From contig MQRK01216696.1 of NCBI GenBank assembly GCA_001938485.1, positions 1 through 61,958 on the forward strand: a stretch of DNA of 61,958 nt, given 5' to 3'. A program made the position numbers and the translations under genes. The notes beneath the pieces are model-generated. The model was not told the DNA's origin. It saw nothing but the letters and a program-made list of their open reading frames with translations, and searched no databases. This stretch comes from Girardia tigrina (lineage: Eukaryota). Shown here piece by piece: positions 1 to 61,958 of the stretch (positions within the stretch are counted from its first letter, which is position 1; every line of letters begins with the position of its first letter).

Positions 1-107
1 TTCACATAAAATTGACTATTCAAAATATTTTGTTATTGATTTTTAGAACACAGGATATCGTTCTTGTTTTGAAATTGCAGGTGCACAGTTACTTTTTGAA
101 CGCACTG
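1..107. mobile_element. Right end of a Tc1-like DNA transposon, truncated by the window edge
   Basis: Ends ...ACTTTTTGAACGCACTG followed by TA, which resembles a Tc1-type TIR end (CAGTG on the other strand). No partner end is visible. Confidence 0.4.
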
Positions 108-949
108 TATTTTTAGAAATATTTTTTTTAATAAAAGGGCTTATTGTAAGTTTAAATTAATTAGTTTTTATGATAAAGTTTCGTGAAAATGTAAAATTAT
201 TTTACATTTTAAATTTTGTAAAATTTTTGCAAAAAATGTAAAATTATTTTTAATGTTTAATTTTCGAGAATTTTCAAAATTTAATCGAAAAGAATTGTAA
301 ATTAATTTTGGGCGAAATAATTTGTTTAAGTATGTGAATTGTTGATATTAATAAATTTTGGTGGTGTTAAATTATGACTTCAGAATGTGATAATAATGAA
401 AGTGGCATAAACGCTACTTACACGCTTTTTTGTTTTTCAGTGTATATATTGTCTCTCAAGCTTTTAAGCATGATCAAACCTATATCAAAGTCAGAAGATA
501 AATTTCAAACTCTTAACTGGGCCATTCATCGTATCGTTTTTGCACTAAAGTTCTGATTTCCAAAAATTTATTAATCATCGATTACTTGATGATGGCTGAG
601 GTTTTCTTGAAAAGTTTCAAAAGGGTTAAATATCTAATTTAAGAAAATTGTGATGGATTAATAATAAAGAAAAATAAATATATTAGGAAAAACCCGAACC
701 ATCTTTTATTGTCTAAAATAACTTGATGCATATTTCTTAAAACAAGTCAATCGTCATACATTGCATAAATATTCACTGATTTAAATCGGAATTTTTAGTT
801 TCGATTTATTAAAAATATTTTGACAATAAATTTATTTATTTAATGTGTATATATTTTCGTGTGTTACCAAACATCACTAGACAATCTTTTATCTTGAGAT
901 TGGTATTTATGCACGACTTTATGTTTTTCTGTTCCCTATCAAAAGGCCA

Positions 950-2400
950 TATTTCATAATGTCACCAAAAAAATGTCGAAATGGTAATTTAGAGAAAAAA
1001 TAAAAAAATAAACATTCAAAATTTGTAAAAGACAGTTTTGATGGGTATTTATACAGTAAAAAGAAGCCCTTCAACGGTGAATCCTATTGGATGTGTGTTG
1101 ATCGAACTTGAAGTGCCCGAATGAATACCTTGGGAGATGAATTGTAATAAAATACCATACCAAAAATTTTTTTGGTGTACAAGCTTTTATAATTTGTCAT
1201 ATGTTTGCGGTTCTGTATCTATTTCACCCACTTCCCACATTTTTTGACTGAATTATCAAAGCCTACTAGGCGAAAACCCGCTTTCTATTTGCATTTAGAT
1301 GTAGCAAATTTCAAAGCCTACTACTGAGGAAACATGAGAACGACACTTTAATTACTTTTTGCAGCCAAAATAAATGCGGTAGATGAGCAGTGACAGTGAA
1401 AAAGTGTATTGTCACCTAGAATACATCAGTACTGAAAGTTTCATGTCGCTAGGTGAACGGGAAGTGGGTGAATTTTCGATCGCAAGATTTGATGCATCCA
1501 GACAGACAAACAAATGAAACGTAATAAAAGCTTGTAAAAACTGCAACGGAACATTACAATGATCAAAGAGAAGAAACCATGTAACCCAAAGGAATTGAAT
1601 CAAGAATATATGAAAGAAGTATTTAATCAGAATATTAAACTTGCTTTATTCTTACTTAGTTTATGACAAGTGAGCTTACAAGTGTTGGTCATGTGTTTCT
1701 TTTTAGAATTTTCTTTTCACAATTCGTAACATTTTCACTGTGTCATGTATGTTTGTATGGATGAATGGTCAAATATCGACGGATTTATATTACAAAGTAT
1801 TCAGGAAAGTTTTTTTAGCTTTAGAATCCATTTCTGAACCTACACCTATTATCACAAATTTTGAACCGGTAAGCATGCTTGTTTCGTAAAATTACATCCC
1901 AAATTCTATGAAATATGTATGTTTTTTCATTAATCTAGAAGTTTTCTGTGTAAGATAGTTGAAAACAGCCTTAAAGTTGATTTATAACTGATATTATCTT
2001 TTGTAATTTTCGGTAGATAATACATAATGTATTATCTTGTTTTTTTCAATTATCTTACAATGAATTTCAAAGAGAGATGATGTTGTAATTTATTTTGAGA
2101 ACACTTAAATCACTAGAATAGATATGACAAGAGTTCCAAAATTTACAACAAATTTTTAGAGTTGCTATCTGTAAACATTGAACAATTCGCCTCTTACAAT
2201 CGACTCAGTCGAAAGGTGGCGCATTCAGTAAAATGGTCCATAGTAGGTGGCATCCTTTCTTATCAACAATAGTAGGTAATATCCGACTCTAAGATAAGAT
2301 GGTTTTCGATGATTTTACCAGATTTTCTAACAACGCAATTGCTTTTCCTGAAAGTAAAACTAAGAATAAAGTTTATAATCGTAATATTTCTTTTGTAATA
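950..2400 (+). mobile_element. Degenerate Mutator (MULE) transposase remnant with a FLYWCH-like N-terminus
   Basis: Broken frames read FDGYLYSKKK..ESYWMCV (FLYWCH-like) at about 1040-1100, and PTPIITNFE..CFFH, YFENT and DSVERW (MULE-like) at about 1840-2220. Confidence 0.5.
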
Positions 2401-2434
2401 AGTAATTATATCAATATTTTGAAAGTATAAACTA

Positions 2435-3700
2435 CAGGGTGACCCATTATCCATGAGCTTTTTGAGATAGTCTTTTTTATTGAGGTGAAGGAGATAAAAT
2501 TAACAATATATACCTTTTAATAATTCTTATTAGTTGTAGTTTTTTATTCTTTTTTTTGAACTTTTTTTTGCAAATGAACTTCTCGGCTACATCGATAACA
2601 GCTTATTTACAAACAAGGATATGTGGTTTACAGACGAAGCACATTTCCATTTGGACGGTTATGTGAATAAACAAAATTGGCGAAACTGGGGCTCAGAGAA
2701 CCTTCATCTCTCTATTGCGAAGCCTCTGCATTCAGCCAGGGTTACTGTTTGGTGCGCAATAAGCGCAAGTGGAATTATTGGTCCCTACTATTTCGATAAA
2801 ACAGTTAATGCAATCGAATACAAAAAAGTTTTGGAAACATTTTTCATTCCAACTGCGATAGGGCAAGGCAAAGTTGACAAGTTTTGGTTTCAGCAGGAAG
2901 GTGCGAGATCACATAGGACACAGGACGTATTCGATTTTATATCGGAGCATTTTGTAACAAGGATTATTGCCCTGGATGCGAAAAAAATTAGGAGATGGTG
3001 GAATAGAATGGCCTCCCTATTCACTGGATCTCAACCCCTGTGACTTTTTTCTATGGGGTTTCTTAAAGGATAACGAGTTTAGAAATGCTCCAAGAACCCT
3101 TTCGGACCTGAAAAAAGCAATATCGAAGTGGCTCAAAGAAATTCCGATTTCTACTTTTGAGGCAGTTTGTGCAGGGTTTGAGAATTGACTACGAGACGTG
3201 GTTTTGTCTGAAGGAGGGCATTTCGAAAATCTCATATCTTAAACTGCAAAATTCGCTCTTTTTAATAAAGTTTAAATCAACTTTTTAGAAAATGTAGTTC
3301 TCTTATTGTAAAAATTACTTTTTTGTATTCGATTGTATTAACTGTTTTATCGAAATCATAGGGACAATAATTCAACTTGCGCTTATTGCACACCAAACAG
3401 TAACCGTGGCTGAATGCAGAGGATTCGCAATAGAGAGATGAAGGTTCTCTGAGCCCCAGTTTCGCCAATTTTGTTTATTCAAATAACCGTCCAAATGGAA
3501 ATGTGCTTCGTCTGTAAACCACATATCCTTGTTTGTAAATAAGCTGTTATCGATGTAGCCGAGAAGTTCATTTGCAAAAAAAAAAGAATAAAAAACTACA
3601 ACTAATAAGAATTATTAAAAGGTATATATTGTTAATTTTATCTCCTTCCCCTCAATAAAAAAGACTATCTCAAAAAGCTCATGGATAATGGGCCACCCTG
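2435..3700 (+). mobile_element. Tc1/mariner deletion derivative with about 390-bp inverted arms
   Basis: Ends CAGGGTGACCCATTATCCATGAGC / GCTCATGGATAATGGGCCACCCTG flanked by TA. Transposase motifs WFTDEAHF, FQQEGA and WPPYSLDLNPCDFFLWG, frameshifted. 2435-2829 is mirrored at 3317-3700. Confidence 0.9.
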
Positions 3701-4676
3701 TATTTAAAAAATAATAAATGTTGCTTAATACTTTGACATATATTGTTTGAAGTATAAATTTAATGGAATTGATTGGTCTTTATTTTGTTACTTTAATTAT
3801 CTTTTATTAATAATCTTGTAAGTTAATATATTTTATTTGTTAAAATCTGCTAGTTTTTCTTTTCTTTTTCGAATTGACATCCTTTGCACTTAGAAAAATG
3901 CATATTTATATTTTATAAAATATTTGTTTAATTAAGCTATATGATGTTATATATTTTAATTTTTGGAATCTCGACAAATTTAATGGGATAAAGTGAATTA
4001 TTGTATTTTTATTGACCGACATGCGAATGACTGCAAAATGATTAAACACCTTACTTTTCGTATACAATCTATATACACTGAATACTTCTTTGTAGTGTAT
4101 TTGTGTCCTCTGAGATCTTCTATTCGAGGGATTATTAACTTCCTCTAAATCACATGGATAAAACGTTCTTGTATTACGTTCCTGCCTTTAGACTTGCTAG
4201 AAACAAAATAAAATTTTCATACTAATTTATTTAATTTGAATGACTTGATATCGTTTATAGTTATTTTAATTTCATTCATCAAAATACGATTAGTCTACTA
4301 ATCTTTTATATAACAAATATTGATTGCCTTTCAAAATCACCTTGAAGAAAAAACGGAAAAATCAAATGGACTGAGTCATTCGAGTTTATCTGGAATGTTT
4401 GTGACTGTCCATGTTTTTTATTTGCCACAAGAAATCAGCAAGCAACACAAAACATATTTGTGTGCATTAGTTTCGATAAATGCTTGTGTTTTTGTGTGGT
4501 TTTTTATACAATAAAAATAAATTTACTTTTAGTGTATTATAACGTTTCTTTAAGTTCCAATTTTTTGAGAAAGTATGTTTGAAACAACTTTTAATTTCAG
4601 GAATATGTTAATATTTTCTGTTTATAAATTTGGTTGTAACTTTGACTAACACAATTGTATTGATTTATTCATTTAG

Positions 4677-4829
4677 GTGCGATTCTCCTTGACACGGACT
4701 GTCTCAATAATCGTACTACGAAAATCGACATCGAAGTGTCGAAAGAAATCGATCAATTGCTTTCATTGAGCAAAGAAGAGCGATCAGAAATGTACCACTT
4801 ATTACTGAACGCTAAATCGAATACTTCCG
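4677..4829 (+). CDS. PRUNE2: PRUNE2-like gene, internal exon (DHH domain end)
   Basis: ag/gt boundaries. (G)AILLDTDCLNNRTTKIDIEV...LLNAKSNTS(G) aligns with PRUNE GTIILD...KATPKD...LQKAKFDVSG. Phase 1-1. Confidence 0.85.
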
Positions 4830-4950
4830 GTTTGTTATGGTTTACTTATATTTTATTAATCGATATTATATATATACTAGGTAGTCTTGTGAACGCAAAT
4901 TTGATATTTTGAAAAATTATTTCGCTTAAGTTTTTTAAAGAAATTTATTA

Positions 4951-6238
4951 TTAGGGTAAACCAAAAGTCTTTTCGTATTTTCTACGTCTTTTTGTTCAAT
5001 TGTTTTTTTATTACCAAATAAAGATATTTTATATACATGTGTTATATGTTTTTAAAGCTCTTGAACTGCTCTATCACAATATATATTAAAACTTCTAATT
5101 AGTCGTTAATATAATTTTTATGGTCTCTTAGAAAAATCATGGAAAATGTTGAAATTCGTGTTCTTTTACGCCATTACTGGAAACAGGGCTCAAACGCAAC
5201 TGCAGCAACAAAAAAGATATGCGAAGTTGAAGGCGATAATGTGGTCTCAAATCGTACTGCACAAAATTGGTTCAAAAGGTTCAACGAAGGCGACATCGAC
5301 CTCGGAGACAATGCACGTTCAGGCCGACCTATCACCGTAGATTCCGGAGCAATTCGTGAAGCCGTCGAGACAAATCCGTCAATAAGTACTCGGAGATTGT
5401 CGGCTGAACTCGATATTCCTCAAACATCCATTGTACGACACCTTCACGCTCTTGGCAAGGTCAATAGACGATGTCGAGAAGTGCCTCATCAATTGACACA
5501 AATTCAAGCCGAAAAGCGTTTCGAAACTTGTCAAAAATTGCTTGAAAATCCGTGCGATGTCCGTTTCATCCGTCGAATTGTAACTTGCGATGAAAAGTGA
5601 ATTTACTTCAGTAATCCAGACCAACAAAATCAATGGTTGGACCCCGGACAAATGGCGAAACCGGTAGCGAAACGAGATCGTTTCTCAAGGAAGGCACTTT
5701 TGTGTGTTTGGTGGAATTTCGAAGGNGTGATTCACTTCGAGCTGGTTCCAAATGGTCGTACCATCGACACTGACCTTTACTGCGCCCAACTTGATCGAAT
5801 GTATGCGGCACTTGGCGAGAAATACCCCGCTTTGATCAATCGAAAGCGAGTTCTTCTACAACAGGACAATGCAAAACCGCACACCGCAAAACAAACAAAG
5901 GAAAAAAATCAAAATCTCGATGCCTTTGAACTTCTTCCACACCCATCATATAATCCGGATCTTGCGCCATCCGACTATCACCTTTTCCACTCTATGTCAC
6001 ACTTTCTTCGTGGTCGCAGCTTCAATAATCTGGCTGAGATCGAAAATGGGTGTCACCAGTTCTTCGCTTCTACGAACAAGGATTGGTACCGCAGCAGGAT
6101 CGCACAACTTGCCCATAGATGGGTTCAAGCTATAGATTCAAATGGCCTTTACTTTGAAACTTAAATATTTTTTATTTGTTGTAAAATTATGTTTAAATTT
6201 TTAATAAAAAATACGAAAAGACTTTTGGTTCACCCTAA
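4951..6238 (+). mobile_element. Full-length mariner (DD34D, Mos1-like) with one premature stop
   Basis: TIRs TTAGGGTAAACCAAAAGTCTTTTCG / CGAAAAGACTTTTGGTTCACCCTAA with TA TSD. ORFs 5139-5600 and 5637-6164 are in the same frame: TCDEK*, QDNAKPH, HPSYNPDLAPSDY. Confidence 0.95.
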
Positions 6239-6346
6239 TATTAAAATATTTCGGTGTTTTATACATCATAATTAGCAAATAATATTTGACAAACATTCGA
6301 ATTTTAATTTAAATGTTTTGTTTTTGTCTTTTTTAATTGTTATAAT

Positions 6347-7149
6347 TAGAACAACCAATAGTCAATAAAGTAGATTTTTTTATTTCTATTAAAAATGCAT
6401 AAAAACAAAGATGTGGGTGCAAAATATGCTTCAACCTTTGTTAGGTCTATTAGGTCAATTTTTATATTTTAGGTTAGGTCTTTTAGATTTGAGAATGGGA
6501 ATTTAAAAAGTTGTAAAAAATGAAAAATTCGAATTGAATTAAATAAAAATAGTCAATTGACCAGAAAAATTTAACAAAATTAAAAAATATATTTGTTTAT
6601 TTTAACAGAAATCATAAAATACCGAAAGTAGCAAAATCAAAATTTGAAAAAATTGACATTTATGTGAAGAAATATCCAATGGAATTCGTTGCCTCTCCGT
6701 CTGGGAATCTATTCTGCAAATTGTGCAATGTAGTGGTGAACAGTGAAAAAGAGTTCAATGTTAATGCGCATCGAAAATCACTAAGACACTCGAATAAAAT
6801 TCCTCAAGAGAGCCAGAAGCAACAGTTCATCGTCGTTGACAAAAATTCTTTTTCTGATAAACTGGTCAAAGCATTTCTGAAAGTAGATTTTCCACTTGCT
6901 AAATTACGAAACGATGCTATCGAAGACTTGTTTCTGGAATTTGGACATCTAATCCCTTCAGAATCGTCCTGTCGTTTCAAGGTGGCCAATTTCAGTTTCG
7001 AAATTTTGGAAAAAATAAAAGCAACTGTCTTCAACAAAAAAGATATATTGCCCTATTTATGGGTCAATTTTTAGGTAAATTTAAAATTTATTGGTCAATT
7101 TTTTAGGTCTATTAGGTCTAGTTTATAGGTCAATTTTTTGGTTGCCCTA
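6347..7149 (+). mobile_element. Internally deleted hAT element with a CGGBP1/BED-like zinc finger
   Basis: 8-bp TSD GTTATAAT (6339-6346, 7150-7157). Ends TAGAACAACC / GGTTGCCCTA. ORF 6664-7074 has LFCKLC...H....H. Confidence 0.8.
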
Positions 7150-7269
7150 GTTATAATATATCAAAATTAGAAAGTAAAAATAGTAGATTTTAATGTATTC
7201 AAGATTTTATTGGATATTAAGAGTTAAAATCTTTAATTAAATAAAAATATTAAAGGTTGAGGCGGCCTT

Positions 7270-8690
7270 TCTTTACCCATTTGAATATTAATTAATGAGT
7301 TGCAGTGTCTTATCAATAATGATTAACGGAACTTCCGCTCGCAAAGCCCTTATGTAAAACACATAACTCAACCTTTGAAAGAGAAGAGATTCTATTCTTA
7401 CAATGTATCCAATGATCATGAACCATATTTGATTGACTTGATTGTAAGTGCTCACTAATCCGAGTTTTGAGATGACGATAAGTCTTTCCAATGTGGACAT
7501 CCCATCTGCATTATAGTATTGAGCCTTATGCTCTTTAGAAAGTCCACCCAAACTGAAAAAGTCTGTCAGTCTCTGATAGGCGTCCTGCACAGACGTCAGC
7601 CTTTTGCTCCCGAGCCTTCTTAGGCATTCCAATGAGAAACGACATAATAGCTATTATGTCTATGACTGGCCAAACATTTGGCTGAGTTCGTTGAAATTTA
7701 CGCAGTCGTGAAATGGAGATTGGAGTGTTTCTCTTGCATATATTACTGGAATTCGGAACCCCAAGTGCGTTTACGGTATTCGTCTCCAACGTCTTTGTCT
7801 CAGTGGCATTTGATGCTCTATCTGTCGTAAATTGTCTCTCTTCTTGTGCATATTTTGATTCTCTTCGTATCTGCGTTTCTGTTTTGATTTCATATTCTCC
7901 TAGCTTGTGATCGTTTCTTAGGTAGCTTGATCTACAATCATCTGTTTTTTATGACCTCGAGCTTCGTCCTTCTGTTCCTTCTGTTTCGTGAATTCTTTGA
8001 AATCGTTCGATTCAGAAAAGTGAATAACTTTGGTCCTCAGTCTGATACGTTTTTTCAGGTCCTCCGAAGACTGTCTTATTATGCGTCAATTGTATATCAG
8101 TGGATTGATCCTGTCTTCCATTCGTAGATGAGCATTATCTTGCATAAGTAATCCTAAGAAGCTATTATATACTTCTAATTTACAGATTTGATCATCAGTA
8201 GTTTGTTAATTATCACTGCCATAGTATATTGCCATTAGTATGTCACAATTTTCTACTCTCGAACTTTTCAGAATCGGTTTTTGTTCAAAAAATTTCGCAT
8301 CATCTTTCTTGAATCTTTCTGCTATGTCACAAGCACAGGTGCATGAGGAGCTGATGATGGATCCTAGGTAACAGAACTCTATGACCCAGTCAATTTCTAA
8401 TTTTAGTTCGTTTCCAGCTCAATATAATTTGGTGCTTCTGCTAAAATTAATCACCTTTGTCTTATTGACTTTGATTTTGAGACCCAACGCAATAAATTCT
8501 ACGTTCAATCTCCTCAGATGTACATGAGGTTCTTCTAGGTGGATGCTAGGAAGAAGAGATCATCAGTATAGATTAAGTAGTTTATTTGGATACTGATTCC
8601 GTTTTTATCTCTTATCTATATTCCACCTGCCATACCACGTTCAATAGCAATCTTGATTGACTTGTCGGTCAAACACCTTTGCTAATTTAC
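7270..8690 (-). mobile_element. Degenerate non-LTR retrotransposon (LINE) RT and 3' region
   Basis: The minus strand gives a YADD-like motif near 8560, followed by LGLKI..NKTKVI and FCYLGSII, the conserved LINE RT C-terminal motifs. Many stops. Confidence 0.7.
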
Positions 8691-8703
8691 AAATGTTTAA
8701 AAT

Positions 8704-8903
8704 ACCGTATTTATTCGTATAAACGGTGCGCCGTTTATTAAAATGTAAGGTTTTTGTGTTAATTTTTTTAATCATTTTTATTTTAAATTGAGATCAAACG
8801 CCTTTCTAAAAAATGGGGATTTACATACAAATGAAGACGCAGATGATAAATGTGGTAAAATGACAGAAACTTAATCGAGGGTGCCGTTTAATCGAGGAAA
8901 TAC
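8704..8903. mobile_element. Short MITE-like element (pogo-type ends)
   Basis: Imperfect inverted ends CCGTATTTATTCGTATAAACGG / CCGTTTAATCGAGGAAATAC, about 200 bp apart. Confidence 0.5.
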
Positions 8904-9273
8904 CCAAATTGAATTATAACAAATATTTTGTGTTTGATACAGACTCCTTTAGTTTTGGTTTTGAATGTTTACAAATTTGTTCTTTTAATGAATGATCCAC
9001 CTCATGATGTTATGTTAAGAACGAAACTTGTAATTTTTAGTGAAATAATAAATCTTCTTCTTTTGACCTTAGCCGTTGGTCCGTTGGTGCACCCAATTAT
9101 GTACAAGCCTTTGCCACATCTCTCTATTTGTAGCCTCTCTTCTCAGACCTTCCATGTTCAATCCACTCTATTCTTTTAAGTTGTCTGCCCATTGTCTCTT
9201 TGGTCTTCCAATAATAATAAATGGTTACTCAAAAGATACTTTTTTTCGTTTTTTTCCATGCTAAACAATTAAG

Positions 9274-9319
<46 letters not shown>

Positions 9320-9379
9320 NNNNNNNNNNNNNNNNNNNNNNNNNNNNNNNNNNNNNNNNNNNNNNNNNNNNNNNNNNNN

Positions 9380-10700
9380 CCGCCGTTACATGAAACTATT
9401 TATTCTACAAAGACTTTTTTTATGTTTGGTGAAGTGTTATATACCATTAGAGAGCCCGTGCTATGCTCTACAAGATTAAAGTAATCGCTTTTGCCTATAT
9501 TACTTTTTGTCTTTTTTTAGAACCGTCAAATAGATTGTCAAGTCGACAAAAAATCACATTTTCGACACCTTCTTTTCACCTTTAATTGAGGTCACAAAGT
9601 GAGTGAAGCTACGAGAGAAATATGTGCCGTGTATGGAGAGGACGCTATAGCTGAGAGAACTGCTCGGGATTGGTTTGCCAGGTTCAAACACGATAATTTT
9701 GACCTCAACGACGCACCTCGTTCCGGAAGACTAGTCGAGATGGACAAGCACTAACTCGGGGATCTTTTAAAGGAAGATGGCCGCCAGACATGCAAAGAAT
9801 TGGCCGAAAAGATGAATTGTGATTTTGCGACAATTTCACGCCATCTTCAGTCGATGGGTTTCACTCAAAAGCTTGGAGCTTGGGTCCCGAACGAACTCAC
9901 CCAAAAACAGAAGGATAAGCGACTTTCCATTGCTGCTCAAAATCTCGCTCGACACCAAGGAACCCATGACCACAGACAACGTTTATTATACAAAATCGTC
10001 AATGGAGACGAGAAATGGTGTTTCTATGTGAATATGAAGCAAAGGAGAGAGTGGATGAGTCCTAGAGAGAGGCCTAAGCCCAGGATCAAGAAAGACCTGC
10101 ACCCGATGAAGACAATGATTTGCGTAATGTGGAATTGGGAAGGTCTAATCCACTGGGAAATGCCTGGAAAGAACATGAAAGTAGAAAAGAATCTCTATAA
10201 AGCCCGATTGCATCGAGTCAATGAGGCAATTCAACAAAAAAGACCGTATCGACAAGGCCAGGTGATCCTCCTCCATGACAATGCTCGACCACACACCGCA
10301 AAAAATGTCAAGATGGCACTCCAAGAGCTCAGTTGGTAGGTCCTTCAACATCCTCCCTGTTCTCCAGACCTCACCCCGACGGATTACCATCTCTTCCGCT
10401 GCCTTTCAAATGAAATGAGGGGCCTTAGCTTCGAAAATCAGGATCATCTTGAGAATTGGCTTAACAACTTCTTCGAGACTCGACCTAAGGATTTCTGGCG
10501 AAATAGAATCAACAAACTGGTGGAAAGATGGGAAGAAGTAGTGAACAATGAAGGAGAGTACATAATTGATTTTTACTGTTAAATTTTTATGATTTCATTA
10601 AATATATAATTAACTGAGTCATTATTTTGGTTGTTAAAATTCTTTGATTTCTTTGAAAATAAATGTTTAAAAAACGGCGGGAACTTATGCAACAACCAAA
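9380..10700 (+). mobile_element. Mariner (DD34D) copy with stops, inserted in a (TA)n tract
   Basis: WVPNEL, NGDEKW, HDNARPH and HPPCSPDLTPTDY. Right TIR AAAAACGGCGGGAACTTATGCAACAACCAAA. The left end lies in a gap. Confidence 0.9.
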
Positions 10701-10753
10701 TATNNNNNNNNNNNNNNNNNNNNNNNNNNNNNNNNNNNNNNNNNNNNNNNNNN

Positions 10754-10790
<37 letters not shown>

Positions 10791-11111
10791 CTAAGAATGT
10801 TGTGTATCAGACAGCTTTACAGTAACAGAATTAGTGCTTTTGTGAATTATCCATTTCACAAAGAAATATGAAGTAGCAAGCACTGAGCTAAATAACATGA
10901 CTAAAAGACTCATTAAGTATCATTAGCTTGTGTAAGAAGCTTTAATGAAATTCTAGACTCTCGTCATCTCTCAACGTAAGTAATATATTGAACGACCACA
11001 GTTAGCTTCGCTTTTATATTATATTTTTAATACTTATTTCATTTAATAAATACTGATTCTAATAATTACTATTTAAAAATTATTGTTTAATGTTGCTAAT
11101 AATCTTTACAG

Positions 11112-11221
11112 GTCTTACACTTATTCAAAATATTCAAAGAGATCTAAAAGTTATAGAAGTAAATTGGAGAGATTCTAAACTGAAGATAGCTGTTCCAACC
11201 TTATTAAATACTGATGTTGAG
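11112..11221 (+). CDS. PRUNE2: PRUNE2-like exon (DHHA2 start)
   Basis: cag/gt boundaries. GLTLIQNIQRDLKVI...KIAVPTL matches PRUNE GLTTEQMLRKDQKTI..KVAISAI. Phase 1-0. Confidence 0.85.
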
Positions 11222-11942
11222 GTAAATATGATAGTTTGGAATCTTGCTACAATTTTTTTATGTAGATTATTTAGTTATTTAAAAAAATACTGTTCTAAAA
11301 ATTAAATTATTAGCACACTAACTTGAGTATTAGACACCAATATGTTGTAAAATGTATCTAGTATACCTCGATAGTTAGCGTAATTTGTTATCTCGTCAGT
11401 AATGAGTTCAAATAAAGTATTGTACAGTTACTTCCGACTTGTACAATGTGTACATTTTATTAGAATCACCCTCTAAAGAGGATGTAAAGGGAGAAAAACA
11501 GTGTTGAAAACGTAATACATAAAATACCACACTGAAGTACAACATTTAATAAACATCATTCTTTTCTCTTATAGGTGTAATTACATTTTGATAAAAAAAC
11601 AACAAAGAAGCTTTTCAAATTGGTTTATGACTGTGTTTGTATTAATCTCATAAATCAAGAACTTTAAAATAACATGTGGATAATCGATGATTGTGATTAC
11701 AAATAAAATAATTTAGATAAGACATACCAGAATCGCGGCCTATTTGAAAACTTTATGCAGCCAAATTGAAATTTTTACCTGTTTTTAATATTATGCAGCA
11801 CAAATATTTAACATTTTATATGTGATGACAGTTTTATCAAAGTAATTAATTCAATTCATCTTAGTAAACTTGAATCGGATTATGTCGATCCTTTTTTATA
11901 CCATAATTCTGTGGCTAATTCATGAAAGCTGTTTATTGCGGT

Positions 11943-12227
11943 TGTGAGGAATATTTGAATGTTTGAAGTTTTGTGTTTGAATGTGTATGTTGATTTGGAA
12001 ATGTGTCTCTCCTACCCAGATGGATGATTAATATTTTAATTCTTATTATCTAAAAATATGTAATGTTTAAATTTATTTTTAATTTAATTTAATTTTAAAA
12101 TATTAAATAAGTTAATTTATTTTTATAATATTTAATAAATAAATCAAATTAATATTTTTTAATAATCATTTTAATTATTATCCAATAAGTTTTGACTAAA
12201 TATTTTAATAAAATATTTATTTCCCCA
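11943..12227 (+). repeat. Dispersed repeat family, copy 1
   Basis: TGTGAGGAATATTT...GTATGTTGATTTGGAAATGTGTCTCTCCTACCCAGATGGA followed by an AT-rich tail. Shared with the copies at 25857 and 41458. Confidence 0.75.
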
Positions 12228-13099
12228 TTTACTAAAAGAATAAAGAGAATTAATTCATTAATCAATTTCGTTTATAATGCAAATGTACGAAAGTTTTGAC
12301 AAAGATTGTCTTTAGGACAATCAAAGTTGTTGTTTAAATAAAAATATAAAAAGTCAAATTGGTGTTCTTAATAGCAGTATTTAAGAATTCAGTGTAGAAA
12401 TTGTAACTTTATGAACAATAACTGCTATGGTATAATTAAACTTTTGGAATATTGATGGCTTCTAGATTTAAGTATTTTAAATGATTGCAGTCGAACTGAA
12501 TGAACTAAAAAATATAAGATGAACATAAATTATACTGATTAATATTAAGATATAAAATCCTTTGGAAAGCTTAAGCTTTATGAAAATCACTTATGATCAT
12601 ACAATTCAAGTAATTTCCCATTATTAAAAGTCTATAAAAGTGACCATAAAACTTGTTCAAGTATTCTATTAAAATCTCAAAATTACTTCAAGAATTCATT
12701 AAAAAATTCTTATACTTTCGAAAATAAAAAGAAATTTTCAAAATATTCTTAGCTCCATTAAATGTAGAAGTGAAATTAGTTCCTCTAAATTTTAAAATGG
12801 AACTAATTGAATTAAAATTAAGCATCGAGTTAAAATGGATGTTCGAAGCGAAGTTCAGAAGTATTTTACAACAATACATCAATATTTTACAACAATAATA
12901 ATAAGGAATATGAAAACATAAATTCACGGTGCATTCTTGGATCTAGATCGCCAGTTCTCGAGTCGGATTATTGTTATCGTTGTATCTCTTGTTGCTGTTT
13001 CCATTATCATTGCTGATGATAATGTATGAAACTTCAAAATATGTTCTATAATCAATTTTTTTAAAAGGTTTAAAATAAATTATTTTTCAAAAATATCAA

Positions 13100-13320
13100 A
13101 TATTCATCGAAAAGTCGCTTGCGATACAGTCGAATTTTGTCCTCGATTTTCGATTTAGCTCTATCGATATCTCTCTCGGATCCCTCGAGAACGATCGAAA
13201 CTTCGTCGTCTCCGTTTTTCCGCATTCGATGTCTTATTTATTCGACGTCCACATTCTTTGGAGTTCTTTTTTATTCGAGATTCACTTTTATTGCTTATCA
13301 ATCCGAGATGTTGCTATTTC
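13100..13320 (-). pseudogene. Frameshifted KH-domain-like fragment
   Basis: Joining frames gives HLGLISNKSESRIK-ELQ...ECG...IRHRMRKNGDDEVSIVLEGSERDIDRAKSKIE, which resembles a type I KH fold with a decayed GxxG. The segment is a GC-richer island. Confidence 0.35.
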
Positions 13321-14199
13321 ATTTGTCGCCGAGCTTCGGCTGACTGGCATTGGAATTGAACAAAGTCTCTTTGATACGATGCTCGCATCGCTTTAACAAA
13401 AAATGAATGCGAATTGGCAAATCTTTTGATGTCTACGATGGCAAACAGTCTTTTCGAATACGGTCTAGTTTATTTTCGTACAAACTCATAAGATAGAATA
13501 TTTACCATTTTCGATTTCAAAATGAGTCGTAACTCTCAAATCTTTGAATCAATAAACTTTATTTTTAAAAAGTTGTGCAGTTTCCGCTTAACATATTTAA
13601 ATAAAAACTCAAAGAAAAGATCTTAATGCCATCAAACTTCTTTCACACCTAGAATATAATCTGGAACTTGTGCCATCCATCTATCACCTTTTCCTTTCAT
13701 GGTACACTTTTTTCAATAATCTGGGTGGCGTCTAATACGGGGATCTAGAATTTTTTGCCCCTGAAAACAAAGAATGGTAGCACATTGGGATTAAACAACT
13801 TGTTAAAGATGAATTCAAGCTATTGATTCAAGTGGTCTTTACTTTGGATCTTGTTTTTTTTGTTTTTGTAAAATTACTTTGAAATTTAAAAAAAATCCGA
13901 ACTTGTGGTTCATCTTAATATTTTTGAATAAAGGAGCGTTGAAAATATCTTTAGTATCATTACCTAAAAATATACATACCTTGTATATGTAAAATTTAAC
14001 GATAAAGCAGTTTAAATATTTTATGAAAAATATTAGAATTATGCTACTATCTTTATTTAAAAATACCATTTTTATCTAACAAGTTTAGTACACCATAGTA
14101 TAGCGCTGATATGTGTCACAGGTAATTACAAAAATATCATCATATCATGTTCTTTTTATTTAACGATAATTTTTTGAAACATAAATTTCTTTTCTTAAG

Positions 14200-14352
14200 G
14201 ATATTTTATCGTTGGAAGATATCGAAGAAAAACTGAAAAGTTATCTAACTGATTTAAATGTAAATTGCTTGATTATGTTGACTTGTGGCAAAGATGTTAT
14301 TCAGAGACGAGGATATGTTTTATTTTCTAAAGACTTAGAATTAGTAAATAAG
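14200..14352 (+). CDS. PRUNE2: PRUNE2-like exon (DHHA2)
   Basis: ag/gt boundaries. DILSLEDIEEKLKSYLTDLNVNCLIMLT...RGYVLFSKD. Phase 0-0. Confidence 0.85.
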
Positions 14353-14408
14353 GTGGACAAATAATTTTTAATTTCATGGTGTTATTTATTTCTTTACTCT
14401 AATTACAG

Positions 14409-14609
14409 TTGAGAAATTATTTTCTGTCAGAATGTGAACTAAAAGTTCAACAATTCATATCACGTCTCTCGCCAAATATTGTGGCTTTCACAGAAAATAA
14501 TTTAGCAACAACACGAAAAGTATTTATTCCAATCTTGGAAAACTATTTTGCCGAGGAATCAAGACTTCAATATCAATCAAATAATTGCAATATTAATGAA
14601 GACATATTT
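14409..14609 (+). CDS. PRUNE2: PRUNE2-like exon (DHHA2 end)
   Basis: Preceded by a 56-nt intron. NLATTRKVFIPIL matches PRUNE NTQVSRKKLLPLL. Donor at 14610, or read-through to a stop at 14621. Confidence 0.85.
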
Positions 14610-14859
14610 GTAATATTTTAATTTTTTATATGATATTTAATTATATTTTAAATATTATATAATTTAATTTATTTTTGTATTGAAATATATTTTTTATTTT
14701 CCTAAAGTTTTAAACTAATGATGTACTTTTAATTATCCTTTACTATCAAAATAGTTTTAATTTCTGAACATAGATATTTGTTATATGTTTTGTTATTTTT
14801 ATTTCAGGATTCATAATTGTTTATTTACAAAAAGTATTTTTTTAGTAATAATATTATAT

Positions 14860-15545
14860 GTACTCCAAAACTTCTAATAATCCCCCTGGGGGATTATTCT
14901 ATTTTTTTAAAAAAAGTTTGAAAAACAAGAACATGGGGAATTATTAGATATCTTTAAAAATCAAAAAATTTTTTATAAAATCAAATTCATTCATCAATTT
15001 CTGAATAGCTAGATTCCGAATAGTCCTCATCAACAAGAACTTGATGATTTATAGTGGCACAATATTTTGTTCTAAATTTGTTACCAAATGGCGCATCTTT
15101 GGCAAAGAGCAAGCTCATTTGTATTCGATGTTTGGTTCATCCCACATTGCCAGTTCTGCTTACCAAAAATGGCCCACTAGGCATTTGTATTCGATGTACA
15201 CCTCCAACAAAAATATTAAAGAGAGGCGCACTTCGAACCCATTTAAGCTTTGAGAATAAGTTGAGAGCATTTCGCCCCAATACTTCTAATCATTCACTTT
15301 ACCACGTTCATCTAAGAAACATGAATGAAAACTTTATAATCAGCTCTTTTGAAAGAGTATCCATAGCAATATTAACCCATTTTGAAATCAGCTCGCATGG
15401 CTTGGTTTAATAAGTCTATTAATAATTAAAAAAAATTCCGCGTATGGAATTATTAGAAATGGGTGATTATTCTGGAGAAAAAAATTGGTCAGAAAAAATA
15501 CGTGTACTGGGGGATTATTAGAAGATGGGGATTATTAGAAGGATT
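14860..15545. mobile_element. Degenerate TIR element
   Basis: CTTCTAATAATCCCC on the left and repeated GGGGATTATTAGAAG on the right form inverted subterminal repeats. Confidence 0.4.
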
Positions 15546-15583
15546 ATTAAATATATGTTAAATCGTATATATATATATATATA

Positions 15584-17118
15584 CAGTACGGATAAAATTA
15601 ACCGGGACAAGCCTAAAATTTCATTTTCCCCCCAACAAAAACATATTACAAATGAAATCCAAGCAAGCAGGTGTTTATTTTATAGGAAACTGGGACCCCA
15701 ACGACTGTTTAACAGTTTATGGATTCTTTCAGGCATATTTGAGCAGAATGACACGCACAGGTTATGAATGTCACTGTAATTGTACCAAAGGTGTTGAGCT
15801 TGCGCAATCAATTCTTCAACTGTGGAGTAGCTGCCAACCTTGTAAACTTTCCGTTTCAGCATGCCCCATACATTCTCATTGAGGCTAACATCCGGTGAGT
15901 TGGGCGCACAATCAAGGAGCTGGATGCCTTGCTGATGGAAGAAGGCCATGATTCGCTCTGCCTTGTGGCAAGGCACGTTATCCTGTTGAAACTCCCATGG
16001 GCTGTTGGGAAACCACGTGGCAACCTGCGGTAGGAAATATTGCTGCAGAAGGTTGACATACCTTTCAGCATTCAGAGTGCCTTGAACGGGGACGAGGCAG
16101 CCAGGCCTTTCGCAGATATGATTCCCCAAAACATCACCTTCCGGGCGAATGTGACGTTCCGGACAGTGTGGACCTCACGGATGCGGCAATCCTTTGAACG
16201 TCGAACGAATGGTTTTGCTTTGTGCCCCAATTCCACCGTCGTCTCGTCACTGAATATGACCTGTACAGTAAGGGTTGGGACCAGCAGTGACATGAGAATA
16301 AGGTAAGCAATGAAAATTAAATGAAATTTCGCTTACTTGACTCCAGTCATCCTCGTCTTACACCGCACGCACGTGAGCCCATTGGTGCCTATCTTTTTTG
16401 CGGTTGGTGTTAAGGAAGGGAATCCAAAGTGGTCGATAGGCATACAGGTCACATTTTCTTAGGAGTTGCTTCACTGTGTCGAGGCACACACTCGAGCCAA
16501 TGCTGCCAATGCTGATGCGCATTTCCTGAGCAGTCTTCGTTGGAAACTTCTTAGCTTCCCGAACGATAAGACTCTTAAAATGCCTGGTCAACTTCTCCTT
16601 CCTGCCGCAATGTCCCTTTCGTCCACTCTGCGCTTTCTGTAGAATTCCATCTCGTAATGATACGATTCACAGCACTCTTAGATAAATTCAAATCTGTAGC
16701 TATCTCGCGTTTCGTCTTACTGGTGTGCAAGTACAATGCAATCACTCGCTCTCGATCCCCTAATGTGGTATCACTCATTGTGCCTGGAGAACAGAATGAC
16801 AAATAATGGCTTTCTGAGAATTCTATTTATAGACTCCACATACCCAATAACAGACATAATGTACTGGCGTGTAGTGTGCATGTGTCATTACTTACAGTAT
16901 CCTTTGGCTTCTTTTTTAGGCTTTTTGTGTGTGCATGTGAGTTCATTTACTTGGCTTTGACTATTACTCGTGTGTGTGCATGTGCGTGTGAGAAAGAGCA
17001 ACACAGGTAGTAGAAACACATGTCATGTGCAGTGTGCTTTCCCTCTGTACAACAGGTGTGAACATGGTTTTGTGGAAAAAATGAAATTTTAGGCTTGTCC
17101 AGGTTAATTTTATCCGTA

Positions 17119-17121
<3 letters not shown>
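15584..17121 (-). mobile_element. Full-length Tc1-like element (DD34E), frameshifted, with an intron
   Basis: Approximately 44-bp TIRs CAGTACGGATAAAATTAACC.. in (TA)n. Motifs VIFSDE, FQQDNVPCH and PNSPDVSLNENVW. GTAAG..TACAG intron at 16336-16261. Confidence 0.93.
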
Positions 17122-17163
<42 letters not shown>

Positions 17164-17640
17164 CATATAACTCCTTTAACAATGACATTTTTAATAAATA
17201 ATAAATCATATCAACATTTCGATCAATAAACCTCATGTAAAATTCCCTCAAACATCTTTTCTTTTTTTTAAACCAGGTTAATAAAAATTAGTATTACAAT
17301 TAGTATTAGTATTTGAGCTTCAAATCGGAGAATTCTTAAATTCTGGAAAGATTATTTTTTAGCAGTAAAATCATTTTTATTGTAGTATTTACTTTTTCTA
17401 TCCAAAAAAATATACGACTGAACAGATAGATGTATCTCGGGTTCCGTATTGTTAAGTGATATTAAATCGATATTGCTTTTTCAAAATTTATTGATTTCTC
17501 AAAAGCTTTACATTGAGAATCATTCAAATTTTGATCTATCCGTCACTGACGATTAGATTTTAAGATTTTTCAACAATTCATTTAATCAGACTATTTCAGG
17601 TTTTATAATACTAATGAAATATAGATATTTAACATTGGAC

Positions 17641-19028
17641 ATATAAAAATTTAAAAATATTTTTAATATAATTTATTTATTTATTCTTATATAAACATAT
17701 TTTTGTCTATAGTTATAACAGGTTTTTGACACATTCATAAAATAGTAGTAAAATCAGTTATTTGAGCAATAGTTAACGTTTTATAATACCAATAAAATCA
17801 ACAAAAAATTATTATATCTATCAAAATTAAATTAAGGTCTCTGCACCGTAAGAGGAATTATTTTATCAAGACATTTTAATATCTCTCTATACAGAAACGT
17901 TTTTTGCACGTATAGTCTTGTCAGTTGGTGTTTAATATAAATGTTTTATGCAGAATATTAACGACAATTTTCAAAGAAAATTTCCGAATAACTTCCCTCT
18001 ATATTTTTCATGCTTTCATTCTTATATTAACATGCGCGACCTAGATATCTCACTTTAGATGGTTGAGCAAAAAATGTTGAAGTAAGATTTACTATGTATG
18101 GTAGATGATCAACACTAGAAACCTAGAGGTTGCAACTGCATTTTGGTTTTCGGTGGTATCTTTGAAAAGAAGATATTTTTAGATACCTACTGTCGAANNG
18201 TNNNTNNCNNCNGNAATNNNNTNAATTTATCNATCNNAAATCATTTCGGTAAANTATCAANTNNNTGATCATNNNTAANANANTATATATCATNTGNCNG
18301 ATCGTTTNTTGTATANNNTGNTNCANANNNTNNATNNANNNTNTGNANCANNNTATACAANAAACGATCNGNCANATGATATATANTNTNTTANNNATGA
18401 TCANNNANTTGATANTTTACCGAAATGATTTNNGATNGATAAATTNANNNNATTNCNGNNGNNANNNACNNTTCGACAGTAGGTATCTAAAAATATCTTC
18501 TTTTCAAAGATACCACCGAAAACCAAAATGCAGTTGCAACCTCTAGGTTTCTAGTGTTGATCATCTACCATACATAGTAAATCTTACTTCAACATTTTTT
18601 GCTCAACCATCTAAAGTGAGATATCTAGGTCGCGCATGTTAATATAAGAATGAAAGCATGAAAAATATAGAGGGAAGTTATTCGGAAATTTTCTTTGAAA
18701 ATTGTCGTTAATATTCTGCATAAAACATTTATATTAAACACCAACTGACAAGACTATACGTGCAAAAAACGTTTCTGTATAGAGAGATATTAAAATGTCT
18801 TGATAAAATAATTCCTCTTACGGTGCAGAGACCTTAATTTAATTTTGATAGATATAATAATTTTTTGTTGATTTTATTGGTATTATAAAACGTTAACTAT
18901 TGCTCAAATAACTGATTTTACTACTATTTTATGAATGTGTCAAAAACCTGTTATAACTATAGACAAAAATATGTTTATATAAGAATAAATAAATAAATTA
19001 TATTAAAAATATTTTTAAACTTTTATAT
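17641..19028. repeat. 1.39-kb palindrome (foldback) with an ambiguous core
   Basis: Arms of about 555 bp are reverse complements (one mismatch seen near the outer end). The core 18198-18471 has mirror-symmetric Ns. Confidence 0.95.
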
Positions 19029-19086
19029 AGCATATTTGTCTTAAAAAATTCCAATAAATTTTTTAAATTTTAATGAGGTTTTTCCG

Positions 19087-19431
19087 TTATTTCCAAAGTA
19101 TGGTAAAAATCTTTGAATACCAAGTGGTCAGGAAGCCGTGTCTCCACGTTATTTTAGGAAGAGAGGTGGACAGAAAACGGTAATAATCGCCTTTCATTTT
19201 ATGAATTTCCTCTAGCGTCTCATCATCAATCTCCAAAGTCGTCACTCTTTCCTCTACATCACTCAAAGCCATATTTAAATGTGAATCAAAAGCATTTAAT
19301 TTGCCTCGTAATTCTCTATCGTTTTTTATTTTAACGTAAATTCGCTCATTTAAGCTCAATCGAATCAGATCGAGTGGCTCATCGATTACGGAAATGTCAG
19401 AATTTAAAACGTCGCCAGAAATCGGATCCAT
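19087..19431 (-). CDS. LSM3: LSm3-like Sm-fold protein; 3' end aberrant (pseudogene or consensus error possible)
   Basis: [62 protein letters not shown] is close to LSm3. Homology in this frame stops after IHK, and the Sm2 RGD is out of frame. Confidence 0.85.
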
Positions 19432-19775
19432 TTAAATTTCGTTTATCAATTTATTCTTTTCTTTTTTTTTTAATTGAAAATTAAATCTTTTATTTTTTTT
19501 ATGAAACTTTTCCTTTTTAATTCAAAACTCAAAAAAAGAAACGATTTGCCACTGAAAAATTCAAAACACTTTCAAAAATTGGTATTGAAAAAATTGGCAT
19601 AAGACAAATTGAAAATTGTTAATTGTGATTATAATTCACAAATTAACACACATAGCACACACACTTAATTAACACACATACTTAAACCAATCACATTCCA
19701 CATTAAACAAAACATGCATACACACTTACATGCAATCCCAAGGTTCATTCAATCAAATTACATTACATAATAACT

Positions 19776-19875
19776 TACTTACCAGGCAGACATTAACCGC
19801 AATCAGAACAAAACAAAAATGAGGCTCACCATTCATAATTTACATTTTAGATTCGACTTCATTCGCATAAAAATA
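19776..19875 (+). ncRNA. Degenerate U1 snRNA-like sequence
   Basis: TACTTACCAGGC..TTAACCGCAATCAGAA..TGAGGCTCACCATTCA follows the order of U1 motifs (ACUUACCUGGC, AACCGUGAUCACGAA, GAGGCU, CCAUUGCA). The 3' strand of stem I and a clean Sm site are missing. Confidence 0.5.
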
Positions 19876-21127
19876 AAACTATAATTCGTTGAAATTGCTT
19901 GTAAATTCAATCGAAACTATTTTATCAAATGAAGAATTGTTTACTTTATTTTTCGACTTAATCATTTATTTAAATTATTTATTTTATTTATTAATTTTTA
20001 TTTAATTTAATTTCTTTTATTTAATTGGTTAATTTATTAATTTAATTATTTAATTATATATTTTATTTATCAATTCCTAAAAATGGAAAAAATGTTCGGT
20101 CAAATCGGCAATTCTCCGCTCCACCAAGTATAAAATATAACTATATCATAATAACTATAACTATATCATATGGTTGGCCATAGTCATTTGATCTAATCAT
20201 AACACATAAATTACGGTTTGTCTGAAACTGATCGAAATAAAGGATTTTTAGCACATTTTGAGAAGGGTTCACTGAATAAATTTCCTTTTTTAGTTGTTGT
20301 TTTTAACTTTAAAAAATATTAATATAATATATTAAATTAAAAGTATCTACTAAAAATCCACTTTGAGCATTTCTTTAAAAGTCGTAAAGTAAAATGTAAA
20401 ATGAATTATGCTTCCCTATGTAAAATTCTGCTATTATTTTTTTCGATGTTTTTTGTCAAATTGTATCTGAAGCAATGCTGTATTGAGATACAGAATCAAA
20501 AGAAGTCATTCATCAAGTGATGGAAAATCCGAAAATCCATATTAATTATAACTATTAAAATTTTAAATATTAAGAAAATAAATAATTAAGCTGTGAGTTC
20601 TGGATAAAAGTCAGTAACTTCTATAGAATTGTTTTTCATATTAATTATGACATTTATTATGTGTTAACCTTTGATCTTATTATAGCTTATTTAAGATTAA
20701 TGTACGATTTATATTCCGATGATCATTTGACTTTGCAATAATAGTCTTAGAAAAATTTAAATAAACACTTCTAAAATATTACGTTATCAGATCTTGACAT
20801 TTATTTACAGTTACATAAAATATGTTTTAAATGGTTAATTTATGATCTAAATCATTTTTTTAGATTTTGTATAAAAATTCTTATGTATTTCTTGTTTTTT
20901 GATTTGAATTCTAAATTGTTAATAAATTGTATTAAAATGATTGTAAGGATTTTTCAAATTTCATTTTTAAACATGTTTCAAAGTTTCACTCCTTCATCAG
21001 TAATAATAATTTTATATTTGTTAGTTTTAATGCATTGATGTTTTTAGTTTTTTAATAATTTAAGATATTATTGGATAATAATGGCGAAATATTTTTATAT
21101 TTAATTTAACATTTTAAGATTTTAAAG

Positions 21128-21221
21128 GGATTTACTTGCTCCAAACTCATCCCTTGAAACAGTAGAAAATTTCTTTTACAATATAACCAATGATCAAGAA
21201 CCATACTCGATCGACTCAATT
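21128..21221 (+). CDS. PRUNE2: Probable PRUNE2-like linker exon
   Basis: aag/gtaaat boundaries. Open frame DLLAPNSSLETVENFFYNITNDQEPYSIDSI ends in phase 0, matching the next exon. The upstream link needs a small exon, perhaps 20948-20982. Confidence 0.5.
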
Positions 21222-21458
21222 GTAAATGCTCACAAATCCTGGTTTTGAGATGACAATTTGTGTGTGTGTATTATGTATATTATTGAGTCTTGAGAACATT
21301 AATTTGATATTTTTGAAAAATAATTTATTTTAAGCTTTTTAAAGAAATTGATTATTGAACATATTTTGAAGTTTCATACATTATCATCAATAATAACTTA
21401 ATTTGCAAAATATTTTAATGTTATTGAATCCTTATTCAAATATTTTACTAATTACTAA

Positions 21459-24397
21459 TGTGAAATAATTAACAGTAACTATGTCAGTGTTATAAATTAA
21501 GTTAGGGTTGTTTTAACGAAGTGTGTAAATCGACAGATTTGAATTATTTAGGATTACCGGCTCGAGAACTTGGTTTTATTAATCTCGATATCTCCCAAGA
21601 TATCGTGGCTCTAAGAAGACGTTAAAGATAGTGCCGGCCTTCGATAGGCGAAAAATGTATCCTTATGGCTTGAGCTCCTCAATGCTCTGCGAGGACAAGC
21701 AGACGATGTTGCTGCTGGCGCTATCTGGAGAAGCAACAGTTATGTTCTGGAAACTGATCGAAACGTCGATGAAGGATTTCGAGAAGAGTGCAACGGCGTT
21801 CATCGAGGCTTTCGCATCAATTCCTTGATTGTCGTGGACGAGGTTCGTCTCACTATGCCTAGAAATCGGCGAGAGCGTTCACTACTTTATGGTTGATTTG
21901 AAGCGATTAGTCATGGTTATTTGAGGAGGTGCCGGCGGCTGTGATGTCTTTGGGACCCATACTTTTATAAGCGGGCTGCCCGAAGCGGCCATAAGGAGCG
22001 TGGAAGCCGAGGTGCAAGATTTGGATTGGCTGGTTCAGTTGTACCACGTGCATGTTGAGGTTGCACACACATTCACCCAGGATGTTGTGGCCATGGCCCA
22101 GCCGGCCCGAAATTTAGCGTCGATCAGTAGGTTAAAATGCTTCTGTTGCAGAAAGAGTGGGCACGTCGCACGTGAGCGCGCGACCGAGAGACACTGCCAT
22201 CGGGCAATGACAGACCAAGCAGGATCAAGGGGTCAGCAATGCTTCAGTTGCAGCGGTGCGGGTCACATTGCGAAAGAATATCGTTGAGTGGATCAAAAAC
22301 CGGCGGATAACGGACAACTGTCTCACACTGCTGCGCAGATGGAGGGCCTGGACATAGTGACGCGCGACTAACAATCACCCCGGCAATCGTATGTGAGAAG
22401 GCGGGGATAGCGGTAGTTAACACGGTCCGTTCGACCACAGTGGTTAAAGAAGTGTTGGTTCCACCGTCCAAATTTATTCGTGTAAGGGAGTCGGTGCAGT
22501 TGATGGACGACTCGGAGGCGAGCATAAAATTCAGAGCGTCAATATCGATCGAGTGTGGTCGGAGACGAATCGAATGCAACGTATTGGTAGTGCCAAAAGT
22601 TATAGCGTCGAGGGTCGAGGTGCTTCTAGGAATGGACGTCATCAGGTAGTTCGGGAGCGTATGGGGATCAGAAGTGGCGATGGGGTCACGACGAGACAAC
22701 ATTTAATTGCATTGTTGGAAGATGAAGACTTCTCAGCTGAATTCGATGGCAAATTATGGACCGTGGCATGGAAGTAGAAATCTGGCAAGGAGCCACCAGA
22801 ACCGATAAAAAAGGTTGCCGAACCCGATGACCGGTAGATGGGACGTAGTGGATTGTAGACGGGGACGAGTGTGGTGCGATGCGAGCTCTATCGCAACGGG
22901 CATCTCTGTAGAAATCGGGGAGAGGTGGTCGAGAACGCGTCTTAGTAGCGCAAGGAAGACGATATAGCTTACATAGATCTGGCATAGTTTGAGGCAGCTA
23001 ATGAAGCTATGAAGGCGACAGTGGAATGAGTACTAAACAAATTCGAGAATATGACCGATCTGCCACAGTATTCCGATTATGATAAATACGTTGAAGGGCG
23101 ATAGATCGGTCCATTCCAGGGGATCAGTGAGCTGCTGATGAAACAACGGATAAGCATCATACGGAAAACTTTTGAGTGGGACGAATGAAGTTTCTGGCGA
23201 GGAAGCTCTGGGGTCCTGGTCGAGTGTCAGAGAATCAAATCAAAGTAGTAGTGAATGAATGTCCTCGGTTTGCGTCAAGCAATCCCGCAGCTGTGAAATG
23301 GGAGAAGGGCGAGCTGGGCGTAAAAGGAACATGACAAAGTCACGCGATGGATGTAACGAACACTACCGAGGGGAAGTTCATAATGTTGGTGAACTGTGGA
23401 CCAGAATGGTTCTCAGTGTGGAGAAGAATCGGATCTGAAAGTGAAGAGGGGCTGTGCACCGATCTCAAGGCGGTGTTTAACGAATTCGGGCCTCCAAAAG
23501 AGCTGTTAGTGGACAATTTCGCAACCAATCGGAGAGCAACGATTCGGAAACTGTTGGCAGGAACGGTCGTCAAGATCCTCTACTGTTGCGCAAACCAACC
23601 TAGCGGAAACGGGATCGCTGAGCACTGTCATCAGACGATCAAGCGCATGGCAGCGAGGAGCAGGAGGTCAACCGAGAACATGCTCGCGTGGTACCACGCC
23701 AATCCGAATTCAGTCGGCATAATTCCGGCATCGACTGTCTTCGCGGAGCAGAGGCGGCTGCCGTTGCTTAAAGATTTTGCGGGTCAAGGTCCGAAGATAA
23801 TACAGGTTAGAGACAATTCAGAGATAGGAGTAGGTGACGTGATGTATGTGAAGCTAGCGAACCCAAGATGTACAAACCAGTGGTGAAGAGCGGTGGTGGG
23901 TGAGGTCCGACCTCACAATCAGGTGGTGATCGACGGGATTCCATTCCACGTGTCGCACGTCAGACGCGCTTCCTAGAGCTGCGATTCGTCTGCCGATGAA
24001 GGATCCAAGGACCCGATTGCAAATCTTGGATGCCTAAGGATGAGGTCGATAGTGACAGTTCTGACGGTTCAGACCGGGGCATGACAGAAGATGTTTTGGA
24101 GAGCGATCAGAGTCAAATGAGCGAAGGGACAGCACGGTGTCCGCGATGTGTGATCGTTCAACCAGCGCATTTCAAGGACTTTTTTGCACAGCACTGTATA
24201 GATCAGAGAAAGACGTACCCCTGTGCACGAGTGGTGTGTTCATATGTGCTTTAAGGACAAGGGGGAGTGTTAAAGGAATTAACAGTTATATATCAGAGTT
24301 ATAACTTAAATTAGGTTTGTTTTAACGAAGTGTGTAAATCGACAGATTTGAAGATTACCGGCTCGTGAACATGATTTTATTTATCCGATGTCGCACA
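21459..24397 (+). mobile_element. Gypsy-like LTR retrotransposon A, RT largely deleted
   Basis: LTRs 21459-21597 and 24268-24397 (TG..CA), TSD ACTAA and PPT AAGGGGGAG. Gag Zn knuckles, protease LLGMD and an integrase core at 23347-23886. Confidence 0.92.
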
Positions 24398-25006
24398 ACT
24401 AATCCATTAATCAAGCTTCAATATGGGCAAAATAAGACTGTTTAAATTTATAAAATCTTTAAATAAATCTTTTATTATTAATTTTCAATGATATCTTCAA
24501 TGTTAAACATTCAAAATTTTCAACAATCATCACAACAAAATCTAATGGTGAGGTTTAAAATGATAATCATTCTGAAGATATAAACGAGCTATTGAAAACG
24601 TATTGAACTGGCATTAATAAAAACAACTTTATTGGTATGGAAAATCTGAGGAGACTGAAGTAATGTTGATTAATCTCCTTATAATTATAAATATAATAAT
24701 AATAAATATAATGTCGAACAATAAGAAAAACCTAATCGTCCAATCCAGAATTAAAAATTTAAATATCTAATGTATATAAAAGCATTGAATGTATATTAAA
24801 ATTTGTCTAGCTGTCCAAATTATTTGAATTATATTCAGATCGAGGAAACCCAAATAACAACCTTACAAAATATGAAAATGAATATAAAAAAATCAAAAAT
24901 TCTAACAAAAAATTTCTGATTTTTTAAAGCTTATAAAATATATTTGAAAAATCTTCAGAAATTTTCAAGCATTCAATATTTTTTTAGAAATTATATAATC
25001 TTTTTA

Positions 25007-26820
25007 AGTGGTGCACCCAATAAGTACTTGAGCAAATAATAATTTGACGATTCGTCGATTTTAAAAGATACATCAGTAAGATGCGGTTTAACAGTCTGTT
25101 TCTCTAGTTCGCTGACATGCTTTGGGAAGCTTGAACCACTACACTGAAAAGAATTACATCATAAAATTGATATTACACGTTATTATACTTAAATATATGT
25201 AAGGAAAAGTGGTATTGTTTTTCTAAGCTGCTTGCGTATTTAAAGAAATCGCACTATTTCATTATTTCGTTAGAGTAAATCAGATAACACTGAATTTCGA
25301 AGTGTTATAATCTTTTTGTTTTTGAAAAAACTAACATAAGAAATTATTTCACAACTGCAGGACGTTGAAATGAGTGATAGCCGTGTATCCTTTTTACAAC
25401 TGGATTTGTGATTTTAAAAGTAGGTGCACTACTTTTTTTGATTTGGAAAAGACTGAAAAACCATTGGAAGTGGAAAATTAGAAGAAAGAAATGGTACATG
25501 AATTAATAAATACATACAGTTGTATGGTAACAATAGACTTGTCACAACGTCTAAATGTGTGTTGTATAATTTACTAAGTTAAATGTGCGTCATAAAGTTG
25601 TGTTCATGATTTGTGTTCCTTACTGGTATCATGTAGCAATGACAATATGAGTGTTATCAGTTAATTGTAAATCTTTAAAAACTTGATGAGTTCTTTCTGA
25701 AAAACATAATCACAGAGGATGAAACACCTCAGCCGATAGATATCTGAAACTAAGCGCGAATCTGCCGAATAGAAGATACCTTGGGAGAAGTAATGACTTA
25801 AAATCAGATTTGATACATCAAACAAGAAATGCTTGGTGCTCCAAATCTTTTGAGACTGTGAGGAATATTTTGTGTGTGGATGTTTCTGTGTAGTGTTTGC
25901 ATGTTTAAATGTTGTATGTTGATTTGGGATTGTGCCTCTCCTAACCAGATGGATTATCAATATTTAATTTCTTGTAATGTGAAACTAATTTATTTAAATT
26001 TAGATTTAATATTCAAATTTTTAATTTTTATTATTGTAACTTTTAAATATGTTTATTTATTTTATTTTTGTAAATTCTTAAATAATTAAAATCAAATTAA
26101 TGTTTAAAAATGACTATAAAAATATTTTATTTCAGTCAATAAAATTTAAAGTAAATATTTTTAAATAAAAATAATCTTCTCAAGTATAGTTCAGATTATA
26201 ATGGGAGATATTGAAAATTGATTGATGGACCTAAGTGAAAGCAATTGTATTGATCATCATAAAGATGATAAGAATGTGAATGTAATAAATGTTCTGTCAA
26301 ATGTGTGAGTTCTCTTAACAGGGACATTAAAGACTCCAGAAGTGGATTTCGTTGCATCAGATGTCAAAATCAACTCCGATTATTATATACAACTGATGAA
26401 GGAAGCAAGCTTTAAACATCAGAGAAAATGAAAGAATGAAATCTGCCTATCGCATGCCAATGTCTCAATCGAAACATTCTGCCTGATAACAGCAACGATT
26501 GACTGATGTGGATTATCATTGATGTTTCACCCACCATATTCCATTAATTTTCACCTCTTCCGACAACTGAAAAAAAATTTGATGAAAATTCTTTGATTAT
26601 GTAAGTGATTTTCCGCAGCATGTCACGATTTGCTGACTTTGTACTCCAAAACCTTCTATAACAAGGGCATTTTGGACGTGGTTTCACGATGACGAAAATG
26701 CATATAAGTTAGCGGAGTTTGCAATAAGAAAAAAATCTAGACTAATTGCTTTTTTATTGTTATAAAGTGGAATAAAATCGGTTGTTAATTTTAGCAGTCT
26801 AAGTATTTATTGAGAGCACT
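25007..26820 (+). mobile_element. Highly degenerate mariner containing later insertions
   Basis: TIR-like GTGCACCCAATAAGTACTT / AAGTATTTATTGAGAGCAC and an FHPPYS..FHLFRQLK remnant at about 26525-26570. The 25060-25145 segment recurs at 27160-27245. Confidence 0.55.
25857..26182 (+). repeat. Dispersed repeat family, copy 2
   Basis: TGTGAGGAATATTT...GTATGTTGATTTGGGATTGTGCCTCTCCTAACCAGATGGA followed by an AT-rich tail. Confidence 0.75.
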
Positions 26821-27674
26821 ATGCAAATACTAATTGATATATTTTAAAATGTATCTATTCGTTTCATAAAGAATTTAACTTTTTTAAAGACTATTTAACA
26901 ATTTTTAAAGACCATTTAACTTTTATGAAATTATAAAACATTTTTTGAAATAATGTAATAAATTTTATTTTAAAAATAAATTTCATGCGCCATATATAAC
27001 GATTATTCAAATAAATATTTGTTATTAAAATTATTTTAGTATATTTCCACATTCCCATCAGGTTCGTCTGTAGTCAAATATACATCAATGACATAGTCTT
27101 ATAAATAACTCAGTTTAATCTGAATGTGATTCTCTAGGGTTTTGTTGTTCGTCAGTTTCAGAAGATACGTCAGTAAGATACGGTTTTATAGTATTTTTCT
27201 CTGGTTCACTGATATGTCTAGGAAACCATAAAGCACTACACTCAATTAAATATTTGCAATATGAAAACTTTTTTTATCCTTGTACCTTTTTAACATCGGT
27301 CTTATCCAGACCAATTCATAGTTGCAATATTCTTTTTTTACATTTTAAATTTTAAATGTGCATTTTGTGTAAATTTACACATTATGCTAATTATAGGGAA
27401 AAGTTCTCAATATATGAAAATTCTAATTACCCATTTAGATAGAAAATCAAAATGTGCATCAAACACATGATATCAATTTTTGACACTAGTACAAATTTTA
27501 TGTATTGATTTTTGCACTTTTGCACATGTGCAACTTAAAAAAGCACTTTGCTAGCACATTAGAAATGTTCGGCACAATGTACAATATCGATTAGCACTTT
27601 AAAACTATCGATTAGTACATTTGTGCACTTTGTAGCAATCGATTAGCACTTTTTTCTACAGTTGCAAAGGAAAA

Positions 27675-28035
27675 AGTTACGGTTGCTATGGATACGATTA
27701 CCGTTACCATGGTTACAAACGCCTTGAATTACTGTATCCGTTGCTAATGAAAACCGTCCATTGCTTACCGTTGCTAAGGTAACCGAAACCGTTGCTAGGG
27801 TGATTATATCCTTGGTTAAGGTTGCTGCCTAGGCTAGGGTGATCGGAACCGTTTCTAGGGTAATCGGAACCGTGGTTAGGGTGATTGGAACCGTTGCTAA
27901 GGTACCAGGGACCAATAAGAACCGTTACCAAGGTAATCGGAACTGTTGCTAGTGATCTAGAAATCAATAAGACGTTATCAACTTAACCGGATCCGTTGCT
28001 AACGTAACCTGAACCGTTGCCATGGCAACGGATAC
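27675..28035. repeat. Approximately 21-bp minisatellite (CCGTTGCTARGGTAAYCGGAA)
   Basis: More than ten degenerate tandem units are visible. Confidence 0.85.
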
Positions 28036-29694
28036 TCCTTGGGGGGTCATGTGAGTGAGAATGGCCATTTCCCCCTACTTATATTACTTATCCAATTGAT
28101 GATTAAATTTATATCTGAACGACTTATTATGATCCATCACAACTATTCTTCACATTGAAACTTTGCTTAGAAATATTTTCAACAATGCATTAGACTGCTC
28201 TTCAGTCAACCATTTTTTTATTCTTTCGTTGTGGTTATTTTAAAGTTACTTATACAGTTATATGTTTATATATGTTTATATATATTCCCTTATTATTATT
28301 CTAAGAGTAATCAGTCTGTCCCCTTTGATTTTATATCTAATAATAGCTATTGCTGTTAACTCATAGCCGATGCTTGAAGAAAAGAAAAGTATCACTTACA
28401 TTTCGCACTTCAACACTTCTCAATGAACTTAATTGTGCATATTCAGATCATTAAAAATACGTTGCTACGAACTTCTTTCTAAATCACTTAGCATTTGATA
28501 ATGTTTATGTACAATAAGAAATCTAAACATGAAATATTTATTGAATCATTTTTTCTTCTTTAATTGATTGATTATTAAACCATGAAAAGTTTTCTTTCAA
28601 ATTTATCTCTACTTTTTTTCCAAACTATTTCTCGAACAGAGTCTTTTCACTGAAGCAGGAACGAATTTAGCACTATACACACATAAGAGAGAAAATTGCA
28701 ACTAATTCAATAAATACATCAATTTATAATCCTTGAGTTCCACAATCATATTTCACATTCAACCCACAATCAACAATTGCTGTACCAACCCTTTTATTTT
28801 CATTTATTTTTCATTTAATAGAAAAAGGAAACCTCACTGTTTATTATTACTTTATTTCGCTTTTAATAAAAAAATAATATATTTTTAAAGAATTCAGAAT
28901 GATATAAACAATTTTATATTCTCAAATTTAATTAAAATTTATAAATATTTTTAATTCATAATTATTCTCTTCTACAAATTTAATTATTTTATTTTATTAA
29001 AATTTAATACATTTCTTTTTGCTAGGAAATACGCTTTTATTAGGAATATTTTCACAAATATACATACAAAAGACCTGCAGCAACCCGCCTTTGACTCACA
29101 AAAAATACGTGGATCGTTCAATAAGTAGCTGGACTTGACTTGAAAACAATAAAAATTGTATTTTAACATTATTTGTAAACACAAGAGCCACCTTTCTTTA
29201 TGCGCCTCTTCCGCTTACGAAAGTGACCATGTTCTCCTTCCACTGATCTGTATTTTCAAGGATTTCTCGTCGCACATGACTATCAGATGAAGTAATACTA
29301 TGGACGCAAGATTGATATTGTTTGGAGGATAATTAAGAAGCTGAAACCTGCAGCTATTGTTTGACCAATTTTGTAAATTGGTACATTGTTTTAAATTAGT
29401 CACAGTAGACATATTATCATTTGATAACTTCAATGTAGAAGCAATTAATGCAAACACATTTTTCAGTAAAGATGCGTATTATCACTGAACTATGAGACAA
29501 AAATCGTTTGTTCATCGGTATTCTTTCCACTCAATTGATTTTGTTTTTCATTATGAGGTATAGATAGTCTTATTTCATGTATGGTAATAATATTCTTGAG
29601 ACAGTTTTCTTCATATTCCATGAAAATGTGGATTTTTTTTCATGTTCACGGAATGTAATTTTCACATAAATTTGGGAACAAATTTGGAGGTTAA

Positions 29695-32600
29695 TGTTGG
29701 ATATTAGATATTTTAATTATTTGAAATATTTAATATTTACTTTTTTGATAAATATTTTGTTTAAATATTATCAATTAAACAGTGTTTTGAAAAAAAACTT
29801 TTCGCGTGTTACAAGCTATCCGGGCATAATGAATGATATGAAAATCGTTTTGGAGTTTTTAGAGAAATTCGATGGAAGCATCAGTTTCGAGATTTGGCAG
29901 AAGAAATTTGAAATGATCATGAAAATCCAGAAGATTACTGATCCAGCCCCGCATCTCCCTTTTTTACTCTCGGGTGTTGCACTGAACATCTACATGGAAT
30001 CGGACGAGAAGACGCAAAGTAACTGCGATCGGTTCTTCAAGATATTAAACAATTCGTTCGGCCTGACTAGACGTTCTGCGTACAGTCAATACTTACAGTA
30101 TCACGATGGCGAGACTATCGATGAATATGCATCTCAGGTGAAGATGCTAGCAACGAAGGTCGACGATCTAACAAAGGGTGCCTTCATGGCTGGACTGCCT
30201 TTCGAGTTGCAGGTGGATTTGGAACGGGCCGGCGACCAACCCCTGACCGAAATGATCGAGTATAGCCGCAGGTATTTGGGGATTAAAAAGGGTTTATTAC
30301 AGGGTTCAATGGCAGCAATACAACACGGAAACAACATCAAAGAAACATGGAGTTCCGGAGGTCAGGGCGAACTCGATAAACCCAGAGCAAATCTTCAGAA
30401 AGGACCCTATGTTCATCGTGAGAGAGACACTAAATTGAAGGAAAGTAATCATCATAAGGGTTCTCAGTGGCAATTAAACAGATAAACAATATGCTACAAA
30501 TGTCAGAAACCGGGTCATATCGCAAAATATTGTCGGTCGGGAAACGAACAGGGGAGTTTGTAGGCGCCGGCTCTCTTCCTTCACAGTTGACGGCGTGGCC
30601 GACGATGATCGTCACAGTAAATGACAGGTCAGCCATAGCGTTGATTGATTCACGTTGTTCGAAAACGGTTGTTTTAAAAGGGTTAGTTAGTGATTGTATG
30701 TTGTTTTCTGACGGAGAAAGTATGGTTTTGGCGAATGGAATAGGTGTTAGAGTGGGTTCGAGTGAAGTGCGGCTGAATATAAATGGCAGGATCATTAGGG
30801 TTGAATATTCATGGAACATTTGCCGTACGGTTTAGGGATCTTAATAGGTGTGGATATCATAAGTAAATTGGGCGGCGTGAAAATTAATAAGGGTGTTATT
30901 GAGTTCGGTGAAGAGGAAATTAAAGGGATAGATAGTAGCTTGAGTTGTACTGCATCGGATGCGCCTCTTGTTAGTATAAAAAAGCATAATTTTGAAATTG
31001 AGTTTAGGGAAAATTGGTCGATTAAATGGAATTGGAAAAGTGAGGCTCCGAGTTATCTTCCTAATCGTCAGTCAGTTTTTAAGCACAACAAATTAAAAGA
31101 TGTTGCAACGTTGAAAATTTTAGACGGTTGGGTAGAAAAGGGTTATCTAATCGAGTACAATGAGGAAGAAATGGGTAAATCGATAGGATCCATACCGATA
31201 TTTTGAATATTACAGGCTAATAAGTCCAAGATAAGACCCATTTTTGATTTTAGAAAATTAAACAATTATGTGAACGTTTATAGTGGTTCTGCGGACATAT
31301 GTTTAGAAAAGCTCCGCGATTGGCGACGTAGGGGTTTGACTTTTTCAATGCTTGATTTGTCAGAGGCGTACATACAGATTCATGTTCATAAGGACATGTG
31401 GCGTTACCAATCTTGTATCATTAATAACAAGAAATATGCTTTAACTAGGATGGGTGTTGTTTTAAACATTGCACCAACTATAATGACCGAAATCGTCAGG
31501 TGGATTCTGAATTTTGACACCAGGATACTTGAAAATACTGACTCTTATATTGATGATATTTATGTAAATGAAAGTTTCACTTCTGTTGAAGAAGTAGAAA
31601 AAGTGGTCAATAACTTCGGTCTCAAATGTAAGAAACCGGAAAATCTGTCACAAGCCAACGAAGTTCGAGTTTTAGGAATGAAAGTCTTTAAAGACCAACA
31701 TGTAGTGAGATGGAAGAGGGACAATCAGGTAAGGGATGAGCTGGACGTGGAATCAATTTCACGTCGCGAGTTATATTCGTTATGTGGACAATTAGTAGAA
31801 ATACACCCGGTAGCTAATTGGCTACGTCCGTCATGTTCATATCTTAAACGACTTAGTGAGGGAAGGTGAGATGAAAAGATAGACGAGGAATTATTCGAGA
31901 AGATTAAATGGGTTTTAAAGACAGTGAGGGAGAGTGATCCTTGCAGAGGTTTATGGGCTATTGATGACTGCAGGGAAGGTATTATATGGTGCGACGCAAG
32001 TTCAATAGTCATTGGTGCGGCGTTAGAAGTCAAAGGGAACATAATTGAGGACGCATCATGGTTGAGAAAAACTGATGATTCTAGACATATTAATGTAGCA
32101 GAACTAGAAGCAGTTGTAAAGGGTTTAAACTTATGTGTGAAATGGGGTTTAAGGAGCGTGATAGTAAAATCGGATAATAAGTCATTAGTTTCGTGGGTCA
32201 AGATGTCAAGAATGTCAATCCATCGATCCGGCACCCGTAAAATGGAAAACAAAGTACAATCAACAACAATCTCAGATCGTGAAAAATTAAATACCAAGGC
32301 TTCATCTGAGCTTTTAATAAAACGAAGACTGTCGATGATCAAGGAGCTGTGTCAGGAGTATGAGATCGAGTTGAAGATAGAGTTTGTTTATAGCGAAGCT
32401 AACAAGGCAGATGAGTTGACAAGAATCCCAAAACAATTAAAAAGAAGCAATTGTTTTTTATCTGTTACGGACGATCTACTCAAGCTGCAGCAACTTCATG
32501 ATAAGTGTCATTTAGGCGCAAACTGAATGCGATATTTATGTGCGAAGCAAGGAATAGGTGTGTCAAACGCGGATATCAAGGATCTGATTTCAAGATGTCA

Positions 32601-33565
32601 AGAATGTCAATCCATCGATCCGGCACCCGTCAAATTGAAAACAAAGTACAGTCAACAAAAATTTTTAAGCGTAATCGATTGTGGTCCTTCTCGCTTTGCG
32701 ATATAGAAATTAATTAAGGCTGAAGACATCAAGTCAATTGTCTCAGAATTCTAAAGTTTGTTCTGTGAACGCGGGTCTCCCAAGGAACTAATTATCGATA
32801 ATTATACCACATTTCATTCGGTAGAATTCAACAAACTAATGAAAAAATGGAACGTTCGTGTCATGTATCGTGCCATCAATCGACCCAACTGCAACGGAAT
32901 AATAGAAAGGAATCATAGAACAATCAAAAGAATTGCGTCCAGATCAAATATCAGCATTTTGGAAGCCTTATGGTGGTATAATAACACNNNNNNNNNNNNN
33001 NNNNNNNNNNNNNNNNNNNNNNNNNNNNNNTATTTGCCCATAGGGTTAGATATAATTGGAAGAAGTGAAAAGGAGCCGTTCTGTGGAAATCCAGATTATG
33101 TTGAGAATCAATTAGTGTGGGTAAAACCGGAAAACAGTACACCATGTACACAGCAATGTACCAAGGGTGTTGTCGTGAAAAGAATAAATCAAAAGAAATA
33201 TCTAGTAAATTGCAACGGATTTTGTGGTCCAATACATATCGCAGACATTTGACCTAGACAGCCTGACTTGGTTGAAAATTCCAAGTCATACTATATGAAT
33301 ATGGAGGAAACTGCATCACTACCAGACAATCAAATACAAGAGGAACAATCATTGAACTGTAGGCCTAGTAGAGAAAGACGAAGACCNNNNNNNNNNNNNN
33401 NNNNNNNNNNNNNNNNNNNNNNNNNNNNNNNNNNNNNNNNNNGGAGTGTTGGATATTAGATATTTTAATTATTTGAAATATTTAATATTTACTTTTTTGA
33501 TAAATATTTTGTTTAAATATTATCAATTAAACAGTGTTTTGAAAATAAACTTTTCGCGTGTTACA
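29695..33565 (+). mobile_element. Gypsy-like LTR retrotransposon B (gag-PR-RT-RH-IN), near complete with a few stops and frameshifts
   Basis: 119-bp LTRs (29695-29813, 33447-33565) with one difference and TSD GTTAA. ALIDS protease, LDLSEAY/YIDD RT, WCDASS/HINVAEL RNase H and integrase IDN..ERNHRTIK. It sits inside an older mariner remnant. Confidence 0.95.
29814..29825 (+). promoter_or_regulatory. Non-canonical primer-binding site complementary to tRNA-Lys(UUU) nt 1-12
   Basis: AGCTATCCGGGC immediately after the LTR's CA is the reverse complement of GCCCGGATAGCT. Confidence 0.8.
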
Positions 33566-34445
33566 GTTAATTTTCGAATTCAAATCTTAAACAATTTTTT
33601 ATCTGTTTACCAATCTTACATATACCACCACATTCTCATCATCAAACGCTAATTGGGTACCCTTCTTTGACTGACTGATTTAATCATTGATCGTTGTGTT
33701 ATAGACAGCTATTGTCATAAATCTGACGCAGAATTTTTTCCCTTTTCATAATTTAAAACTAAAAACTTTACAAAGCTTCGATAATCTACGGGATGCGATA
33801 TCACATAAGGAAAATTCGAAATTAAACAAGTATTTAAGGAAAAATTGCAAGCGTAAAGATGATTTTTCTATTATATTGTTTCCTGTTATAGTTTGAGTAT
33901 CCAAGTTTAAATGCTTTTATGGATCGGTTTTCTTTTTATTGTAACTTACGTATTATTTTGTTTTAAAAAACTTAAAGATTTATTTTTAAATTTTCTAGAA
34001 TATGGAAAATGTAATCTTGCTAACCATACCGTTTAATTAAAATTTACATAGAAATAATATTTATTACTTGCATCTTTTAAAAGGTAAAATCAGTTAGAAT
34101 TTTTTACCGAGAAAATTATAATTTATAATAATGAGGTTTGAATCTATAAATTAATCTAAAAAAAGTTTCCTATTTTCCAATTCGTAATTTATTGAATTTT
34201 AATGGACACTTATTTGCCTTTATTTATAAATCTATGTTATATTTGTATAAGAATAAATATTATGAATTTAATTATATGATCAATCATTTTATTCACATAA
34301 TTTATGCAATGTTTATATTAAGTTATTTTTTAAATAAATGTTTTAGCAAGACGCTGTCAAATTAATAATGATTTATTTCTATTATCATGTATAATATTAA
34401 AATTTTGTACTATGAAAATAAATATTATAATTTCTCATAATGCAG

Positions 34446-34668
34446 AGCAATCTTGATGAAGATGATGTGGAAACAGAAGGCGCTCCATATACTTTAAGTA
34501 CTCCTCTTCGAAGTTGTTCAGGATCTCCAGATACCAGAAATTTGGGGATGGATATACCTAGCTTAAATAATCGTCGGACATTAGCTTTAATTGATCAAAA
34601 ACGTCAAAAGCATTTTGCAGATATAGATTGCATTGATAATATTATAGAAGAAGACAAATATTTAAAAG
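34446..34668 (+). CDS. PRUNE2: PRUNE2-like linker exon
   Basis: cag/gt boundaries. SNLDEDDVETEGAPYTLSTPLRS...DKYLK. Phase 0-1. Confidence 0.7.
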
Positions 34669-35266
34669 GTATTTCATTATGTTTATTTACAAACTTTCAT
34701 GCCCAAGTCAATTTTTTTAATAAATATTTATAAAATTTAACTTCATATATTTTACAGGTTTTTTATGTAAAATTTCGCTCAAAAATACAAATAAAATTAG
34801 AGAAACATATCAATTTAAAGAAAACTTAGAAATTACGGGGTGTGCCCAATAAGTGCCCGGACTAAGTAAGAAAGCAAAATAACAGGAGCATCATATTACA
34901 ACACAGGAACACTTATCATATAAAGGTACTATTTCTCAACATAAGACCCTTCATGAGCCACACACTTCTTTCAACGATCAACCAGTTCCAAGAAAACATT
35001 TTTGTAGAAAATTGGTGACTGCTCCTTCAAGAAATCCTTCACGCTTTGACGGAGATCATCAGCATTTTCAAACTATTTGCCTCTGAAATTTTTTTCATGT
35101 TACTAAATAGGTAAAAAACACTGTAATCCGAACTGTATGGAGGATGATCCAGCAACACAAATCCACTTTTCGAAATTGTTTCCATTGTTTCAGCACTTTT
35201 GTGAATAGGAGCATTATCTTGTAATAGTTACAGTGAATAGCCACGCAACTTTCGTCGACCACGTCT

Positions 35267-37249
35267 GGTTCCCCGAAAAATGCGCGCACCGACAAAAGCG
35301 CGCACGAAAAATGTACTAAAAGGGGATTGAAAAACTTTTTTCAATTACTTAATATTTAAGATATTTTGGAAATAGATTTTTTCGAAAATTTTATATTATT
35401 ATTTACTTATTGCTAAATATATTTTGAGTCATTGTCAAATTATAAGTATTAGATTTTATTGTAAGGATTTATTTAAAATATATTAGAAATAATTAATGCC
35501 AATGTTAATTTAATATACTGAACAAAAGATTAAAAAAACACAAATTTATTATCAATTAAACAATTATCTGAAAGAGACAATCTAAATGTCAATATTAAGA
35601 GCTACTGCGTGCAAATACTCCTTAAAATCACGTCCATTATAAGTAGGAATAATTGCAGCAAGATGTTTGGATAATTGTACATACTTCGATTTGCTGGCTG
35701 TTTGAGTAGAAATTCCAATAAATATACGACTTATAGTTTACTCTGTTAAGTCTTTGTTCACTACGGAAATTATAAAATTTATAGATATTTTTGAATTATA
35801 AAATTATAGGGTATTGCATTTCTATATTACACACAAAAAAATAAAAAAAAAGTATACAAATTCTTTTATTTTATATGTATTATATAAAATCTAGTCTCTG
35901 CCTTTCTTTCTCAACCCATCTGAGCATATTATCATAAAATCCTAGACAGGGAGCTCTAAAATCACTCATAAGAACAGAGTCAAGATCAACTTCGACAGTA
36001 TTTGTGGGGTTACGTATAGCATTAAAACGGGCTTTAATCATCGAAAAAAATTCCTCGATCTGATTCAGTTGAGGATAGTAGGGAGTAAGGTACATATACG
36101 TAATACCTAATTCCCCTAACCTGGCGATAGTTATTCGCGTATGGTGAAACCTCGCGTTGTCCATGATTAGAATCTTCTCCGGGTTAGACCTAAAGTAGGC
36201 AGCTAGGTGACTCTCGAGGAATTCATTAAAAACTCAGAGTTATAAGCACCCCGACGCTTTTCATACGCGCCCAGTCCTTCATAAGAGATAACACAGAGGC
36301 AGCTGAAGTTTGTGCCTCTATTTGCAGGAACCTGCCTGTATGCTTTAATCGAAGTATTAAATCCTTCTTTTCCTCTGTAAGCGTTTTCCTTTCTTTTCTT
36401 ACCATGGTATTTGGGTTATGAAGTGGGAGTTTCCGTGGGGGTTCCCATTTGCAAAAAAACAAGGAAAAGACAGAATCGGATACAAAATTTATTTATCACA
36501 AAATAAATTTTACGCGATTTTTCGGCAGTTCGCTCACGGTTAAAAATGTCTAAATTGGTTTGAATTTGTGACACTCGAATTATCTCCGTTGAAACATTAA
36601 AACAATTGTTTTCGTTTTTTTTATTTACATATTTAATTTCATGTGGAAAAATTCTTGGGTCGATTGATCCCGATATTCTTTGTGAAAAAAAACTTGTGGG
36701 AATTTTAATTTTGTAATTATTAAATAGTTTTGCGACAAGAAAAAAATAAAAGAAATTTAAATTACATTTAAATAATATTTAAATTTGTGAAAATTTTAGC
36801 GTGGTTTGATTTTTTGTTGGAAATGTTCACTACAGGGTAAATAAAAAATATTTTCAATTTTTGTGTGTAATATAGAAATGCAAGGGGTGTAATATAGAAA
36901 TGCAATACTCTGTAATAGATTTTTTCAAAATTATTATTATTATTTACTTAGTACTAAAAATATTTTTGAATTAAATTAAATAAATTTTATAATTCAATTT
37001 GGTAAAAATAATTTTGAATTATAAAATTTATAAATGGTTTTCAAAATTTTTATTATTATTTACTTATTGCTAAAAATAATTTTGAATTATAAACTTAATA
37101 GATTTATTCAAAAATTTATATATATTTTTGAATTACAAAAATTTATAGATAATATCTTTAATATTAAGTAATTAAAAAAAGTTTTGCAATCTCCTTTTAG
37201 CGCATTTGTCGCGCGCGCTTTTGTCGGTACGCGCATTTGTCGGGTTACC
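35267..37249. mobile_element. Non-autonomous Mutator-like element with long TIRs
   Basis: TIRs GGTTCCCCGAAAAATGCGCGCACCGACAAAAGCGCGC / GCGCGCTTTTGTCGGTACGCGCATTTGTCGGGTTACC. 9-bp TSD ACCACGTCT / ACCACATCT. Confidence 0.88.
35807..36912 (-). mobile_element. Deleted IS630/Tc1-type (DDE_3) element nested in the MULE
   Basis: TIRs TAGGGTATTGCATTTCTATATTACAC / GTGTAATATAGAAATGCAATACTCTG with TA flanks. MDNARFHH..YLTPYYPQLNQIEEFFS. Confidence 0.85.
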
Positions 37250-38335
37250 ACCACATCTTCACTTCTGAATAAAATCACTATAGCACGTGTAGTTTGTGTG
37301 AACACATTTTCAAGTAAAATCGACTAATAAGACACCAGTGTAATTCCAGGAAATGCTCCGCCTCGCGGATTTCCGATGGGATGTGCCAGATCGGAGCTTC
37401 TTAGAAACAGATTCACCCGGAAATTTCCAATCAGCTGATTCTCTTTTAGACTCTGGAAGATACAATGACAATGGTGTTTCATCCTCAGTGATGATATTCT
37501 TCAAGGAATACGCTCCATGCTCATCAAAGAGGCGAAGATTTGCTGAGCTGCATTCCAGCCTGTTTTGACACATCTCAATGGTGAGGAAGCATGGAACGAA
37601 TCTGAATGCCAATTTCCGAATTCCAAAATCACTCAAAATGGTTCCCGCGCTTCCTTTACTCACATTCAATATCTAGGACAGCTTTCTTGTGGTAATTCGT
37701 CGCTCCTCCCTCACAATCCTGGCACACTCTGTTTTTTTTCGTTAGAAATTTCATATGGGCACCCACACTTTTCATCATGAAACACTGATTCTCACCCATG
37801 TCTAAACTGACTAATCCAATGATAGGTGGTAGTGCGTGAATGGAAAGTATTCCCATAAGTTTCCATCAACTGAATTAATTTTTTTTCATTCTTCTCAACT
37901 CGCAAAATGAAGAATTTTATTACATTGCGATGTAGCATGACTCGGGTAAAATTTTGAAATGACTCTCTGCAAAACAAATAAAGAATAATTCAATAAAACA
38001 AAATATATACTAATAATCTATCATTATTTATGAAAGTCATGATAACAAAAATAATTATTAAAAAAATTTCTATCATAGGTAGTCCGGTACTTATTGGGCA
38101 CACCACGTAGATTTAAAAAAAATACACAAACAATTATTTATTTTACAGATTCTTTTCAACTGCGACATAAGCCAAAAGTTAACGATTAGCAAATCATCAG
38201 TGCATTGTTTTTCGTGAGTCACAAATTTTATCCGAACCAAGTATATCTTGTTCAACCTCTACATGGTAAATTATGTGAATCGCATGGATTCTTTAATATT
38301 CATTAGGAATAAAATAATTTTTTATTGGTCTAAAA

Positions 38336-39330
38336 CAGGGGTCTCCAAACTTTTTTCTACGCAGGCCTGATGGAGCATTTGAAGATAGTCCCGCTGGTCA
38401 CATATATAAATTATCGTATTAAAAACGTATAATCAGTGAATACAAAGATAAATGATAAGTTTCTTAATAATATGAACTTATAAAGTTATAATTGTAATTA
38501 CATTATAGTGAACATTTTTAAAATATACTCAAAACAATAACATTAAATTCAATTTAATAATTATTTTAAAAAAAATTGGACGATTAGCGGTAGGTCTAAC
38601 TAGTGAGAATGGTATAACTGTTGTTGGTTTTGTAAAATATCTGAGTAATCCGGTTGAATCTTCGAAGCACTAATTATAAGTAAGGATTTTAAATGTGAGT
38701 CTGACAAAGAAGTTCTGTATTTTGATTTGATATACTTCATTTTAGAAAAAAATTTGTTCGCAAAGGTAAGTCATGTCAAATATAGAAATAAATTGACAAG
38801 CAATTTTTTTTAAATTTGGAAATTGATCCAAATTCAAATTTTTATAAAAATCAATCAAGTTTTCTTACTTATATTTTTAATACGTTCATCTGCATGCAGT
38901 TCAATTACTTCCATTTGAAAATGGGTTTGAATATTTCCAATATCACAATCGAACGGATTTTGAAAAAACCTTATTTCTACAGCATTAGGATCCAGCTCAG
39001 CAAAACGTTTCCAAAATTGTGTTTTCATGTCTTCGATAAATATATTTGCGAAAAGCAAAGAAAATGTCTCTTCGCACGTTTTATGCAATTTCAACACTTT
39101 AGACTCTTAAACAATCCAAACTGGATTGCGGTAGGACATCATCAGAAATATTCTAGAATTATAGTTTTAGCTGGAATATGGGTAGAAAAATCATTAGTCC
39201 TTGCTTTTTCAATATTTGTAATGTCAAGGGAAAACGTGTTTAGTTTTTCTACAGACATTCTTGTTTTACTACTTTGATTATGTTCGACAAAATATATTTT
39301 TTCGACAAGATCGAACTCCACCACATTAAA
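38336..39330 (-). mobile_element. hAT (Charlie/SPIN-like) 3' fragment
   Basis: End CAGGGGTCTCCAAAC. RF.ELD..FQNPF..QMEVIELH and TYLCEQ..SKMKYIKSKYR (hAT dimerisation region). Confidence 0.8.
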
Positions 39331-39839
39331 AGTTTTCTGCTTAATAAATTAAAGTTAACCTTGCATAGAAAATGAATCGATGAAATAAGTACCGCAGAAT
39401 GGCCATCATATACACAGGATCTGACCCCATTTTACGTTTTTTCCGTTGTGGAAATATCAAATTTCTTATGTACCAAAATCAACAATACATTCTTGATGAT
39501 TTGAAGTATTCAATAAAAGCTGAATGTCAAAACATAACCACTGAAACCATCAAAAGAATCGACAATTTCAAAAAGTTTGGTTTCAGTAGATAATTTGAAC
39601 ATCTATTAATATTATGATGGATTAAAAGTGTTTCTTTTTTGTTTCTAAAAACATAAAAGACTACTGGAGCATCTTAGTAAACATCTTATTCTGAGTTGGC
39701 CATTAAAGTTAAATTAGAGAATTGAGAGTGAAATTAAATTGTACTCATTCGTAAAAAGTTAAGAAATATTGAAAAATGAAAAATATAACAAATAACGAAT
39801 ATGTTGTCTTTATTTTATCGAAAATCTTGATGAACTATA

Positions 39840-41088
39840 CGTCGTGCGTTCTATAACCACTCGAACTAACAAAGAAAAAAAATTCCAAAAAGGGCCATTT
39901 TATAACACAACAAACTTAACGTATGTAGGCATCATTTTTCAACATAATGTCGATTTCGCTCCACACAATTACTCCAACGAATAATAAACTCAGAAAACAC
40001 ACAAATTCTGGTGGACATGCGGTGAAGAAATCCTCAATGGACACCTTAAAATCGTTTTTAGATTCAAACTTGGGGCCTCTCAAATGCTTCTTTAGCTATC
40101 CGAAGAGGTAAAAATCACTCGATGCCAAATCTTAGCTTTATGGCGGTTTATCCATAAGCCTTTAATTGTGGCCCGAGAAATGCTTGCTATGTGCACTAGC
40201 GTATTGTCATTGAGAAACCATAATTTTGTGTTCTTCTGCTTCCGCCTATTCTTTCTTTCGATTGACACGAGTTGGCTGTAATATGCAGTGTAGATGGTGA
40301 TGCTTTTATCTGCGAAATTCATGAGAATAATACCTTTATAATATCAGAAAATGGAAAGCATCATAACTCGTCCATGACTTGTCCCCGTTCTCATCTTCAA
40401 AGATGGTTTCTATCCAGACAGTTTCCAATCTGTTGACTCACGCTTTTCTTCCTGTAAATATATACTGAGTAGGGTTTCATCCTCAATAATTCAATTTTCC
40501 AGGAAAGTCTCACCATGCTGATTCCACATGTTCAAGTTCTTCAAGCGATTTCGCATTATTTCAGCAGTCAAGAAGCCGCGTAGAATCTGGAGCACAGTTT
40601 TCTGATACTCATATATTTCAATTTGACGTGGGCTGTACCAACACTGATGTTGAGCACTTTCATGATAATTCGTCACTCTTCTTGGACGATCTCCAATTTT
40701 TCATCAACTGTGTCAAAAATTTCTTATAGTCAACCTGATTTTTCTTGATCGAAAACGGAGGTTCGACCACTTTTAAACTATCTGACCCAATATTTAACAG
40801 TAGTCAGAAATGGGGAGTCATGTAGGTAAGTTGACTGCAAAAGATATTAGATGTCACTGCACGTATTCTTCTGCAACTCACAGAACTTGATAACGCTGCG
40901 GTATTCGACATATGAAATCATCACACAGACGAAAATTCAAAATGTCAGAATAAAAATTTTAATGCATTTGATAAAATAAAACAATTATTGAAATTAAAAT
41001 TTATATTACTTTATTTAATCACACAAACAAACAAAAATCTTCTATTACATTTTTTACCTTAGATCAGGTACATATTGAACCTACCACG
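39840..41088 (-). mobile_element. Degenerate full-length mariner
   Basis: Imperfect TIRs about 1.25 kb apart. Remnants EDETLLSIY, FLNDNTLVH and FKSGRTSV. Confidence 0.75.
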
Positions 41089-41176
41089 TGCTTATGGAAA
41101 AGTAGAATTTTTCACTATATAAACTCAGATTTTATTTATTCTTTTATCAAAATTTAGAAATAATTTTATTATTTAG

Positions 41177-41376
41177 ATGGAATTTTGTCTCCTTTGGCAT
41201 ATACTCCAGAAAATAGTGATGAAGATATTCCAAATTCTGAACATAATTTTTTTTCTTCAATTTACAATCTTCCTGACGAAAGAATAAAAGATTCTAAAGA
41301 ATATGGTGTTGATGTAACAGATTCGGCAAGTGATACTGGGTCTTGGATTAGTAGTTTGGATAATTTATCATCCGAG
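41177..41376 (+). CDS. PRUNE2: PRUNE2-like acidic linker exon
   Basis: tag/gt boundaries. DGILSPLAYTPENSDED...DNLSSE. Phase 1-0 fits the neighbouring exons. Confidence 0.7.
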
Positions 41377-41457
41377 GTGCATATCTTAAGATGTTTCTAT
41401 TTTTATTTAAATTTTTGTAATTTAAAATAGTCAAATACTTTTTATTTACTTTACTTT

Positions 41458-41655
41458 TGTGTGGAATATTTTTGAATGGTGCTTTTTGTATGTTTGGTAT
41501 GTTGTTTTAGGATTGTGTTTCTCCCACCCAGATGGAAGATTGATATTTTAAATATTTTAAAACGGATTATTTAATCAATTATTAAAGTTTAAACAACCAA
41601 TTTTAAAATTAAATTAATATTTAATAAGTAATATTTTAATAATAATTTTCTTAAA
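41458..41655 (+). repeat. Dispersed repeat family, copy 3
   Basis: TGTGTGGAATATTT...GTATGTTGTTTTAGGATTGTGTTTCTCCCACCCAGATGGA followed by an AT-rich tail. The right end is uncertain. Confidence 0.7.
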
Positions 41656-41895
41656 ATAAATAAAATTTATTTTAATTTAAATTATAAATTATTTTTGTAA
41701 TCTAATTGTAAATTAAATTTGTTTGAATAATAAGACATTAAAGAATATTATTAAAAAATTATCAATCAAGAACGGTGTCGAGCTACGCAAGTTTTACGGA
41801 GAATTGTATTATTTATAATTATTTATAATAATTTATATTATTATTTATAAATTAAATTATTATTTATAAATTAATTATAAATTAAATATTATTAT

Positions 41896-41942
<47 letters not shown>

Positions 41943-42499
41943 TAATTTTTGGTCACTACACCGTATCATCCCAGTTTTTCGAAAGACATTTTGCCGAAAA
42001 GACATTGTAAAACATAACAAATGAAAATTTTACTAAACTGAATTACATTCAATCAATTATCTACATTTTGCCTAAATTTAATTTTTCTTAAGTGAATTTT
42101 TTTACAAGAGATGGCAATGAAGATGTTGGAATATCTTTTCATAATTATTGTCGTCGAACGCGATTTGCTATTGATTTAACTCAGATTTTGCTAACCTCCA
42201 ATTGTTAAATTAAGTTTCAAAATCTCAATTTACTCTGACATTATATGCTATCCGGGTATGTCAACCGTAAAATTAGTTTTTGAGTATTTACAAAGATTTA
42301 TGGAAATAATTCATATATTTGTATTAAACCCTGATATTACGTAACACAATAGTCAACAAGTCCCCGGTCTGACACATTTAATACCCCAAAGTTGAAGTTA
42401 TCTAACAATAACTAATCTGCATAGCAGCATCTTTGAAACGATAGATGTCAAAAAACCATTATTTTATCATAATTTTTAAAAAAAATTATGTAAGTTTTA

Positions 42500-43236
42500 G
42501 GGACGCATATTATATCAAGTTTAATTAGATCAATGGATAAAACCGAATTTTGGGTCTTAATAAAAAATAGTTATCTGATGCAGAAAATACTGTTGGAGAA
42601 AATATGGCCTCAGAAACGTTATAGAGACACTGCAACGGGAAGATTCACTATTACTAATCGATTTGTCTAATTTAATCGCGATCGTATAACTGCCGAGGAT
42701 GTTGAAAGTCCAGGTCGCCCCAAATACGCTGTTGTTCCAGAAACCATAGAAAAATCACGACAAAGTTTTGAAGAAACGTAAAAGTAAGTTGCGTGAGATA
42801 GCCGCCATCTTGTAGATATCAGAAGGTAGTGTCTTTACCGTTTTACACGATACTTTGGTGAACGAGTAAGTTGATCTCGAAATATGTGCCGCGTTTGCTA
42901 ACATCAGAAAAAAGGCAACAACGCATCGGCGATTCATAGCGCTGTTTGAAGCTGTTCAATAGAAATAAAAGGGATTTTTTTGTTTTCCCACCCACCTTAT
43001 TCACCAGATCTGGTCCCCAGCAACTACTGGCTTTTTACAGACTTCAAAAAGATGCTCCAAGGTAACAGATTTCTTTCAAATCAAAAGGTTATTGTCGAAA
43101 CTGAAAGCTTTTTTAGAAAAAAGACAAATTGATCTACAAAAATGCATTGAAAAGTTAAAGTTGATAAATCAAGTTTTATTTCTAAAATTATCTTTACTTT
43201 TCTTATGTAGATCGGGAATTTATTTAGTCGTCTGTT
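42500..43236 (+). mobile_element. Internally deleted mariner remnant
   Basis: EDVESPGRP..KLREIA..ISEGSV and PHPPYSPDLVPSNYWLF. Confidence 0.75.
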
Positions 43237-44029
43237 ATAATTTTCATTTTCATTTAGTTGTACTAGATTTAAATAATTTAATTTGAAAAAACATGAAACT
43301 AAATATTATAAATAATATCTATATATAATTTATAAACATTAAATATTAAAGTAAAAATATAAAAATAAAAAATAGTATTTGGTGTATTAAAATTAGGTAT
43401 TAGTGGTGAGTGTTTGGAGTTAGATAAGGTTAGGTTAAAATACTTGAAAAATATTATTAAACAAATTCTTTCAGGTTAAATATTATTAAAATCAAATATT
43501 TAAAATTAAATATATTTTTGAAGAAATTAAGTAATTTAAGTAAGTTAAGTAATTTAAAGTTAAAAATATAATAATTTTAAATAATGATCGAAATGAATAT
43601 TTTTATCGTAAGATTATTAGAATATTATAGAATTTAAGGAAAAGAAGTGAAAATTTGTTTAAATTTCTGTATAATAAAATTATTAATTGTGCTATAATGA
43701 ACTCAAATATTGATATAACTAGCAATACATTTAATAAATCCCTTTTTGATATGTCAAATAATATTTCAAATAATTAAATTTTGTTATTTTGATTTAATTC
43801 CATTTTTTAATCCCCAAATATTATATATAAGTATCAGGGTAAAGGATATACAACATTAAAACACAAAATTAAAAAATATTATTCACACTTATCATTTTTA
43901 AGCACTTTTCATATACCTTCACTGTATTTCATCTTGTCAAGAATGGGCCATTTACTTTTGCCTATATCTCAGCATTTAGACCACATAGAAACTTCAAATT
44001 TTCACTGAATGATTTGTTAGGTCTTAAGG

Positions 44030-44212
44030 TACATGGGAAAAAAAATCTGTACGAGGGAAATACAGCAAGATACGCCCTGCTAAGTACCTCAAAGAGAAAA
44101 TTATTAAAAGTACAGAAAAGACAAAAATGAAGAAAATAAGAAAAATCTGTACGAGGGAAATACAGCAAGATACGCCCTGCTAAGTACCTCAAGGGAAAAT
44201 AACTAAAAGTAC
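44030..44212. repeat. 100-bp tandem repeat running into a gap
   Basis: AAAAATCTGTACGAGGGAAATACAGCAAGATACGCCCTGCTAAGTACCTCAA at 44041 and 44141. Confidence 0.8.
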
Positions 44213-45627
44213 NNNNNNNNNNNNNNNNNNNNNNNNNNNNNNNNNNNNNNNNNNNNNNNNNNNNNNNNNNNNNNNNNNNNNNNNNNNNNNNNNNNNNNNN
44301 NNNNNNNNNNNNNNNNNNNNNNNNNNNNNNNNNNNNNNNNNNNNNNNNNNNNNNNNNNNNNNNNNNNNNNNNNNNNNNNNNNNNNNNNNNNNNNNNNNNN
44401 NNNNNNNNNNNNNNNNNNNNNNNNNNNNNNNNNNNNNNNNNNNNNNNNNNNNNNNNNNNNNNNNNNNNNNNNNNNNNNNNNNNNNNNNNNNNNNNNNNNN
44501 NNNNNNNNNNNNNNNNNNNNNNNNNNNNNNNNNNNNNNNNNNNNNNNNNNNNNNNNNNNNNNNNNNNNNNNNNNNNNNNNNNNNNNNNNNNNNNNNNNNN
44601 NNNNNNNNNNNNNNNNNNNNNNNNNNNNNNNNNNNNNNNNNNNNNNNNNNNNNNNNNNNNNNNNNNNNNNNNNNNNNNNNNNNNNNNNNNNNNNNNNNNN
44701 NNNNNNNNNNNNNNNNNNNNNNNNNNNNNNNNNNNNNNNNNNNNNNNNNNNNNNNNNNNNNNNNNNNNNNNNNNNNNNNNNNNNNNNNNNNNNNNNNNNN
44801 NNNNNNNNNNNNNNNNNNNNNNNNNNNNNNNNATTGAAAACTGAGGGTACACTAAAATTGTCTTTTCTGACCCAGAAAAGTTATTTTGTCCTTTTGAGTG
44901 CATTATGAAAAGTGCTTAGTATTTTTTTTAAAATTCTGTTATTAATTACTCTAAAACTCAAATTAATCCCCACGAGGAATTATTATTTTAGGTAAGTATT
45001 TTTAAAAAATATAGGAGGTTAGAAATTATTCGAGATTTTATCAAAAATTAAACGAAATAAAAAATAAGAGAAACATAAAAAAATTTATTCATCCACTATT
45101 TCAGAAAAATAAGACTCACTCAGGTGGTTGATTAAATCCAGTTTTAGAGTAAGTACAGCATTTTTTTATGTTTACTTTACCAATAGTCACTATTATTTAG
45201 TCTTTTATTCTGATCTCTTTTTATCTAATATCATTCGTTCTGGAGTCTCCTATATGGTAGAATTGTAGGTTAGAGAAAAGCCAAAAATATTGCAGAAACA
45301 TTGAATGTTAAAGATTTCGAAACAAGGAATTGCTGTTTCTATAATACACCATTTTACATGAAAATTAATTTTTATGAGATTAATTTTATCGGAATAACCG
45401 TCATGATCAGATCATAAAACTGTTTATATGTTCCAGTAGTAATGAAATCGTAATGACAACACTTTCATTACGGTTTGTTGAGTGACATTAAATTTAGTAT
45501 ATCTAAAGTTATTTTCTTTCTTGATGACTCAATGACGTCGGTTATACGGTAAAAACTTTCCAAAATTATTCTTTTATAATTATTTAAATATTTATTAATT
45601 TAAAAATTATTAATAGTTAATATATAG

Positions 45628-46257
45628 GTTACAAAAAGACGCCATAAACTTGAAGCTGATAATTTGGATTCTGTGGTAAATGTGGTTGTTGCAGATGTAA
45701 TCACAAAATCCGAAAAAATAATTCAAAAGGAAAATTTTTACAAATGTGTTTTGAAAAAATGGTCAGATTCCTATACAGAAGCAGAAAAACTTAATTTCAT
45801 TAACATTATTGAAAGCGATGATGCATCCAACTTAGCAAACATATTGACTACTGGTCTAATTCGAGATTGCTTATCAGACTTTCAAACACTTTCTAGTGAC
45901 AAAGAATACAATAATAATGCCGCAAACACAGACGTAGATGATTGTCAAATAAAGTCACCCAGTGATGAATCCGTTGAAAGCGATGAAGGAGATTCCTTTT
46001 CTTGTGTGCCAGACTCCACAATTCCAGATCTCGAAATTAATTATAACAGTTGTCCAGTTGGTACAATAATTAATAAAGAAAATCAAGGAATTTTAAACTG
46101 TATAAGCAATTCTGGAATTGACGTTGAAAACAGTAGTTTCAGTCTGTATAGAAGAATTTCAAGCAACCAGTTAGATTTTTCTGAAGATGAGAAAAAATTG
46201 TTGGCAGTTGCGGGAAATTGGTATCCAGATGAAGATGTGATTTATTCAGATGGCGAA
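45628..46257 (+). CDS. PRUNE2: PRUNE2-like large acidic exon
   Basis: 630-nt open D/E/S-rich frame between tag and gt. Phase 0-0. Confidence 0.75.
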
Positions 46258-46335
46258 GTTATTATTGTTGTCATTATTTATATTATTATTATTATTTATT
46301 ATTATTAATTATTATTATTGATTATGTTTATCCAG

Positions 46336-46430
46336 CAAGATCCTAATGCGGTCCCAGATAACGAATTAGAAGCAGATATATCAAAGAAACTTATTTTCCC
46401 AAATAAAGAGATTACTATTAATCTAACAAA
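46336..46430 (+). CDS. PRUNE2: PRUNE2-like exon
   Basis: cag/gtaatt boundaries. QDPNAVPDNELEADISKK... Phase 0-2, after a 78-nt intron. Confidence 0.65.
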
Positions 46431-46883
46431 GTAATTTTACAAATCATTTAATTATATATTATTTTTTACTTTGTATATAATTGTTTTTCAGACAATGAAA
46501 TCAAATGAATATAATTTACTATCTAATTGTTGTTTTGTGGTTTAATTTAATATCTGTGCCTTCGAAACATTTTATTTTGAAATGTGTTTTGTACAAAACT
46601 AGCTTTATATTTTGCTTGGAAAAATCGTACTCCTACCTTCATTGTAAATTGTTTGTGTCAAATAATTACAGTTCATAAAATTCTGTTAATTTTCGATTAT
46701 GTATCATCTGTGAAGACTCATTCATAATTATTCTAAGCAGTGACAAAACCAAGTCTATGAAGTATATTTAAGTAATTGTTCAATAAGTTAATGTTGGCAG
46801 TATGTAAAACTAGTGAAAGATGTTTCCGTTTTATTTAATAAAGTCAAATCACTTTTATCACAAAGATGGAAACAATATACATA

Positions 46884-47756
46884 CAGGGTGCGGCAGCTAT
46901 TTGAGAACACGTAATATAGACACCATATCTTTTTGTGTGTTATAATTACATAATTTTATTTTTGCTGGTAGACATGGCAGAAGCTACTCTTACNNNNNNN
47001 NNNNNNNNNNNNNNNNNNNNNNNNNNNNNNNNNNNNNNNNNNNNNNNNNNNNNNNNNNNNNNNNNNNNNNNNNNNNNNNNNNNNNNNNNNNNNNNNNNNN
47101 NNNNNNNNNNNNNNNNNNNNNNNNNNNNNNNNNNNNNNNNNNNNNNNNNNNNNNNNNNNNNNNNNNNNNNNNNNNNNNNNNNNNNNNNNNNNNNNNNNNN
47201 NNNNNNNNNNNNNNNNNNNNNNNNNNNNNNNNNNNNNNNNNNNNNNNNNNNNNNNNNNNNNNNNNNNNNNNNNNNNNNNNNNNNNNNNNNNNNNNNNNNN
47301 NNNNNNNNNNNNNNNNNNNNNNNNNNNNNNNNNNNNNNNNNNNNNNNNNNNNNNNNNNNNNNNNNNNNNNNNNNNNNNNNNNNNNNNNNNNNNNNNNNNN
47401 NNNNNNNNNNNNNNNNNNNNNNNNNNNNNNNNNNNNNNNNNNNNNNNNNNNNNNNNNNNNNNNNNNNNNNNNNNNNNNNNNNNNNNNNNNNNNNNNNNNN
47501 NNNNNNNNNNNNNNNNNNNNNNNNNNNNNNNNNNNNNNNNNNNNNNNNNNNNNNNNNNNNNNNNNNNNNNNNNNNNNNNNNNNNNNNNNNNNNNNNNNNN
47601 NNNNNNNNNNNNNNNNNNNNNNNNNNNNNNNNNNNNNNNNNNNNNGTACGTGTTAATATATGTAAAATTTTAAATTGTAATAAATGTTATTTTTCTGTTG
47701 TATATTCATTTTTTGAACTTTATGTCATTTTGTTCTCAAATAGCTGCCGCACCCTG
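46884..47756. mobile_element. Tc1/mariner-type element, mostly in a gap
   Basis: Perfect 25-bp TIR CAGGGTGCGGCAGCTATTTGAGAAC with TA flanks. Confidence 0.85.
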
Positions 47757-50315
47757 TATATACTCAAATTGTAATGTTGCGACTAATTACATCGATCATT
47801 AATTAAAAACCAAAGTTTGAAATCACTACATTTAAAATCTTCCTAGGTGATCAAAATCGAACAATAATATTATTATAAATATTGTTCTTTTGTAAGAAAA
47901 GAAATTTGTCTTCTAAGTTAATCACAATGATTGACAAAGATTACACTGGGGAAAATTTTAAAAAAATTATTTGTTGAAAGAGGTTTTGGATTATTTATTT
48001 ATACTTCTACATCGCTAATTGCAAATGTGAAATCCGTTTCATGATGCATGCTCTAGTTTCTATGCAATTTTTATTTCTTTTTTTAGCAGTTAATGACTTT
48101 TGCTGGCTTTAAAATTTGATTTTTTTAACTTAATTTTTAAGTTTCGTTTTTAGATTGAATTAAGGCTTCCCCGAGGAAGTGTAAATGTAAGAATAAGCCT
48201 GTTACATATGTAGTTTTCATTTGTCACACTTGTAAATGTGGCATATTTTCAATTTCCCCTTGGTGGTCATAACAAGAACTGGACTCATCATTTTATGTGT
48301 CGAAATTGTAGTGGAATGCTTTGTGATAAAACGAGAAAACACACAGGCTTACTTTTGGTATTCATATGGTTTTGTGATAATCTTATGAACATATTAATTA
48401 CTGTTATTCTTGCATGATTTATGCAAAGTCCACCTGCAAGAAAAAATACAGAAGGGCGTAATATAAACGTTAAGATTTACTTCTTAAACAGTCAACTTGA
48501 TATGTTTCAACAAAAATCTTGTGGCTATCAATCAAAGACCTGAAGAAGATACAAGACAGCATTGGAAAGAATATGATAGCTGACTTCTACTAAAGCAACA
48601 AACGAGATTGCCCTCAACAAGTACACAAACGTAAATTTTAGCCTGAATTTTAATAGGGTTACACAAATTTTATGTTTGAAATAAATGTTTATTATATTCT
48701 TTTTTCGATATTGTATACATATTGAAGACATTATATCTTTCAGTGTATTAATGTGATCATCACATATAAATTAATATATTTTCCAAAGATGATGGCTGAG
48801 AGGACATTCTATTTCAAGTAAAACTAAATGTTGAAAATTTTACATTAAGATGAAAATCGGATATCTTGAATTGTGAAAAAACCATCTTTTACTGAGCAAA
48901 ACTCTGATATTGGGGATCAGCATTCTCTAATTAATTAGGAACAAGCGTTTTATGTATGGAACAAAAATTTGTTACTTATACTTTTAAAACAACTGAATTG
49001 AAAATCGAAAATAATTATTATTTCATGAACTTTTTTATCATTTTATTTTCAATTATGGAATTTTAAGAATGTCTTTAAAAAAGCTGTCCACATTTATTTT
49101 TAACAGCTTTACACTGTTATCTAAAATATACATATGCTTGAAATATAAATTATTTATATATTAACTTATACATTCAAGTTTAAAGACCTCAATATTTGAG
49201 ATTATAGCGTTATTAAATTTATAGTTTGCATAATTTTCTTTATTTACATAAAAAGTAAATCTGTTTTAATTTCTGATTATGAAATACTATTTTTTGTACT
49301 TCACTAAATATAATTATGGTTTCAAAAGCATCAAAACTATTTATGAAATTTATATATTTATTTATATATTGTAGGAATATTTTTACTGAACTCCAAAAAG
49401 TTTTTGTTAATTTCAAATAAATAGATAAAACTGATAAATTATAAATGATTGTAACTGTTTTTCAGAAAAACTATTTTTCATGACGTATACTTCCGGTTGA
49501 AGTGATAAGGGTCAAATGTATTTTAGTGACATAATTATATGACCAATTATGTAATTAAGAAAATTTAAAACTCTTAATTATAAAATAGTTAATTAATTAA
49601 ATCCTTTATTCTCTTTTAAATAGCATTAATCTGTGTTGAATAATATTGGTTTTTATCCGAAGAACTAAACATGTTGTGGATTTTAGGGAAGTACAATGGT
49701 ATTTCTCTAATAATTATTGGGAATTTCTAGTTCTATAAAATCAAAATTTTTTGTTTGACAATCATCTTCAAAATAATTTAAGTTGTAGGAAGCGTCATTG
49801 AATATTAAAGTTAGAGACAATAAACAGCCTATTTTTCAAAATTTTATTTTCATAGTTTATTTTTATTATTTAATCAATTGTTTTGAAAAAAGTATGTATT
49901 TTTAAAAAAGGGTTCTTTTATCTCTAACCAATAATAAATTCATTAATCAGGAGAAAATTGAATTTTTTAATCTTTATAGGGTCCTGTACTTTAGGATTAC
50001 TGAAAAGTTTTTTTCATATACGTATATTATTAAAACGACTAGATTTTTAATGGAAAATTATAAATATTTATTACTTTTAACCTGGATAGGCATTTTATCA
50101 GGCTAGTTTTGTGTACCTTTTTTTAATGGCAATATATCATTTGATTTGTGGAATCAAGCAATTTAGTGAATTTTACGGTGTTGATTTTTATAATTGTAAT
50201 AGTTCTAAACTTCCTAAATTTGCTTTGAGCATGCTTAAGCTATATTGAATCTAAAATTTAAATCAGTGCTTTGTAGACATGTTATCTCTGTTTTAGAAGT
50301 TGTAGTATAATTTAG

Positions 50316-50431
50316 TTTAGAAACCAATACAAGCACAGAAATTTCTTTAAACGATCTCGATCTCATACCGACTCCGGACTTAAAGATGATTGACGATTCG
50401 AAATTGATGGAAAATGACTACCTTTTTTTGG
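50316..50431 (+). CDS. PRUNE2: PRUNE2-like exon with a BNIP2-type acidic motif
   Basis: EISLNDLDLIPTPD resembles the DINLDDLDTP-type motif of the BNIP2 family. gtaag donor. Phase 2-1. Confidence 0.7.
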
Positions 50432-50480
50432 GTAAGTTTTCCAGATTTAAATATTTAATCATTTTAGAATTTCCTATTAG

Positions 50481-50564
50481 ATCAATTGAAAAAAGAATCT
50501 GCGAAAATATCTCAAAATTCCATTCCTGTGGAAACAAGTATCCAAAATTCCTATGTCAATAAGG
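50481..50564 (+). CDS. PRUNE2: PRUNE2-like small exon
   Basis: tag/gtat boundaries with an open frame. Phase 1-1. Confidence 0.55.
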
Positions 50565-51018
50565 GTATCTTGAGTTTTTACTTAAATATACCAATTTTAT
50601 ATTTTTAAGAATTATGTATATGGGGATATTAATATCATGTTGTGAATTTTAAAGTAAAAATTTAATTAAAAGTTATTTATTATTGTGTCAGTTTTCTGAT
50701 AAAATTTTTTATTTAAAAATGTCATAATTTTTGATATAACGTTATTGCTTTTATGACTATTTTTAGTTGATTAAGCTATTAGGATTATCTTGTCATTTAA
50801 TTTTAATTAAAGTTATTCTTTTGCACTTATTATGTTCTCCTGATTCACCTGGCAGACCATAAAAATAATTATTTTTTATCATAGAAATAGTATATGCATT
50901 TAAAATGGAGTTTAAAAGTTCGGATTTGATTTTTCAAAATTTAACAAAATGTGTATCACACAAAATGAAAACATTACTTTTAAAATGAATATTTAATTAT
51001 TAATTTTTGTCCAAAAAG

Positions 51019-51108
51019 ATATGAGAAAGATGATAATTGTGAACCCATTTGTAATTAGACAACCTTTAGCGCTTAACATCGACCAAGTTAATATGGCTAA
51101 GAAAGAAA
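51019..51108 (+). CDS. PRUNE2: PRUNE2-like small exon
   Basis: aag/gtaa boundaries. DMRKMIIVNPFVIRQPLALNIDQVNMAKKE. Phase 1-1. Confidence 0.5.
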
Positions 51109-51334
51109 GTAAAAGGTTTTCTATGTATTCTCATACTGTACGAAATTTTAAAAATTATGAGAGTTATTTTTCTTTGAAATTTATCATGTTATAAAATAGA
51201 TAATAAAAATGGATATTATTATCATAACAATATATCTATATCATCTTCAATTGAACAACAAATATATCATTGAAGCCGTTGTCTAAAACCTATATAAATA
51301 ATTGTGTAAATAATAAATAAATATAATTGAATTA

Positions 51335-52039
51335 ATCCACGATATTTGATCCCGAGACAGTTAATCCCGGACACTTAATACTAAAGACACTTGAACCCAA
51401 TATCACTTAATACCGAGGTAATTGGAGGTAATTTTATCCTGAAGACGTGGATTGCTGATGGAACCTTTGCACTGACAAAAATAATGTTTTTCACCTTTAT
51501 TCAATTCATTTGCATTTGGAGATGGAATAAATCCAGTTGGTTGCGCCCTATGCATCGTAATGCAGCTTAGGGTTCATTACTCTTTAAAGTTTGACTGTGG
51601 AATCAGCACGAGGCTGCAACTGCAGGACGTGTGAGAACGACAAACTCAGTTGAAGGAGGGCTTTTAGTCATTCTTTCAATGTCATCACTCGGCAACCTAG
51701 AAGTTCATGAATAGGATCAGAAAGGACATCAACAAACAAGCAACACTGCTGCTTCAAGGTGTCATCAGCATAAGACACACAACTGAGAAGAGATATCGTA
51801 CTTTGAATGAAAGAGTAAAAAGAACCTTGAAGGCCTAAAATCGTGTTGAGGTACTAATGTATCTACGTCACACTCCGGAAAGTTAATTTTTAATTAATAA
51901 TAATATTTATTTCAGTCTTTTGTTATTGTTTATTGTAATCGGGATCAAGTGTCTTCGGTATCAAATGTCTTAGAGATTAAGTGTCCTCGGGATAAAGTGT
52001 CCGGGATTAACTGTCTCGCGATTAAGTGTACCTGTATCC
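51335..52039 (+). mobile_element. Deleted Mutator-like element with tandemly structured TIRs
   Basis: GACACTTAATCCCG-type subrepeats inverted at both ends. TWIADGTF and RTTNSVEG remnants. TSD-like ATTGAATTA / ATTGAATAT. Confidence 0.8.
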
Positions 52040-53159
52040 ATTGAATATTCATTATCATTATTTTTTGTTTCTATCTAGAGCGTGATTAGAAGAATTGAGA
52101 GAAAATAATTTTTTTATAAAAAAAATCCAGACTTGGTTTATTTGAATGGTATTGGCTTATGCACTCCACTTCTTTCAATCTGGTCTTCTTGTTCGACATT
52201 TTCACATACTGTGTAAATCCTGATTACTTACAGCTTTCGAGCTGAAACTTTAATCATGGGCTAATTTCAATGGTTTACGCAAATTATTTCAAATTCAGAG
52301 CAATAGAGCAATCCTAAAAATTATATCCATGTGTAGTGGTTTTTTTACATCTTTTGTAAAATTGAATTGACTTATTTATTATATAAATAATTTAAATACT
52401 TTTTATATAAATATCCAAATAAAAAATTATACGTATTTTAAAATGGTAATATTAATGTTTATAAAGTAGCTAATCCATTATTATAATATGGTGATTTGTT
52501 GTCTTTCAAATTGATATTCGTAAGAAACAATATTGTAAAACTAGGCACACATTTTATTGACATAGCCAAGCTATTTTCCCAAAGTTATTACAACATTTAC
52601 TGAAAATGTATGATAAAACCAACCTAAGGGGTTGTTCATTTATAGCTTCCAAGATTTGGGGGAGGGGATCGAAATTTTGTACGTCGTTTATATATTTTTA
52701 TAGAAACAAGAATTCAAATTTAAAATTTTATATTAAATACTATTCCCAATGTCACGAAAAAGAAATCCTAATAAAATTGCTTTTTACCAATTGTCAGATA
52801 ATGAAATAAAAAAAATATTTGTAAAAGAAAAAAAGCAAGAGTATTTAATATTAATGTATTCAATATTTTTTAATAACGATTAAAAATATAAATTAAAATT
52901 CAATTACTAAATATCAAATATATGTATAGAGTGTTTAAATATTCTTAAATTTTAGTACATTTTCAAAATCAACATATTTTTCTAAAACATTAAATTCGTT
53001 GATTAATAATCACTAAATAAAAAAATTTCAAAACGTTGCCTTCATTTTCCATGGTGTTTGCAAATTATTTTGGTTTAAATAGACAACATTTTTTTATATT
53101 TATTTCGCTGAATTTTAATTAAAAATCACAAATATTTATTACTATTAACATTTTACATT

Positions 53160-54060
53160 TGTCCAGACGAGACTTTATCTGATTGTTTGTTGATAGTTTC
53201 TTTACTGCAGCGGCGCGGTTCGCCAGTCTGCGCTAACTGCATGTGAGCTCAATACTTCAGTTCGTTCAAGCACATCTAACACAGATAGGAGTGTACCGTG
53301 AAGTTCAAGCATGAACTCACAATTCGTCTACAGAGTCTTCCTCGTTTAACACAGTCCCTTCCTGGAGTAGAAGAGTATCTCTAGGATTGTGTTTAGGATC
53401 ACGAAACTCGGAAAAATCGTGGCATCACGTCCATCACAGAAGGCTTTCCACATTCTTGCAGACCATTGGATGTTTGCTCGGACAGTGGCAATCGCAATGG
53501 CCTTTTCTCTGCCAGATAGGAAAACGGCATCTAGTGGTTTGCTATTGGCTGGGATCCATGTACAAAAGCTCCTACAACAAATGTGTAAAGCAAAACCGTG
53601 TGATCACGGTATTTATCTATAATTGCATCGCGGAGAGGTTTGTACTCAGCCACGTTGTCCCTGTTCGCATTGTCCAAGTTCTCCTTCTCATCAAAAGGAC
53701 ACTTGACATCAGTCAATACTATTCGCTTGCGATCCAGAATGAACACTTGCAAATCAACCCTCAGGGTTGAATAAACAAACCTGCAGTTGGCATTAACATA
53801 CAATTCAGCATTGCAATACTCTTGGATTTCAGTCTTTAAAATTTCAACCACCGTGTCATGGCGAGCATTTATATAAGCCTGAAGAGTATCGAAATGAGAA
53901 ACAACATGAGCCAAAGTCTCATTGTAGTCTCTACACCTATGACAAACAACAACTCTCTGAAAACGGCATCAAAATTGAAGTGTATAGGACCGGCTACGAC
54001 GAACAAAATCCCATTCAGAGTAGGAAAGACGACTTTAGAAAACTACAGAAGTTAAGAACC
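53160..54060 (-). mobile_element. 3' fragment of an R2/NeSL-type non-LTR element (RLE endonuclease)
   Basis: ETLAHV..RHDTVV..RVDL..DVKCPFD, the decayed CCHC plus PD..D restriction-like endonuclease. Confidence 0.85.
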
Positions 54061-54278
54061 AGAAAGACAAAGAAGAGGCGGAACCACCAGTCCTTGTTTG
54101 GTTTTTTATATTAGTTGTCGTTTATTAATACGTTGTGTCTGAGTTAGTATAAGATAAATAAATATATAAAAAATTAAAACAATCATTTATTTATATGAAT
54201 GTTTCAATTCATTTTCTATGATTCTACCTAGTTTTAGTCTTATTACTAAAACCATTACCATTTTTGTTCATATTAATA

Positions 54279-55137
54279 AATAATCATTGTTTATTAAAAA
54301 ACAACACTCATCCATTCAAAAATATATTTATAGACAATATATTTCGACGGATCTACCGTCATCTTCAGGTCACCTTAAACTCTATCTGATTTAGTTTTAT
54401 CAATAATCATTGCCATGGTGCGCTCAAGCCTTTCAGAAGATATACGAAAATATTCAGTTCATTGAGAAGAAAAGAAATGGATATCTGCTTCCTGGAAATA
54501 TGTGCAGAGGAGAAGATAATTCAAATTTTTATTTTCAATTCAAAGCTCCATGAATGCCTACAAAGTGAAGATATCAGAATGATCCACAAAAGGATGCTTG
54601 GAAGACTGATCGAGAAAGAAAAAGAATTTTAACACTTTGTTCTGATATTGTTTATGTAAATGTAATGGGTGCAATGCCACATACATTGGAGAGACTCCCC
54701 GTCATCTCTGTAAATGAATTCAAGAACATGGTCGAAAAGAGAGTAAGAGTAATATTGCAGAACATAAGAAAAAATGTAAATATGATGTTAATTTTGATAA
54801 TTTCAAAATTCTATGTAAGCATTTTGGCAGTTATTGGGAGAGAGTGTCGTGTGAAGCACTGTTAATTAGGTCACGTTGCCCTAAAATCAATCTTCAATCG
54901 GCAGTCTCAACCAGCTTATTGAGAATTTTTGATTAGAATGATTTCATGCAATCGATTACATAATCATCATTTTTGTATTTATATACAGATGAATTGATTA
55001 TTAATTAGTGACCTGAAGATGACGGTTGATCCGTTGAAATATATTTTCTATAAATATATTTTTTTAATGGATGAGTGTTGTTTGTAAAAGAAAATTATCA
55101 TCCGGACTTCGTTTTATCAATAATCATTGTTTATTAA
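54279..55137 (+). mobile_element. Penelope-like element remnant with an inverted pseudo-LTR
   Basis: CNGCNATYIGET (GIY-YIG). Inverted repeats at about 54298-54373 and 55008-55083. Flanking direct repeat AATAATCATTGTTTATTAA. Confidence 0.85.
54333..54371 (-). ncRNA. Minimal type I hammerhead ribozyme motif in the Penelope pLTR
   Basis: GAC CTGAAGA T GACGG TAGAT CCGTC GAAA TATA TT GTC: catalytic core, stem II, palindromic stem III and short stem I. A degraded + strand copy is at 55010-55048. Confidence 0.65.
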
Positions 55138-55179
55138 CTTTGAAAAATAGTTAATAAAAGGATAACAACTTGGCCCTTT

Positions 55180-55520
55180 AGGAATCAGATGTAACCTAAT
55201 CTAAAAATGTTTTGCATGAACTACTGGTTCTCAAAAACGACATAATATTGCCACAGTTACATATCAAGTTGGGTCTAATGAATAATTCTTTAAAAGCGTT
55301 GAATAAAATGAGTGATTCCTTGACATATTTTGCATATACATTTACAGTTTAAGGTGAATACGCAAGCCAGGTAGCTGAAAATGAGAACAATATTTATGAT
55401 CATGATACTGTTATAGGCCATCCAAGGTCAATTTTTGTTTCACGAAATCTGTTCCTACAATTTTGATATCAATGTTGCATCACGCTTTGGAAGGCTTTTT
55501 GACGAAAACTTGTAAAAAGT
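55180..55520 (+). mobile_element. DNA-transposon-derived remnant (LHIKLGLM motif family)
   Basis: IILPQLHIKLGLMNNSLKAL. Related remnants occur at about 48160-48980 (+) and 61290-61430 (-). Superfamily uncertain. Confidence 0.55.
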
Positions 55521-56513
55521 AATAAGAATCCTCGAATCCAACCATCATTTAATCTTGTTTTGATTGTCAGATAAAATAATAATTGTTTTCACATATCAGA
55601 TAAAAACGCAGTAAACTACTATCTAGTAAACTACTATTAGTATCTACTATACTCAAGGTAGATACTAAAAGAAGCTTGTTGTATTGATGCCATAGGAGGT
55701 GATGCAAAAAACATGGAACGAATTGCTGCTAAAGTGCAATCTAAAGGGTCATTTCTGCAGTGAGTGGTTTTTGATGAAAGTTAGCTATCAAATAAGTGTC
55801 ACTTCAGCGTGTTTATTTTAATACTAAACATTTTGACGCCAGTGAGTTTAGACGTTATGCTTGTGTAAGTTGTTTATAGACATCTGTAAAATAAAATAAA
55901 AACTGTTTTTAGAGCATAATTATGTCAATAATGATGATGACTGTAATTAACTTTGTTTCTGATATGATTAAAGCATTCAATTCAAAAACATTAAAAAAAT
56001 AAATTACTATTTGTCAAAAGAGTAAAATCTGTGGATATTTGATTTTGTTAGAATAGGCATTATACTGATTTAAATTATGAAATGTCGTTACTGATTTTGA
56101 ATTTTGACACGCATTATTAACAGCTATATTGGATTCATTGTTGATCGGACATCATAACCGTTTGTATAAAAGTTGAAAAGAGAAACATTAGAGTCAAATG
56201 ATAACAATTTATTATAATAATCAAATCAACATGAATTCTAAGTAAAATTTCCATTTCTTAGTACGAAATTTTAAAAAATTACGCTATCTATTAAAATTTA
56301 ATAGCGTTGGTCAAATAAATTTACTATCATTTTTACAGAAAATTTAATATAATCTATTTTATAATATATATTTTAAATACATGTGTATATTGTTGACTAT
56401 ATGATTGTTTTCCAAACTTCTTATGTTTGTAAACCCCTTTGAAAAATTTCGGAATAGTGAGTTCCTCTATTTTAATCCTTTGAACAGTACCAATATTAGA
56501 CTTTAATTAACAG

Positions 56514-56660
56514 TACCTTTGGTAAGGGTGTACCCCATTGAAAGAAAGCACATTTCAAAAGAAATAATAAACTCTTATTTCACTAACTTACAAAGACAGT
56601 TACGTCTTATACGATGGCATACTAATTACGAACATTCTGTGAAAGGGACGCACGAACAAA
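56514..56660 (+). CDS. PRUNE2: Probable PRUNE2-like exon preceding the BCH domain
   Basis: cag/gt boundaries. Open frame in phase 1-1 links the 51108 donor to the 57619 acceptor. Confidence 0.55.
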
Positions 56661-56728
56661 GTGTTTTAATTTTTTTCATTTTCTTATTACTATATTGCAA
56701 AAATCCTGATAAAAAAATAGCAAGAAAG

Positions 56729-57530
56729 GGTTACCCGATAAAAGCGCCCCCAACAAAAGCGTCGTGATAAAATCGCCCAACGACAAAAGCACCCACTTTT
56801 TGAAATTTTTGTAAAAATTTTTGTTTAAATTCTTAACAGAAAGTATCATTATTCCTACTAATATTGCATTGTTTAAATCCCAAATATTATAGGACCTTTT
56901 GAATTTTTATAAAAAAATTGTAAAACTTATATTATTTGGGATTTAAACAATAAAATGATAGTATAAATAATAGCGCACAAGGACTTGCAAAATTATAACA
57001 ATAACAAATGCAACAAAATGTTAAAAATAAAAGTAATAAAATTAAAAAAAGTAAAAAAATAGCGCATTATATATTTCCAGATCATATGACATTCGTTTAA
57101 GATCATTTATAATATCATTTTGATTATAATTTTCTGTTAATATTTTTATCCGTTTGTTTAGGCTTACATACTTGTTTTTCTAAGCTTCTGGTCGTCGAAA
57201 TCCGGTTTGAAAACGTTCATATTCTATTTTCATTTGATTTTGTTCTTTTTTTTAATGTTCCACTATTTTAAAAATTGAAATATGGTGGCATTCCACGGTT
57301 TGTTGAAAGGCTCTATGGCAACCTTCAACTGAATTATTTGTACGTGGCAAATCACCATTAACTCTACCAAACATATCCCAAGCGTTTAATGGTGGTAACA
57401 TTGGTACTATCATTAAAATATTTTTCTTGTTATAAAGTTTATAAAACGAATCATTTAAGTTTACACAATTTATGAATGGGCAAATATGTGAGTGATTCAT
57501 AATTATGAGCACGTTCCTGGAATGAACCGT
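56729..57530 (-). mobile_element. Mutator transposase 3' fragment with one TIR
   Basis: LPRTNNSVEGCH..HISIFK. TIR GGTTACCCGATAAAAGCGC resembles the element at 35267. Confidence 0.8.
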
Positions 57531-57618
57531 ACTAGCATTTTGAGTTTTAACTGTATAAAGATTATGAATAACTATTTATTTTAATTATCGAGAAGGGCTA
57601 TTATCATTTTTAATTTAG

Positions 57619-57784
57619 GTTATTCTAATATTTACGATGAATACAAAATTGCTTTAACTGATGTTGGGTGTTATTTTGACGAAACAAACAATTATCAAGC
57701 AACGAAAATTATTACTATCTGCAATTCTTATTTTCCTGACAAGTCAAGTGAAAACTACCACGAAATAATGCAATATATTTTTAA
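57619..57784 (+). CDS. PRUNE2: BCH domain exon
   Basis: YDEYKIALTDVGCY...IITICNSYFPDKSSENYHEIMQYIF aligns with BNIP2 IEPYKKVISHGGY...[26 protein letters not shown]. Confidence 0.85.
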
Positions 57785-57828
57785 GTTTGGTATATATTCA
57801 AAGTTATTTGACAATCACACTGTTTTAG

Positions 57829-57960
57829 TTATACTGTAAAATACCTAGAAAATATTGACTCTGAATTTTATACCTTAATTTACTTTCATTGCTATGGTAA
57901 TCAAAGGAAAGCACCGTCACTAATGTGGCTTCATCAATATTATCAAATTATTAATTATAA
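57829..57960 (+). CDS. PRUNE2: BCH domain exon
   Basis: Preceded by a 44-nt intron. YTVKYLE..YTLIYFH...RKAPSLMWLHQYYQII aligns with YVIGTLE..YMIVYLN...RKMPSLGWLRKCYQQI. The gene continues beyond the window. Confidence 0.85.
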
Positions 57961-58139
57961 GTAATAATTAATTTGTGGTATTTTATATATATTTATAAAA
58001 ATATATTAAGATTTTCTTAAATTAATAATTTTATTAGAAAAAATTTTAAGACTATAAATTATTACAATTATTAACAGCAACATCACAATTTGCGTGAAAA
58101 CATTTATTAATAACACAAACAAATTCATCTTTATAGTCA

Positions 58140-58545
58140 GAAAGGACCAGTCATGATCCCTCGTATCGTGATTCTGTAGAGCTTTGGCTGTGTAAGCACA
58201 TTTCGTACAATGACACCGAAATATCCTTACATCAGTTTTATTACTTAACGGAAAATCGAGAACCACTCTTGGAATCACTCCGTGGTATTGTCGAGGGGCA
58301 CTGATATATCATACCTCGCGATTGGATTAGAAGATTTTGTATATCCTTCATCTACGTTATTTTGTGAAGCACTAGTACCACTGGTACTGTCTTGGGTTCG
58401 ATGATCGATCAATAAATGTTGCTTTAACCATCCATCCATTTTATAGGTCTTGAGACAATTTTGCATGGGACAATGGAAAGGTTTGTCTCCATTTTGAAGC
58501 TACGGCGTCATGGCTGTATGCACAATTTTGATGTATCTCTTAAGT
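58140..58545 (-). pseudogene. Disrupted C2H2 zinc-finger fragment
   Basis: GDKPFHCPMQNCLKTYKMDGWLKQHLLIDH and, in another frame, CTKCAYTAKALQNHDTRDH. In-frame stops. Confidence 0.5.
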
Positions 58546-59013
58546 TCTTTTATTAATCATTTTATTTAATGGAATTTATCACCAATTAATAAAAACTAAG
58601 ACATAAATTTGAAACGTTAATTTCTATTCAATTTATAAACACATTTTTGGAGAATCGTAAAACGTATTTTGCAAAGAAAATGCCTAATTAATCAATTATT
58701 TTTGTAAATTAATTAGTAAATCTATTAAAATATTCGTATGTTTTCATCTAGATTACACAACTGTGTAAAATTCTAGCTTAATTAAACCACGGAAAGTGGG
58801 TGAAACATTGTTTGCAGGATTTGTAGTAAACTCACAAACAGATAGAATATATAAGTATTCTAAAATTATAATTATTGGGTTCGTGATTAAAATCTGAAGT
58901 CATTATTCGCAACCTTTATTTCTAATACAACTTTCATTATTCAAACTAATTTACGAGGAGCAATATTTCAGTTACATAAACCAGATTTTAAAATTCTAAA
59001 TATAAATAATAAT

Positions 59014-59059
<46 letters not shown>

Positions 59060-59379
59060 TATTTTATTCAATTTTGCATAAATCATATTTTGTTTTTGTT
59101 TTATTAATTTTACAATGTTTATTAATTGAAATATAAATTTAGATTTTTAAAAATATTTTAATAGACATGTCCTGTAAAAATTCAATTCCTGAATAATTTT
59201 TTCTTTAATTTTAAATCATTCAATTATAAATTATTTTTAATAAGACTTTCCGTGGACAATTAACTTCAATGAAACATTATGATTTTTATTTTAAATAGTG
59301 TTACAAGATATATCAAAATCTTCTTTACAATATTCTTTAACTCCGAAGCTGTTATTTTAATTGTGATTTTTTAAAACCT

Positions 59380-59595
59380 AATTTTTATAAAAAGTTGTTC
59401 CAATTTAATTAGTAAAATATTATCATTACACTATAATTTTTTATAAAAACTTATTTCATTTTAATAAGTAAAATACTATCGGTAAACTATAATTTTTATA
59501 AAGTTATTTCAATTTAATTAGTAAAAATATTATCTATAAACTTAAATTTTTTTATAAAAAGTTATTTTATTTTTATTAGTAAAACATTATTTTTA
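59380..59595. repeat. Approximately 55-bp AT-rich tandem repeat, four copies
   Basis: Unit AATTTTTATAAAAAGTTATTTCAATTTAATTAGTAAAATATTATC.. Confidence 0.75.
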
Positions 59596-59875
59596 ATCTA
59601 CCTCAAATATAAATATGATTTTTAATTTAAAAATATCAAAAATTTACAGTTCACCAAAAAGAACCCCAACAATAATTATATAACAATGAAACAATAAACG
59701 GAATTAGTAAAAAACTAGCCAACAAAATCACATATTCTATAGAATCACAAAATCACAATATCAATATTTGTTACGTTAAGTAATTATTTAATATTGATTC
59801 TATTCTGAGGGCATGTCTGTTTAACAAATCTTATTCGAGGGGAAACCTGAACAGAACTTTTGTGCAAAGATTTAT

Positions 59876-61255
59876 TGTTAAAGAATCTGGATATTTTGAT
59901 ATATATCAGAATTATTAAACGGTATGTCAATCCTTTTGAGTTACATTTTACCGAAGTAATTTAGAATGATTCTTTTTATTAGCTTTTGTGAGATAGAATT
60001 GAAATTTAATGGGAAAATAAAATTCATTTGTTTGAATGTGTGGTTGACGCGTATTATAATTAATTCAAATATAGAATTGTGCGTGGTCGACTATCGCGGC
60101 ATGAAGCGTGTGAAATTCAAAGACGCGGTCCTAATGTTCAACAGACATGGTGACTTTGGGATCTGGTGCCGAAAATTTGAAGCCGAGGCGTCAGTATGTG
60201 AAGTGTACAAGATGGTGGCTCTACGATACTTATGGGCGGGAGAGCCTTTGATTTATTTGCAGGACTAACTAACAAGGACCAAAAGAATTACGAGTCAGTA
60301 AAGACCGCACTGACAGCGGCGTATGGGCCCAGCTCTCAGAAGACGTTTGAGGAATTCAAGTCGAGAAGCCTTCGACCAGGAGAATCGGTCGAGGAATTTT
60401 TGGCAGCCCTGCAACGACTCGTAACGGCAATCTGCGTGGGGCGGGAACCCTAGGAACAATTCTTGCGGCATGCGTTTCTGGCAGACCTACCTGCCAAAAT
60501 ATCAAAATTCTTGGTGTCGGAGATTCCCCTGCGCGACATGATCCCAGTAGCTTGGTCGCTCCTCCATATCAACACGGACACGAGTTATCCATTCGAGCCA
60601 GCAACTGCAACAGCGGCGGCCACGGCATGGAACGACAACGGTGGTGTCGATCCGAGGCGGTGCTTTATGTGCAACAGGTGGGGTCACCTAAACGAGATTG
60701 TAGGACAAAGTCAGAGGGGGAAACAGGCCCATCACCGACTCCAAGACCAAGAGCGTGTTTCATATGCGGCGCACCGGAACACTTCTGTGTGGCATACCCG
60801 CAACGAAAATTCAAATCGGGAAAAGATCAACAGGTCCTCTCTTCTGCGCGGGGTGGGTACCTGTGAGCTTCCACGTGCAGTTACCCGTGATTGATGTCCC
60901 AGTTAGGGTGTGGTATAACAATGATGGAGCAGCGACTCGTGCAGCCGGATCAAGTGCAGCAGGCATCTGAAAAACTGCAGACAGTGCTTGGCTAAGCAGT
61001 GGTATCTCAATGAGCCTGAGTGGAATTTGAAATAATGGTGCACCTCTTGAAATGCTGAGTTCTATTGATTCGGAGTTTAAATCCGATTGGAGTAGACATT
61101 ATATTAGGAATGGACGCAATACAGTCACTAGGAGGAGTGAATGTTGGAATTACGGAGGAGAAAGTCAAATTTGGAGTAAATACGAGCAATAAATCTCATT
61201 TAGAACGGAGCGAATCGGAGAACCGCACAGGGCCGCTGTGGCTGTACCGGTGATA
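59876..61255 (+). mobile_element. 5' part of Gypsy-like LTR retrotransposon C (putative LTR, gag, protease)
   Basis: Gag LRPGESVEEF, two CCHC-like knuckles and DIILGMDAIQSLGGV. No 3' LTR is present, so the LTR limits are inferred. Confidence 0.8.
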
Positions 61256-61958
61256 AATACAGATAATCGACGAGTACAGTGAATGGAAACGAGTATAGTA
61301 AATGCAATCTAAATATTTTTAACATTTAACATCCTAGAATGTCAAAACATATTAATGAGATCAAAGCAATTAGACTTAAAACAATCTCTTGTATGTGTCC
61401 AAGATTTTTCCGATAAGTGACTAGAAATTTTGGCTTTGTTAATTGTTGTTACAATTTAACTCTAAACTAGAAGAAGTGGTGTTTCAAACTTGCCAATTTT
61501 TTATGAACCACATTTATATCGTTTACATCTCACCGAAATCCTTTTCTTTGGCAAGAATTGAGTTCGTTCGAACAATGTAAAGCTCTCAAATCAGTGGTGA
61601 AGTCTAAATTAAATTCTGAATTCAAGGCTGTAACAAGCTCTCAGTCAGACGAAATACTCTTGAACGTAATGTATTGGTATCTTACATAGGAAGACTTAAT
61701 GCAAACAGTCTTTTATGATTTTGCCTGTCTCTAGACTGTCAAACGAATTCGCTAAACATTCAAGGAACTGAACTGTGAAGATATTGGTCACCTAACATTA
61801 TTAGGGTGAGTCATAAGTTGTGGGGCACTCTTTCCAAATTAATTATCTTTAATTACAACATGAATTGTCGAATCGATATTAATTGAATTTGTATATCGTA
61901 ATAAAGCTCATAAACTGAAGTTTCAGTATTTGTAAGAAAATCATGATTTTATGTTTAT

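What the first reader, a model, noticed from the sequence alone, without database searches (positions are those of the whole stretch)
21598..21609. A second, diverged LTR family has the same 12-nt PBS geometry
Seen: right after the 5' LTR end (..CTCCCA) comes AGATATCGTGGC, whose reverse complement is GCCACGA-TA-TCT. Known: tRNA 5' ends have 7 acceptor-stem nt, then U8, R9 and usually G10. Inference: this is one substitution from a tRNA 5' end (GCCACGATAGCT) in an older, decayed copy whose LTR is unrelated in sequence to element B. It would be independent support, with a different tRNA.
Basis: partly seen in the sequence, partly recalled or inferred. Interest (0 to 1): 0.7.

Follow-up and report, generated by a model that had tools for sequence, protein, structure and literature searches.

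The report
Retrotransposons primed by tRNA's front end
A decayed jumping gene belongs to a widespread animal group whose primer site matches the first 12 letters of a host tRNA instead of its usual tail end, which suggests these elements likely start copying themselves from a tiny tRNA fragment, a priming mode not among the three commonly listed.

Summary
The 12-mer is there, directly after the 5' LTR of a decayed LTR retrotransposon (21459-24397, 5-bp TSD). Family copies point to AGCTATCGCGGC, the exact complement of nt 1-12 of the host tRNA-Phe(GAA); this copy is two substitutions away, not one. No tRNA starting GCCACG was found. The same site follows CA 995 times in the genome (control 0), in many unrelated LTR families; element B uses the tRNA-Lys(UUU) version. 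Of 54 metagenome relatives with enough upstream DNA, 47 carry the same geometry, with middle letters that change to match Phe, Lys or Tyr 5' ends, and conservation stops at tRNA nt 1. In three host families, copies switch between the exact Lys(UUU) and Lys(CUU) complements, as expected if the site is re-copied from the primer. Self-priming and palindrome readings failed. Priming itself is inferred, not shown. Ten literature searches found no description, but Repbase, GyDB and subscription papers were unavailable. Elements A and B share a clade, so the support is covariation, not independent origin. The scan's notes returned no earlier report of this geometry.

The parts
21454..21458 (+). 5' target-site duplication ACTAA
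   Evidence: same 5-mer follows the 3' LTR
21459..21597 (+). 5' LTR of element A (TG...CA, 139 nt)
   Evidence: 114 of 129 aligned bases identical to the 3' LTR
21586..21605 (+). 8-bp hairpin between the LTR end and the primer site, perfect only in this copy
   Evidence: fold; not general in the clade
21598..21609 (+). 12-nt primer-binding site, decayed; 10 of 12 complementary to host tRNA-Phe(GAA) nt 1-12 (one change is a G-U wobble)
21691..22287 (+). gag remnant with CCHC zinc knuckle, broken
   Evidence: tblastn to P0013 E 1.6e-5; Pfam zf-CCHC E 3.6e-5
22332..22655 (+). aspartic protease remnant
   Evidence: weak tblastn to P0006 residues 6-110, E 0.004
22715..23164 (+). junction where most of the reverse transcriptase is missing, then RNase H remnant
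   Evidence: tblastn jumps from P0006 residue 154 to 445 within about 40 bases
23155..23964 (+). integrase remnant
   Evidence: 35% identity to P0006 residues 625-891, E 1.6e-47
24259..24267 (+). polypurine tract abutting the 3' LTR
   Evidence: sequence
24268..24397 (+). 3' LTR of element A (130 nt), not followed by the primer site
24398..24402 (+). 3' target-site duplication ACTAA
29695..33565 (+). element B, younger member of the same clade; LTRs 118 of 119 identical, TSD GTTAA
29814..29825 (+). element B primer site AGCTATCCGGGC, 12 of 12 complementary to host tRNA-Lys(UUU) nt 1-12

Best explanation
The 12-mer is the decayed primer-binding site of an LTR retrotransposon whose clade carries, directly after the 5' LTR, the complement of nucleotides 1-12 of a host tRNA, and these elements likely prime reverse transcription from that 12-nt 5' tRNA piece. 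Shown: position, complementarity to host tRNA-Phe, -Lys(UUU) and -Lys(CUU), the sharp end at tRNA nt 1, and switching between the two Lys forms within families. Inferred: (1) Gag's zinc knuckle anneals the tRNA's 5' strand to the site, opening the acceptor and D stems; (2) the tRNA is cut or trimmed after U12 to give a 3'-OH, most likely by the element's own RNase H at the end of the RNA duplex, by analogy with Tf1 (recalled; about 50%), otherwise by a host nuclease; (3) minus-strand synthesis starts at the LTR's last base; (4) plus-strand strong-stop synthesis copies the primer and runs off at tRNA nt 1, which fixes the site at 12 nt and lets a near-cognate tRNA rewrite it.
For: Family A: 15 of 15 copies with LTR end plus leader match the complement of host Phe nt 1-12 at 10-12 of 12; 10 of 10 3' or solo LTRs match at 1-6. 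The host tRNA-Phe 5' end is known from a split gene whose halves ARAGORN calls Phe(GAA), with a 7-bp acceptor stem. CA+AGCTATCGCGGC: 995 hits, control 0; 30 sampled hits fall into 16 LTR clusters. CAAGCTATCNNGGC: 3,797 hits, control 22; 84 of the 100 listed are exactly the Lys(UUU) (59) or Phe (25) complement (counted by hand). 37 of 52 sampled host hits have gag-like sequence downstream. Metagenome relatives: 47 of 54 loci with at least 700 nt upstream of the protease carry CA+[AC]GCTA 640-1150 nt upstream; 4 of 4 with two complete LTRs have it directly after the 5' LTR (LTRs found without the motif). Positions 10-12, which were not part of the anchor, hold 1.2-1.5 bits; position 13 holds 0.17 (44 non-redundant hits). 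Variants equal published tRNA 5' ends: Phe (PMC7038984), Lys-CUU (PMC5605243), Tyr (PMC5371417). Switching: 17 Lys(CUU)-type sites against 2 with the other transversion, and 0 such T-to-G changes on the Phe background, among 100 listed of 122 hits. The host has tRNA-Lys(CUU) with that 5' end, and three families hold both forms.
Against: No primer, cut tRNA or cDNA was observed; everything is genomic. No intact tRNA-Phe gene was found in the assembly, only interrupted ones. For most metagenome variants (TCTAG, TCACG, TCCCG, CCTCG and others) the host tRNA is unknown, so their match is to the general tRNA pattern only. Positions 1-5 were part of my search anchor. L218 and L219 carry a different sequence at the presumed LTR end, and L222 was not resolved. 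Three family-A copies (two of them probably one locus) read G at position 9, matching none of the 17 host 5' ends seen. The T-to-C change at the Lys switch position is almost as common (15) and matches no tRNA seen; as a whole the pattern is below its control (122 vs 362). Some Lys(CUU) copies may descend from one event. 15 of 52 host hits gave no gag match, many with short contigs.
Confidence: 0.82

Rival explanations
1. The tRNA 5' end pairs with the site, but as a packaging, dimerisation or RNA-folding cofactor; the real primer is something else.
For: No priming was observed. An intact tRNA bound by its 5' end offers no 3'-OH at this site, so priming needs an extra cut that is not shown.
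Against: The site sits exactly where a primer's 3' end must lie, abutting the LTR. No canonical TGG site recurs at a fixed place upstream of gag. Switching between the exact Lys forms within families is what copying of the primer gives.
Confidence: 0.1
2. Self-priming as in Tf1, or a palindromic or hairpin site as in GalEa elements; the tRNA match is incidental.
For: This copy forms a perfect 8-bp hairpin with its LTR end, and the site begins with the palindrome AGCT.
Against: Longest complement of the 12-mer in each element's own upstream 400 nt averages 5.0 against 5.2 in shuffles, maximum 7; at most 6 of 12 positions are self-complementary. U5-site duplex energy is -3.5 own, -3.8 swapped, -4.0 shuffled. 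The perfect hairpin depends on a substitution found in 1 of 15 copies.
Confidence: 0.04
3. The motif is a conserved protein-binding or integrase-related signal that resembles tRNA 5' ends by chance.
For: The ends of the motif (AGCTA, GGC) are nearly fixed, as a protein site could be.
Against: The variable middle is not free: 84 of 100 listed host hits take one of two forms, both exact host tRNA complements, whereas chance hits in viral contigs spread over 30 kinds of middle. The Tyr-type variant changes the GGC end to match tRNA-Tyr.
Confidence: 0.04

Closest known systems
Half-tRNA priming in Ty1/copia elements (copia, Ty5, Osser, Bryco, Bianca, fungal Helenus); PMC6317226 and PMC10886601, passages read
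   Same: The primer is a 5' fragment of a tRNA and needs a cut to get its 3' end.
   Different: There the cut is in the anticodon region and the site pairs with the middle of the tRNA; both papers restrict it to Copia lineages. Here the site pairs with nt 1-12, implying a cut in the D stem, in elements with PR-RT-RH-IN order.
Tf1/sushi self-priming (named in PMC6317226, passages read; the 11-nt primer and RNase H cut are recalled, paper not held)
   Same: Short primer of about 11-12 nt taken from the 5' end of an RNA after a cut at the end of an RNA duplex.
   Different: Tf1 uses its own transcript; here no self-complement exists and the partner is a host tRNA in trans.
Canonical 3'-end tRNA priming of retroviruses and most Ty3/gypsy elements (PMC10886601, PMC13524379, passages read)
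   Same: Site directly after the 5' LTR; Lys and Phe tRNAs; site apparently re-copied from the primer.
   Different: The canonical site begins TGG and pairs with the CCA end; this one begins AGCTA and pairs with the opposite end. PMC13524379 searched only the 3' 12 nt of tRNAs, so such a pipeline would miss it.
Cigr-1 clade of Ty3/gypsy (named in PMC6238403, passages read; element size recalled)
   Same: Possibly similar small size and invertebrate range; a lead only.
   Different: Not compared by sequence: the original paper was not held and no reference sequence was available.

Membership tests
LTR retrotransposon | TG...CA direct terminal repeats, TSD, polypurine tract | tested here: met
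LTR retrotransposon | gag, protease, RT, RNase H, DDE integrase | tested here: met
   All present in element B and intact relatives; in element A as remnants with most of RT missing
Ty3/gypsy | pol order PR-RT-RH-IN | tested here: met
   BEL/Pao shares this order (recalled)
Ty3/gypsy | RT/RNase H group with Ty3/gypsy references | tested here: inconclusive
   Pfam RVT_1 below cut-off in P0006, RT_RNaseH weak or absent, RVT_3 and DUF7047 instead; the listed Ty3 match covers the integrase region; structural matches all at 10-16% identity. No reference tree could be built.
BEL/Pao | Peptidase_A17 and BEL-type gag domains | tested here: not met
   none among the 15 Pfam families matched by 11 relatives
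Canonical tRNA-primed elements | site begins TGG and pairs with the tRNA 3' end | tested here: not met
Half-tRNA-primed elements | site pairs with the anticodon region | tested here: not met
   site pairs with nt 1-12 of host Phe and Lys
Self-primed elements (Tf1/sushi) | site complementary to the element's own LTR | tested here: not met
Cigr-1 clade | RT/RH phylogeny with Cigr-1 | not testable with these tools
   no reference sequence; paper not held

The most novel reading that the evidence does not exclude
A deep, widespread animal lineage of LTR retrotransposons, marked by DUF7047 and an atypical RT/RNase H, uses a fourth priming mode: it captures a mature tRNA by its 5' end and cuts it after U12 with its own RNase H, a trans version of Tf1 self-priming. 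It would thereby make 12-nt 5' tRNA fragments and sidestep silencing by 3' tRNA fragments.
Probability: 0.4. Interest if true: 0.9.

Novelty: new variant of a known kind. Interest (0 to 1): 0.78.

Why it matters
A survey of plant elements lists three primer types: whole tRNA, half tRNA cut in the anticodon stem, and self-primer (PMC6317226, passages read). A 12-nt primer from the tRNA 5' end would be a fourth. It is used by thousands of copies in this genome and by relatives annotated in nematodes, crustaceans and an insect (their primer sites were not read). It predicts a new tRNA cut site, gives a direct biochemical test, and shows a blind spot in PBS finders that look only at tRNA 3' ends.

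Tried and rejected
An intact host tRNA-Phe gene was not found in five searches; its 5' end comes from interrupted genes. Self-priming, palindrome and general U5 hairpin readings failed. A Tyr-type site is nearly absent from this genome: 1 hit. No RNA holder listed for element A; no reads were laid. Viral contigs gave one distant relative and what look like chance motif hits. Structure prediction of relative P0006 (pLDDT 72.5, pTM 0.49), fold searches, PDB sequence searches and the ESM Atlas did not place the clade. The integrase tree used 39 of 56 labelled elements (17 lacked 95 aa of the core); A's branch is long and its place unsure. Rfam found nothing in the window. Literature searches found no description of a site complementary to tRNA nt 1-12; papers printing these 12-mers were not about retrotransposons by title, and the three I opened used them as tRNA probes or primers. 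Three papers were not held. No supplements were read; Repbase, GyDB and subscription journals were not searchable and may hold a note of this site. Look-ups in the scan's own notes returned other primer-site oddities, none of this kind.

Full report
Observation. AGATATCGTGGC lies at 21598-21609. It follows the last base of a 139-nt 5' LTR whose partner is at 24268-24397; 114 of 129 aligned bases agree and ACTAA is duplicated on both flanks. Between them lie remnants of gag with a zinc knuckle, protease, RNase H and integrase; most of the reverse transcriptase is missing. The LTR is unrelated to that of element B at 29695-33565 (119 of 500 shuffles score as high).

What the family reads. A search of the genome gave 40 matches, of which 30 were fetched. 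Fifteen carry the LTR end plus leader (two pairs look like duplicate assemblies), ten are 3' or solo LTRs, and five were left out because the LTR end had to be extrapolated. The commonest letter at each position across the 15 spells AGCTATCGCGGC, which L009 and L020 carry exactly; position 3 is A only in the window copy, and position 9 is C in 10, G in 3 and T in 2. So this copy has two changes, one of which still pairs as G-U.

The host tRNA. The pattern GCCNCGATAGCTCAGT gave 4 hits, all GCCGCG. They are 5' pieces of tRNA-Phe next to an inserted repeat. In contig C181207 the 3' half lies 1.8 kb away; computed together the halves give a tRNA-Phe(GAA) by ARAGORN. No uninterrupted Phe gene turned up. 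The 15 leader copies match the complement of its nt 1-12 at 10-12 positions, the ten other LTRs at 1-6. Element B's site is the exact complement of host tRNA-Lys(UUU) nt 1-12.

Genome-wide. CA+AGCTATCGCGGC occurs 995 times, control 0; 30 sampled hits form 16 clusters by upstream sequence. With the two middle letters free there are 3,797 hits, control 22, and 84 of the 100 listed are the Lys(UUU) or Phe form; 13 of the other 16 are single transitions from these (counted by hand). Gag-like sequence follows 37 of 52 sampled hits.

Other organisms. A profile of 11 relatives found 1,089 proteins; named ones come from Trichuris, Petrolisthes, Macrobrachium, Amphibalanus and Macrosteles. Eighty of 109 confirmed metagenome loci were kept. 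Fifty-four have at least 700 nt upstream of the protease, and 47 of these carry CA+[AC]GCTA 640-1150 nt upstream. Of the other seven, two have the 12-mer after a changed LTR end, one has it on the other strand, one starts in a damaged site, two differ and one is unresolved. Where two complete LTRs could be found without using the motif, 4 of 4 have the site directly after the 5' LTR. Among 44 non-redundant anchored hits (89 found, 40 dropped for lacking a 100-codon ORF, some true sites among them; four kept ones look like chance), positions 10-12 hold 1.49, 1.23 and 1.34 bits and position 13 holds 0.17. The site therefore ends at the base that pairs with tRNA nt 1. At the other end, tRNA nt 13 is C and the LTR's last base is A, so pairing stops at nt 12. 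Three variants equal published tRNA 5' ends: Drosophila Phe (PMC7038984), Lys-CUU (PMC5605243), Plasmodium Tyr (PMC5371417); one passage was read in each. For the other variants the host tRNA is unknown. The variants change at least 15 times on an integrase tree of 39 rows, which holds both A and B but does not resolve their place.

Evidence that the tRNA is copied. If the site is regenerated from the primer (established for retroviruses; recalled), a near-cognate tRNA should sometimes rewrite it. Among 100 listed of 122 hits with a non-T at position 6, 17 are the exact Lys(CUU) complement, 2 carry the other transversion, 15 the transition, and none has T-to-G on the Phe background (the pattern as a whole is below its control, 122 vs 362). 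The host has tRNA-Lys(CUU) genes with this 5' end. The 17 fall into five families; three, including element B's, also hold Lys(UUU) copies, and six of the 17 are closer to a UUU copy than to another CUU copy over about 200 nt of flank. This is indirect, and the number of independent events is not fixed.

Rivals. Self-priming and palindrome models, prompted in part by earlier notes of the scan on other genomes, fail: own-LTR complement averages 5.0 nt against 5.2 in shuffles, and U5 pairs with the site no better than controls. The neat hairpin in this copy rests on a change unique to it. A non-priming role for the tRNA remains possible.

Mechanism. Most likely the tRNA anneals by its 5' strand, is cut after U12, primes minus-strand synthesis at the LTR's last base, and is copied to its 5' end during plus-strand strong-stop synthesis. 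The cut is unobserved; the element's RNase H (as recalled for Tf1) and a host nuclease are about equally open. All tRNAs identified have A9; avoiding methylated G9 would be a reason (recalled chemistry), but my anchor required that letter.

Comparison and novelty. PMC6317226 (passages) lists three primer types and PMC10886601 (passages) knows 3'-end and anticodon-loop priming; this site fits none. It works like half-tRNA priming in using a 5' fragment and like Tf1 in primer length, but fails the membership tests of both. The clade has PR-RT-RH-IN order, yet an atypical RT and RNase H, and could not be assigned to a named lineage; Cigr-1 is an untested lead (PMC6238403, passages). Passages of PMC8220671, PMC13524379, PMC3587641, PMC4139406 and PMC11410931 held nothing on such a site. 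Ten searches found no description, but I put about 30% on a note existing in Repbase, GyDB or an unsearched paper.

Verdict. The copy itself is decayed; its value is as the entry to a clade-wide, testable priming variant. Interest 0.78; new variant of a known kind.

Noticed in passing
G000:C181207 (L062 89-119 and L142); also L058, L059, L061, L063, L141, L144, L146-L149: Host tRNA-Phe(GAA) gene split by an insertion of about 1.8 kb, with 16 nt of the tRNA duplicated. Related inserts follow Phe and Tyr 5' pieces elsewhere. Looks like a tRNA-gene-targeting transposon; Dada makes 6-7 bp TSDs (PMC3706591, passages read), so a 16-nt duplication would fit a non-LTR element better (inference).
   Followed up: partly
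L252-L269 (18 hits): In one Lys(UUU)-type family the site continues with GCCCG(A), the complement of the tRNA's 3' acceptor strand; possibly a one-time capture or fold-back. Seen in 0 of 44 metagenome hits.
   Followed up: partly
window 21586-21605: The C-to-A change at site position 3 makes a near-palindrome with the LTR end perfect; possibly a template-switch mutation.
   Followed up: partly
L218 1385-1396 and L219 1483-1494: Two more distant relatives carry GCCTATGAGTGG after the presumed LTR end, matching no tRNA 5' end seen; priming mode unknown.
   Followed up: no
L223 2017-2028 and L226 467-478: CGCTATCTGTGC variant; L226 nests among AGCTATCTAGGC elements in the tree. Either a switch to a tRNA with G12 or decay.
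   Followed up: no
window 27124-27335, minus strand: Short tblastn match to the C-terminus of relative P0004 (E 4e-8): a further fragment of this clade.
   Followed up: no
window 32198-32270 and 32590-32662: 73-nt duplication inside element B's pol, 95% identical.
   Followed up: no
window 5911-5988 and 13617-13694; 7398-7479 and 21176-21257: Two further dispersed repeat pairs (81% and 84%); the first looks like a mariner transposase stretch (recalled, untested).
   Followed up: no

Follow-up and report, generated by a model that had tools for sequence, protein, structure and literature searches.

A putative primer-binding site complementary to nucleotides 1–12 of host tRNAs in a lineage of LTR retrotransposons

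Among the steps that define retroelement replication is the choice of primer, for which textbooks give few modes: the 3′ end of a tRNA, a tRNA-Met half, and self-priming. Canonical priming from the tRNA 3′ end is found in retroviruses, Ty1, Ty3, gypsy and BEL/Pao. The LTR retrotransposon analysed here and its clade resemble these systems in that the inferred primer is a host tRNA, the putative site lies right after U5, related elements appear to differ in the tRNA used, and copying of the primer may renew the site. They differ in that the opposite end of the tRNA would be paired, no TGG is present at 47 junctions of LTR and site, and an endonucleolytic cut would be needed.

Copia, 1731 and Ty5 are reportedly primed by an internally cut fragment of initiator tRNA-Met, at a site without TGG (Kikuchi 1986; Ke 1999). 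The clade shares with them the lack of TGG and, as inferred, a primer that is a piece of a host tRNA released by an internal cut. However, the site of copia, 1731 and Ty5 pairs with the anticodon-arm region of the initiator tRNA-Met and the primer is a 5′ half of ~39 nt, whereas in the clade nucleotides 1–12 are paired, the cut would lie within the D stem, matches extend to several elongator tRNAs, and the genes are not ordered as in copia. The clade does not fit the half-tRNA type, as the site is the complement of nucleotides 1–12 of Lys or Phe tRNA starting from position 1 (no initiator tRNA was compared).

There is also a likeness to Tf1, Tf2, Tj1 and the Tf1/sushi group. In both cases, a short site without TGG lies beside the LTR (11 nt there, 12 nt here) and pairs with the 5′ end of an RNA, and the 3′-OH of the primer must be created by cleavage where the duplex ends. 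In Tf1, this cut is made by the RNase H of the element (title of Levin 1996 as cited in PMC4600332). The pairing RNA in the Tf1 group is the 5′ end of the element's own mRNA, which is encoded in the LTR; in contrast, no complement is found in the LTR here, and the matching sequences are those of tRNA starts. Unlike the Tf1 group, members of the clade gave no chromodomain match (Pfam). Other non-canonical sites are the polypyrimidine site of Dictyostelium Skipper and the orphan site of DGLT-A (PMC5006619), and the conserved hairpin of fungal GalEa (PMC5445492). As in the present case, whole lineages depart from the TGG rule there, as judged from sequence only, but the partner RNA of those sites is unknown, whereas here it is identifiable.

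The element in the window and the 12 nucleotides after its 5′ LTR

The window, that is, the whole stretch of 61,958 nucleotides that was analysed, contains an LTR retrotransposon of 3871 bp (~3.9 kb) at 29695–33565 (+) (Table 1). It meets the generic features of LTR retrotransposons: paired direct LTRs with TG..CA ends, a short target-site duplication, and gag together with protease, reverse transcriptase, RNase H and integrase. The LTRs are identical at 118 of 119 positions, starting with TGTTGG and ending with GTTACA. Because the second LTR and the GTTAA duplication set the bounds, the LTR end at 29813 was fixed without use of the 12-mer that follows it. The copy in the window is defective in both gag and pol: gag has one in-frame stop, and pol has six in-frame stops, one frameshift and two masked runs of N, with one masked run in the integrase region. 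In intact relatives, gag encodes 246 aa with a CCHC zinc knuckle, and the pol ORF terminates 13 nt inside the 3′ LTR. Masking at the polypurine position leaves just GGAG before the 3′ LTR of the window copy; purine runs are found there in relatives from other species.

Table 1. Coordinates of the element and its parts in the window
Feature	Position	Strand	Basis or remark
Target-site duplication, left copy, GTTAA	29690..29694	.	Same 5 nt at 33566–33570
5′ LTR, 119 bp, TGT...ACA	29695..29813	+	Direct repeat of 33447–33565
Putative primer-binding site, 12 nt	29814..29825	+	Complement of nt 1–12 of a tRNA starting like animal tRNA-Lys(UUU)
gag	29829..30563	+	Translation; comparison with L002; Pfam Retrotrans_gag and zf-CCHC on L002 product
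pol	30605..33459	+	Pfam on window pieces and intact relatives; bounds mapped from L002/L001
Protease domain (approximate bounds)	30611..30864	+	Pfam gag-asp_proteas / Asp_protease_2 on L002 pol, mapped
Reverse transcriptase fingers/palm (approximate bounds)	31234..31680	+	Pfam RVT_1, mapped
Reverse transcriptase thumb, Pfam DUF7047 (PF23088) (approximate bounds)	31759..31929	+	Pfam and structural model, mapped
RNase H, RVT_3/RNase_H type (approximate bounds)	31981..32388	+	Pfam and model secondary structure, mapped
Integrase: zinc-binding, core and C-terminal parts (approximate bounds)	32485..33386	+	Pfam Integrase_H2C2 and rve; PDB profile matches to retroviral integrases
Expected position of polypurine tract	33387..33446	+	33387–33442 masked (N)
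3′ LTR, 119 bp	33447..33565	+	Direct repeat of 5′ LTR
Target-site duplication, right copy, GTTAA	33566..33570	.	Matches left copy

The 12 nucleotides directly after the 5′ LTR (29814–29825) are AGCTATCCGGGC, followed by ATA and then by the gag ATG at 29829. AGCTATCCGGGC is an exact 12/12 complement of nucleotides 1–12 of animal tRNA-Lys(UUU), the letters of which were taken from zebrafish and human papers. Pairing is limited by the LTR edge on one side and by tRNA nucleotide 1 on the other. The tRNA continues with CAG, which does not pair with ACA at the LTR end; therefore, the complementarity covers exactly nucleotides 1–12. By our arithmetic, an exact 12-mer match is expected by chance ~0.007 times in 62 kb on both strands. 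TGG is absent directly after the 5′ LTR. A search of both strands of the whole window at ≤2 mismatches did not find the reverse complement of the 12-mer and, besides the site itself, returned just a same-strand remnant at 42246. A sequence-only reading of the window had claimed that the LTR pair and the target-site duplication fix the LTR end at 29813, that no TGG follows, that the complement of the 12-mer is missing from the LTR, that the start of tRNA-Lys(UUU) is its 12/12 reverse complement, and that tRNA nucleotide 12 sits against the LTR edge. All of these held, the last one as a matter of geometry.

The same 12-mer is present without change in the other members of the family (L001–L009) and in L010, whose gag is 64% identical, and with one mismatch in the metagenomic contig L094 (pol identity 53%). 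A second member of the clade lies in the window at ~21.5–24.4 kb, and no readable primer site was found in it. tRNA genes were detected neither in the window (ARAGORN, Rfam) nor in the 83 scanned loci L011–L093 (ARAGORN). That the host of the window has a matching tRNA is inferred from conservation across animals, without a host tRNA sequence. It is likewise an inference that the partner in this host is specifically tRNA-Lys(UUU), as several tRNAs can have the same twelve 5′ bases. No special RNA fold was found around U5 and the site in comparison with shuffled sequence (z = 0.25).

Conservation and variation of the site across the clade

We compared the site in 80 metagenome loci, picked by pol similarity alone and not by the motif, and in named genomes, giving 85 sources. 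The junction of LTR end, 12-mer and gag ATG was found in 47 of the 85 sources, and a scan of the opposite strand gave one match. None of the 47 junctions had a TGG primer-binding site. Both the position and the 12-nt length of the site are conserved, with zero spacing to the LTR in all families, and the gag ATG lies 0–30 nt downstream; in several families it comes immediately next. Information content is high across the 12 nucleotides and the last 3–4 bases of the LTR and drops to background level at +13. Members of this large lineage come from arthropods and from numerous environmental samples.

Throughout the clade, eight of the 12 positions hardly vary. The 12-mers fall into about nine classes, which differ only at positions pairing with tRNA nucleotides 4–7 (in one class also at nucleotide 12). 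Three of these classes correspond to nucleotides 1–12 of known tRNAs, namely Lys(UUU), Lys(CUU) and Phe(GAA). The Lys(CUU) match rests on tRNA letters from human and the crustacean Triops, and the Phe(GAA) match on letters from human and Drosophila. The starts of tRNA-Lys(CUU) and tRNA-Phe(GAA) were confirmed for arthropods by probe sequences. The remaining six classes have no identified host tRNA and read, in tRNA sense, GCCTAGATAGCT, GCCGCGATAGCT, GCCGTGATAGCT, GCCGGGATAGCT, GCCGAGGTAGCT and GCCTCGGTAGCG. Two of them, with CA added, are the starts of Phe and Thr tRNA genes in viral contigs; the same tRNA start can belong to both Phe and Thr. It is inferred from sequence, and not read from the genomes of the element hosts, that the partner in relatives starts like tRNA-Lys(CUU), tRNA-Phe(GAA) or further tRNAs that lack identification. 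The pol sequences form about two dozen diverged clusters, and the class of the site differs between closely related clusters, as an exchange of primers would predict. Across families, the spacing between poly(A) signal and LTR end followed no consistent pattern.

Copies in assembled genomes were taken from the barnacle Amphibalanus amphitrite (GCA_019059575.1), the crab Petrolisthes manimaculis (GCA_034508575.1) and the leafhopper Macrosteles quadrilineatus (GCA_028750875.1). The barnacle copy (L091) has LTRs of 398 nt that are 100% identical, a GTATT duplication and a site of the Phe type. In the crab copy (L093), the LTR bounds were fixed independently, with a TAAAC duplication. In L094, the terminal LTR bases ...TTATTACA are found at both contig ends, and the 5′ LTR is cut by the contig start. 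These three copies confirm the geometry of the site from independently fixed LTR ends. In the leafhopper copy (L092), the motif follows ...ACA, and the 3′ LTR is truncated, so that this copy gives no independent bounds.

Proposed priming from tRNA nucleotides 1–12 and rival explanations

The position, length and complementarity of the site and its clade-wide co-variation with tRNA 5′ ends are shown by the data above. From position alone, we infer that the 12 nucleotides after the 5′ LTR are probably the minus-strand primer-binding site and pair with nucleotides 1–12 of a host tRNA. These nucleotides comprise the 5′ strand of the acceptor stem, nucleotides 8–9 and three bases at the start of the D stem, and not the 3′ CCA end. 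In the proposed mechanism, a tRNA or a 5′ piece of a tRNA would anneal to the 12 nucleotides, and a cut between tRNA nucleotides 12 and 13, where the end of the duplex is flush with the LTR edge, would create a 3′-OH. Reverse transcriptase would extend this 3′-OH into U5-R. The plus strand would then copy the 12-nt RNA to its 5′ end, by which a site of exactly 12 nt would be restored. The cut after nucleotide 12 is inferred; it might be made by a host nuclease or, as in Tf1, by the RNase H that the element encodes, neither of which is settled. No experiment or read data give direct evidence for the primer. The usual tRF-5a class of tRNA fragments is 14–16 nt long, which is longer than a 12-nt 5′ fragment, and to our knowledge no enzyme cuts inside the D stem of a tRNA.

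The sequence-only reading had gone further and inferred that minus-strand synthesis would be primed by a 12-nt 5′ piece of tRNA, perhaps cut by the element's RNase H as in Tf1; it knew of no description of this mode. The priming claim is supported, with actual priming and the cut after nucleotide 12 still inferred, and the role of RNase H also remains an inference. It had proposed comparing the nucleotides after the 5′ LTR with tRNA ends throughout the clade, and the comparison was favourable: position and 12-nt length are conserved and three variants equal three known tRNA 5′ ends. Neither of two outcomes that it had named as refuting, a TGG site in relatives and a motif that is not positionally conserved, was seen. 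In the searchable literature, with most subscription journals outside its coverage, we found no earlier account of a retrotransposon site that is the complement of the 5′ end of a tRNA, and the printed 12-mers occur there only as tRNA probes and primers. The feature is real, and it appears to be a new variant of tRNA-dependent priming as far as the searchable literature allows.

Several other explanations can be considered. It is unlikely, in our judgement, that the 12-mer binds 5′ tRNA fragments or whole tRNAs for other ends (silencing by 5′ tRFs, tRNA packaging, control of gag translation) while priming is achieved otherwise. In its favour, primer-binding sites of LTR elements are known targets of tRNA fragments (review: PMC7472051), a plant 5′ tRF associates with Gypsy sites, and the gag start codon comes directly after the site. 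Against it, there is no second candidate primer site between LTR and gag, and in several families the ATG follows the 12-mer at once; zero spacing to the LTR in all families and the fixed length of 12 fit primer copying; and a perfect silencing target would not be expected to persist over so many diverged pol clusters. We also regard as improbable that the primer comes not from a mature tRNA but from a different RNA that starts with these 12 bases; candidates would be the transcript of a tRNA-derived SINE, a small RNA resembling tRNA, or a product of pre-tRNA. Twelve bases cannot separate a tRNA from a tRNA-derived repeat, and one 12-mer can start different tRNAs, as with Phe and Thr. However, in every class the pairing ends precisely at position 1 of the mature tRNA, which fits a 5′ end processed by RNase P, and tRNAs are an abundant and conserved source across very different hosts.

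A cis-acting signal of the element itself (for integrase end recognition, dimerisation or packaging), with a coincidental likeness to tRNA, is very unlikely. The near invariance of eight positions is what a protein-binding site would show, but the variable positions give exact 12/12 matches to three different known tRNAs, and two further classes start real tRNA genes. Moreover, the four main variable positions could be filled in 256 ways, of which about nine occur; all three checkable known animal tRNAs of the frame are among them, for which we estimate a chance of ~1e-4 or less. Self-priming as in Tf1, in which the first bases of the element transcript fold back onto the site, can be all but ruled out. 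The geometry is like that of Tf1, Tf2 and Tj1, where 11 nt of the RNA 5′ end are paired beside the LTR and then cut free (PMC4600332); however, the search of the window for the complement, noted above, was negative, and the best match in the 450 nt upstream of 44 junctions was no better than in shuffled sequence.

Priming by tRNA nucleotides 1–12 remains our preferred reading. It can be put more boldly: in a widespread lineage of animal LTR retrotransposons, nucleotides 1–12 of elongator tRNAs, those for Lys and Phe among them, would start reverse transcription, and the cut that frees this primer would fall in the D stem, where an RNA-RNA duplex ends; the RNase H of the element might make this cut. 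We lean only slightly towards this version. If true, such lineage-wide use of the tRNA 5′ end would add one priming mode, which joins the host-tRNA dependence of retroviruses to the 5′-end-and-cut geometry of Tf1. It would also give 5′ tRNA sequences a direct replicative partner, and would bear on the reason for which hosts produce 5′ tRNA fragments and on the ways in which these might interfere with retroelements. Annotation tools that seek only complements of tRNA 3′ ends would call these elements devoid of a primer-binding site. The question of priming can be tested with sequence data alone, namely host tRNA sets and reads across primer-cDNA junctions.

Pol architecture and placement of the lineage

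The domain order of Pol is PR-RT-thumb(DUF7047)-RNase H-IN, with the integrase after RNase H, that is, the order PR-RT-RH-IN of Ty3/gypsy (Metaviridae). Ty3 was not among the top fold matches of Pol, and the likeness in domain order is not backed by an RT phylogeny with reference elements. Membership in Ty1/copia (Pseudoviridae) was rejected because the integrase lies downstream of RNase H and RVT_2 gave no match. Membership in BEL/Pao (Belpaoviridae) was also rejected, as none of the Pao-type Pol families of Pfam (Peptidase_A17, DUF1758/1759, DUF5641) matched any of 14 members at E ≤ 1.

In both sequence and fold comparisons, Pol is closest to retroviral PR-RT and integrases; fold searches also returned caulimovirus and foamy-virus Pol, and all of these matches are generic. 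The RNase H, of RNase_H/RVT_3 type, is a further likeness to retroviral and foamy-virus Pol. In contrast to these, the clade elements have no env, and the structural model predicts that RNase H directly follows the thumb, without a tether/connection domain. Odin retrotransposons are sea-anemone elements with dual RNase H, for which primer sites were not discussed (PMC9040795). The clade model has no tether domain, whereas RNase H is dual in Odin; a suspected identity was dropped, and kinship was never tested. DUF7047 (PF23088), predicted by the model to be a helical bundle between palm and RNase H, was found in 14 of 14 clade members. All 14 also matched RVT_3, and none matched RT_RNaseH or RT_RNaseH_2 of Pfam at E ≤ 1. 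The lineage is marked by this distinct Pol, with a DUF7047 thumb and a single RNase H of RVT_3 type, and is missed by current superfamily models.

The retrotransposon and the site after its 5′ LTR

The limits of the window retrotransposon were set because its direct LTRs carry the target duplication on both sides, and the 5′ LTR end was placed without recourse to the motif that follows it. This motif is a 12-mer, and the gag ATG lies three bases beyond it. We looked up its reverse complement in the published literature and found that the 12-mer is the complement of nt 1–12 of tRNA-Lys(UUU). The next letters of the tRNA, CAG, are not complementary to the LTR end ACA, so the pairing begins with tRNA nt 12 against the LTR edge and finishes at nt 1. 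No TGG follows the window 5′ LTR, and the complement of the 12-mer is absent from the whole window when up to two mismatches are allowed. Neither tRNA genes nor Rfam families were found in searches across the window. The sequence-only reading had claimed an LTR end at 29813 from the second LTR and the target duplication, no TGG, no complement of the 12-mer in the LTR, and a 12/12 match that sets tRNA nt 12 against the LTR edge. All four held, although use as a primer stays an inference. It had also raised the possibility of a cut by the element's RNase H as in Tf1; the cut and the 12-nt primer are inferred only, and the cutting enzyme was not identified.

Features of the window, with positions in window coordinates
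Feature	Position	Strand	Description
Whole element	29695-33565	+	3871 bp
5′ LTR	29695-29813	+	119-nt direct repeat, 118/119 identical to 3′ LTR; starts TGT, ends ACA
3′ LTR	33447-33565	+	119-nt direct repeat, 118/119 identical to 5′ LTR
Target duplication			GTTAA on both flanks of LTR pair
12-mer site	29814-29825	+	AGCTATCCGGGC
gag ATG	29829
Poly(A) signal, 5′ LTR	29790-29795		AAAAAA
Poly(A) signal, 3′ LTR	33544-33549		AATAAA, intact
Expected polypurine tract	33387-33442		N-masked
pol end in intact relatives	33447-33459		L001 2583-2595
Older clade member	21460-24400	+	gag-like, RNase H and integrase similarity; PR/RT part missing
Its flanking direct repeats	21480-21543, 24289-24352		92% identical
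Third clade member	60085-60540	+	decayed fragment; GACTATCGCGGC immediately before ATG and gag-like ORF (P0113 residues 6-148, E 1e-11)
12-mer-like motif	42246-42257	+	TGCTATCCGGGT, 10/12 identical to window 12-mer; then ATG and short gag-like start
Integrase C-terminal fragment	27124-27335	-	short; same clade, opposite strand
Mariner/Tc1-type transposase fragments	2621-3040, 5139-6161, 9800-10336	+	HTH_48, Transposase_1, DDE_3
Mariner/Tc1-type transposase fragment	15680-16126	-	as above
107-nt interspersed repeat	11984-12090, 25913-26019, 41496-41602		unknown kind; 61-100% identical to reference copy
N-containing stretches	18198-18471, 44213-44832, 46994-47645		one with scattered single Ns, two long N runs

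The window copy is defective in both gag, which has one in-frame stop, and pol, which has six in-frame stops, one frameshift and two masked stretches; its reading-frame pieces match RVT_1, DUF7047 and RVT_3 in Pfam. Because its two LTRs are nearly identical, we infer that the copy was probably defective already at insertion. Of the polypurine tract region, GGAG alone remains before the 3′ LTR. The sole difference between the LTRs sits in the AATAAA signal, which ends 16 nt before the LTR end; therefore, U5 would be just a few bases. The window copy shares 96.9% identity with L002, a public relative of the same family. The 114 substitutions between them, including 29 G>A and 23 C>T, show ordinary transition bias and not hypermutation; a short internal duplication within pol was counted among the indels.

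The 12-mer in relatives and its match to tRNA starts

A Pol search returned more than 400 relatives of 900–1000 aa, mostly on 3.3–4.5 kb contigs, and three of them come from named arthropods. With an alignment (A1) of 14 of these relatives, we retrieved 80 metagenome loci; this sample is unselected for the motif because it was fetched by pol similarity alone. To count as a junction, a sequence needed an LTR-like end, a 12-mer matching a loose definition and, no more than 60 nt away, the ATG of a long ORF. The coding strand yielded junctions in 47 of the 85 sources; the opposite strands yielded one. Among sources without a junction, most inspected contigs were cut off before gag. None of the 47 junctions carried a TGG site.

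Classes of the 12-mer, written in the tRNA sense
Class	Sources
GCCGCGATAGCT	12
GCCGAAATAGCT	9
GCCTAGATAGCT	8
GCCGTGATAGCT	6
GCCCGGATAGCT	window, L001-L010 (relatives)
GCCGGGATAGCT	2-4
GCCGAGGTAGCT	2
GCCTCGGTAGCG	2
GCCCGGCTAGCT	1

A few copies are one or two bases off a listed class. Column by column, site positions 1–5 and 10–12 are near-invariant and positions 6–9 variable, and information content drops to background both from +13 onward and before the final four bases of the LTR. This conservation is in part built in by the lists used; GGC at positions 10–12 was not demanded by the scan. An odd junction, AGCTATCATCGGCC before ATG, was observed in L064 (1927-1940) and might be a 13–14-nt site or an indel. 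In L058 (~2741-2752) and L070 (~1410-1421), the class ends in TAGCG, not TAGCT (tRNA sense).

LTR bounds were obtained independently in two arthropods. Amphibalanus amphitrite has 398-nt LTRs (100% identical, duplication GTATT) with AGCTATTTCGGC after ...CTACA, and Petrolisthes manimaculis has 274-nt LTRs (100% identical, duplication TAAAC) with AGCTATCTAGGC. Macrosteles quadrilineatus has AGCTATTTCGGC after ...TTACA; its 3′ LTR is truncated and the bounds are not independent. A metagenomic contig, L094, has the same terminal bases at both ends, its start cutting the 5′ LTR, and one mismatch to the window 12-mer.

Comparison of the 12-mer with tRNA nt 1–12 across the clade, a check put forward in the sequence-only reading, was favourable: three classes are the first 12 nt of three tRNAs, Lys(UUU), Lys(CUU) and Phe(GAA). 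GCCGAAATAGCT is the tRNA-Phe(GAA) start in a human primer and a Drosophila 5′ probe, and GCCCGGCTAGCT is the tRNA-Lys(CUU) start in human primers and a probe for the crustacean Triops. The literature searched, which deals mainly with vertebrates, gave no match to the remaining classes. Two otherwise unmatched classes, once CA is added, form the starts of tRNA-Phe and tRNA-Thr genes carried by viral contigs. Such tRNA starts therefore do exist somewhere, which is uninformative on hosts. The site class differs between closely related pol clusters, as in L013/L054 versus L017/L041 and in L050 versus L015-L032. These changes suggest that the partner tRNA has been switched repeatedly, as expected for primer switching.

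Putative priming and alternative explanations

Position, length and complementarity of the site are shown, and priming and the cut are inferred. In the proposed mechanism, tRNA nt 1–12 would anneal to the site, cleavage between nt 12 and nt 13 by an undetermined enzyme would leave a 3′-OH, and RT would then copy U5-R. The plus strand would later copy the 12-nt RNA to its end, which would account for a site with an invariable length of 12 nt and an end at tRNA nt 1. The closest precedent for the geometry is Tf1/Tj1, whose site pairs with the initial 11 nt of an RNA; this stretch is then released, and work cited in PMC4600332 attributes the cleavage to the element's RNase H. The closest precedent for a cut-tRNA primer is copia/Ty5. 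These elements use a cut tRNA as primer.

Self-priming by the element's own RNA is all but ruled out, since the 450 nt upstream of 44 junctions contain no better match to the 12-mer complement than their shuffled versions do. A cis-signal that merely resembles tRNA starts is unlikely given three exact matches to them. The site may instead bind tRNA 5′ sequences for a purpose other than priming, which remains conceivable; against it, there is no alternative candidate primer site, and ATG immediately follows the 12-mer in several families. A non-tRNA RNA carrying the same 12 bases is also possible and cannot be excluded from sequence alone. As for priming by a tRNA 5′ end, no retrotransposon primer site complementary to one was described in the literature searched, most subscription journals being outside its scope. 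Within those limits, the 12-nt site would be a new variation on tRNA-dependent priming of LTR elements.

Intact relatives, placement and other repeats

Public assemblies contain members of the window element's family whose reading frames are open (L001-L009). In intact copies, Gag is 246 aa long and has a CCHC knuckle, and Pol, at ~950 aa, runs from protease through RT, DUF7047 and RNase H (RVT_3/RNase_H type) to integrase. When the structure of a close relative was modelled (mean pLDDT 74), DUF7047 was predicted to be a helical RT thumb, with RNase H predicted directly after it, without a tether domain. The pol frame of intact relatives crosses the polypurine-tract position and stops 13 nt into the 3′ LTR, an extreme compaction. 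L001-L004, of 3808 bp each, are contigs from different ENA assemblies and circular permutations of one 3753-bp unit (~20x coverage); the unit follows from a 55-nt terminal overlap confirmed in L002. They might be one-LTR circles, or a multi-copy element that collapsed during assembly.

The clade shares its gene order with Ty3/gypsy, BEL/Pao and retroviruses. In Pfam, DUF7047 was matched in 14/14 members, and none of the 14 matched the models that characterise Ty3/gypsy RNase H, BEL/Pao or copia. The top sequence and fold matches of its Pol are retroviral/foamy-virus PR-RT and retroviral integrases. We left the lineage unplaced among superfamilies, as no RT tree with reference elements stands behind any placement.

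The window is a repeat-rich part of an AT-rich animal genome. The older clade member has a GC content of ~51%, versus ~30% in its surroundings, and its primer site is unreadable. The motif before the third-member ORF is two mismatches from class AGCTATCGCGGC, and the 12-mer-like motif upstream of a short gag-like start is likely a remnant of a related element.
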